Assembly (NCBI GenBank): GCA_964247055.1
Contig: OZ176053.1
Coordinates: 10,974,001 to 11,038,000, forward strand
DNA from: Paragordius varius
Taxonomy: Eukaryota > Animalia > Nematomorpha
Direction of reading: 5' to 3'
DNA length: 64,000 nt
Made by a program: the position numbers and the translations under genes. The notes under the pieces were generated by a model that saw only the letters and a program-made list of their open reading frames with translations, was not told the origin of the DNA and did no database searches. This document shows positions 1 to 64,000 of the stretch, piece after piece; within the stretch, counting starts at the first letter, position 1; every line of letters starts with the position of its first letter.

Positions 1-289
1 TTTGAGGCGCTTGTTTAAGCGACACGTGCCTTTGTATACAACTAATGACTTGACAGATTATTAGAAAATTGACCCTCGCTTTTAGCGCATTTTTATGGCC
101 CAATTAAACCGCGTGGATGTGGCAATAGGACTTTGTTGGACTTATGACTTAATATGAATCCAATATATTGAAAATATTTATGTATATTCGAAACAACTTA
201 CACCGCAAACTTTAATTTGCAAAACCTATGTAAACACCTTATGTAAATCTAACATTTTGGCAATTATTCGATAACACAAAGTTCTCCTC

Positions 290-752
290 TCACCTTTTAA
301 ACGATGAATGATGGTTCAATGCGTTTGCCGCTGATAAACTATTAAGAATTCGAAACAGTCTAGATTCTTCCAGACCATTCCCTTCATGGCAAGTAATTTC
401 ATCATTATCAACATCATCATGAGAATTTTGAGTCATAAAATCATGGTTTAGTGCATTTTGAGTGGAATTCGACATGATAGTTAGAGCGGGTGTTGTTTCA
501 TTAAATGCAATACTTACGTTTCGCCCTCGACCCAATGAATGAAAAGGCAGGGCTATAAATTGTGTCGGGTGAGCCGAATCATACGCATGTCTATAATGAA
601 TGGAGAGCGGTTCACTCGCCACAAACTTATATTGATGGAGTTTGTGCGCTCTAATAAGTGCTTTGTATGGATCATGAAACATATCGGCATTTCGATCGGA
701 GGAGGAGGTTGAGTTAGGTAAATCATCTGCCATGGATGATTCGATTGATTTA
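290..752 (-). CDS. neur: Probable downstream exon of the neuralized-like gene (start of a second NHR repeat followed by divergent low-complexity sequence)
   Basis: ORF 733-290 stays open upstream to a possible acceptor (aacag|T at 752). It contains LPFHSLGRGRNVSI, resembling the PFHxxxGRNVxL opening of Neuralized NHR2. It ends either at TGA 292-290 or at a donor AG|GTGAG (293-292). The splice link to the NHR1 exon is unresolved. Confidence 0.5.
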
Positions 753-1833
753 CTGTTTAAGGTGAGGGTAAATTTTTAAAAAAGGAATAAAGAAATGCAT
801 ATAATTTGATATCAATCAATTGAACACTAAAACTTTTGAGTTAGTTCAATTGAAGATATTAAAATGTGTCCAAGAGTTAACTGTAAAAATTAACCGATTA
901 TATCCTCATTGGATAATTATAAAAAATTCAATTATGGAAATGGCATAATTATTTATATTTTTGATTTATATTCTGATAATGTTACATAATATTCAATAAT
1001 AATGATTTAATAAAACAAAAAATACAAAATAAAAATTTTGGGGATCATGTTCAATTACTTACTTAAAACATGATAATTATACTATGCACAAATTATTTAA
1101 TAAAGATAAAATATTTCGTTTAAAAAAATGTGGAAAATTAAATGTTTAGCAATTATATGCTGAATATTTTTTCGTACAAAATTAAATTTACAAAAAATAG
1201 TAAATTTTAATAACTAATAACTATATAAAACAATACACAGTAACCTTCGGTGGCCGCCTAAACGGCGGGCTGCATTCATAATATATATAGCCTAATTAAT
1301 ATTTTAATAGATTTTATGCATAAAATTGTAAAATGCAAACACAATATAACATTTTTTCTAGTTCATTTCCAATCATACAAACTAATTCAGAAAAATTGTT
1401 TAAAAAATATCAGTTTTATTTAAATTTTATGAGTATATTTATGCAAATTATGGATTATCAAATTTTCGCGAGCCACACATAAGGTCTCAAGGGCCGCGTA
1501 TTAGACACCCCTTTTCCCTTTTTTATATTATGAAGGGTAAAGAATGTAAAATATATTAAGACTTGTTAAAGATTTAACACTCACCTGCCCAGGGGTGAAC
1601 ACAGTGTAAGAGTCTGGCACCCTACCTTACCATATTGTCACGCCTTTCTTATATTTATATAAATGACGTATTTTGATCTGTACGATACATTTTCATATAA
1701 TAAAAAATTCTTAGTAAATAAAAACCTTTGTTTTTTGGAATAATCTGTTAGACCTTTGGAAAATCCAAACATATTGCTGTTAAAAATTAGTTGAAATTCA
1801 CAAAATGCTATAAACATTAAAAACAATTATTAC

Positions 1834-2428
1834 GAATTAATTTTATGGCAACAGTATTTCCATATAAATCAAACATTGGCCATAATTTAGAAGATAATTC
1901 ACCATTTTTTCCCAGGTTTACAAGTAGATTCGTAATTAATGTGTCTTTGAATTGACCATTAATCGCTAGGCTTATTCTACCATTTGGATTTATAAATAAG
2001 CAAATATAATTATTTGTTTGAATGTAAGGCAATGGAATAGGTTTTATCCAGCAACTCGTTTGAAAATTTGGACAAGAATATTTCGGTGTTATATAAGTAG
2101 AAACTTTTTTTCGTTGTGATAAATGGCTACTGTTTTTCCATTTACTGTATTTGTGAACAATGTCCTGTGTGGTAAACCCAATTTTTAAACCACCAGCCCA
2201 ATTTTCTGATGTTTCAAGTATTTTTATACAAATAATTTCATTTATATCTACAGGTCGATTGGCGTAACAAATGCCCTTGCAAAAAGAACGTATTCGTTTG
2301 GCGCATGTTCGGTCTTCTGAGATACTTATATTTTCTCCACATATTTTTTCATTAAATAAAATATCGGAATAGCCTACAATCTAATTTAAAATTTATTTAC
2401 TTGTGTTTTTATTCAAACTATTGCCCAT
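1834..2428 (-). CDS. neur: Neuralized-like protein, N-terminus and NHR1 domain (exons 2428-2401 and 2373-1834)
   Basis: Manual translation: MGNSLNKNT|SYSDILFNEKICGENISISEDRTCAKRIRSFCKGICYANRPVDINEIICIKILETSENWAGGLKIGFTTQD...PKYSCP...LWPMFDLYGNTVAIKLI. This matches the NHR/NEUZ consensus along its length, and MGNS is a myristoylation-type N-terminus as in Neuralized. The ORF track shows only the last 71 aa. Confidence 0.85.
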
Positions 2429-2830
2429 TGATATAAAACGCTAAACATATTGGACGGATGGAAAAAAGATTACTTGATGTATTTATTTTAGATACTGCAT
2501 TTTTTGTATTGTCATAACTAAACATATTGTGATTGTATAAAAAAATTTATAACTGCTAGGTTAGTTAAATATAGAATACAAAAAAATTAATTATCCTTGG
2601 TGAAATAGGGCCAGATTTTATATTTTTATAATTTATCGAAAATAACCAAATATTGTAGGGATTATAACCACTGATATACATACAATAAAGTACTTATTTA
2701 AATAGTTTTTATTTAGAAAATCAAAACATTTAGTTATAAAACTAAAATCTACCGCAAAATCAGGTTACACATGACATGAGTCTGTTCATTCACTTAAAAG
2801 ACTGACGATTGTTAAATTATCAGCAAGGGT
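2429..2830. promoter_or_regulatory. Putative bidirectional promoter region between neur (-) and PHRF1 (+)
   Basis: The inferred start codons at 2428 (-) and 2831 (+) are divergent and 402 bp apart. No specific core promoter motif was identified. Confidence 0.45.
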
Positions 2831-5800
2831 ATGGGCATTGATAATTCCTCTTCTGACGACGCTTATTCCAAGAATAGAAGAAATCGAGGTATATTTTGTT
2901 TGTTTTATAATTTCAGATGATATTGACACGGATGATGACGATGAGGAATTACTATCATTGTTAATAAAAAAGAAACAGCTAGAGACGGAGCTAAGTCTAT
3001 ATATGTCTTTTAGTCATTTTTTTAAAAAAAATAGGTTAATTTAAAAATATTTATATTTTTTATGAAATCTTTTTATTATAGTGATGAACGAAAAAAGCCT
3101 TGATTCTATGGAAAACAAAACTTCTGATGAAACTGAGCAATGCCCTATATGCTTGATTCAGTTTACTGATCAAGATAGGGGAAATCCAAATATTTGCGAT
3201 CATTTATTTTGTTTTGAATGTCTACTGGAATGGTCAAAGGTATATAGCAACATGTTTGATTTTTTATTTTAAAAAATATAAATTTCTTAGTCAAATTAAA
3301 AAAATAAGCCACTATACTTTAATTTAATATTTTAATTTAGAATGTTACAACATGCCCAATAGATCGTTTAGCTTTCCAATATATTTATGTTAAAGACTCG
3401 AAAGGAAGTTTGTTAAACCAAGTATGAATTCGATTTATATATATATGTATATAAATTATAATGTATGTTTATTCAATAATTTATTTTTTTCGAATAATTT
3501 TTTAAACAAATTTGGTTATATAAATAAGTATAAAAAATTAATTACTTTTATGTATTCCAAATTATTTTCCCAGTAAATTTAATAATTATTATTTTTTGTA
3601 TTCTTTCATAAGATTGAGGTAGAATGTAAAACATATAATGATGTTGTGCCCGAAGACTTTACCCTTTGTCAAATTTGTGGACAGGGTGATCGAGAAGATG
3701 TGTTACTCCTTTGTGATATGTGTGATGATGGGTATTTATTTCCTTTATTAATTTTGACAATTTTAACCTTAAATAAAATTATTTTTTAATTGCATGGTTG
3801 TTTTGCATAGAATAAAGGTACGATATTTTATGTTTATAAAATTATCCAAATTTATAGTATGCTTAATACTAAGTATCATGAATTATGTTATAACTAGTTT
3901 TGCGAACAATTATCCCCAACACCCATAGTTTTTTATATAAATCAATTTGTTTTAGTATTGATGATACAAAGTAATCTTTTAATATTAATCGCGTATTTTT
4001 ATAACAGATATCACATTGATTGTCTTAACCCACCGTTGGTGGAAATTCCACTCGATAATTGGTATTGTCCAGCGTGTGATAGCCAAAAGGGCGCACAAAC
4101 CAGCACCTCGTCCAGTTCAGATGCCGAGGGCCAAGAAATCCAAATGAACCTTAGACCGCTGTCTAAAAAATTGCGTAGGAGTCAAAGTATGCAATATATA
4201 TATATATATATGTTATAGAAGTTTGAACTTTTTAAAGCAAATTAGATTAAACGGGTGAGTGAATTTTTTTTGGTGTACAGGAAATTTTTGATAATACTCA
4301 AACTCAAATAATTAATAACGTTAGACCTAAATGAATGTCTTTAATTTGATGACATATATATACATAGAACACCAGCTTTTAAGATATTGCATAGGAGTCA
4401 AAAATAAATTTCAAGATAATATGGATGTAATTTAAGTTTTGCTGTATAATGAAATACAAAAATCGACACTGTTTATCTGGTAAAATTGAAATTTTGAATC
4501 TTTTTTGCATTGATTTTTCATCAATTAATTGTTTTAAACATAAAATTTTCCAAAGATTATATAAATTTTATCCATTAATTTTAATTAATGTAACATATAA
4601 TAATCATAATTACCATATTATAATGTATAAACAGAAGTTACCAAATAATTAATCCTATTTTGTAATTATAGGGCTTACATCCAATAACAGAACCCGAATC
4701 GCACGATTTTCACGGCAACCTGCAAAGTATTTTTATTTTTATGGCCATAGCCTCAACAATTATTAATTTTGATAGCAAAATTGAGAGAATTACGCATTAT
4801 ATATTATGAGATTTATTAAAAATTAAGCTGAAATGCGTATCTTATAAAAATATAAATTTAATTTTCGACTTTTATAGTAAAGTCTTTATCAAAATTTTTT
4901 TTAATAAATTAATTAATTATTTTGTATATTGTATATATGATGTTTTCTATAAATGTTGCGCAAAAGTTAGTTAAAATGCGCCTTTTTGTTCGACAATTTG
5001 CATAATAATGATCTTTTGCAATTAATTTATTATATGGAATTTGGTATTGTTTAAAGGGTTATTCCTCATCATAACTAGATTCATATAGGAATACTCGTAA
5101 AAGTAACATTTAAAGATAGCTTTGTGAACCTATATTTAGTACCAATCAATCCCTTGGTATCAATCCCATTGATAGTATTGATCAACCTTCGACATCGAAT
5201 TCTCGGTTCGAAGATGTCACAACTAATGAAACAATCAGTCATGTGAATCCACATACTAATATTACCAATAAATATCACCATGGCTCCAAACATAAATTGA
5301 GGGATGTGGATCTTTTTAACCAACAGTTATGCCTTTTAGTTCCGCGCACCAGATTTAGTGAACGTATTCGAACCCAAATATTGTGCAATAGAGCTAATGC
5401 CTTCCGTGCCAACCACAGCAGCAATACTAATGTAAGCCAATTGTTAAAACAACTCAATTTAGTAGTTTTGAATCATATACATCATTCATAATTAGATTAT
5501 ATGTTTCTGGGCTAAAATAGCTTATGTTTGTTTTTGGCCTAGTTTATCAGTTTTCAGTACATAGATTTTCTATTTAAAACCTTTAAAAGAATATAGCTTT
5601 TCTGGAAAAATGCAAAGTTAACAAATTTAATTAATAAAAAATGGTAAACCATACCAAAAACAAATATTTTATTCTATTGTAATCAAATTTACTTATAAGG
5701 ATTAAAAATGTTCCTAAAGTGTAAATGGTATAATACTACCCGTTATAAAGATTTGATTTTAGAAACATACGGCCTTTGTTTCCTAATTTATTAACCTTTT

Positions 5801-8800
5801 CACGAATAAAATTCAAAAATATAATTTAGTTTTATTTTACCGATATATCAAAGAAATTTTTGTTCTTATATTGGGTTAAAGATGCTTTCACAGCTTATTT
5901 ATGGCAAAATATATATTTTAGCAATTTTACCCAAAAATAGGACATTAGTAAATTCGAAAAGTTCATAATAATTAATACTATATAAGCGCCTTAAAAAGTT
6001 TATCTTTATGATTACTTCTTTACAATATTACTATTTTTAAAAGTATGATTATAAAAATATCTTTACAATACATATTTTAGTTTGTTGAGGACAGAATAAT
6101 GGCGGATCCGCCTACATCTCATTCATCGTCGACATCTCATTCATTAAACTCTGCTAACGATAAACGACGTTCATCCTCCACAAGCCCAAACAAAACGGGC
6201 CAACAAAAGGCAATAGCAGGAAAAACTACGGCGCTTACACCATTAACCCAAGCCCCTATAGATGTGCATAATATTAAGCATTTGCTTACGGCCCTACGTG
6301 AACGTAGGAATAAAGCCGTTCAGGACATTAAACGTAAAATTAGGCGAACCAACAAAACCACGAATAAAAATCGAAAGAAATTTAGCAGAATACGACGTTT
6401 ACGAAAGGGTCATTATCGGCGTCGTAAACGACGGGCGGTTGGAAAACGTCGATTTTTGGGTAGGAAAAAGGGTGGGGAGTCGATTGGTCGCAAAAAATCG
6501 GCTAGCATACTTGCTGCTAGCAAAAGGCTTATGGTAGCCAAGGCTGCATTGTATAAAAATTTGGGCAATACCAATAATTGTAATGGGAAAAATACGAATC
6601 GCATTACTGGGTACTTTATGAGAGACAAGAGTCGAAATATGCCTAAACTAAGTAACAGCAATAGTAAAAATTCATGTTATTCCCCTAAACGATTGAGATC
6701 TTCAACCACATTCACTGGTAAAGATAACAATGATAAAGATCGGATTGGTCATGTTAAGCTTACGTCTAATATGAGAAGATATGGGAATGGAGTTCATATA
6801 TCAGCGGGTAAAACAAACACTTCTAGTCATCACACAATGGTTTCAGATAATACAAATTGGAGATATCGAACACAGGTAGATTTTTATAATATCTATATAT
6901 AACCCTTTTTACCATCAATTTAATAATTAAAAATAGCGCTAATAACAAACCAATGCTCCTCCAGGGGACCCTATTTTGTGATTCACTTGTATTTTTTTAA
7001 TGTCAATTTTAAACCTTAAATTTAACGAGGTTATATTACGTTTTGGCTGCTAAAATTGATAAATAATCCATTAATAATTAATTAACAATTAACCATTTCG
7101 ATGCAACATATAATTGTTATTGTTAATTTAGAAGCCTCAGGATTTAATCGAATCTCAACAAATCCTCTCACCAAACAATGCATGCGACGTAGCCAAAAAG
7201 ATTGATAACTACAACTCTCCTCTTGATATTATGGGCCGTAGGCGAAGTCCATTGTTTAGCCCACCAACTTCACCCAAAGCAGATCAGTTTATAATTTACA
7301 TATTTTTATTTTCTCCCACAAAGCTTTCAGTTATTAACGTTGATCAAATATTGGTTTGAATGTAATTTAACGAACCCTATTTAGACGGCTTTTTATATTA
7401 TTTGGTTTTGTTGCTACATAGAAACTACATTTGTGGCATTACTTGACTAATTATTAAGAATCACTGCATTCACAAGCGGTCAGACCTTTGACGGATAAAA
7501 AACTCTATTTATTATCTAGCACAAATTTGCGCGAAAAGAGCATTCAACGGCATCCACAACAAAAAGTGAGAATTGCATCAAAAATTGTTGTTCCAACAAC
7601 ATCTCAAAACTTTATTAATATGCCTTATATCAATGGTAGTCCAGTGAAAAAAAATCCGCAACACATTATCAACGCTGATACAGATAATACCAATTTTATG
7701 AGTTCAATTTTACAAAGTCAAGGCCAAATGTTACATGGCATGAGTCGAGGACGTACTGATGCCATACGTATAGCTTCAACCGGTCAATTAATATACAATT
7801 CAAATTTAAGTGATTCACCTACCAAAAAAACGGGTATAAAATATCAGCTATCTGATCGACTTGGCTATCATAGTCTAGCACATCACGGAAAATCAACCGA
7901 TAGTTTGAATTCATCCCTTGCGCTTATTTCCAAGAGTAAACGAAATCGACAAGAAAGGCAACAGTTTTTAAATGGCGGGACAAAGGCAAGCGGAACCGAA
8001 ACTAAGGTTTTAATAAATGGTAATGTTGTGGGGGATGATGATGGGATGATACATTATAATTATAAGACAAACAGTTTTGATGACCGACAAATTTATAACA
8101 ACAATAATAATCATCATTATAATGGTTATATTGATGATGAAGAGGTTTTTTTACATACTATACAGTTTTTGTTTTGTATAGAAGGATGTTTTGTGATTTA
8201 CTGTGTTAATTTGTGAACTTTTTTAATTTTTGGGAACTGATTTTAAATTATAAATTCAAATAAATTTATTTTCATTAAGAAAGTGAACAGCAAAATTTAC
8301 TATATAGTTTTATTTTTTTGCATACAAATACTGTTTATTTGACATTTTAACTTTTTGCATTAGAGTTCAATTTTAATCCGATATCCAAACAATATCCCCA
8401 ATCATACAAGCAACACTGTTGGCATCAATTCCTCACGCATATACGTTAGACATAGTGGACATTATAATTCCGATTCTAAATCTAAAACTCGATTGGAAAA
8501 TGGCAGAGATCACCATGCTAAAGTAAGCACATTATCTCATGCTGAAAGGAAAAAAATCTCTTCATCCACCACAGATATTGTTGTCAAAGAAAATAGATAT
8601 GACTATGGTTCCAACAATCTTGTTTCCTACAAGGATCATGATATTAGCAATAAACGTTATAAATATTTCCCTGAAACTAGGAATGATGCCGGCATTAAAA
8701 TCGAAAACGTTAAGAATTCACATGTCACACCTCATCGGAAAAGAGATAGCAAAAAGGATAAAAGGACAGAAAGCAAAACCAAATCTCTATTACAGAGTCC

Positions 8801-11800
8801 AATGTTAAAATCTGAGAATAGTGAAAGGAATTCCAGCCATGATAAAACAAAACATCTAAGTAAAGGTTTGAGAATATTTTTTAAGAAATAATGTTAAATG
8901 GATATTGAATAATGCAAAATCTTATTTTATTATAGAAAAAATTGTCAATTATCATCCTACAAATCAATCACCTTCAAACATCAATACGAAAAAACAAACG
9001 ATACAAGTTAGATCGGTTGCATACCAAGCTATAGAAGAGGAAAATAATGGAAAATTATTAAAAAGTAATTGTATTTCACTTTTAATCTTATTGATTAAGA
9101 TTAACATTCTGCATTTTTACTTAATTAAAATTTTATAGATTGTGACCAGAAAAATGATAAATCTAAACAAAAACGATTGAAATCAACTTTAACGGTCAAA
9201 AAATTTCTGACAACTCATTCAAATAATGTGTCTGATGATGAGGTTGAAGAGGGGGAAATTTTCGATTCCTCAACCAAATTAACAACCTTTGATCATAAGA
9301 ATATAGAAGCTGGAATTACAGCAACTCCCAAAAAATATGCATTTCATTCTAAATCATCATCTTCAAGTTCTGCAGGTAGCGATTCACACACCACAGATTC
9401 TCCACCATTTGCAAATGAAAGGACATCTGATGAAAGTAGTCACAGTGGTTATGATTCCGCCTACCAAAAAAGGAGTAACAAGTTAGAGAGATCTGCACGA
9501 AAAAATGCTAAACATAAAGGATCCAAAATAATGGGCCCCTCATCTGATAACGAAACTTTGAAATCACCAAGTTCATCATCTCATAAATCTTCCACGTCTT
9601 CAAATAGCAGTCATAAATCATCTAGAAAACGGGATTCCTCTACCACCAACGAGGAATATGACATTGATATTATAGATGATGTAACGAGTGAACCTGAAAT
9701 TCAGGTAATCGAAACAAATCCTTTAAGCACCAAAGATATTACCTCAGTTGTGTCTGGACACACAGAAATTATTACACTCCAAGGGGACGATGACATTCCC
9801 AATTCTAAAGTAGTAAATATTCCAACAATTTTCAATTCGAAAGATAGGCAAAATTTGTCACAACCACATATAACAAATACTATTGTGCCGCCACCTCCCC
9901 CGATACCTGCTGCATTGTTAAAACCTATGACATGTAATGCTTATAATCCGTTTGAACCGACCCATTCACCCTCATCATCTTCTCCATGCCACAATTTTAA
10001 GCCAGATCTGCCTCCTTTAGCCTTCGTAACTTTGTCAGCCTTGAATTCAAATTCAACGAATATTACAAATACCACAAAGGCACAAGAAATGTCTTCCATC
10101 CTTAATCCACCACCCTTACCGCCATTTAATACATTGTCTAACACATCGGTCGTCTCGATAACACAACAATGTTCAAACACTCCTTTACTCCATCCTTTAC
10201 CCTTGGCACCTCCGAGTTTTATGATGTTGCCATCTTTACATTATATCCCCCCTACCATAGTTAACACAACATCGATTGAAATTGATTGTATCAATAATGC
10301 ACCAAACAATCTACATAGCAAAACTAATAACCTTGACACATTGGTGTCTTCATCAAAGAATAAGTATTTGCTGACACCACCACCCCCCTTGCCTCCGTTA
10401 CTTCTTGCACCGTCAAAAAGTCCAAATAACCAAAATGTATTTATTCCCGCAAGTGTTTGTCACCCAATCGCATCAAAATGTGGCATAAATTTACCTGATC
10501 TACCACCCTTGATGGTTTTACCTTCTCCATTTCAACTTGCGTCAATACATACCGCACCAGAAAAGTATCATGAGGAAATTCCAAACAAATTACCCCAGAA
10601 TATTGATGCGATGCCTCCTCTTTTTACAGCGACAGTCACTGTGTCATCACATCCAATCTCAACCAGTATTGTATTCACCGAAACCAATAATACGGTATCT
10701 CTTGAATCTATAACGGTCCCTTGCAATCTACCACCTCTTCCTTCCAGCGAAAGACTTCGCAAATATATTTTGCCACCATTGAAAGCTTTACCTTCTGCCA
10801 CCGCATTGGTGTCAAAATCCACCTTAGAAAATAGTATGAAAGAAACCATTAACATATCCACTATTAATAATCCTTTAAAAGAATCAAATAATATTACAAC
10901 AACCACAGCAACCAGTGCAACTTATCGTTTTACCCTTGCTTCGAATTCTGCTTTCTCGCGACGTCTCGTACGACAACCCCTAATGTCTGATTCAACTCAT
11001 TCCTTATTTGACACTGAAGTTAAGGACACTAGTGAAACAGTTGTGCCCAACTCTGCAAATATTAAAGTAGTCGATGAAAACACTCTTCAAGCTATTGGTG
11101 CCAAAAATGAGAAATCGACTCAAAATGGAACTATAATACCCATTTCAACACATTCAATCTACTCTACTTTATCATCATTATCATTACCAACATCCCATAT
11201 TACTATGCAAAATGTTCCAAATTCATCATGTATGACAAATACGGTTTCAGTCCTAAAAGGAATAAATGTTGTTTCAGAACAAAAAGCTAATACTCTGACC
11301 TCCCTACCTGTTTCAAACAATAATAATAATAAAAATTACATCAATAGAACGATAACTTTAAACCCAAACGATATACCATTCCCGTTTGCTGAAGGAACCT
11401 CATTCACAATCATAGATATGATATCGACTGTGCCAGAACCGCAGTCCGAATCTATAATATTGGGTAAGAATTTAATTTTTCTTGTTTGTTTAAACTTTTT
11501 TTAGCCATTTTAATTAACTTATATATGTATTATATGCAGATAAAACAAAGTCTCAAACCACAACCAAAATGACGCAAAAAATTCCCCGAAAAACTGAAAT
11601 TATCAAGAGTAGTATTAAGCAAAAAGATGTCAATTTTACTTGTAAAAAATCAAATCCAACCCATATTGATGATAAAAATAGTCATAAAATAATTACAGCA
11701 GTCTGCCAACAGCAAGGTTTAGACGCAAAAAATAAAACAACTTACTCTAAACCAAAAAATAAATCAGAAGAAACACCCATTGTCAAAGCCTCTTCACAAT

Positions 11801-13722
11801 CTAACACAAAGAATGATATTGTTTCCAAAAAATCAACACCAAGTCAAAAAGTTCAACCGAAAATAGATTATAAACAAAATTTTAAGCTTTTACCTCAAAA
11901 TGTAAAGAATCTCTTGGAATCCGATCAAAAAGGTTTGAATTTACAATTTTTTTATGTAAAAAATCTACATCTAAATGATAAGTTTAATTTATCTTCTAAC
12001 ATTATTAACAAAAATATCATAATTATCAAGTTAGGATGTTTTATGATCTAATTCGATTTTAGATTTAAACCGAATAAACAACTGCAATTAAAAATATATT
12101 TATTAAGGTGACTACTAACAATGGCCGGTTATTAATGCATTTATGAGCCTGAATGACCTTTGTATTGAAATAAAAAATATGATAATAAATTTAAAGCTGT
12201 TTCACAAATTTGAAATTTTGAATTTTGCACTAATTTGTCTATATCGGGTTCGGTTTCACGTTTTTTAAAATCCCAAATATTTTTGCAAAAAATTGTTCGG
12301 ATTCATCGTATATTTTGATTAAGGTCAATAGTTAAATAAATAAACGCGTGTTTATAAAGGATCTAATATTTTATATAAGGAATAGTAGAATTATAAAATT
12401 GTATAAAATAATAAAAGCCGGTTATTTTAGAATCGCGGTTCGGGTTAAGGGTTCTGGAACCGTTTGCTAAGTGGTTTTGGTTAGAAAACTGTCGTAATTT
12501 CTATTAATTCTGATTAATCCATTATAGCTGGTTTTTATTTTTGTGATCCCTATTCAGCTCTTTTACCACAATATACAACTTTAATTTAGTTTAAATCGAA
12601 ATACATTTATTGGCTAATATCTGTATGATAATTTAGTAACACTTGAAACAACAACTTCATCTCCTATCCCTGAGAATCCTTTCCCTAATTATAAAGGTCA
12701 GGCATCTAAAAATTCTTTACCCGTCTCACCAAAATTTAAACCGCTGTGTAGTGATAAAGAAAAATTGGTCCATAAAATGCGAAGAATGAATTGTACGTAT
12801 TATTAACATTGTATCCCCCTTTCTTTACTTAGCTTAATTTTTAAAAAGAATTTTTTAGTAGTATTGAATCTTTTTTATTCGTTTAAACATATTTTTTAGC
12901 TGATATTACAAAATTTGTATATCAATCAGTGCCAACCGAAAAAGTAGATGTTAACCAAAATCAAACTAATTCAATATCCGAATCACATTCTACCACATCC
13001 ACACAAACTCGTAAATTAAATGGTATTTTTTCATAAAAAGTTTTATTTTACAATGGTACATGGTGGGATAAAATTATCTTTTAGAAAAGTAACAAATAAA
13101 GTTAATGCGATTTTTTACTAAATTTATTAAATTATTTTCTGGTTTTCCTGCTAATTCTTTAGAAATGCTAGCATATTATAAGAATAATTATATTTATTTT
13201 ATAATTAAACAGTGAACATTGGTAAAGAGGGCCCAGATACTACGCCATGTTCTAAAAATTTGTTGGATTCTAAACAAGAAGAGGTATTATTATTTTTGTT
13301 TAATTATATCTATAATCTACTATATTTTTATTTTGGCAATCCATAGTATTTCCGAAAGCTTAATCATCAACAACGCGTTGCCGAGGAAGTCAAGATTGCT
13401 TTAAAACCGTTTTATAATCAAGGTCTTATAACAAAGGATCAATACAAAGATATCATGAAACGATCAGTTATTAAAGTTAGTTTTTATATACACGCATATT
13501 AAATTTTTCACTACCGCGTAATTTCGATTTTTGGAAACATTTGTGTTAATATTAATTCAACTTAAATATTTTCCATTAACTTTATTTGGTGCATTTTAAA
13601 AGTTTATCATAATTTTGTTATATTTCATTATTTTTTAGATTTGTAAATCCAAAAGTCCCAAAATCAACCCAATCAAGATTTTAGCTTTGGTTCAAGCTTA
13701 TGTTAATTTGTATCATAGATGA
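2831..13722 (+). CDS. PHRF1: PHD and RING finger domain-containing protein 1 (PHRF1/SCAF11 family), ~20 exons, ~2,180 aa
   Basis: Phase-consistent GT-AG exons: 2831-2888, 2917-2994(?), 3082-3239, 3341-3421, 3613-3731, 4008-4186, 4672-4726, 5140-5431, 6081-6875, 7132-7286(?), 7484(?)-8144, 8364-8865, 8936-9064, 9139-11463, 11540-11932, 12637-12792, 12900-13022, 13213-13283, 13347-13475, 13639-13722 (6,543 nt in total). Motifs: RING (CPICL...CDHLFCFECLLEWSK|NVTTCPIDR), PHD (CQICGQGDREDVLLLCDMCDDG|YHIDCLNPPL...WYCPAC), PRTRFSERIR, and the C-terminal PHRF1-type domain (QQRVAEEVKIALKPFY...TKDQYKDIMKRSVIK|ICKSKSPKINPIKILALVQAYV). Junctions marked (?) are uncertain. Confidence 0.9.
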
Positions 13723-14696
13723 TTAATTAGTAGATGGCTTTTTTGTATTAAATATGTTTTTGCATTTATAGCTTACATCGATTGTGTAATTAAAATATTT
13801 TTTATTTTTTTCTAATATTAAAAATTGTATTATTATCGACCCTATTTATGTGTAATCAAAAGAGTCAACATAGCATATTTGTACATTTTATCATTTATAA
13901 TAAATTATCTTACTATATTGGTGATTTAAAGAGTTGAATTGGTCAAATATCCCCTAATATTTTATTTTAGAAACAATAAGGTTTCAATTTAATTGCACCT
14001 CATGTAAAATATTTTTATGATAATAAAAATTGATTGTTTAAGTTCTATATTTGGGGGTAGGAAATATTATAAAACCTTAGCTTTTGACATCCTAAAATAA
14101 ATCGAATGTTAGTTATTGCAATCAGAAAATATTTCTGTTAAAGTCTTGAACATTTAAGTTTTTAAGGTTAAAGTAGGGTCGTCAATATTCTTATTTAAGG
14201 TGTAAATCGCTCAATAAAATTCCCATATAATATAAACTTTTCCCGTAATCTATAATTAATTATCTAATGCAGTGTGAAATGTTTTAAATATGCGTTAACG
14301 CCATAATCTGTCTACTCTAACAACCATCATTAAAATTTAACAGTAAGTTCTTCTGAGAGTTAAGAGATGAACTTGTGAACCGTTAACTCTTGATATAGGT
14401 CTATCAAAAGTCTCTTATAATGAATTCATGATATTTCTGCTTTTAGAACGGTCATCAAGCAAAAAATGTCATTAGTAATCTACGACTAATTTATTAGATT
14501 ATTAACCAAAATCAAAACAACATTAATGATTAGATAGCAATCTTTTTGTGGCAAAAGTTTTTTTTAGAGTATTGACTATAAATTACACATTTATTATTAT
14601 TATTATTTATACTTGCTATAATAAAGATAAGTGATAAAATTATTTTATATTTTGATTAGATTAAGAGTAATATATTTATGTAAGGTAATTTTTAAA

Positions 14697-17535
14697 TTAA
14701 GTAGGTGTTGCATAGAGGTGTTCCGCTGTTGCGTTACAAAAATTTTCTAGCATAGTTTTGTATAATGCATCATTCGTTTGAGGTAATAAAGGTGGAATGG
14801 GGTTCGTTAGGAAGTTATTTTGCCAATAAGGATAGTTTTGCATAGTCAACGTTCCTGTTGATGAAATGGGGAATGTATCATTTTGTTTTATACCGACTTT
14901 CAATGCTAAATCTAACAGAAAATTAGGATTATTATGGGCTAGATTTAAATGAGAAGGATTGTTAAAAAGATGACTACTATTCGACGATATGTTGTTTGGT
15001 ATAAGGTCATGAGCCGCCGAAGGTACACCAGAATACATGGGAGGTATTGCACTATTTGGGGCCGATTTGTTCCCCAACGTTTGCGAAAATGTACTACCAG
15101 GTAACCTCGAATTCAACAGCGCACTGTAATAACACATAAAGGTATTCAATGGGTTCTCAGCACTAGCCATCAAAATATGAGGAGATGGCTCATTATTAAT
15201 CCATGGTGTGTGTATATTCGGATTGTGTTGACTATTATTATCACTTATGTTAGTTTTTGACATATTTTGAATTGAATGAGGTTTGTAGTAATTATAAATA
15301 TTTTCTGGGATATTTTTATCAGAACTTGGTATCTGTGATGGTTGTGTTAAGGCGGATTTGACAAATTGATTTGTAAACTGTCTAAAACATTCTTGAGCCT
15401 GTAAAAAACTTTGGTATAGGGCCATTTGTTGTTGAAACATTAGGGTTTTGGTATCATTACTTATCAAGTTATCTTTGGGGTCTAATACGTATTCTGGGTT
15501 TATGGGTATAGATAGAGAGTGTGGCATATATTTTTGCCAATCATAATTTTTGGTTTCCAAATGCTTTTCGCAAGATAAATTAGGATACTTATCTTTAATT
15601 TTATGTATCATCATATCAGTCTTAGTTCCGTGCTTTATATTAAATGTGTTCATTTTTTGGACATCATCTTTATTAATATTATTATCAAGCCTTCTTCGTT
15701 TATTTGTAACGTAAGTACCGTCAATTTTTTCTCGTTTATTATGAGGTAAATTCAATTTGCCATTATTTCTATTAATGCTTTTACCAGTTTCTTCCGATTT
15801 TTGTAATCTAGTATTTTGTTGAGTTTTTAGTAATATGTGCATAGCTTCTTCCTCATCAATTTTTGTAGCGATTCCCATACTTTGATTTAGTCCAATTTTT
15901 TCTGAACTCTCAGTTTTTGACAGCAAACTTTTTTCTGTGTCTTTGCTATTACACTCTTCACTAATTTGATCATCAGGGCTTTTGTCGCTCTTTTTGCGCC
16001 ATTTCGCACGTCGATTTTGGAACCAAACCTAGAAACAAAAGATATATAATATAATTTTCACCAAATTACATAGATTTTTAAAAGGTATTCTATTTAATAA
16101 ACCTATATCACATAGAAAACTACCCTTTTTTACATATTAAATAAAAATGTTTAGGAATTACATTTTGGACAATTTAAAATCTATCCATTTACTCTGATGT
16201 AGCAAAATTTTCATCCCTATAACAACTCTCTTCCTTGTGTTATATTCCTTAGGTTTCAAAAAATATATATAATTGCGATAATGGCATTTTCAGATTTAAA
16301 AACAAAACTTTAATAAATTAATTTATGTTGAATAAAGAATCATATAATAAATATTCAATTTGAGGCATAATATACAAAAATCCCCAAATTTTTACAGGAC
16401 ACCATACCAGATTAACCAATAATTATTTTTGAAGTTTAATAAGTTTAAGGTAAAGGTATGATGGTATAGTAAGGCAGACCTTACACTGTGTGTGAGTACC
16501 AGAGTTAAAACCCCAAAACTATGCAATTTATCCATCATAAATGTTATTTCTGGGCAGGCGAGTGTTAAAGCTATCATGAGTCCAGAGTTAATATACGTTT
16601 TTATTTGAATAAAGGAAAACTTTAAACTATATTTTATATGAAAAAAAAGATTAAGGCTATACCTGTACACGGGCTTCACTAAGATCTAAGGTACTAGCTA
16701 GCTCTTCTCTCGTGAATACATCAGGATACTGCGTTTTTTCGAAGGCTAACTCCAATTGATGCAATTGATAGGTGGTAAAAGTTGTTCTACACCGTCTTAA
16801 TTTTCTGCTATTGTTATTATTGATATGATTATGGTTGGTGGTATAGCTATAATTTGAGTTATGATTGGAAATGGTATGTTTAGGTGTGGTATTTATATTC
16901 GTACAAAGAATTGAATTAGTTTGATTGGTTTGCACTATACAAGGTTGGATTGAGTTTTCAAATTCGGTTCTTGTGGTTATTATACTATTTCTGCTATTAT
17001 TATACAAATAATTTATGGTCGGATTTTTCAAAGAAGTCTTAATAAGGTCATTGAATTGATGGGAATGAAAAACTTTATCAATATAGTGTACATTTTTCAG
17101 ATTTGCCTCAGGTAAGGATGATATAAGTTCTGAATTTTCTAACCCCTTATTTGTGATTAGATTAACATCCATTGATTCAAAAGTCTCATAATTGTTTAAG
17201 GTCCTGATTTTAGCGTTCGAATCCGTTGATATAAAATTACTTTTGGTTGGTTTATTATTAGGATTACTTATTATATTGTAATTTCTTTCTTTACTGATTT
17301 TGTCTTGAGACATTATCCTAACTTTGGAATGTTGATGGTTGTACTGTTTATGAAATTGTCTTTTTATTTTTTTCACATGGTTCAAATATGTTAAACCATA
17401 TTTAGCCATAATATTTTTGGTGACTGATTTTTGACCGACAAAGTTTATCATGGCGTTTTTAGTTCCCAAATAATTATTATTATTATTATTGTTTTTGCTT
17501 TTCAATGGTTTACATTTTTCAGCATAAATTTTCAT
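14697..17535 (-). CDS. hbn: PRD-class Q50 homeodomain protein, homeobrain-like (exons 17535-16663 and 16028-14697; ~734 aa)
   Basis: The spliced homeodomain reads [47 protein letters not shown]|[32 protein letters not shown] and LDLSEARVQ fit Homeobrain better than Rx or Arx. The intron between homeodomain codons 46 and 47 (CAG|GTATAG ... TTTCTAG|GTT) is typical of the PRD class. The start codon is uncertain. Confidence 0.85.
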
Positions 17536-19451
17536 TGCCAATTTCGTAGTTTATAAAATAAAATGAAATTATTTTGTATCCGATAATTTTTTTAACATAT
17601 TATTAATTAATATGTATTGAGGAGGGGGGGACTGATGCGAGAAACAATCTATTATGAGTAATAAATATAAATTTAAGCCACAAAATTTTAAAAATGGAAA
17701 ATGGAAAATATATTAGTAATATGTATGTATATGTGTTTATTGGTACGTTAATTAAATTGGTTTTAATTAGTGTTTAAAAAGGCAATTTTTTATTTTATTT
17801 TATTATATACAGTTCGTTCGTTTTCGTTCAGATTCGTTATATATACATAAATCTATAAACATATTAATAATTAAATATTATCGATAAAAAATTATTATTT
17901 ATTAATTACCATTTAATTTATGTGTAATAAATTAAGTTAAAAAACGAATAAAATATTAGGATATATATGTAGTTTAATGCCTAAATTTACCATTTAACAT
18001 AGGTGTGCTGGTATTATAATTATATTCGTTAAATGAATTATATTCAATTTAATAAACGGAATACTATATATTTTTGTAAAATATTTTTCCATCGTTATTT
18101 AATTTTACTTGAATTCTCCAATAGTAGAATAATAATTTCATACAGGAACTTTCAACATGAAAATTTTGTTAAATAAACCAAGTTATAAGATAATTGATTG
18201 ATTCAATGTTTGTTTTACTGGTTAATTTAAATAAAAATACCCGTTTTTTCGGTTATTTTTTTAATGAGCAGGATAAGATATATACCATAAATATTATTAT
18301 AACATAAAAACAATAAAATAAAAATTAGTACATACATATTTACGGGGTTAAGGGTCAATTTTTACTGGCATAAATTTTATTTTGTATAATAATATGATAT
18401 GGGGATTAGTTAATAAATGGTAGGGTTGGTGTTAACATTTATATATCTACTAGGTCTGAGTAAAAAACAACATTTATTACTAATAGAGAGAAAAAATATA
18501 TATTTTAACATCTATTAACATTTTAATATCCATCAAACAAAAAAAGATAGTAGATAAGGTAAAATAACTCAAAGATATATCTCTAATGCTGTAATTAATT
18601 TTTTTTAATGTTATTAAAGTAATAAAATTGAAAAATTTAAAGGTTATTATCACATTATATATATTTTCGGTAATAAAAATGCAATATAATAAAATCAATC
18701 AATAAAAATTAAAGATGAGCGCAGGTATATTTTACCGATTTTGAATATTTGTGTTGGTTATTCTTTAATATACGAAAATTAAATTTTAATTAAACGAGTT
18801 TAAAAATGTAATAATTAAGTAATAAATGCATTAAGCAATATTAATTATTTTTTTTAAATAATTAATTGCCTCCTTTAAGCCGTTTAAAGGTGTAAATGGA
18901 GTATTATTAAGTATATTTAATTTATTATTTTACGTTCGCATCTAAAAATATATTTTTGAAATGTGATAATTATTTTGTTTTTATAATCAAAAATTTTCTT
19001 CAAAAATATCATTAAAATTGTCTCAAAACTGTCCAAAAATTTGAAGTAATTTTCCCGAACACTTGAATATTCTAGTTTTTAAAATATTTCACTATATTAT
19101 CCAATCCGATTGAAGTGTTTTTTGTTAAGTTAATTAGCCGACTACCTTTTGAACATTTAAAAATGTTAATTGTAAAATGGCTAATTTATAAAGTATATAT
19201 ATGTAATGAGCGCATCATTAATTATATATATATTAAAGAGGTAATTACTGTATATTATGTGTTATTATATTTTTTTTGCAATTATACAAAATTAAAACAT
19301 TTTATCTTTTTAGTAACAACACACACGCAATTATATGTATATATAATTACACAAAAATTAATTACTTAGATCATTTTATCTATATATTTATGTATGATTA
19401 ATTAACACAAACGAAAATTAATTAAGATAATTATATATGGCCAATATTTTG

Positions 19452-19452
<1 letters not shown>

Positions 19453-19483
<31 letters not shown>
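19453..19483. repeat. (TA)n microsatellite
   Basis: About 15 perfect TA units. Confidence 0.95.
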
Positions 19484-19486
<3 letters not shown>

Positions 19487-21700
19487 AGATTATAATTGTC
19501 GTCAAATTTCCTAAAAAGTATGAATGTAAAAAAATATTTTTTTGATGATTTCTTATAGAAAAAGAATCCATCCTCTATGATTATTACTTATTATATAATA
19601 TGTTAATTAATTAGCTGCATTGTTGTATTCATAAAATAACACAATATGTTTAAAAATACTGTAATAACTACGGAATTTTAAATAATTATTTTTAGTATCT
19701 AATATGTTTTGGGTAAAAAAACATATTAAAACCGTTAATCTATAAATGTGGTCAATAAAAATTTAAACCTTGTATATAGTAAGTAGGAATTAATATATAT
19801 CTGTTTAATGGATCAAAAACAGTCCATTAGATTTTTTGTATTTTTTAGGAAAACTATTTTCTGGATAATGTATTCAAAGTTTTTCGAAAATTAATGATAT
19901 TTTTGTTCAAGGAAAACTGGCGGTATAGTCACCGTACCCACTTAATTTTAGAAACCAAAAATCTAAAACTTAAAAATGCTAAATAATATATGAAAGTGAT
20001 CATAATTAGTTTTTGTGACATAAAAAAACAATTTATATTAATTAGTTTTGTTTGTGTGGTGGCGTATGTTTATAAATAGTAATTAGTTTCAAGGTGATTT
20101 TAAATTAATTCGCAATATCCTAAACTTAATAAGTAATTACTTTGGTGGACAAATAAAGGTGTTTATTGCCAAAACACTACATTTTAAACAGTTTTAACCA
20201 TGGTATTTAATTATATTTTATATTCATTTATTTTGCTAAAAAAACGGTTATAAAATATATTTTTTACTATTAGTCTAGATCTGATCAGTATCATATTATG
20301 ATGGTGATCGTTTTCACAGTCAGAACTTATCAAGGATAACGTGTTAAGCAATTATAACTTTTAGATTTTAAAAACAATTTTACAAAAACCCCAATTTATT
20401 TATTTACATTTTTATAAGTTTCGCTATTATCCTGTTTGTAGCATTAGCTGAATGGTTTTACCCGGGAAGGACTGACTTCCTAAGTGGTCACATTTAACTT
20501 AATATTGCAAAATTTAAAATCAAATACTATTAAATACAATATTTATTTAATATACTAAAAAAATTAAATCTATTTTTGTGACTACATATTTTAATAAAAT
20601 CGAAATTTTCTGTAATTTAATGGAATAATCAAATAATAGATATTCATGTCTAGAAAATAGAAGGATCTCTCTCATAGGACGTGCGAAAAATAATTAAACA
20701 TATTTATTAATATTATATAAAAATAGGTAAAAATAAAATTTACAATTTTAATTTTAATAATATAAATCTAAATTTATAAATTATTTATATCCATTTACAC
20801 ATATAATAATAAAATTAATTATTATATTTAAATTCAATTTATATACCTGCAAAATTAAGTTTTCCCTCTTAAGAATTATACTATTGTGATCTCAAAATAT
20901 TCATAGTTTAATTGTTCCGAAGTAGAGTTACTTAAGAATTTGATCGGCTTAATAAAAAAAACTAACTTGAAAAAATAAAACTTTCAACTTGAGAATTTAT
21001 GTGTAAAATAATTTTTTATTCATATAAAAAACCGAGTAAAATAATTAAAAGGAATTAATCAAGTGTCTTTCAAATGTCATCTTAAGGCTATTTTTTTCAT
21101 CAATTTTTTTATTGATTAACACCTCCTCGTGTGTATGTTAAGGCAAAGAAAAAATTAATTTATTTGAAATTTAATATGACATCAAACACTTGTATTGGTT
21201 AAGGACTAAAATAATCCTAAAATTAAAAATAGCAATAATTGCAATAATAAAAGATAAAACATATATAATTAGTTATAATTAAATTTTTACCCATCTGTTA
21301 ATTGTATTATGGATAATTAACTTATTTATTATTTGATAGATCAAAGATAAAGATGATTGTTTAAAAAAGTTAAACAGGTTAATTATGGTAAAATTTTGTT
21401 TTAAGTGTTTTTTGACTGTGAAAATTCCTTATACAAAGCATATTAGAGTTTACAGAATATGTGCCGTTAGATATGATGAAATCATATTTCTAGAGAAAAT
21501 TTTAAAAAAATTTAAAAAATTTAAAAACATCTCAAACATTTTCTATATATTTGGAAGAAATATCATTGGTTAATTTTTTTTTGAGCTAGCCAATTGGACA
21601 AAATAAAATTTAAAGTGTATATTTGATTATAGATAAAAAAAAATCCTCTCAGAGCAGTAATTCCAATTTTTAAGCGTCAATTTTTTATAAATACCATTTA

Positions 21701-21962
21701 CACTTCAAATTCACCCTCGAACAATTCAGATTCACCCTCGAACAATTCATATTCCCCCTAAACTAAATTACGTTTTGTTAAGATTAAAAATAACTTTTCT
21801 TTAATACTTTTAAAAAATGAAATTTTATTTAATTTAGATTAATACTGAAAATAAGCTATAAAGATATGTTTGATATTAATTATGATGAATCCTATTTGTC
21901 CGAAAACACATAATTTATTTTAAAGGGGAATTCGAATTGTTCAATGGTAAATTTGAAATGTG
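21701..21962. mobile_element. Small degenerate MITE-like element
   Basis: The left end CACTTCAAATTCACCCTCGAACAATTC includes a tandem 20-nt duplication. It is an imperfect inverted match to the right end (reverse complement CACATTTCAAATTTACCATTGAACAATTCGAATTCCCC). No TSD is visible. Confidence 0.5.
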
Positions 21963-22635
21963 AATGATAAATTTAATTATTTTTATATATATTTATATAC
22001 TAAAATTAATAAATATTTCTGGCAATTAAAATACTCCATAATTATTTCATATTTTTCTATAGATTTTAATTGGTTTTTGTTTTGTAAAATAATGAATGAT
22101 TCTTTATTGCAAAGGCTTTATTTTAATATACTTTTATTTAATTACACTCCACGGTTTTTCCAATATTTTATTAAATAACAAATTTGTAAAATGTAATTAG
22201 TAGGATTATAATATAACATAAATAAATAAATATATTTCAGGGGTGAGACAAAAATTGGATACTAAAAGAAAAAAAACCCATAAAAAATCAATTAAAATTA
22301 ATTGTGTAATAATATTATTAATTTATATTAAATATAGTAGTTCCTAATTGTTATTAATATTTAATCTAATGACAAAAAATTAGATTAGCAGGGAAAAAAT
22401 AATTAATATGTTAATTCACCTGTATTTTATTTTTTATTATGTGTTGTTCAAAAAAAGCATTAAAAAAATAATTTTATTAATAGTGAATGCGTTCGTTTGT
22501 GCTATAAAATTTTTTTGCCTAGCAAACTAATTAGTGTTAATGGCTTATCATAAATATAAAAAAATAGGAAATAAATTGCGAAATGCATTATAAATATCCT
22601 TTATTTAATCCATAATGGTTAAAAATTACTAATTA

Positions 22636-24505
22636 CACTGTGCAACACGATTTTTAGACCAGAGTGAAAATTACTACATCTTATAGAGAATTTTTTTCTG
22701 AAAATAATGATATATTTAATATTTTCTTAGCACTTTTTCGCGAGCCGCTAAAAGGTTTCAAAAATCCAAAAACCATCAAAAATGCCTGTTTTTGTAACCC
22801 TATAATTTTTTGAATTTTATAGCTTATTATTTATTTTTTGGAGGATATTACAAATTATATTTTAAAATTCATGTAACATTTTAAAATTTTTAAAAATCTC
22901 TACTACTTTTTGATTTATTTAGAAAAAACGAAACTTAGCTCCAAAAAAATAGCGTTTCAAAACAATGAAAAATTAAGAGACGTGCAGCCACCATACCATT
23001 TTTTATACATAACAAAATAGAAAAATTTAATGTTAATATTAATTAATAAAATGTAAATATTAATTTTAGGATTAAATCAAGTATATTTATAAAATAATTA
23101 ATAAAATAATAAATATATAATATTAATTTGATATATATTATTTATAAATAAGAATTACTTTTAAACATGCAAATTTATTTATATGTATTGTACGTGATTA
23201 TATGAATCATGATATTTTGTTTTTTAATATACGAAAGTTTTTTTCAACAAATAAAAAATATAAACATGCAAATAAATATAAACTGAAATGTTGAACTAAC
23301 AGAAAAGCAAAAAAGGCATTCATTAATAAATAAATTTACTTTAAAATTAATAACAAAAATATATAATAACATAATTGAAATATTAATAAAAATCATATAA
23401 TATTCAAACACAGAGTTTATTATCCATTAACATTAATAAATTTAAAAATATTAAATTTATTATTATAACATTAACACTTCGATTCAAATTGGGGTGTCTA
23501 AATACCCCAGACTAAATTTAAATTAATATTTTTAAAAAAATACTGAAGTAAACGGTCCCAATTTAAATTTATGCTTCTATCCTGATAAAAATTATATAAA
23601 TATGCCATAATATCTTGATAAAATTTTGTTTTGAAAAAAAAGTTCCATCTCAAACTACTTCGACGCCATTTTTATTTTACAAAATTTTTGCAATATCGTC
23701 TTCATTTGATTTTAAGGGTAAAACTAAAGCTAATTTTTTATATAATTTACATCTAACATTGATTGAAATAGAAAAGCGGTTTATTTTGTATTATTTTTTA
23801 ATTTTACAATTTGACACGTGTCACGTTGACGAAATTTTTACCTTTGGGTTTAGCTTAAAATAAGTATTATCAAGTATTTTTGAATAAAATTTTTAATATA
23901 TTTCGGTTTATAAATGTTATATAAGTGCAAAATTTTGCCATGGTTTAGAATATTTCCATACTTTTTAAAGTATTTGTTTTTAAAAAGGCTTGGGGTATCC
24001 AACTACCCCAATTTGAATCGAAGGACATGAGTGTGTTGTATCCAAGTGTTAAATATATATACTATTTTTCATATTTATAAAAAAGCAATTAAATTTTATT
24101 ATTTTAGTAATGTATAATGAAAAGCTGTCAATCAAATGATGCCAGTATGTCTCTTAATTTTTCATTGTTTTGAAACGCTATTTTTTTGGAGCTAAGTTTC
24201 GTTTTTTCCAAATAAATCAAAAAGTAGTAGAGACTTTTAAAAATTTTAAAATGTTACATGAATTTTAAAATATAATTTGTAAAATCCCCCCAAAAAAATA
24301 TAATAAGCTATATAATTTAAAAAGTTATAGGGTTACAAAAACAGGCATTTTTGATGGTTTTTGGATTTTTGAAACCTTTTAGCGGCTCGCGAAAAAGTGC
24401 TAGGAAAATATTAAATATATCATTATTTTCAGAAAAAAATTCTCTATAAGATGTCGTAATTTTCACTCTGGTCTAAAAGAAAAGGATAAAATTTGTTGCA
24501 CAGTG
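22636..24505. mobile_element. Non-autonomous CACT-ended DNA transposon with ~345-bp TIRs and TTA TSD (CMC/Chapaev3-like)
   Basis: Flanks read tta|CACTGTGCAAC ... GTTGCACAGTG|tta. 22660-22980 is a near-perfect reverse complement of 24150-24478. Confidence 0.85.
23475..24048. mobile_element. piggyBac-like MITE nested in the CACT element
   Basis: Flanks read ttaa|CACTTCGATTCA ... TGTATCCAAGTG|ttaa. There is a perfect 19-bp internal inverted repeat (23477-23495 / 24005-24023) at asymmetric distances from the two ends. Confidence 0.8.
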
Positions 24506-27039
24506 TTATTTATCTTTTATATATTGTAACCTAATCAAAAGCAATAAAAATAGAGTTACTCAAATATATTTTGCCCAAAATAGCTAGTATTAAGTTCCTT
24601 TAATCGGTACATGGAAAAATGGTACATTTCGTTAAAGCAGTCTGCATTTTATAAAATATTTTTCCCCTATCGCTGACAAATCTTGATAATTCGCACCTGA
24701 AATCCTTCAATTTGTTTCTAGTTTTATTTTTTAATAATATTCTCAAAATTTTTCGCGTCCCGCTTAGATCTTTCTACATCCCCCTTGTGGGGCGTGGCCC
24801 CCCTTTTGGGAGCCATTGGGTTTAATTATATAAGCAAGTAAAAGGAAAATATTTATTCTTTTACAGTAAGCAATTTAATGGTGACTTATTTCACACTTAG
24901 TTGGGCAATTTACAACTCAGTAGTATATGGAAAAAACAAAAAATTGTTGAATAAACAACATTTTTTTTCTTTCTTTTCTCCATACACTACTGTGTTACAA
25001 ATTGCCCAACAATGGTGTAAAATAAAAGCAACCTTAAAATGCATACCGTAATTTAATTTTTCTCACGTTGTCCAATTTTATTTAAATTTGTAAAAAATAT
25101 CCACTTTATACATTTTCATTATTGTTAAGTTCTTGTAATAAACGGACTGAACTATTATGAATGCAGTCATACATGTTCAAATCCTCTTCATTACCACAAG
25201 AAGTGTAAAATATTTATTTAAATAGACCAACACAACGGTTGACCGTTCGATTTGGTTTTAATAATTTTAATAAATACTCAATTATATCACATCTGATTAA
25301 AATTAAAATTCCCACTCGTTTGCAGTTAAAGTTTTTAACCATGCTTGAAATTATTGATTTAGTTGTTATTATGAAATAAGATGAGACAGTCAATTCAAAC
25401 TTTTTAATTAAAATATTAATTATAATATTATTAAGTCGTATATTCATTATATAGAAGATTAACTTTTTCGTAATTTAATATTTATAATGGTAATTAAATT
25501 TTTTTAACTTAACTCAATATAAATTCAATTTGAATAAATATCGATTCTTTTGAGCAGATTATAGGTTATAGGATACATACACCCGCTTTTAATACTTTAA
25601 TTCTATTATCTTAATTATTAAATAGTCGAAAAACGCATTTCTCTCTCAATTTATAAATGGTGTAACAATTATATCATAATAACAATGATTAAAATATCAA
25701 ATTTCTAAAGATAAATTTCTTAAATAATATTATTAGTTATCGTAAATTAGGCATTGATGAATCCTTTTAAATTATAATTATTATATTTCCAAAGTACATG
25801 TATAAAGATTAAAATTATCATGCCATTAGTAATAATTGGCTATTTAAGATATTATCATCAATTATATCATTACTATATAATTTGTGTATAACCTACCTTG
25901 CATTAAATATCTTAAATTTAATTTGCCTTTAATTTAAACAAAAACAAATTAAATTAATGCTAAGCCACCACTGACCACTAAGCATGTGAGTCGATTTCGA
26001 TGACTTTGGCAAATTTTATATTATTTTCAAGAAATAATATACTAATTTCAACATCATCCGTTATTAATATATAGATAAAAATTTCGAATGTTGATTTTGA
26101 GACAACTTCGAAAACATGTAGGCCCATATACAGTAGAAATTTATATTCATTTATAATACACCGACTATAGGGCCATTTTTTGAAATCCTCTTTTTGTAAA
26201 AGAGAAGTCCAGAAATCGTTTATTTGAGATAAAAATGTAAAAACACATTTAAGTTCATTAAAAGATTTATTTTTTACAAATGCACCGAATATAGTCGGCC
26301 CATTTTTTAGCCTCTATATTTAGACCGTCAGAAAATGACATTAAAAAAGATTAGTCAGCAAATAAATTTGAAAAATTTTGTCCATATTATGAAATAATAT
26401 AGAATTTTATAGGTTTTTTTCTTGTAAGTATAATGGAAAAAAATTTAACTCAGCGATTATTATGAATTGACCGCTGGGTAGCGGTCCGTACTCTGTTATA
26501 TCACCATCAAGTATAATTAGCATGGCTTTAAAGCAACTTTTTAAATAAGGTTTCAGCCCATGGTCAATCATATTATACATTCCCAGTAAGAAGGGAGTTT
26601 TTGCCTAGCGGTTTTTTAAATATACCTCGGTTAGCACTTTCTCATATGAAAAATGCACCACCCAATATGTGGCTTTAAGACGTTTTGGATAAGCTATAAA
26701 ATCATGTAATACCACATATTTTTGATATCATATGATTTTAATATCAGCTGATTGTTTCAATCGTGTTTTGAAGAAATGAATTTGGGACTCCACAAGTTAA
26801 AATACTATAAAAATTCTAAGTTTTCGTATCTAATACAGGAGAATAGGGTTATATTATATTTTAACCAAACTTTCAAAACAGTAGTTGGTTACTTTTTCAA
26901 GCTTTAGTACCCAAAATGTTATCACTTACAATAATATGAAAATGTAATGAAGTGTTAAATATGCTATAATATAAACCTTGCTTTGCAACATATAGCAACA
27001 CATTAACTATCACTGACGAATATAGATATAAAGGAAATG

Positions 27040-27400
27040 AAATGTTACGAGGCGCTTGCCTCACATTTAGCTAACCGAAAAACTAATTCTATACAAATAT
27101 GCAATCTGGCTTCACACGAAATCGAGAATCTCCATCAAAAAATACCATTTCAAAGATAATAAAATTATAATTTATATGGATCGGGTGTTCACGATAATTT
27201 ATGTTAAATTATGATAAAGAAGGCATCCCACCATATTAATTTAATATATTTAAATCAAATATCCACCAAAGCGACCGTGGTTATAAATATCTGAATGAAC
27301 AAGGAAAAAGGCATGAGACGAGGTTACATTTTTGCCCCTATCATTGCTTAATTTACGATCAGAATTATATTTAGATTGAATTTTCTAGAAGATTAAAGTA
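27040..27400 (+). mobile_element. Degraded non-LTR (RTE-like) reverse transcriptase fragment
   Basis: Frame-disrupted translation includes EGIPP and KGMRRGYIFAPI, resembling GIP...KGVRQGCILSP. Confidence 0.5.
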
Positions 27401-29013
27401 CGTGCTTATTATTATTCTTTGATGATATAATCAGGTAGTCACCAAAAAATTTTAAGGGTTCAAAAAAATTAAATTTCAATGGCGGTGCATTATGTAATAC
27501 GGATAAAAATTTATAGTTGTCACTTGCACATTTTTTTATAATTAAAAAATAAATAAATGATACATGGTTATAAAAAACTTTGAGAGCCGCATGCAGCGCG
27601 TAAGCGGCGGTTTACCATTGATATAACATAAAAACAACTAATATTGTTGATTGGTAAAATTGAGCAGATTTTACCGAAAATACCAAAAACGCTTGAATAA
27701 AATTTAGAAATGTAAATTTTGACGCGCAATCCTACTACTTTGATCATAAGAAACTAGCTCATTTTACGGTCAAAAATTGTTAAATTTGTTGACTTAATTA
27801 TAAATATATTTTATATATATTATGATATAGTTGATATTTTTGGAATTTAATTTATATTTAAAAAATATTTTAATATAATGTGCGTTATATTTGTAACTTT
27901 TTGACGTGGAGGGATCAGTGGAAAAACGGTCTTAAAACGAATGATACCCAAAATAAAATGCACCACTGATTATCATGACACATATTTCATAACGTATATT
28001 ATGCATCATAAATTGAGCTTAGACAAAAGAGTTCTTATTTTCAGTTTTATGATTTTTAGTTCATAAGCCATTTAACCCATATAATGCAAAAGGCTGAGTT
28101 TAAAATTAATAAATATTCAATATTAGCCATCAATAATTGTTTCGCTTTTAGGGTGTTTATTTAACCGATTTCAAATTTTTATCATAAAATTATATATTTA
28201 TGACTAATAAAAATATACCTATAAAAAATTTTAAAGGTGTGCCAAGATATTTATTTTGTTAGAATAGCCGTCTATGCAATATATAGATGTTTGCACATTT
28301 TCACTTAATTACACTAAAATAAGTAAAATAAAAATTTATTAAATAAATAATTTAGGGCTTCAAAAAAGAACATAGGGCTGCATCCCCATGGGCCGCCATT
28401 TGATTAATGTTCCGAAGCGTACACAATTTAACTTATTTTTAAACAATCCCTAATTGGGTTTTTCTTAATTGCTAAAAATGTTTAATATCAAAATATAATT
28501 TAAATTTTTAAATTTGTTAACTTTAAATTTTACTTAACAAATTTTGACATTTATTTCAGCTGTTTGTTTCAATTAGGTTCAAATACCCAAATTTGGAGAA
28601 GTTTTTATAAAATGATTTTTTTAATTTATATTAAAACTTTTGTATAATTACCCTTTAATTATATATTTACAACTCTACGAATTCAAAAAACAACCAAAAT
28701 AGATTATAATCTTTCGAAAATATTTGGCGGGTAAGATAAAGTGAAGATATAGGAATAGACTATTAAATGCAAAGTTTAAATTTGGCGATATATCACAGAT
28801 TAAATTATATTTGATATCCACCTGAGAAAAATTATCCTAAATTCAAAACCCAAAAAAGTTAATTTTGTAATTATAATAAAATAATATATATATTTGTAAA
28901 GAAATACGCAATTTTATTTGTAAAAAATAAAAAATATAATTGTTTTTAGCATGCTGATACAGTTATTTCACTAATCAAACTGATTATCACATGCAGGCGA
29001 ACGGATTGGTACC

Positions 29014-30762
29014 ATGAATCTCATATTTGAATATAAAAAACTTTTTTTCTTTTTACTAACTTTTATTATAATTTATTTTCTCTATACAAATTTTCCATTA
29101 AATTATAAGGTCATTCCCTATAATTTTTTTGTTGAAGAAAAGGATTTAAAATATTACTGTAATTTTAATCCAATCTCTCAGGATGATTTAGATGGTATAA
29201 TTTTCCAATATATTACTTTAGGGACCAAAATTTTTGGTTATGAATTGGTTGATACGCACACTATTTTAAGGCACGGTGATCGCATGTCTATAATGTTACC
29301 ATCAGAACTCGATAACCTTTATTTTAACGAACTAAAATATTTTAACTGTTATGGTAACTTAAATTCACAAAGTTTTGGAGATAACATTCATAATATTAAT
29401 CAAAATCTTAAATATATAAAGGCTGTTCACAAAAACTGTCCAGTTCCAGGAGACTTAACTAATATTGGTATATTGCAAAACATAAAAATCGGAAATTACT
29501 TTTCCAAATTGTATGGCAATTCTCATAACAATCAACATTTTAATTATACATTTCGTACAACAAAATTTACACGAACTTATTATGGGTTAATTGCAATTTT
29601 GTCTGTTATGTTATCAAACTCCAAAAAATACATCGACCAAATACGTTTTCATGAGTTGCATACTTTTTGCGACCTCAAAACGAACAAATTTTGCTATAAA
29701 TCAACAACAGAAAAGCTTTACAAAAAATTTAATCGAGATTGGGTAGCTTTTAAAAAGCATCCGTCTAGCTTTTATCAAAAATTTTTACAATCTGAAACAT
29801 TTATACGTTATAGACAAATCTTGTTCCCTGACCTCTTTAAGGATGAAATCAGGCCTAAAACGTTTTTTGATACACTAATACCACCCTTTTGTCGGTACTA
29901 TGCTCAAAAAGCGATTGATCAAGGTGCAATCTATGATACACCACAATTTTCTTCTGGAGTGTTTGGGGGACCAGTACTAAATAGTCTGCTTTGGACTTTT
30001 CGCTTTATTCAATCTTTTTATAATCGTGTGATACTTTTTCTACGATATCCAGATCGTAATAATGGAGTAGAGTTGTTTAAGCCATCTCTTTGTCGCCGCT
30101 CATTAATAAAATCAGGCAAAGAGGTGAAGTATGATTCACAAGTGTGTTTAAAACGCGAAGATATTAGGTCTCTAGTGCAAGCTATAAAATCGGAACATGA
30201 ATATACCATATATCATTCGGCTTTTCAAGCATTTAGTTATGACCAAATACGCATACTTCTCCAACACATTGTTAATTCTATGACCTCAAAATTAGATTCC
30301 ACCAATTCCGGTGTTGAACGAAACGTTGAAATATTTTCAGCCCATGATACCACATTATTACCATTGTTAACATTTTTTAACATGTTTTTGAATGTACCCG
30401 ATTTCCATTTAATCCCATACTCATCACGGTTAACGTTTGAATTATGGGTACCTCAAGGGAATTACCTATCCAACCCCAATAATAATTTTGTCTGTCATAA
30501 CATGATAAATGATGTTAAAAATTTTACCAATCATGATATCCTTACAAATTGGGCATTAGTCCGAATATTATATAATGGTCAAATTTTAACGCCAAAAACC
30601 TCACTTGTTAGATATAATACTATATGTCATCATAGTATTCATAATGCTAAACAAAATCAAATTGAAGGGACTTTATCATTGACACTATTCCAAAGAATGA
30701 TAATTAAACCTCATATATTTTTAAATGAAAAACTTGGAACCGTATTCAAAGATATTTATTAA
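29014..30762 (+). CDS. PXYLP1: Histidine acid phosphatase, 2-phosphoxylose phosphatase (PXYLP1/ACPL2)-like; single exon, N-terminal membrane anchor
   Basis: 582-aa ORF with a hydrophobic N-terminal segment (LFFFLLTFIIIYFLY), YELVDTHTILRHGDR (RHG motif), GDLTNIG, and FSAHDTTLLPLL (HD motif). Orthology versus other branch-2 acid phosphatases needs a phylogeny. Confidence 0.75.
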   Translation: MNLIFEYKKLFFFLLTFIIIYFLYTNFPLNYKVIPYNFFVEEKDLKYYCNFNPISQDDLDGIIFQYITLGTKIFGYELVDTHTILRHGDRMSIMLPSELDNLYFNELKYFNCYGNLNSQSFGDNIHNINQNLKYIKAVHKNCPVPGDLTNIGILQNIKIGNYFSKLYGNSHNNQHFNYTFRTTKFTRTYYGLIAILSVMLSNSKKYIDQIRFHELHTFCDLKTNKFCYKSTTEKLYKKFNRDWVAFKKHPSSFYQKFLQSETFIRYRQILFPDLFKDEIRPKTFFDTLIPPFCRYYAQKAIDQGAIYDTPQFSSGVFGGPVLNSLLWTFRFIQSFYNRVILFLRYPDRNNGVELFKPSLCRRSLIKSGKEVKYDSQVCLKREDIRSLVQAIKSEHEYTIYHSAFQAFSYDQIRILLQHIVNSMTSKLDSTNSGVERNVEIFSAHDTTLLPLLTFFNMFLNVPDFHLIPYSSRLTFELWVPQGNYLSNPNNNFVCHNMINDVKNFTNHDILTNWALVRILYNGQILTPKTSLVRYNTICHHSIHNAKQNQIEGTLSLTLFQRMIIKPHIFLNEKLGTVFKDIY

Positions 30763-31022
30763 ATTAGATTTACATGTAGATTATGTATCATTAATGAAAT
30801 TTATTTAATGTTTCAATGATCTGATCGCAATTTGAAGCAGTTCAACTTACAATGATTTTTTATTGAATTGCGTTGCCATTGAATAGATGAAATTTAATTA
30901 TACTAATGTGCTAACCTTTAGCCGTACTAAAAAATTGTTAATTTCAAAACAGACAATTATAAAAACATTTACTAAGGCCAACGGTAAGTTCGATTTGGCC
31001 TAAAATAATATTACAAGAATTA

Positions 31023-32305
31023 CACTAAACAACAAATTTTTCTGCCCTTCGAGACTTTTGCATTTTCTGATAATTACAATCATTTTATCAGTAAATCTAA
31101 ATAAAAATTAAAATTTCACCTAAGAATTTGTATATTTTTTGATTAATTTTAGTAAAAAAATTTTCTTTGAAAATATACAACAAATATCCATTTTTAAAAA
31201 AACATTTGAAAGAGTAATAAAAACTTTATAAAATGCATACTAGTAAGTTTTACATCGATAGTTAATATTATAGAAAGCGACAAACGCGCTAAGCGAGAGC
31301 ATTTTTCTTAATTAATGGGTCGAGTGATAAAAAAATTTTTTTGACTTGACTTGCAAGTTTTTCAAGTCAAGGCTTGCTTTCATGTGATAAAAAAATTTAA
31401 CATTACACGACTTAAGTCAAGCAAGAAAACTTGATTCGGAGGGGATAAAAATCATATGATCAAGTAAAACTTAAAGATTTTTCAAGTGTGGTGTAGGGCA
31501 CACTTGACAGATCTAAAAATATGGATACAATTATTTTGGAAACTATTTATGTTAACCTATTAATTGGGTGGATACAAAAGGGGATAAATTTATAGAAAAA
31601 CTCTGCTCCTATTTAAGTACATGGCATATAAAAATATGCTAAATATATCAATTCCGTAAACGAAAAAAAATGGATTCTCGAAAATTTCTTAAAATTAATA
31701 ATTAAATTTAAATCTTGTAAAATTTCAAATCATCGTTTATTAAATGCTAAAGGTTACTTCACTATCTAATGTAAAGAATTTATTTCATCATAAATTTATT
31801 TCGAATGTAAGGTTGATAATCAATTAAAATAAATATTATGTTATATTGTAATAAACATCCTCCAATTATATTTTCAAATGGACTCCAAACATAATGAGTA
31901 GTGTGGTAAAATAATAAAAGTGTTTAAAGGGCGAATGGTTCATCAAAAATTATTACCAGGCTTAATATTTAAAAACTCTATAATATTAAATAAGATACGT
32001 GCTAGTGAGTTTAAAAAACTTCAAAAAATGCATATTGTATTAATTGTTTTTTTGTGCCATACATTCAATTTTGGTTGATAATGATCAAAATAATTTACGT
32101 AAAATTCGAATTGGGTGGCAATAAAAATGTTACATTCATAAGCAAAAGACTTGACTTAAGTGTTTTTATCATCAATCTTCAAGTGTACACTTGCTGGCTT
32201 AAGTAAACTTGCTCAACTTGCCACGCTTGACTTACAAGTCAAGTGAGACTTTTTTATCACTCCACCCAATATATTAAAACTAATGGATGAAAATAGCTCA
32301 AACTT
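31023..32305. mobile_element. Truncated copy of the CACT/TTA element, opposite in orientation to the 35446-36536 copy and interrupted by a GGG-ended element
   Basis: Begins tta|CACTAAACAACAAATTTTTCTG. 31023-31312 and 32271-32305 are reverse-complement matches to 36536 down to ~36180. Confidence 0.75.
31317..32267. mobile_element. 951-bp non-autonomous TIR element with AAT TSD (PIF/Harbinger-ISL2EU-Spy superfamily-like)
   Basis: Flanks read aat|GGGTCGAGTGATAAAAA ... TTTTTATCACTCCACCC|aat (16/17 TIR match). Many subterminal ACTTGA/TCAAGT motifs occur at both ends. Confidence 0.8.
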
Positions 32306-32309
32306 TTTT

Positions 32310-35300
32310 ATTCGCTGTTTCAGACGGTACTGCATACAGTTCTTTCTTATAAAAAGTCAATATATTTCATGGCTTGTCAAATGATCAAGAAAATGAAAAA
32401 AAGGCTTTGATGCATAAATCAAACTAATTTTTTAAGAGCAAATAAATAATATAGATTTTTATTTACGTATGATGAATAAATAAGAATGTCAAACCATAAC
32501 TTTTTACGAAAAATAAAATTCTATCATATTTTTAAATTATATTTATAAAGAAAGCTATACTTTGTCACATGCTGCTCTCACCGTCGAAACAAGTATTGAA
32601 GAAAATAATTAATATACTAATAAATTTATTTAATTACTAAATTCAATTCAAGTCAAACTTTATTTCATTATTATTATTTGATACAATCACAATTGCTTGA
32701 ATTGCAAAATCAAATATATTCCTAGTTTTTTAATTTTTAATAGCTGCACATAAAGATTTGTAATAAAGCTTCCCGTTTTGATGATAACATTATTAATTGG
32801 TAAGGCATAAATTTCTGTTTTAATTGGATAATTGGTCAGTAGTCTTAATTAACAATGATGTTTAAATAGTTAACGTTGAACTTTCTCTTTGCGATTTTGT
32901 TTACGCATATGATGAATATACCGGATTTAATCTATTCCGAACCTTACGCTTTATTATTATAGGCTTTAACGTTCAATTTATGTGGTATGTTGAGAACGGC
33001 ATGTTTTTTTAATAACTTTGGCATATTTTCAGATAATTTTTTATAAGTAATAAAGAACGCTTTTTAAGGGCTTTTTGCATCCCGGGCTGACCATGATGAT
33101 GAAATATTGCGCAGTTTGTGTACATTATATTGTATTATAATTATCAACACCGATATGATGGTGCTTTAGTATAAAAATTATATATGTCCTATTTAAAATC
33201 TAAAATAATTAAAGTTAAATTTATGTTTAAACACATCCAGAAACAATTCTTTGTTTTAATTTATTGAGCTTCGTGTTCATTTTGATAGTGATAAAGATTA
33301 CGCGCATTAATATAATTTGTTCAAAACAAATCATTTTGTTTAAATTCCACCTAGTTTATCATGTATTATCTAATTAATTATATAATTAAAATATACGCAA
33401 CATTGATGATTCCTGCCTATTTAACTCAGTTTTCCCGGCCGGTTCTGTAACTACAAAATAAACAAAAGTTCGCATATTAAAGTTAAACTTAAATGTGTGC
33501 CCGGCATAATTTTTTTTAAAAGCAGTGTCTGATAATTCCGAAGCTTTAAACTATATTAGCAATTTATTAAAGCTTTTTCAATTGTAATAAAAGTTTTTAT
33601 CTAATATATAAATTAAATATATGCGGGTAAAAAGGTTCCTTCATTTAAACAAATGCAAGAATCGTTTTGAAATCGTTCTAATGATTTTTCTAACGTTTAA
33701 TGAATGATAAATTTTAGCGTAGAAGATTATTATCACGCAATCTCTGCCTTTTTGTTTATTTGAAAAAAAATGCCTACTTTTAAGAGAGAATCAAGATCAT
33801 CAAGGATTACATTTTAAAATTTGAATATACCTAGAACACATAAAAAATTCAAGTTGTTAACCAATTTTTTTAAATATCTTTATTTTATTTTGCCCTAATT
33901 TTATTCCACAATGAAAATAAATTTAATTTTGATAAACATTTTAAAGTTTATTATTTATTGATAAATATATAATTTAATCAACAATTGTTTTTTTGCAAAA
34001 ATCAAAGTTTATATAAATTAAGGTATAATGGGCATTATAGAGTACTTATTTTAAGAACATCCGCCGTTACTAATATTGTGAACTATATTTAATGACAAAA
34101 CCCAAAATATTTACAATGATGACCGTTTAGTAAAACTTAAATATCATATATAACATTAACGTCGGCAAATAGCTCAAAATAATTTAGTTAATCCATAATG
34201 TCATTGAATTCAGATTATTGTTTACATAGGCTCCCGGTGTGAAAATGTTTCTACACTTTGTAATTAATGTTAGTGAAAGGCGGGTTGGTTTTATGTGGAG
34301 TCAAATTATCCTTTAGTTAAACCTTTATCAGATTATTTTATATGTCTATTTATTAAGGTTTAACCGGTTTTTAAAAGAGTTCAAAAATGCAGGAAAAAAG
34401 CGGATGCAAAACAAAATGTTAGAGGATCATTTATACAATTACACAGATTCAACGACAAACATAAAAGGATTATGAAGACTACCTAAAAATGCCAAGAATA
34501 TGGAAAACAATAAGGTTTAAGGAACCAATATTCCAATCTAAATTCATAACCTAATCCCAATTATCAGCACAAAAGACTAAAGCGGAGAAATGAAAATTTT
34601 ATGCAAAGAAACAGAAGTAAAAGAAAATTGGAATTCGCCCAAAACTATGAGCAAACGAATTAGCTAAACCAATTTATAACAAGTCAACGGATTTGACAAT
34701 AACCTTATAATCATACGATCCATACATTTGGATGGAGTGCCTAAAGATTGAGTATCATCCGCATATTTTCTATTATACAAAGAAAACGCTTATATATTAA
34801 ATTGTCCCATCATAAGCCATGCTAGTTAGATTATATAACACTTCGAATATTAAGCAGTTGGAAATATTTACAAATCTATCGGTTTTTAAGGGATAAAAGT
34901 ATAAGCATTATATGAAAAAAAATTCAAACTTCCAGAGTGTACAATGCATGCCATTTATAGACTAAAGGCTCCAATTGTGCTACAGGAAGCTTCAAAGATT
35001 CAAGAGGTAGGTATAATTGCATTTTAATTATTATTTATATGCAAGATAGCGATAATTAGATACTAATAATTTGCTATCAACCAATTAATTGTAACATAAA
35101 ATGTGAATCTAACAATTTAATTGTCATAACCTCAACAATATTTTTTATAGCTACTAGGTATTGCGAGACCTTGTAAAAAAAGATTATCCTAAGAAGTGAT
35201 AACATTGGAAAACATTATAAAATTAATAATTATATATGATGGGACTTTCTGAATTTAAACGGACTAACACGTTTTTTGGAAAGTTTCAAACAACAATTCC

Positions 35301-38300
35301 TTTATATTTACATCGTAAGATATCAATCACAATTTTAGGACATCTATGCAGGAATAACGAAAATTACTTAATGAATTTAAAAAGACAATAAATACACAAA
35401 CTATATGGTATTAATTATTATTTTTATTGTAACAGCGGTATATTACACTAGACAACAAATATTACCTTTTTTAACAGACATTCTTGTAAATTTAAAATTT
35501 ATTTCATAAGTACATAATTAGATATCTGAAAAGAAAATTGGTCTAGCATGCAAACATTTTTTTATATTAGAGTTTATCGTAATTTTTGGCCCCGATTTAA
35601 CATTAAACTCAAAATTTCGAAAATTAAAAGTTTTAGATATGAAGCCATTTATTTTATATCATTCGAAAGAGCGCAAAAATCTGCATTTTTTAAATGGTAG
35701 TAAGTTATTTAAATCAATCGGATGTAAAAGTTATTTAGATTTAAATGGTCGAAATCTTCAATCCTTTAATAAGTCAAGCATTTTCACAGACAAACTAATT
35801 TGAAAATCATATAAATTATTTTAATATAATTTTTAGGATATTAGTATTTAATTAAAGAAAAATATTTGAAAAAGCTTTTGGTTTGCTTTTTTAAGTAAAA
35901 TTATTATTATCATAAATATTTTACCTAGTGGATACTATAGTTATAACTGTAAATTTATTCATAATGGCTATAAAAGATCAAAAATACCTTAACCTTTGTT
36001 TATATCTTTAAAATTTCTCAGCCTCGTAAAGAAAATAAATTAATATTGATGAGATGGTAATTTTTAAAAAACAAAAAACTTAAAAATGGCTGTTGAGTGA
36101 TATAAAAGCAATAAAACAAAGTTTTAATCAAAAAAATTTCTTGTGTTTATCTTTTTTGGACATTCATCAACATTTAAACAAAGTTTGAGCTATTTTCATC
36201 CATTAGTTTTAAAAATAATAATTAAAAAAAATGCTCTCGCTTCGCGCGTTTGTCGCTATTTGTGTTCATTATTAACTGTCGAAGTAATACATATTAGTAT
36301 GCATTTTATAGAGATTTTATTACTCTTTAATATTACAAATGGGCATTACTTGTATATTTTTAAAGTAAAACATTTTTTAGCAAAATTTTGATAAAGAGGG
36401 CGCATAATCAAAAATATCAAATCATACAAAATTCTTCCATCGAGTTATAATTTTTATTTCAGATTTACTGTTAAAATGATACTAAATATCAGAAAATGCA
36501 AAAAACTCGAGTGACAGAAAAATTTGTTGTTCAGTGTTATATTACAATAATGGGGAGACATGGTTAGTATAGCTAAAATCATTAACAATATAATTTTAAT
36601 AAAGCGGGTGGAACCGTGGTTTACTTTTGAGATTGATATTTGAGATGTGCAATATATGAATAATAATAGCAAAAACTAAATATTATATTTTTTGATTTAA
36701 ATAGTTAAATAAATATTTAATGTTTTATAGATGTGTGTTTTCCTCTCCAACGTCCAATCAATGCAACGCCAAATCTAAAATCCATTATAAAACAAAAAAA
36801 TGGATTAGATTTGGTAAAAAATATTTGTCACCTAATATATTAAAATCATCTTTTCAACTTTAAATATAATATAATTATTTTAATTAAAATAATGTATTAC
36901 TTTTGCCCATGGCTTCCCCAATCAAAGCATATTTTTGCCAGCGCTAAAAGAATCGCTTAAAAAAATTTGGGGTATTCCAAGTAATCGCGTTTTATTCGAT
37001 GGATTTATTATTGTCGATAATGATTCCTTTTTTAGGATTGCGTTTGGGTTTTCAATTATTCTATTTAAGGCATTCTCACTTTCACCTGTGTTTGCTTTTG
37101 CCATATTGTATATTCCAGATCTTATGATTTAATTCTCGGCCAATGTGGGATGAATTTCGTCTGTAAAATTGGTGGTTTGATCATGTTTATTAAGCTGAGT
37201 TCTTCAAGTCGGATTGAATGAACTTTTTTAGGACAACGTTTGGTTTGTCAATCATTCCATCTAACCCATTCTCACTTTCACATGTGTTTGCTTTTGCCAT
37301 ATTGTATATTCCAGATCTTAATTTAATTCCCGGTCAATGTGGATGAATTTAGTCCGTAAAATTGGTGGTTCGATCATGTTTTCCATGCTGAGTTCTTCAT
37401 GTCAGATCGAATGGACAAATTCATGCCACATTGGCCGAGAATTAAGTCAAGATCTGGAAAATACAATATGAAAAAGAAAATACATGTGAAAGTGAGAATG
37501 CTGGTGAAGGCATGATTGACAAATCAAAACGCAATCCTAAAATAAGGGATGATTATCAACAATAATAAATCCATCGAAAATAACATTCCAATTACTTGGA
37601 ATTAACGCAATTTTTTTTAAGCGATACTTTATTTTACGTAAGCGCTGGCAAAAAAATGCTTTGATTGGGGAAGCCATGTTTATTATTTAAAAAATTATAT
37701 TACAGTTAAAGTTGAAAAAATTAATACCAAATCTAATCCATTTTTTGTTTTACAATGGATTTATTTGGCGTTGCATTGATTGGACGTTGGAGAGGAAAGC
37801 ACACATTTATAAAACATTAAATATTTATTTAACTATTTATATCTTAAAATATATTATTTGAAATGTTTTTGCGTTTATTATTATTATTCTCCTCATATAT
37901 TGTACATCTCGATTATCAATCTCAAAAGTGAACCACGGTTCCATCCATGCCTTGCTAAAATTATATTCTTAATGATTTCAACTATACTAACCCTGTCTTC
38001 CCATTGTTGTGATATATTATACCGCTGTTTCAATAAAAATAATAAATAATATTTTTTATATCTATTGTCTTTTTACATTCAAAAAGTTATTTTTTGTTTA
38101 CATTTTTTGGCTTCCTGCATTATAGATATCTTAAAATTGTGATGTAAATACAAAGGAATTGTTGTATTGAAACTTTCCAAAAAACGTGTTGGTCTGTTCA
38201 AATGCAAGAAAGGCCCAACATATATAATTAATAATTTTTAAAATGATATTTTTCCATCGTTATCACTTGTTGTTATGATATTTTTTACTAAATCGGTTAT

Positions 38301-40710
38301 TAATTATTTACAAAAATATCTAGTAGCTATCAAAAATATTTTTTAGGTATGAAAATTAAATGTTAGATTCACATTTTATATTACAAAATTGGTTCAGAGT
38401 TAGCAAATTATCAGTATCTAATTATTGCTATCTTGCATATAAATAATAATTAAAAATGTAATTATACCTACCTCTTGATTCTTTGAACCTTCTGTAGTAT
38501 AATTGGAGCCTAAAGCGCATGTATTGTACACTCTAGAAGTTTAAAATTTATATATTATTTCTTATATTTTTATCCCTTAAAAACAGAATTATTTGTGGAT
38601 ATTTCCGATTGATATATTTATATGCAACATGTTTTAAATAATAAGTTCAATCTAACTAGCAGGGGTTATGATGGCTTTTCGATAATATTAACGATTTAAT
38701 ATATATAACCCTTTTTATTAGAATGTATACGGATGATGCTCAATCTTTAAGCCATTCCCATTTCCCAACTTTCGATTATATTGTGTAATAGTATATAAGG
38801 TTGTCAAATCTCGCCAACTTGTTGTGTATTTGTAGAACTAATTCTTTTGTTCATAGTTTTGGGCAAATTCCATTTTCACTTACTTCTGTTTGCATATATT
38901 TCATTTCTCCGCTTTAGTCTGTTTTAGTATTCAGGATTAAGTAATGAATTTTAATTAAAGTATTGGTTCCTTAAACCTTTGATTGTTTTCCATATTGCTG
39001 GCTGTTTAAGGTAGTCCTCATAATCCTCCTATGTTTATCATTCAAGCTCCATGATATTTAATTATCCCCCTATAGCTTTGCTTTTCTGCTCTTTTTAAAC
39101 AGTTTTATGAGATTAGGTTGAACCTTAATAAATGAACTTATATCTGATAAAGATTATAAATTATAGGTCACATCTTGATCGCATGTCTCAATACTATTAT
39201 ATATTTAATGATATGAAAGATTAACTTATGGTTTATGTTGAGCGATTTGCAAGCGCTAAAATATATAATATTTTATTTTTCCTATCATCATTGTGTTTAA
39301 TGGTGGTCACTAAATATATTTCACTAATATATAGCATTAACAGCTCAAATCGATTTGATAAAGGACATTAATTTATAAGAAACAAAATTTATACGAGATA
39401 TGTGGGATTTAATTAAGAAATGATTGCAACTTGATTTTTTACAAGTTTTCCTACAATTTAATTTTTAGATGCGAGTCGTCTTGAATTTTTCGCTTTCTAA
39501 TAAAATGGGCTAGTCTTTTAAAGTAAGACACGGAAAATAAATTTGCAGATAAAATTATATAATGTTTTCAAGAGTTAAATGATTCATCATTAGTGTACAT
39601 GTACACCTCGTGGTGATACAACACATCCCGATAAGTTCCATTTTCAATTACCATGTTACCATATTTGAAAACTTCCTTCAAATAGGATTCAAAATAAAAA
39701 AATTAAATAAATATAACATTGTCTCCAATCCAAAAGCACTAGAGGATTATTTAATTAGAATACTCAAATATTTAATTAAGACAACCGAAAATGTATACTG
39801 TCTCATCGAATTTTGTTTAATAACAAACGAATATTATTAGCCATAATCAAGTTAATTTATGATAAAGTCATTCAAAAATATTAGTAACCATAGTAGTATG
39901 AATATTTATAACCTTGTCTCATATAATATTTGATGGCCTAAAGTTGTTCAAGTCCACACTCGATGTATCGGGATGCGTTTAAATTGAAGTAAGCATTCTT
40001 TGGTTTATAGGATGTGATGAAACACTCATTTTTTTAAAAAAAGTATAATATAACCAGGCAGCCATATTTTATATACAATATGCGTAAAAATACATTGCTT
40101 GTAAAACATAAACTGCCAGATAACATGTAAAATAAACATTGTTTTAGGCTTATTGGTGCATATGAACAGGGACTTTATCGTTTTTTCTTGTTTCTTAGTG
40201 CAAAAATTATTTACTAAAGATTGTTATTAATATTAAAAACTGAAACATAAATGTATAAACTAGGAGATATAATTAATTAAATTAACTACGAGAGCAGCCG
40301 TAAGTCAAATTTATGGTCAGGTAGATAGGATTACGACAACTGTTTATTTAGGACAAAAATATCCAAAACAAATGGTTTCAAAGGGCCCCATCTTAGATTC
40401 AAAAAATCCGACGGGGTTCGCTGGTTATAAACAAGTATTTATCACTATTTATTTTAACAATATTTGCTATGATTGGGAAAATATAATAAAATTTTTTTTA
40501 GGGAATTAAATTTATTTAGATTATGTCAAATTTTTTATAAAATATCTCGCAAGCTGCAGGATTTTGGACTAAATCACTTATTTTACGCTCAAATTTTGAT
40601 AAATAGTTTTTGTTTATCAGGTATTGTATTTGACAACATGAAATGAAATCTAAAACCCTAAAATATATGGAGTATCCTACAATAAAAGTTAGCATACCGT
40701 TACAGTGCCG
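32310..40710. repeat. Giant diverged palindrome (fold-back); arms ~32310-37350 and 37417-40710, 66-nt loop
   Basis: Collinear reverse-complement anchors: 36610/37945, 36740/37790, 36930/37660, 37100/37460, 35435/38025, 35270/38170, 35060/38410, 34990/38480, 34500/38990, 34340/39130, 34090/39315, 33850/39435, 33080/39975, 32720/40262, 32575/40285 and 32370/40635. Confidence 0.85.
35446..36536. mobile_element. 1,091-bp CACT-ended non-autonomous DNA transposon with TTA TSD, inserted in the left palindrome arm
   Basis: Flanks read tta|CACTAGACAACAAAT ... ATTTGTTGTTCAGTG|tta. The right arm shows the empty site at ~38000-38027. Confidence 0.88.
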
Positions 40711-41199
40711 ATTTTATACCTACTTTTGATTATTGATATTAGTTTAAAATTTCGATAAATTTTTTTATGCTCGAATTCTATGGTTTTTAAACAACTAAAG
40801 CTTTCTTAACATTAGATATTAGAAATAGAAGACATATTTTAATTTTATATTTATTGCATACATGATGATAAAAAAATCGAATATAAATTTCTTTATTATC
40901 TTTTTGCTTAAGAAATGCATCTTTTTGTGTAATGTTTAAATTAAGAATTATTATTTGATTCTTATACTATACTTTATTCTGTAAATACGAATCAAATATT
41001 GTTAAAAATATTTTAAAGATCAATAAACTTTACTCCGCCATATAGGTCGCAAAATAAATACGAGAAATATAGTATTATAAACGCAAATATCAAAAGCGTC
41101 CTCTAAAATTTGATCAACATCTTTATGTAATTTGAACTTGGTTATAGAAGCTGAGGGACGATATATATGAATAGAAGTATTAAACCTAAACTTGCATAT

Positions 41200-42070
41200 T
41201 AATAGCTTATGGTTAAACACGGACATTTTCCGAACGACCAAGGATCTGTAAGCTGCCTGAAATTTTAGTTGGAAGGCGATGTTTCAACAAAGTTGCGCGA
41301 TGCATTTTTAGTTGGTTTTACAAATCAAAGTTGAGAGATACAAAGAGAGAGAAGAGAGTAGGTGCAAAAGAAGAAAAAAGTTGCATTTCTATGACACTCT
41401 GTCGAAATAACTTATTCTTAACAATTACAGAGAGTAAATGCTTAAACAACAACCAAAAAAAAACATAACAATAATAAATGAATATTTTATAATACGAAAA
41501 GCCCTCAAGTAAACCAATAATGAAATGATTAAAAAAATCATGTGTATTCTGGTAAATGGTGGTACCTCCACCGTCCTTTTCATTGTCCAGCGAAAGGTAA
41601 AAAGGGACTCATGTGCCACAGATCACTTCGGCAGTGTGTGCAGGGCTAGTCGATGACCGGGAAATATAATTCGCACAATGTTGGGGGTGACTCCGCGAAG
41701 CAGAATAAACAGTGTCAGATGATATTTGATACCGGAACGAAGGTATTAATCATCGGGAAAAGGGAATAAGAGGTCAATGGTAAGCCCAGATCTACACCAA
41801 CGATCCAGTTTAAAAGCTAAGCTAAAGGATTGTGTGCCACAGTCAAGGAAAGAGCGCGTCTTACCCTGTAAGCTCGCCAATATAATTCGTCAGCCATTAT
41901 GGAACTAATTGGATGAGGGCACTCCAGTTTGATATCCTAAAAACGTACACGTATATATAATACCATGGATAATAGATTGATTTTTGAATTTTACAGCCAA
42001 ATGGCAACGTTCACTATCCTATTGATAAATTATTGATTGACCCGAAGTCCCAGTCATTTCCATGTCATCG
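41200..42070 (-). mobile_element. Degraded 3' end of a non-LTR retrotransposon (I-group-like)
   Basis: Minus-strand fragments (NDWD, CRSGLT, PPTLCEL, CTHCRSDL) loosely resemble the I-group C-terminus (W..WD...RLRIGH...PP.C..C), followed by a pyrimidine-rich 3'-UTR-like tract. The sequence is heavily disrupted. Confidence 0.4.
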
Positions 42071-42811
42071 AGTCCCGTTAGTAACCGAATCAAATGTGTT
42101 ATATGATTATTATTGTCACACTCCTCTTCTATTGTCTATTGCTAATCTCTAAGATGGCTAAATCGGTCTGGGTAACACATTATGTCGAAGATGAATTTTT
42201 CAATTTCCCTATTAGCAACTATGGCTTAACTCGCCTAATTATTGTTGATTCGATTGAAATTGTACGTTTATGGTCCAAGTTACCGTATAACGTTTTACGG
42301 CTTTACACTAATTTCGCTTCTTTTTCTATAGCCGAAAAATTTCACCTACAGAACATTTTTTGAAAACAATGCCATGTGTTTATATTTCGGGGTGAACCGG
42401 ATGCAAATGTTTTTAAAATCAGAGATTGGGTTGGGATTAAAAGGAAAAGGATTGGTGTCTTTCTATATTAACAATTTAGCCATTTCAAAAATATTTTGAT
42501 GTTGAACCATCTAACTGGTGAAGCTCGGTAACAATTTTATTGAAAAAAATGAATGAACCGAAAAGAGTAAAAGTCTCAAAAACAATCGGGACCTGTTTTT
42601 TCTAATAGAATTGAATAGTTGGGAATGATTTCAATCTTACTGGTTTGCTGGTTTTGCACTTTTATCCGAATAGTAACTTTAAGTATTCCACTTCAGGTTG
42701 GAAAAGCTTTATTTTATCCTATTTTAATTAAAAACCCATTCTTTCTTACTTTTAATACTAGTGTTAAATTTACTTCATCTGTTTCCCCGTAACAATCACT
42801 TTATCTAGGTC

Positions 42812-43873
42812 AGGGGTGGCCAATCTTTCCCGCGTGCTACTTTTTTGGGAGAAAATTTTTTGCGGGCACGTATGAATATTTAATATTAAAAGATCCATTT
42901 ATCACTTCAACACAAATGATGCAAGTATATATATATATATCTTTGGATTGGGGTGACCAGCAGAGGCCAGTTTAAATATATATCACGAAAAAAAAATTTT
43001 TTTAGTTTGTATATAAAATTAATCTGTATATTTGTAACTAATATAATTATTAAATGACTTCTTGACATCTGGCATGTTCTAACTGGGGTATAATCGTCAA
43101 TAACTCTTCTGTTGACATATCATGGAAGACCATGAGAATAAAAACGCATAATAATGTAATTCCAACGTAATCGGTGGACTCGTAAATTTCAAGCGAAAAA
43201 ACTGCTATAATTTAATATTTCCATACAAATTTCGGTAAGATTTTGATTAAGATCATCTTTCCACATAATTTTGTTTCAGATTGGGATAAGCTTTTATTGA
43301 TTCCACTTTCTAATTTTCAAGCAGTACTACAGATAATGTATGGCCTTTTTTCCTAATTTCTTCCTCCTGAAAAGATTTGTTACTTTTATTGGAATTTCTG
43401 ATCTTTGGTTGCAATTATACAATTTTTTTGTTGATTTTTGATTTGCGAATATCTGAATTGTATGTTGTATGGTTAGGCGAAGCGTAATAAAATGTCTTTG
43501 GAAGTTTATCTTTTTTGGCATGGTAGAGTTGCACAAACATACATTATCATTATTCGATATAAAAAAAATCTTCAATCCACATGTTTTTCTGGCTTGAACT
43601 ATTGAACTATAAGTTTCAAGGATACCTGCTTCTTATATATTTTAAAATGTTTTCTAAAGAACAAATGTTTAAAGTTAGAATACATATATATAATAAATTT
43701 TATTTAATTGTTAACGAGTAAATTTTCCAAACACAAAATAAAAATTAAATTATAGTTTTGTGGAAAAAAATCGATGTAAAAATATTTTTTATTTTTTAAA
43801 ATTTTCTAGGCGGTCACGATTTCAAATCTCGCAGTCACGAAGCCAACCGCGGTAGACCGTTTGGCCACCCCTG
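42812..43873 (-). mobile_element. Internally deleted hAT (Charlie/SPIN-type) transposon with transposase remnants
   Basis: TIRs CAGGGGTGGCCAA ... TTGGCCACCCCTG with a perfect 8-bp TSD ATCTAGGT (42804-42811 and 43874-43881). Minus-strand remnants WIEDFFFISNNDNVCLCN...KINFQRHF and FSLEIYESTDYVG...EELLTIIP (cf. FSLALDESTD...EELL). Confidence 0.9.
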
Positions 43874-45979
43874 ATCTAGGTAGACGGCTGTTCTTTTACA
43901 ATTTTTAAATAGCTCCATTATTTGATGTTTAATATATTTAAAACTAGTATTGATATTGTCAGAATGATCTGAATGAACTAAGAATCGGAAATATGCAATC
44001 TTTATAAACCAAATTTAAATATTAAATTATTAAAAGTGGAAATTATGTATTAAGGTGTGCACTTATACTTTTCAAATTCCTTAAATTGGACCAGAATTTT
44101 TTCGGCTATGAGTCTTTGGTTCAATGATTAGGGTATTAAATTGGTCTTTTCACTGAGCTTGAATGCCATAAAAACTCTTCCAGCCGGAAATACCTGCCTA
44201 CAAGCAGTTTAGAATTTGCTGGTCCAGCTCTATAAATATACTATATAAGAGTTAAGAACTTATCATTAACAACTATTAATTCATTATATGAATTTTTCAA
44301 TGTCTACGCATTTTCTTACCTCCAGTTCGTAATAATAAGGAATATCGACAATCATTCAGAGCGACGCTAAAATGCTATTCTTCTTTCAAGGGTATCTGTT
44401 TTACATACCTCTCCTAGCTTTCTGGTTGATAATACAACCATAACTGCTTCGCAACTTTGTTTGAACATGGCGTCTCTAAATAGGTTTCACAAAATGCTTT
44501 TAACCATTAAAAATCAATTACTTCATCCTTTAAATTTCGCTATAATTTGATGTTTAACTATAATTACAGGGGTGTCTAATGCAATCTTCGCAGACTACTT
44601 TAGCATTTTTGTTTCTTTTTATTTGTTTTATTAATTTTGGATAATAATATATCTTCTAAATTATCGTAAATTTTTTAAAATTCTTTTTTTTCAATGGTTT
44701 TTAGAACATTTTGTATCGAAAAAAGCGTGTTGGACATTTTTTAATTTTTTTCTGCTTTATTATATATTATTAGTATTAAAATCTTATTTATATAAAATAC
44801 AAAGGTTAAATTCTTAATTTAAATTGTTTGAAATAATTGTTATAAAAAATTGAAAATTTATTCTCGATATCATTATATACCCCTTAAAATTGATTAATAA
44901 AAAATAGATATTTAATAATACACGTTTTTTACCGTTGTAATAGCCGTTTTCGCTGTTTCTTCCTATAACTATAATAAAGATGACATTTTTGTTAACCAAT
45001 AATTGTGGAGAAAATAATTATTCTCCGATTCAACATGTAATAATAATGGCTATTTTCGAGTTTCAATGATATAATAGTTTTGCGGCTTTTATGATGGTGG
45101 TTATTGTTAAATAATCCGTCAAACTCTGCGAAAAAGCGTAATAATTATGGCTAATTATTAGTTCATACAAATCTAATATATATTTTTGGGAATTTTATAA
45201 AACATTATTAGGGTATAATTGAGTCGTGTGAAAAAAATGTATTAATTAAACGGCTATCATAAATAATAGTATAGTAGTAGAATGGAACAATATAGAAGGT
45301 TAAAGCCTTCACAGGTCCGGGCTTAAATTTTTTGAAAGCGATATATTGGGTCATTTTTATATATAAAGTTAATATGTGATTATTTTAATAAAATTAAAAT
45401 CATTTACAGCAGTTTAATAAATTTCTATAATTCAACTTTGACGCCAAAATGCAATTTTTTAGCTTATATTCTTGATATTTCTGAGACTCTCCGTAAAAAT
45501 GTGAAATCTTTGTTAATTATTGCGTTTAGAATTATCATTATGCTATATTAATACAAATATAATTTAGTTGACCCGTTTTCATTTATTGTATTTAATTTTA
45601 TTTGATCTAATATGCTAGAAAATGCTATTTTTTGATTTAAAAATTAAATAGCTTTTTTCCTAGTACGCATATATCATTTCGATATTCATCATCCTAAAGC
45701 TTTAAGCTATCGAATGATATATGAATTATTATTTTTTACCCATAAACTCCGGAAGATTGTCAAATCTTCCTGAGACAGTCGTGGTTGACTGTGTGAAATG
45801 CCATACTGAGGTCCAAAAAACAGCAATATACAAACTTTTACCAAATTTTATATCTCTGAATTTTAGTATCATTCTTTAATGAATCCATGTACATCAGAAA
45901 AATTAAATGTGAATGAAATTTTTTTGAGCACTATCTTCCAGAAGTTTGGATTTGTGGTTATAACGATTATTCGGTAATT

Positions 45980-46480
45980 ATGACAGAAAGATACGATTTG
46001 ATCCAGTCGTCAGTATTGTGAGTTTAACATTTTCAAAAAGATTTGTTAAATAGTTGAAAGGTATTGAGACCAGCATCAAGATTGGGAGGTCATTGTAACC
46101 TAAGGAATTAGAGGAATAAAGGTGTAAAGCTAATATAAATTTATCCACTAAAATTGGGGCCCTTTCAGAAGCATTTAGATAAGAAATATTATGCGAATGT
46201 GGAATAGCCTGGTCATTACAATAAAGAGAAGTTCCTAATTCTTCCTACCGTTTTATTAAATCATGTTTTTTGGTCAGTGTGACATTTTCGGGGTTGCTGA
46301 TGCTCACTTGGTAGATATTCTGGCCTTTGGCATTAGCAAGTTCTATTTAAAAATCTCAAGATGGTGTGCATTAAATAAGTTTCTGATATCCCGGCATTAA
46401 AATGGTCCGTTTCATAGCTAACTGGAGATGTCTGAATTTATCCAGGGAATAGCCCTGTAGTTTATGTTGCCTAACTTAAG
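45980..46480 (-). mobile_element. Degraded LINE ORF2 linker fragment (CR1/L2/Jockey-like)
   Basis: Minus-strand IPWINSDI and a downstream FNKSF segment resemble the endonuclease-RT linker motifs PWI..DI and FN.FF. Many stop codons. Confidence 0.4.
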
Positions 46481-47009
46481 AAATTTGAAAGTTTTTTAGG
46501 ATTTATTAAATCGTCGAAGATGAAAACGCAATTATGACAAAGTATAATATACAAAAAGAAACAAACTTCTAAAATTATATAGAAAGCGAATACAGAAATG
46601 AGAATAGATAATAATGGATGATGATTGCTAAATTAAGACCAAAAAGGGATAACAATCAATTAGTTTAATATGTTATCTAGTTTTAGGGCGGTGTCATAAA
46701 TATAAAGTGGTGCGATTCTTCTCCGTTATAAAAACGCTTTATGATATTATAAAAATACTTTATCTATATAATTCAGTAATGCTGAACGTTTTTCTCACCC
46801 CAGAGTTTGCAAATCTTCGTTCATATTTTAAGTATAATTTGGGCTTTTAACGAAATTATACCAAAATCAAACAAAATTAAAATTAAAATTCCAAAGAGAT
46901 AGAGAAGAGCAACATTGAAATATATTAAGTGTTTTAATGATATTTTAAAGCGTCTTATGCTGTTTTTATCGCGTTTCAAAGCATAGAGTACGCTTCATCA
47001 CAATTTTGC

Positions 47010-47660
47010 TATTATGTGGTTTTGCTACAGTCGAGGTCGGCTTTTTGCAATATAGTAAATAAAACTTCTCCATAAATTGCGGTTTTTAGTGTATTGTTAA
47101 GTTCAGCCCAAGTGGCATGGGTTTCTTTGTTGAATATTGTCCATCCACCTTATCCTTCTGCGGCCCCTTTTACGTGTACCGCTAACACCCAAAATCAAGG
47201 ACTCGTCCAGTGAATTAGATCTCATAATGTGGCAAAGTAGGATAGTTTGGTGCGGATGGACATTAGCAATGACATGTCGGGATTGTCTTTATTCAAAATT
47301 GCATTGTTGGTAATTTTATCCGTCCAAATTATTTGTAAAAGTTTTCTCCACATCCACATTTCAAAGGAGTTAATTATCATGTGTCGGATTTTTTTAAAGT
47401 TTAACCTTGACACCCATAGAAGTGGAAAAACGATGGCATTTGCAAGTCGAATTTTGGTTTTTATGCCGACATCATGGATGCCCGGATTTTGTTATAATTA
47501 TTTCCTGCCGTTTTGGCCATGGCTATCCTTCGTTTTATCTCGGGAGTACAATTATGATCAACACGTATTTGGCTTCCAAGATATGTGTAACTTTTAACTG
47601 TTTCAATAGTCTTCCTGTTAACGATTATTGTTCGGAACTTATAGGTTAATTTGTATGATC
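47010..47660 (-). mobile_element. 5'-truncated RTE-clade LINE remnant
   Basis: Minus-strand IETVKSYTYLGSQI...EIKRRIAMAK...KTKIRLANAIVFP...FEMWMWRKLLQIIWTDKITNNAIL...KLSYF...RKRGRRRIRWMDNI...WRS, which matches the RTE/BovB-type C-terminus. Confidence 0.85.
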
Positions 47661-49759
47661 TTTGTTTTTGAAAGATTGATCTCTAGCTACCATTATTAGC
47701 CAATAAAATTTTCTTTGCTGCATATGCTATTTGGCAATAATTTTAACTTTCTAGCAATGTATACTTACTCATACGGTATATTACTATAAAGTAAAATATT
47801 TTTAGATGCCTCCTCTAAGTCAAAAGCACCATTCGTATAATTTTCATTCACACTAATTTATAGTGAACCTGAAAATGTTAATTTTTTAAATAGACTAAAG
47901 ATCAAATGCTTTAGAAAAAAACATATTATTCAAGTTTAATCCCTAAAATCTTTTGTCAAATATATTTATCTAAGCCAAGGCATATTTTTTATGGTTTAAC
48001 CTGCTAAAACATAAATACAACAAATAATATTTTATATTGTAATTTTTCATCGCGCATTATAATTAAAAATTCTTTTAATCGTTTAATTATAAATTAAATA
48101 TATACCAAAGTTAAAATAAAATTGGCGTTAAAAAATTTGATCTCAAACCATACTGATTTATTTAGCTTTAAGCGCTTTCTAGTTTTTTAGTTGATCTAGT
48201 CAAATACTTCAATTATCGGAAGAAAACACATATAATAAAAATTCCGCACAAATTTTGTTTTAAATTTATATTTGGCGACAAAATGATTGGCAAAAAAAGG
48301 GCAAATATTCAATTAGTTTTATCCATCTATTTAAACTGTGATCGGTTTTAAATGAACCAATCTTTTTAAGGTCATTATTTTAAAAACTATGATAAAATTT
48401 ATACTTCTAGATATTAAATGGAACATAGTGTAAGCACATGGGATCAAATTAAATCCTACCTTTTGTCATATCAATATACTACAAAAATAGTAGTTTGTAA
48501 TTCCAAATTAAATTATAAGTCTACCTTTAAATGTGAAGAAGATTCTTGCAGAAATTTGCATTTGTCGAGATCGTGTTGGAATCATTAATAATTAATATAA
48601 GTTATATGTTAGGCCAATATATCTCTAAAATTACATTACTTTCTTTATTTTAAATATTTTATTATCCATTAATATAATAATAATAATAAATTATATTGTG
48701 ATTTGGGCCCTCCAATAAATTGGTACGTTTATGTTCAAGGTTTATTTTATCATATTGTCCGAAAGTCTAAACTTTATAACCATACCTTATATAAAATCAA
48801 GATAAACCACATACATAATGGATTTTATAAAGGAAAAATAATTTTAAAATTAGTTTACACTTTCTGTTTAAATCACACAAATATAGAAAAAAGCCTTATT
48901 TTAATAAATTTTGAATTTACCACCAAGATATAAAATCACTTATTTTAAACATTACATAAAAATCCGAATAAATCAGGACACGCAATCACTGTAACTAGTG
49001 ACCCCATACCATATTTAAATTGATATTATTAAAAAACTACCAAAAGAAACGGTTTATAAACATAAGCTAAAATAATCAAGAATTTTAGTTTCATAAAATT
49101 TATTTTTTAATAAATGTTTTTTCCGGTGCATTTTTGGAGTTGTTTTAATTTACATATTATTTGATTTAAGGAGTAACCAAAGACCTCATTTGCCTAGGAC
49201 TAAAATGTATGTGCTTATCCAAGTGTTGAGCGAAAAATCATCATGGCATGTATATTTAACTAGAGGTTTGGTCATAAATACACAAAAAATATAATATGTA
49301 AAGCATAAAAAAATTAACAGGACAAACAAATCTATCCATGATCTATCTGTTGAACATAAAATTACATCTTATACGCATGTCTGCAAGGATAATTGTACGT
49401 TTTTTTCCATCTTAAACTACTTTTTATATATCGGTGGGTTCGCTGGAACAACGGTGCTGGATTTTATTTAATCAAACGTTGGCTAGGGGATGTTTTACCC
49501 AATGTTAAGTGTAGTTGAGTTGTGTTTCCTGGAATAATCGTTTCCAGGGTTAGGGTAATGCATCTTTAGGTTTAATACTACAAGTATTATTTACTTCGGA
49601 GGTCGTATCAGTCTCAGTTTCAAGAGGTTTGAATTGTTGTAGTTGTTCCGGTAACTGCTGGGCGAACACTGGTTTTATTGATAACTAAAAGAAGAATTAT
49701 TAATCTCTTATTAACTTAAAAAGATATTATTGTAAAAAAAACTATCAAAAACATAATAT

Positions 49760-50420
49760 GAAGACCATCATATGTTAAGGATTTTTTTGGATAGAATTCA
49801 ATCAGAATATGAGGATGATATCTACCAGAAATAGATGGCTTAGCCGCGGAAAAGTTTAGAAAAGATTTTTTGAGTTGATAGATCAAATACAAATGTTTTT
49901 GGCTGAAAAAGATAATATATCCCAGAATTATCGATGAATGGCTATGTAATTTAGCTTTTCTCGTTGATATCACAGCTTACTTAAATAAATTAAACATAAC
50001 GTAAGTAGATTGGAGAAATAAAAAGTTTCCGGCTATTTATTTCCCAACTTCAAAAGAATAATTATTTTCTTATAAACATCATGTGTGGATGAAAATTCAT
50101 CGGTTTCAAACACAAGAAAGAGATATTGTTAAAACCCTTTTAAATTTGATATTGTAAAAACACCTGAAATTCCCAACTAAAATTTTGATTTGCAATTTAG
50201 AAATGCTTATAAACATGATTTTGATAAAAATAATTTGATTGCATTTATTCAAATCTACCAGTTAATGATTTTACCAATCCAAAAAATATTCGCGTCAAGG
50301 ATTGCATTTTTTCAAGCACCTATGTATGCGAACAAACCTATTAAGAATGAATTTCATAAAATCAAAATATATTACGAGGTTGGCAGATGAAAATTTGCAC
50401 ACCAAAAAAATTATTCAAAA
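49760..50420 (+). pseudogene. hAT (Charlie/SPIN-type) transposase C-terminal remnant
   Basis: NRWLSRGKV*KRFFEL...EWLCNLAFLVDITAYLNKLN...RMNFIKSKYITRLADENLH, with frameshifts and stops. No TIRs were found. Confidence 0.85.
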
Positions 50421-51103
50421 AAATGTGCACAAATTTTGCCATTTTTCGCTATGGGGCACTTACCACAAAAGTGTATTAAATCACCCGTAAGGCCAAAAGC
50501 AGCATGATATTCCTGATACATTTTCCTATCAATGTATATATTTCATCAGCTTTTTTGTGGACACTGTGTGTAGTTAAGAGCACATATATTTTAAATGGCT
50601 AAAGGGTATTTAATTTACATGGTTGCATCGTTTTTATTAGATAAATTAAATGTGGAGAAAAAAACAGTACTTAATTATATTTGTAATTTTTAAAAGGAAA
50701 AACTCAAGAGACATGTTAAAGAAAAACCCTTAAAACCATTCAAAATACAAATATAACTACTAGTGTTCGCTACATAGTTGGATGTTTTAATAAGTATAGT
50801 CTAGTTTGAAAAAATACTCATCTTTTATAAGTATTGTCTGCATAATTTCAATTTTACCGTAATTTCATAAACGATTTATATATTATTTTACCTCTTATTC
50901 CCCTCTGATCATCAAACTATTACGCACGGACATTTTTAGTGAGTTATGGTATAAAAGGGAAAAATAATAAAACGGACACATTTCTATTTTGATTTGTATA
51001 CATTGACTTTAATTACTACGTTAATAATACGTTAATATACGTTATATTTGAAAGTTCTTGACCTATAAAAAGGTATGAGTGACTTTTGTATTTTAATTTG
51101 ACC

Positions 51104-54100
51104 ATGTTAGCAATATTTATTTTGTCTATAAATATTTTTTTCTGTCATTCCTTGGATAGCGAAATTTTGACCAATTCACAAGTAAATACGTATACTATAT
51201 TGCCACAACATTTATTAGGAAAAAAATTTCTTGTAATTAATCACTTGTATTTTTTCAAAGTTATCAAATTTACTTATTTATTATTAAAATCTCTTTTTTT
51301 GCTGTAAATATTCATATTGCCAATTTGAGATTTAAAAGTTAATATATCTTACCAAATTAGATACGATCGTATTTTTGTTTTTCGTAAAGATGTAAAGCGG
51401 TAACAAATGATTAAAAGACTTGCTCTGTCTTAACAAAAAATGGAGAAAGCTGCTTGTTTGCCCTCTCTATAATTTTTTTTTCTTTTGTATCCCTCACTAT
51501 TTGATGCGAATTTCTTTTTCTTTTTGAGGTTGCAATCGTAAATAGAAAACCGTTTTGCAATGTCACTAGTCATAATTTATTTTACTCCGATTTTCACAAA
51601 CCAATTATAAATCTTTTAGCATATAAGTACTTACTGTGTTTATCCTACAGTTTATAAAGATCGATATACCATAATCAAAGGCTTCGTTTTATATTCGCTT
51701 TAGATGATATAATATTACAATACTTTTTTATAGCAAAAATTAAATCTTTAGACAAATAATTTATTTAAAAATAATTGTCAAATATACATCCAATAAATAG
51801 TTGAGTGATGTGGTTAAGATAAAGTATAATATCAAGCAATGAGGCAAAATTACCCATGTTTAAAATTTTATTTTTTGCAGGAACAATTCATAAAAAATAT
51901 TCGAGGATATCCATACGAAAAACATAAAGTTATCACTCAAGATGGTTACATAATAACACTTCATCGAATTTGTCACAAATGCAGTAGGTATGATGGAAGA
52001 AATAACCTATCAAATTTTTCTGAAAGAAAAAAAAGCCATAAACCCGTCATATTTCTTTTGCATGGGTTACTGAGCAGCTCCTTTGATTTCATTATAAACT
52101 ATTCCAATCAAAGTTTGGGTAATTTATTTCGTATCAGTTTATAGAATTAATAATATTTTTTAAAGAAAATGTATGAAACCTAAAAAATTCTTTAGCTAAT
52201 ATATTGCCATTGTTATAATATAAAGAGGGAGAACAGGATCGGTTTTTAATTACATGTATTTATTATGTAATCAAACACGGATGGATGCAATTTGTGCGAA
52301 AAATGCACACTACGTCATTGATTGTGCGTTGGTCATTAAGGCTAACTAAATATATTTAGCCTTTTCGTATAAGATAACAAATTAGCAGAATCTCCAAAGT
52401 GGTAAAGGGGCGTGATGATTTAATTTCTGATAATTATAACATCTCATTTTCATTAGCCCCAGAATAACCATAAATCTTCCTTTAAAAAACTGAAGATAAT
52501 TTTCGTTAATAAATCTTTACACAATTTTTTGAAAAAAATAACGTTTTTTAGAAATTGGCTTTGTTTTTTGCTTTAAGGTAAATATTTAATTGTTCGATAT
52601 TTATACAAAAACTGATTTTTACCAGAAATATTGATTGAAGAAACATAAACAAAAATGCCAAACTTACAAGAGCTATTTAATTGAAATTACTTGTGAATTT
52701 AAATACGCTAAAAGATCAAATAAAGCAAATCTTCAATAAAGTTGTTTTATATACCAGTCATAAAGCGCTTTGAAATTGGAGATGCGTTTATAGTGGTTTT
52801 TTAGAAAAAAACCTTTTAAGCGGTCCTGATTATGGCAATAGGCCCTAAGCCGTGGTTTCTGCAAAAAAATTTAAAGCCTATCAAGGTTTCCAAGTTCCTT
52901 CATTTAAAAATACTAATATTCGACCATAGCAGATACGATTTTTTGGCATCTGTAGTTATGACACATCCTCTAAATTAACTTAACTCTAGCATAATTTTTT
53001 AATATTGAGATCTTTAAGCTGAAACACTATCGTTTTAATTGGAATTGGGTTAATTATATTATTGGTGAATTTAATGTTTAAAATAAATTTCTAATTTCAA
53101 TATTAGCTTATGTACTTGCGGACGCTGGATTTGATGTTTGGTTGGGAGATTGTCGAGGTAATTCATATTCATTAAAGCATGTTCGGATGAATAGTAAAAA
53201 CGATGATTTTTGGGAATGGAGGTATTTAAAAATATTTTTATTATGTTATATATATATATATATATATATATGTAATTCAACAGATCGGAGTATTCATAAT
53301 ATGTTATCAACTAAGCTTTTTGTATGATTTTCGGGAATGAATTTTTAAGCAACATAACTTTGTATTTGACTATCATACGCTTTTAAAGCTAGGAATGGGG
53401 GTAGAAACCTAATCAAGCTGTAGTTTTGCCTTTTTATAATTAATTTGGTAACATTTACAATATTTTGCAACAAAAAGTTATGATGAAATAGCACGATACG
53501 ATGTTCCAGCCTTCATCAATTACATCTTGAGTGCAACTAAACGTAAACAATTGTACTATGTTGGCCATTCTCAGGGATGCAGAGTGGCATTGGCCTATTT
53601 TGCTGGGAAGTATGAGGAGGCTCAGAAAATTCGTTTGTTAATTTGCCTAGCACCAGCAATCTATTTAGCAAACGTGCTATCTCCCCTTAAAAACGTGGGG
53701 CCTTATCTAAGAACCCTTAAATTTTTCACAAATTTAAATGGAGAAAAGGGCTTCCTAATTGGATCACAACATAATTTTTTTAAGTCCAAATCTCTCATAT
53801 CTGCATTTTGTCCCAAACCCATAAAAGATATTTGTCAAAATTATTTTATAGCTGGTGGTCCTGACACAGGAAACATTGATCAAGTATAATTAACATTAAT
53901 AATAATATTCTGCTGTGTAAACATAAAATTATATTTTATTATAAAATTTTAAAAATACACAGAGAAGGAGGGACATTATCCAAAGTCACGTGCCTCAGGG
54001 GACTTCTTTTAAAAATTTGGAACATTACATGCAAGCATTGTCAAAACCCGGATTCCCAATGTTTAATTATGGTAAACGCGAAAATTTGAACAGATATAAA

Positions 54101-54438
54101 ATGGTTAGAGTCTTTAATTTTTAACGTATAAAATGTAAAAGTGTTTTAATATAAAATAAAAATCGTTGTAAAATAATATTTTAATATGTTTGTTGTAGAA
54201 GTATCCACCGAATTATAATATGTCTAACATGGTAATACCCACAATTATTTTTTGGGGCCTTAATGATACATTGGCGACACCGAAAGATACGTTTGATTTA
54301 GTGAATACGTTACCAAATCTTATTGGTACATTCAGTTTCAATAATACTAATCATATGGATTTTGTTTATAGTCAAAATGCTCAAAACGATTATTATCAAA
54401 TCATAGTAAATTTGATAAAACGTATGAAAATTAAATAA
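51104..54438 (+). CDS. Secreted acid lipase (LIPA/gastric lipase family), paralog 1, 405 aa
   Basis: Exons 51104-51181, 51881-52118, 53107-53221, 53478-53883, 53963-54103, 54199-54438. Motifs: signal peptide, GYPYEKHKVITQDGY, LLHGLLSSS, LADAGFDVWLGDCRGN, GHSQG (Ser), NDTLA (Asp), NHMDF (His). Confidence 0.92.
53247..53271. repeat. (TA)n microsatellite in lipase 1 intron 3
   Basis: About 12 perfect TA units. Confidence 0.9.
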
Positions 54439-54641
54439 AGTATTTTTAACTTTTTTAACGCTTAATTAGAATTTTATGTCTGATTGTGGATGATTTAATT
54501 CAAGCCTTAATAGTGTAGTTTTAATTCAGCACAACTTTATCTAATATCATATCAGTCGAAAAAATATGTGACTTAGCGCAAACATAATTTTATTAACCAA
54601 TGCGAAATTATATTTATTAAAAATCGGATAAGGTGTTTCTC

Positions 54642-57600
54642 TTAAACCATGCCATTCATAAATTCAATTATTTTGACATAATAATCCTTAGGGGCATTCG
54701 TTCCGTAAGTAAAATCAAAATGATTTGCGTTTTCGAATTTATAGTTGCCCACAACTTTATGCAGTTTAGGTATGAGTTTTTCGACATCAATAGGATCAGC
54801 TAACCAATCTTGCGTGCTCCAAAACAAAATGGTTGGGACATTCATTTTGGTTAAATCGTATTCTGGTGCCTGGAGCTATATTAATATTAAGTTAAATTAA
54901 TATATTTGTGAAAATATTTTTATGATCTATCATTCAACTACAATAAACATTAAGCCCGATTGTAAGAAAACTACCTGAATTTTCTACATCATGATGTCTA
55001 ATAATCTATATATTTATAAAAATAGAAAATGCTGGCTTTGTGATCTGTTTCCGGAAAACCGGTGGTTTTTTTGAAGGTCCACAAAAATCCGGAAAACGTG
55101 TTGGGCCATTCGATAATGTGATTTTTTTAATTATCTTGGACTAAGCCGAGCATATTCGGCTCGCTTTTTTAATTTAAGCCCTCTTTTACCCACTCCCCCG
55201 TAAAATGCCATTTTTTTCAATAAAGTTCACAAAAATAATTTTTTGAATCTATTTTACGCCCTAGGTCTGAAACCGTAAAAATGTAATGAGGTTTTCTGGT
55301 ATTCCCTGTTAAAATGAAAAGATTATGATCAAGCCTTTTTATATTGGCTACTGGGTAAGTAGAGACCCGCTAAAAACTGCCCCGTCCTATTGAAATAGCG
55401 TGCCTTTGGGGCTAAATTTCATAACACCTATCAGGCCATATAAGTTAAAAAGGGCTTGAAATATTACCTAACAAGGCAAAATTTAGTTCACGCGGGTTTA
55501 TAAAATTAGATGTTAATTAGGCCTTTCACGCCCTGAAAAATGCGCCACCATAGATTTATTTTTTAGTTTTGAGATAATTTTTGCAAAAACTAATGAGAAC
55601 ATATGGGATCAATTATCATTCCAGGTATTTTCCGTAAAAAGGCAATTTAAATCAAGCGCTTTTTTTGTATCAGCCTCTGGGTTGGAAGCTACACGCCTAA
55701 AACTGCGCCACCTCGATATTGCGTTGTTTAGGATTTAATTTTCAGAAAACTTATCAGGCCATATGAGTTCAATAAGGGCTTGAAATATTACTCGTAAAAA
55801 TTACATCTCAAAAATATTTGAGGTGATGATGGAACTACCAAAGGGCTACCCAAAACAAAAATTTAAGTTTATCGGTTTTTTAAAATTAGGGGTTAATTAG
55901 GCCCTTTACGCCCAATGCCCTATGATTGAACTATTATTTAGTTTTAAAGCCATTCTTCCAAAAAACTATTAAGAACATATGGAATGAACAGGTATTACCC
56001 TATAAAGAAATAATTTTTACAAACGTCTTTTTTTATTGGCCTCTGGGCAGGAGGCTACCCGTGTAAAACTGCTTCATCATATCGATAAAACATGCCTTTT
56101 GAGCCAAATTTCATAAAAACCTAGAGACTAATAGGAACATATGAATCCATAATAATTCTAAATATTCACATATAAAGGCATTCCCAACGCTTTTTTATAC
56201 CTGCTCCTGGGTAAGAGGCTACCGGCCAAAAACCGCGCCCCTATATAGAAATTGCGTGGTTTTGGAACTAATTTAAAGAAACTTTATGAAGCCATATCAC
56301 CTTATTAAAATCTTAAAATGTTACCCGTAACTAGGTAAAAATTAAGGTCGGGTTTTTTTATTAGCCGTTAATTTGGGGTCTTTGTGTTTTAAAAATACGC
56401 CATTTTATAACGATTATTTAGTGTGAGGTATTTTCGAATAACCCATGAGACGATGGTATTAAAGATGATTCCAAATATTTGCCCTATAAAGGCAAATTTA
56501 ACTCAGCGCTTTTTCCATATAGGTTTATTAGTAGGGGTCTACCGGTTTAAAACTGAGACGCTATAAAAAATGGCGTGGTTTTGGAGCTAATTTTCAAAAA
56601 ACTTAAGAAGCCATACGAGTTCAGTCAAACACATTTCTGGAGAATTTGTATAATATCATTCTATCCTTTAAAAAGGAACCGCAAAGGATCTATTTTTAAT
56701 ATCCCTTGATCCCAGCTGTGTGAATACAATTTTGAAATAAAACTTTTAACCATGATTTCGTAAAAACAAAAATCTTAAAATAAAAATGATAGTTGAATAT
56801 TAACTTTAATAATGGACAGTTTAAATATGGTCAATTTCGAGTAAACAATATTTTGTGCAAAAACCCGTGGAATAATTAAAGACATTCTTTTTATTTAATA
56901 TGTTTTTTATTATTTTTTTATCTCCATTACCTCTATTTATTGCAAATTATTAAGAATTAATATAGGTAAGACTACGCCACAGCGAAGCGTGACAGGGCTA
57001 GCTAGTAAGTATATAAAAGTAAAATTTAATTAAACTTTGATTAATATTAAATTTATTATAATATATAATTATTAGTAATATACTACAAATATTTGGAAAA
57101 CCATAAAAACCCACAAACCTGTTGGGCTGGCGATTAAAAAAGATTTAACAAGACTGCCATTTATTTAGCAATATAACCAATATATTACGTTAACTTTTTT
57201 ACTAACCGCTTTGCGTTTCCTTTTTCCATCAGGCAAATAATATGTAATCCTTTATTATTTAATTTAAAAGCCGTGCTTATATTTTTAGCTATATGTGGAT
57301 TGTAATAATTTTCGAAGATAATCCTTTTTAAACAAAATAAGTTTGAAATAAATGTTAAAATTTGGAATCAAAATATAATAATTTATCTTTATAAACTTTG
57401 ATTTATATAAACAATCATAAATCTTACCTTACCATACTTCTTGAGGTTACCTATGAAACCGTAATCATACATAGAAAATGAACTTTTCATTATTCCTTGG
57501 GAGAAATGAGCTATGTTTTTGACTGACGTACCGGCTGGATAGTGGCCAAAGTATATTGGAACCCGTTTCTAAAAAATATTGATTTATAGCTTTAAATCGT

Positions 57601-60600
57601 ATATATATATTATATATATAGAATATAGGTTTATTTACAAATTAAATGATTTTTTATATATTTTATAATTATTAAAAATTTTGAATTAATTATAATTTAT
57701 TAATATCATTTCTTTTGTTTTAGTTTATCCATTAAAAAAGATACCATGTTTCGATAATTGTGATAACTAATACAATAAATTTTACGACAATTTATTAAAA
57801 GAAAATAGTGTTCAGTAGCGCATACCCCTATCAAAAAACTACATACCCTAAATATATATTCTAATCAGATATTATATATGGAGGATTAGGCATTAATTCT
57901 TTTAGACTATATATCTACATATCTTAAAACGATATAAGATGTAATATTATATCATAATACCCTATCTGTGTTCCCCATATCTGGACCACCTGTAATGGCT
58001 AACCAATTAGAACACAGGGCAGATTCCAAAATAGTACAGGCATGTTCAGATATCCAATTCATAAAAGCATCATTAGGCGCAAATTCTTTGCTTCCCAACA
58101 AATCCGTTAATAAACTAAATGCGGTGGAAAATGGTGCAATAGCTCTAATCGGTGCTTTTATATTATCCAAATACACGACAGGGGCTAAAGCAAAAAATGC
58201 CTTAATTTTCTTCGCTAATTTTTGGTTAGCGGAAAATGCTGCAAAAGCTATCATAGTTCCTTGACTGTGTCCAACGTAAAATATTTGTTCCTTTCCGGTT
58301 TTGTCTGTCACGAAATCAATGAGTGCCGGTAAATCGTACTTGGACATTTCATCATGGCTAAAATTTTGAAAATAATGCATAATTACAATATATTTGGATT
58401 AAACTTTCCATATGACCGATTAAATGGTTTTGATAAAGGTTTAGGACTATTTAGCAATAACACCACATTTAGTGAGTTGAACCATCTTTAAAAATATATA
58501 ACATTTATATAATATCGATTTTTGAACAAAATTTATTTCGTTATTATAATCTTTTTATCAAATAATATTAATTCCATATCTGAGAATTCTTAATTATTTA
58601 TACATAACCTTATGGCAAAAAATTTAACATGTCAATTGCAAAAAAAACGCCGTAAAGATTATAAATCCTATCCTAATAAATTTACTGCTTTTGTCCAGTC
58701 TACGTCATTCTTAGTTTCAAAGTTATAATTTGAGTAATAAATCGTTTAGAAAATAAAATGAGTTGAGCAACAACCTCCAATCCCAAAACTCAGTTTTAGA
58801 TGGGCTATAAGCTACATGTTTGCGAGAGAATTTGTTTCCACGGATGTCACCGAGCCAAACATCGTATCCCGCATCAGCCAAAATGTAACCTAAAAATTGA
58901 AAATGTATATAAAAATGACAAGATTTATTTATTATATTTAATTTAGATAATAAAAATATTGTTGGTAATTTATATTAATTTCCTACTTAAACTAAATATT
59001 TTTTGCGACTAATTTCATCCATATTTATTTGTATATTTGGCAAAATAAGTTACAATGTATAGATAAAAATGAAAAAAATTGTTTATATAAAAAAATGTAA
59101 TTTAGTAATTTATAAGTTTTCGGACAATTATTTTTATTAAATAAATCCCATTATTGAAATTAATTAAATATAAATGTAATATTTATATAGGTTAAAAACA
59201 GTAAAATGCTTATGTTTTGCTTAAATGATAATTATGAATAAGATTATCCGAATTTATTGAGATTTAGTGTCGGGAATCGAATCTTTTAAATCCAACATAA
59301 TAATTATGTATAGCATTTTATTTACCTAAGCTAATGTTGGCTGCGTTCATCAAAAAATCACAAGATGTACAAAGTAGCCCATGTTGAAGATAGACTACCC
59401 CTTTGGACTTTGAGGTCTGCTGTTTTCCATGTGGTATGCGATGCAATTGAAGGATAAAACCATCTTCCGTAGTTACCTCATAATTTTCATATGGATATCC
59501 TCGCTTTACAATAAATTCCTTCTATAATTTTGGTAGTAGTAATAAAAATATATAATACCAATTATAGGATCAAAAATATTATTGTCAATTTTGTTAATTT
59601 TGGATAAAAAAACTTACCTGCTTTCATACCCCCAAAAAAGTTTGGGTGCCACGTTATAAGGAAAATAAACTTAAAAACTGATATTTAGCGGTCAGATGCT
59701 TTTTATTTTTATCGCAAATTAGTGGATTATTGTAAAGATAATAAGTTAGCTTATAAGATTCGACATTTATAAAGTAAAGCGTTCAAAATAAAGGAATCAG
59801 ATTAGATAAATTAATAAGGATTCTTCGTAACAATTCGTATCTATTTATGAAATGTAAAAATTTAGCTTAAACATGAATTTTGTCTAAGCTTAGTTTTAAA
59901 CAACCAAATTGTCACTTTTCAAAAACATGCGATTGACCCGTTCGGTACCTGATATGTTGAAAAAAATTTCTTTAAAAAAATCAAAACAAAATTATATATT
60001 TATATTAAATAAAAAAATAGGCATAATATATAAAAAATAGTTTGTTTTCCATCTCTGTGGTTCCTATCTTTTATCAACAAATATTTAGTAACTTAGTGTT
60101 TAAAAACTAAGAGTTGGAAACTGGTACTTTAATTAATTTTACATTTCATCCCCTTTACTTGTTACAAATTTTTGGGATCAATTTAATATTATTTAAAAAA
60201 ATGATTTTTGCATTTTAGACGCTTTAGTATATCATAAAGAAAAAATGTAATTTTTCCTTATTCATAGATACGCAAAATATTCTCTGATAAATCAAACGAA
60301 TTCTTTTAAAGCTGACTTTAGAAAACCAGTTTGTAAGTTTACTCTCCATACATGCAAACACCATTCTGGATTCTGAAAATTGCTGTGTTATAAAATCCAT
60401 AAAAACCATTTTTACCCTAAATTTCGGACATTATGATATACACATATATAATATCAAATATGATCTATTTTGGCTCAATGTCTTAAATATTAAAAAGACG
60501 CTTAAAATTTTTAAAAAATGATGAGATTATAAATATTTAATGTGAATGCATATACATGCTCCGAGATTAACTTTGGAGTAAATGTAATCCAATAATTATT

Positions 60601-60783
60601 TATCAATCATAGTATTTGCATTGTGTCATTATTAACTCAGTCATCAAAAAAATATGAAACCTAAAAATAGGTTTAGTTTACCGGACTCATATGAATTTCC
60701 GAAAAAATGTCAGGATCCACATCCCCATCCCCATAAACTGAATTGAAAAAAAGGCTTAAACACAATATATATCCAATAATCAT
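54642..60783 (-). CDS. Secreted acid lipase (LIPA/gastric lipase family), paralog 2, 394 aa
   Basis: Exons 60783-60682, 59521-59326, 58889-58775, 58357-57961, 57568-57428, 54875-54642. Motifs: signal peptide, [56 protein letters not shown]. Intron positions and phases are the same as in paralog 1. Confidence 0.93.
55005..57005 (+). mobile_element. Non-autonomous Helitron (possibly chimeric) in the last intron of lipase 2
   Basis: 5' end a|TCTATATATTTATAAAAATAGAAAATGCTGG. 3' end CCACAGCGAAGCGTG hairpin ... GCTAG|t. It sits between A and T with no TSD. Confidence 0.75.
55330..56620 (+). repeat. Degenerate tandem sub-repeat array inside the Helitron (period ~165/330 bp)
   Basis: A CTGGG(T)A.GAGGCTACC.G...AAAACTGCGCC-like core recurs at ~55351, 55677, 56041, 56207 and 56531, each followed by GCTAATTT..AAAAACTTA..GGCCATATGAG-like motifs. 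Confidence 0.8.
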
Positions 60784-61454
60784 TATAAATAAATTTAAAA
60801 AAATAAAAAAAATGTTTTTTATCTTTAAAATTTCAAATTTAATTCTTCTCAACCTATAGATATAAAAGTAAAAGTTCATGCGTAAGTGTTTGACTCTTAT
60901 GAACTTTTTCCATATGTGTTTAGAATTATGAAGGAAATATTATAACTAAATCAAAAGATTTTAATTATGATTAATGGAATTAAAAATTATAATATATTTT
61001 AAAAAATTGGAATAACCAATTATCATGCTAGTTATTATTGAATTTAAGCTTTGGCAAAAAAAAGTAAAAAAAAATAGTGAGCTATTGGAATCGGATGAGT
61101 TTTGGGTTATGGTTTTTGAAAACATTGTCCATGTGCGTTTGGTTGGCTCTTCTTGACGGATCAATGCGATGAGATAATTATGGAATATATAATTTGCTAA
61201 CTCACCTCAAAACCGCAGCTTTGAAAAAGATGTAATTTTTAACTTGTATTTCTTTAAAATTTACGGGACAGACCTGTTTTGATCTGAACAAAGCAATCAT
61301 ATAACAGAATTAAAAATAAATATACATATATATTTGATCAATAATCGATACCAAAATCAAAACGAAACGGAAAAATTTTATATACGTAGTTAGCTAGTAT
61401 AGCTGATCAATCTAAAATTACATAGCAATTAACCTTCTAAAAATATATAATTTA

Positions 61455-62560
61455 CTAGCGTAAATCACGTTGCTACGCAGCCCGAGGAAGTCCTTTGACT
61501 TCTGGGGGGGGGGGGGGGTCTATTTGAAAAAAGGGACACTAAAATGATTCACATATGTGGATTATTTCGAAACATTATTTAATAACTATGATCTCATAGG
61601 AATTTTAAAAATGTGCATTCATACTAATTATCGTTTACTTGGGCGAAAAATAGATTCAAAAAATTATTTTTGTGGACTTTGTTTTTTAAAAAAAATGGCA
61701 TATTACGGGGGGGGAGCGGGTAAAACAGGGCCTAAATTAAAAAAGCGAGACGACTATGTTCGGCGCAATCAAAAATAAGTAAACAAAAATCATATTTGAA
61801 ATTGAATGGTCCAACACGTTCTTCGGAAAATTGTCTCAAAGACACGATTTTTGTGGACTTTAATTTTCAAAAAAATTGTTTTGGACACGGGGTGAGCCCG
61901 AACTGGGGGCGCAATTCAAAAAAGAGCGAAGCTATTGTCGGGACATTTATTAATGATTATAATTTTTCGATATTTGGATTTGAATGGGTCTATCGGTTTT
62001 CCGGAATCAGATCACAAAGCTACATGACGGGTCAGTTTTTCGCGGTTAGCTCCTTACCCAGCAGCTATCATCAAAGAAACGCTTGACTAAATTTTTTTGC
62101 CTTTTAACAGAAAATACGTGGAATCCTTATTGAATTTTACGGTCTCATACCTTGGGCGGAAAATAGAATCAAAAAATTATTTTTGTGGACTTATTTTTTT
62201 TAAAAAAATGCCATTTTACGGGAGGAGCGGGTAAAAGAGGGCCTAAATTAAAAAAGCTAGCCGACTATGTTCGGCGCAATCGAAAATAAGTAAATAAAAA
62301 TCATATTTGAAATTGAATGGTCCAACACCTTCTCAGGAAAATTGTCTCAAAGACACGATTTTTGTGGACTTTTATTTTCAATAAAACCGTTTTGTACACG
62401 GGTGGGCCCGAACTGGGGGTGCAATTCAAAAAAGGGCAAAGCTATTGTCGGGGCATTTATTAGTGATTATATTTTTTCGATATTTGGATTTGAATGGGTC
62501 CACCGGTTTTCCGGGAACAGATCACAAAGCCAGCTTTTTCCATTTTTATAAATATATAGA
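61455..62560 (-). mobile_element. Complete 1,106-bp non-autonomous Helitron upstream of lipase 2
   Basis: On the minus strand: a|TCTATATATTTATAAAAATGGAAAAAGCTGG ... GAAGTCAAAGGACTTC (perfect 6-bp hairpin) ... TTTACGCTAG|t. Internal ~390-bp direct duplication (61639-62020 vs 62152-62530). Confidence 0.85.
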
Positions 62561-63127
62561 TTTCACATGCTATAAATAATGTAAAATATAATATAAATAT
62601 GATTAAATATATTGTTTAAACCTATTCTCCAGGTGAATATGTTAGTAGTCCTATCCCCTCTTAAATCGGGGAATTTTTTTCCAAATTCTTTTGGCGGCAT
62701 TAGCAGATCCCGTTTCCAGCTCTTGCTACTTTTAATTCGGTTTTTGTTTCATCATCTAAAGCTTTAAAAGGGATACTTTCTTATTTCTGCAACCAATTAT
62801 TTAATGTGTTAAGCAGGTCTTGAACGTTATATTAGGCATTCCTCATACCAACATCAACATCTTTATTGGTGTTGAAAATTGGAATATTGTTGTAGGATTA
62901 TATAAATTTAATAGTGTTTTAAATAATTCTGAAATACAAGGTTGGATTAATATCTTTTTTTTGTTTTGCCAAACCAGTGGCACCAACTTAGTTTTAAAAC
63001 TTACGTATTTACCTATAGAATTAGCCATAAAGTTACAGTAATTTATATAAAAAAATAGTTTTAGATGATCATCCAAAAAATATAATATATACCCAATCTA
63101 ATCAAAAATGAGAATTTTTATATAGTA

Positions 63128-64000
63128 CTAGCGTAAATCTCTGGCTGCTCAGCCCAAGGAAATCCTTCGGACTTCTTGGGGGAAGGAGCAAATTTTTTTG
63201 CCTTTATACGCGATCTGCACTCTTAATCAATTTATTATCTCATAATTTTGGTGATAGCCTCAAAAACATATTGTTGAGCGAATTTAATAGTATAAAGGCC
63301 CCAAGCACACCAAATTTTAACAATCTTAACAAAAAAATATTTATTCATCAATGACTTATAAAAAAACTTAAGCACTTATTGGGTGAATCGTGCAAAATAT
63401 TTTCATCGGGTGTGGCTTCTTAAGTTTTTTGAAAATTAGGTCCAAAACCACGCCATTTTTGTATGGTGTCTCAGTTTTAAACCGGTAGACCCCTACCATA
63501 GACCTATATAGAAAAAGCGCTGAGTTAAATTTTTTGCCTTTAGATGAAATATTTGGGATTCTCTTTGATATTATCGTCTCATGTGTTATTCAAAAAAATA
63601 CCTCAAAACAAAGTTATCGTTATTGATGGTGTATTTTTAGGGCATAAGGGTTTCAAAATAACGGCTAATAAAAAAAACCCCACCATCTTTGCCTAGTTAC
63701 GGGTAAAATTTCAAGCTTTTATTGAGCTCATATGGCTCCATAAAATTCCCTAAATTAACTCCAAAACAACGCAATTGCTATATAGTGCGCAGTTTTTGGC
63801 TGGTAGCTCCTTACCCAGGGGCAGGTAAAAAGCGTTGGGCAAACTTTTTGCCTTTATATGGGGAATATCTGGAATTATCATAAATTCCAAATGTTTCTAT
63901 TAAAATCATAAGTTTTCTGAAATTTGGCTCCAAAGGCATGCTGCATCGATATGATGACGCAGTTTTTAACAGGTAGCTCCCTACCCAGAGGCCAATATAA
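63128..64000 (-). mobile_element. Helitron of the same family; 3' portion only, continues beyond the window
   Basis: Same 3' terminus as the 61455 copy (GAAGTCCGAAGGATTTC hairpin ... TTTACGCTAG|t). 63410-64000 is a close reverse complement of ~56030-56615. Confidence 0.82.

Follow-up and report, generated by a model that had tools for sequence, protein, structure and literature searches.

The window, the whole 64,000-nucleotide stretch of Paragordius varius DNA analyzed here (contig OZ176053.1, positions 10,974,001–11,038,000), contains a diverged inverted repeat with a short spacer, which extends over 5.3 kb (~34062–39350) according to sensitive alignment. We interpret this palindrome, with a probability of roughly 0.6, as a decayed local inverted duplication of the fold-back or template-switch type, involving ~2 kb of non-coding DNA, and not as a mobile element. 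This reading draws on the genome-unique outer parts of the arms, on the continuity of arm-to-arm identity across a repeat boundary, and on the position of the axis at the end of a tandem array. On the same evidence, an inverted dimer generated by template switching, the second explanation offered in an earlier note on this DNA, is the best fit; the ranking of the palindrome in that note as the best candidate for an undescribed element gives way to an old local duplication, which fits better. The features of the locus are the following:

34062–37349, forward strand: left arm, 3,288 bp, including a MITE and one extra repeat unit
34062–35050, forward strand: outer, locus-specific part of the left arm, pairing with 38365–39350
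35446–36536, forward strand: MITE, a non-autonomous TIR transposon of 1,091 bp in the left arm, with termini CACTAG...CAGTG and a 3-bp target duplication, TTA
37027–37222, forward strand: tandem repeat unit 1, belonging to the 198-bp repeat family and ~196 bp long
37223–37416, forward strand: tandem repeat unit 2, paired with the right arm over its first ~127 nt, its last 67 nt being the spacer
37350–37416, no strand: spacer (loop), 67 nt, single-copy, the tail of unit 2
37417–39350, reverse strand: right arm, reverse-complementary to the left arm, 1,934 bp
37417–38364, reverse strand: inner part of the right arm, derived from an old non-coding repeat family of low copy number (its left part and array)
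38016–38017, no strand: intact empty MITE site, the right-arm counterpart of the left-arm insertion point
38365–39350, reverse strand: outer, locus-specific part of the right arm, pairing with the left outer part

A palindrome of ~8.4 kb had been proposed for 32310–40710. The long diverged inverted repeat is indeed present, but not over that extent. Self-BLAST paired 34445–35445 with 39048–38015 (E = 7e-180) and 36538–37157 with 38016–37417 (E = 2e-149), which are long collinear matches and not merely scattered short ones. Nineteen collinear exact reverse-complement anchors of at least 15 nt were found where at least 16 had been claimed, seven of them reaching at least 21 nt and the longest 36 nt, compared with one anchor on the direct control strand and none on the reversed control. 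Such self-comparison, recommended earlier as the way to fix the arm limits, gave 34062–39350 when self-BLAST was combined with sensitive alignment: arm homology fades at ~34062 on the left, a limit accurate to ~10 bp, and at ~39350 on the right. Beyond these points similarity equals that of the controls. The best reverse-complement local score between 32000–34100 and 39300–41500 was 27 (direct 26, reversed 23, shuffled maximum 27), and the k-mers common to 32310–34061 and 39351–40710 were equally frequent on the control strands and not collinear. Arms reaching out to 32310 and 40710 were rejected on both counts.

Two other candidates for a longer structure were set aside. A weak match between 33292–33394 and 40938–40834 (66%, E = 8e-4) is collinear with nothing else, and a third locus (C4:10.936–10.938 Mb) that matched both flanks consists of scattered old low-copy repeats. 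The flank repeat at 39534–40212 has its own copies elsewhere in the genome, and position 32310 coincides with the border of an inverted MITE-family fragment (31022–31314 plus 32274–32309).

The left arm measures ~2.0 kb once the MITE and the extra unit are subtracted, and its greater length had been correctly attributed to a 1,091-bp transposon and a tandem duplication, here the MITE and an extra unit of ~196 bp. Over the aligned bases the arms are ~85% identical (1,536 matches, 271 mismatches, and ~355 gap columns). The inner ~950 bp of each arm is an old, low-copy, non-coding dispersed repeat whose canonical layout is a left part, a 198-bp tandem array, and a right part; ~10 other loci share sequence with the arms, at 62–90% identity and with 1 to 6 or more units per array. 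The segment 37417–38364 matches copies on contigs C4 and C5 at 62–78% identity, and no other family copy matches beyond 38364. A genome-wide BLAST of one arm, suggested as a means of finding further palindromic copies, revealed no second copy of the outer arm: in the 110-Mb genome, a query with 38300–39400 gave, apart from the self-match, only the other arm and a single 83-bp piece. Across the boundary between repeat and unique sequence (bin 38317–38466), the arms are 93% identical, indicating that both parts were copied together in one event.

These observations bear directly on whether the palindrome might instead have arisen when one dispersed repeat inserted twice, independently and in opposite orientations, or be an artefact of assembly, both of which we consider extremely improbable. 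Family membership of the inner ~950 bp of each arm is what two insertions would predict, but the inverted repeat runs ~1 kb past the family homology into unique DNA, with identity undiminished at the boundary, and the arms, at 62–70% identity to any other copy of the family, are each other's closest relatives by far. Two independent insertions are thus refuted by the unique outer arms. A fold-back read would yield near-identical arms, whereas these differ by 15%, with many indels and a MITE in one of them, in keeping with the earlier view that an assembly artefact is unlikely.

The inverted copy directly adjoins the original, with only the single-copy spacer of 67 nt between them, as in a fold-back layout; a loop of 66 nt had been reported, and our measurement is 66–67 nt. 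The inversion junction lies at 37416|37417, ~5 nt or less from a repeat-unit boundary, and the right arm starts at unit position ~128–133 and contains only 0.65 unit. The three units, namely unit 1, unit 2, and that of the right arm, are mutually equidistant (88–90%), so that the extra unit may have arisen before or after the inversion. In the canonical copies L034, L035, and L036 the array is followed by the right part of the family. No sequence of this part occurs anywhere in the window, and the local repeat copy is thus cut short at the axis of the palindrome.

Under the local-duplication reading, the starting point would have been ~2 kb of intergenic DNA composed of ~1 kb of locus-specific sequence, followed by the left part of the dispersed repeat and the start of the 198-bp array. 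A break or stalled fork in the array would have exposed a 3′ end, which could have folded onto a few complementary bases (GTCC/GGAC) or changed over to the sister template; priming would then have copied ~2 kb back along its own arm, placing the stretch in reverse orientation beside itself. The turn-round would have occurred at the end of the repeat unit, at 37416, with the new strand resuming at unit position ~130 of the complementary strand, ~67 nt further back, and 67 nt being left as the single-copy spacer. We infer that a second switch or end-joining rejoined the chromosome at a return junction, and that the right part of the family was either lost in the process or already missing beforehand. 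Subsequently the arms would have accumulated ~15% substitutions and many indels, and the MITE would have landed in the left arm. The extra left-arm unit would have arisen either by gain there or by loss from the right arm.

The same succession of non-inverted copy, short single-copy spacer, and inverted copy is found in described fold-back inversions and inverted duplications (PMC7467729, PMC10622511, PMC3907307), in which the arms likewise consist of whatever DNA adjoined the break, here repeat plus unique sequence. In yeast cells with functional Mre11/Sae2, the loops of fold-back inversions have a median length of 36 nt and the stems may measure just 4 bp (PMC7467729), and the 67-nt spacer is of like size to those ‘large-loop’ hairpins; human inverted duplications carry spacers and 2–8 bp of inverted microhomology (PMC3907307). 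At the spacer boundary of the palindrome there is a weak inverted microhomology: GTCC (37351–37354) and GGAC (37413–37416), 4 nt long and one base off the arm register. This brevity and the one-base shift speak against the local-duplication reading, as does the position of the junction within ~5 nt of a unit boundary; the match could be a chance one after 15% divergence, and the loop folded alone gave z = −1.9. The described cases further differ in being megabase-scale, often terminal, and resolved via dicentric chromosomes, whereas the present case is a 2-kb, interstitial, germline-fixed duplication that has diverged by ~15%.

Identity between the arms is not uniform: it amounts to 89% for their inner halves, against 80% for the outer ones, and indels are numerous. 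A single event does not explain this gradient, and gene conversion must be assumed in addition; the higher central identity suggests that some arm-to-arm conversion has taken place. Such a rise towards the centre, as expected for conversion in palindromes, also speaks for an inherited palindromic module, in which the tail-to-tail junction would already have existed in an ancestor of the family copies on contig C4 and the arms would have been kept alike by conversion. The palindrome would then be much older than its 85% arm identity implies.

Comparison with other loci is informative here. Arrays of the 198-bp repeat flip orientation at three other loci (L052, L037, and L038), with arm lengths that are unequal among loci, a variation that fits repeated accidents and not a fixed element. 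The L052 junction differs from that of the window and has an ~88-nt spacer, and the L037 junction is of yet another type, almost without a spacer. L038 contains at least four flips. One of its junction types, present twice and mirrored, has an inverted arm that begins at most 1 nt from the unit position used in the window, and ~22 nt on the other side can also be aligned (65% over 89 nt, E = 4e-5), both points in favor of an inherited module. This alignment is short and weak, however, and on its left side the L038 junction is unlike that of the window, being preceded by a repeat unit with an apparent internal deletion. In addition, the ~1 kb of unique outer arm is missing altogether from L038, where the left part amounts to just ~330 bp. 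A recurrent hotspot at the short inverted repeat in the unit tail could, moreover, produce the same coincidence, as short-hairpin inversion hotspots have been described in yeast (PMC7467729). On balance we regard the inherited module as fairly unlikely. As an observation on the local-duplication reading, the arm start shared with L038 to within 1 nt counts against it, in that the junction may be inherited and the structure older and conversion-maintained.

The hotspot can itself be formulated as a property of the family, albeit one we consider unlikely: a short hairpin, conserved in the tail of the unit, would induce fold-back copying again and again at one nucleotide, and palindromes of varied sizes may thereby originate at any site that the repeat occupies, as in the window, at L038, and possibly at L037 and L052. 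The basis for this proposal is the arm start common to two loci within 1 nt, together with the 7-bp inverted repeat of the unit tail, which has been preserved by apparently compensatory changes. If it holds, the family would lend itself naturally to the study of palindrome formation at short hairpins within tandem repeats.

The architecture also invites comparison with foldback (FB) transposons, the palindrome then being the single surviving old copy of an element whose arms are 2-kb terminal inverted repeats. As in classical FB elements, long inverted arms (~2.0 and 1.9 kb) make up nearly the whole structure, tandem sub-repeats occur in the arms, the DNA is non-coding, and the loop is short. 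In contrast to them, the window palindrome is single-copy and shares no termini with other copies: its outer ~1 kb, where the transposase-binding termini would be expected, has no other copy in 110 Mb. Its tandem units are central, whereas those of FB elements lie along the arms towards the tips. Relatives of the inner arms are mostly in a single orientation with a different continuation on each side, and the palindromes at L037 and L052 differ from that of the window in arm length and junction. In agreement with the earlier note, no target-site duplication was detected, that is, no direct repeat of at least 6 nt in register within ~30 bp of either end; divergence could have erased a duplication of a few bases, since one of 2–4 bp would be unrecognizable at such divergence. 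The giant fold-back transposon proposed earlier is therefore disfavored by the single-copy outer arms, the lack of a target duplication, and the mostly single-orientation inner-arm relatives, and we judge it improbable. On the local-duplication reading, the palindromes of this genome are not all foldback transposons.

A further resemblance to mobile DNA concerns the content of the arms and not the palindrome. The 198-bp family has the layout of bivalve tandem-repeat MITEs and Helentron-associated satellite-like arrays, with a left module, an array of ~200-bp units, and a right module (PMC3879986, PMC7492417), and it is likewise non-coding, dispersed, and variable in unit number. The likeness is one of layout alone. 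At the family ends no TIRs, Helitron-like ends, or target duplications are recognizable, which, with ~10 loci at 62–90% identity, sets the 198-bp family apart from them.

We also considered a hairpin-RNA (endo-siRNA) locus, in which both arms would be transcribed and the duplex diced into small RNAs acting on the repeat family or the MITE. The central 991 nt are predicted to fold at −382 kcal/mol, compared with −208 kcal/mol for shuffled sequences (z = −20), seven perfect duplex runs of 21–36 nt would be available, and the arms share sequence with the ~10 other loci of the family. The predicted duplex is nevertheless only 85% matched and is interrupted by the ~355 gap columns, a one-sided insertion of 1.1 kb, and an unpaired extra unit, decay that argues against selection for pairing. 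In Drosophila-type hpRNA loci the arms derive from and target protein-coding genes, and high complementarity is kept. The window locus resembles them in its long inverted repeat, short loop, non-coding setting, and potential to form a long RNA duplex, but its arms are decaying repeat plus unique non-coding DNA and match only non-coding repeat copies, with no similarity to any gene and no Pfam match. In line with the gene-free DNA described in the earlier note, no ORF longer than 82 aa occurs within the palindrome, coding capacity was also lacking when ORFs and Pfam domains were sought in the palindrome, in the flank to its right, and in one canonical copy of the repeat family, and Rfam and tRNA scans of the window returned zero matches. 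We regard a hairpin-RNA locus as very unlikely. Most likely the palindrome has no function today. Taken alone, the locus matters little, as it would be a neutral remnant left by a replication or repair accident of a known type.

The 1,091-bp insertion in the left arm is a TIR MITE of the CACTA (CMC) or PIF/Harbinger type, both superfamilies being retained because no transposase for the family was found. The family has at least 1,019 candidates in the genome, the best 40 of them at 89–91% identity, and all 12 copies examined have CACTAG...CYAGTG termini and TTA, TAA, or CTA target duplications. The former CACTG-type terminus that the earlier note had suspected does not belong to the palindrome; CACTAG is the terminus of the inserted MITE family. 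The MITE occupies one arm while its empty site is intact in the other, so its insertion is later than the duplication, and its pairwise divergence from its relatives (~9–10%) is lower than the 15% that separates the arms. The insertion and the preserved empty site provide an internal clock. If the local-duplication reading is correct, the locus offers a clean germline case of a fold-back duplication that is small, interstitial, and can be dated.

Self-BLAST of the window revealed two strong collinear inverted blocks (34445–35445 against 39048–38015, and 36538–37157 against 38016–37417) and a third inverted match (37226–37355 against 37542–37413). Nineteen exact reverse-complement anchors of at least 15 nt were collinear, compared with one in the direct and none in the reversed control. 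In a gap-tolerant alignment, homology faded at ~34062 on the left and ~39350 on the right; outside these limits, the top reverse-complement local score of 27 matched the direct, reversed and shuffled control levels, and shared k-mers were neither collinear nor above their control-strand frequency. The palindrome is therefore 5.3 kb long: the earlier note was right about a long inverted repeat, but not about its 8.4-kb extent, and the left terminus it placed at 32310 is really the edge of an inverted MITE fragment. A low-copy repeat (39534–40212; copies at C4:9377843–9378511, 76%, and C4:10936549–10936748, 80%) lies shortly beyond the right arm and does not belong to the palindrome. The features are as follows.

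34062–37349, left arm
37350–37416, spacer, 67 nt
37417–39350, right arm
37027–37222, tandem unit 1, ~196 bp
37223–37416, tandem unit 2, ~196 bp
35446–36536, MITE insertion, 1,091 bp, inverted termini CACTAG...CAGTG, target duplication TTA
31022–31314 plus 32274–32309, inverted MITE fragment
16657–17541, minus strand, homeodomain ORF (Pfam, E 1e-13)
29014–30762, plus strand, histidine phosphatase branch 2 ORF (Pfam, E 1e-10)
51839–52144 and 53527–53889, plus strand, lipase / alpha-beta hydrolase exons (Pfam, E 2e-21 and 1e-4)

The assembly comprises 110.6 Mb in 44 contigs, and the window (C4:10974001–11038000) has a G+C content of ~28% and sparse ORFs. The palindrome, which holds no ORF longer than 82 aa, sits in ~21 kb without recognisable coding sequence, bounded by the histidine phosphatase ORF (end, 30762) and the lipase exons (start, 51839); the description of this DNA as gene-free is reasonable, though small exons may escape detection. 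Elsewhere in the window we observed an inverted pair of 391 bp (22652–23031 against 24088–24478; 91%, spacer ~1 kb), inverted blocks 6–7 kb apart (55003–56616 against 62026–64000; 78–95%) and a direct repeat of 383 bp (61638–62020 against 62151–62530; 91%).

The two arms agree at 85% of aligned bases (1,536 matches, 271 mismatches, ~355 gap columns). They are closer towards the centre, with 89% identity across the inner 1,050 bp against 80% across the outer 900 bp, a gradient suggesting that some arm-to-arm conversion may have taken place. The left arm exceeds the right by ~1.35 kb because it carries the 1,091-bp insertion and two tandem units against 0.65 of a unit on the right; both the transposon and the tandem duplication had been correctly recognised beforehand. 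The right-arm unit is as distant from units 1 and 2 as these are from each other (88–90%), so the data fit either gain of the extra unit on the left or its loss on the right. A hairpin-RNA locus, proposed earlier, would accord with the strong predicted RNA fold (z −20) and its seven perfect duplex runs of 21–36 nt, but neither arm resembles a gene and both are decaying, which counts against this reading; we consider it improbable.

The 1,091-bp insertion is a MITE, either CACTA- (CMC) or PIF/Harbinger-like. Its family, represented here by the window copy, the inverted fragment and loci L023–L033, consists of non-coding TIR elements of ~1.1 kb with termini CACTAGACAACAAAT / ATTTGTTGTYCAGTG; all 12 copies examined have a 3-bp target duplication (TTA, TAA or CTA). 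At least 1,019 candidate copies occur genome-wide, and the best 40 share 89–91% identity, pointing to a burst that was probably rather recent. In the right arm, the corresponding site at ~38016/38017 is uninterrupted. As the element lies in one arm only, faces an empty site in the other and diverges less from its relatives than the arms do from each other, it is later than the duplication.

Over its inner ~950 bp, which on the right extends to 38364, each arm matches ~10 further loci of contigs C4 and C5 (62–78% identity). Judging from the best-preserved copies, L034, L035 and L036, all on C5 and all devoid of ORFs, the canonical family has three sections: a left part, one to six tandem units of 198 bp, and a right part spanning ~900 bp. 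This layout resembles that of tandem-repeat-containing MITEs, although no termini could be defined in the 198-bp repeat family. Nothing in the window matches the right part. Past 38364, no match was found in L034, L035, L039 and L041, the four copies extending furthest along the arm, and a search with 38300–39400 recovered, apart from itself and the opposite arm, only a single 83-bp piece; each arm is thus locus-specific over its outer ~1 kb. Identity does not fall where the repeat gives way to unique sequence; the bin spanning this boundary reaches 93%. Given the unique outer arms and this unbroken identity, the arms are copies of one composite local stretch, which rules out two repeat insertions or a multi-copy element. 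A fold-back transposon, another earlier suggestion, is contradicted by copy number, the outer arms having no other full copy, and by the lack of a target duplication of at least 6 nt at the palindrome ends, and we consider it unlikely. Independent insertions or an assembly artefact are refuted by outer arms that are both unique and diverged, and can scarcely be credited.

At the inversion junction, the left arm traverses the complete unit 2, ending ...GAATGGAC at 37416, and gives way directly to the reverse complement (AAATTCATGCC...) read down from unit position ~130, so that the spacer corresponds to the unit tail. At the two ends of the spacer, 4 nt match in inverted orientation, GTCC (37351–37354) with GGAC (37413–37416), one base off the arm-pairing register. 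A DNA fold of the spacer employs this pairing, and the fold alone is not significant (z −1.9).

The locus comprises an original, a short single-copy spacer whose 4-nt inverted match may be a microhomology or chance, and an inverted copy. Fold-back inversions are described with this arrangement. Those of yeast arise from single-strand hairpins with stems down to 4 bp, with a median loop of 36 nt when Mre11 and Sae2 are proficient (PMC7467729), and human inverted duplications show a spacer plus 2–8 bp of inverted microhomology (PMC3907307). From this layout and these parallels we therefore infer a break or stalled fork resolved by snap-back or template switching, and estimate a probability of roughly 0.6 that the palindrome is an old local inverted duplication of this known kind. 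The inverted dimer by template switching that had been envisaged accordingly fits best among the earlier suggestions, given the junction layout and the locus-specific outer arms. In this scenario, a 3′ end freed where the tandem array broke or a fork stalled would have snapped back, or moved to the sister template, and copied ~2 kb before being rejoined; the family's right part would have been lost, or was absent beforehand. The MITE entered the left arm afterwards.

Short-spacer palindromes are normally unstable, as the earlier note stressed, but the puzzle is smaller than it seems. Hairpin extrusion is already lowered by a spacer tens of bases long, such as the 67 nt here; most of the residual risk is taken away by the 15% difference between the arms, their indels and a length asymmetry of ~1.3 kb, and the genome evidently tolerates palindromes.

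Arrays of the 198-bp repeat change orientation at three further loci.

L052, 2812–5962 (C5:5385812–5388962), ~3-kb array with one orientation flip, arms ~89% alike
L037, C4 at 8.658 Mb, ~1.1-kb palindrome, almost spacer-free
L038, 4040–6560 (C4:8968040–8970560), array with at least four orientation flips

In L052, ~11 forward units are followed by an ~88-nt spacer, which matches the beginning of the family's right part in reverse complement, and ~5 reverse units; it is a second fold-back-type junction, different from that of the window. The centre of L037 lies where the unit is self-complementary over a short distance, and its arms extend just ~240 bp into the left part. L038 contains a higher-order inverted duplication (4375–4986 against 6270–5663, 92%). 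Arm lengths vary across the four loci, and the junction positions of L052 and L037 are unlike the window's, a pattern more in keeping with accidents that recurred than with one fixed mobile unit. At a tail-to-tail junction of L038, the inverted arm begins within 1 nt of the window's unit position, and on the other side ~22 nt can be weakly aligned; this coincidence may reflect either a junction common by descent or a hotspot position. The one lead of interest is that inversions may recur at a hotspot in the 198-bp repeat.

Across L034, L035, L036, L038 and L052, this low-copy, non-coding family varies from 1 to ~11 units. The six units of L035 (7873–9068; C5:7383873–7385068) are 94–97% alike, suggesting that they were probably amplified locally and recently. 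The unit tail itself contains an inverted repeat, GTTTAAT...ATTAAAC in L035 and TTCGATC...GATCGAA in window unit 2 (37368–37412); the differences between these copies are seemingly compensatory, and the repeat may form a conserved small hairpin.
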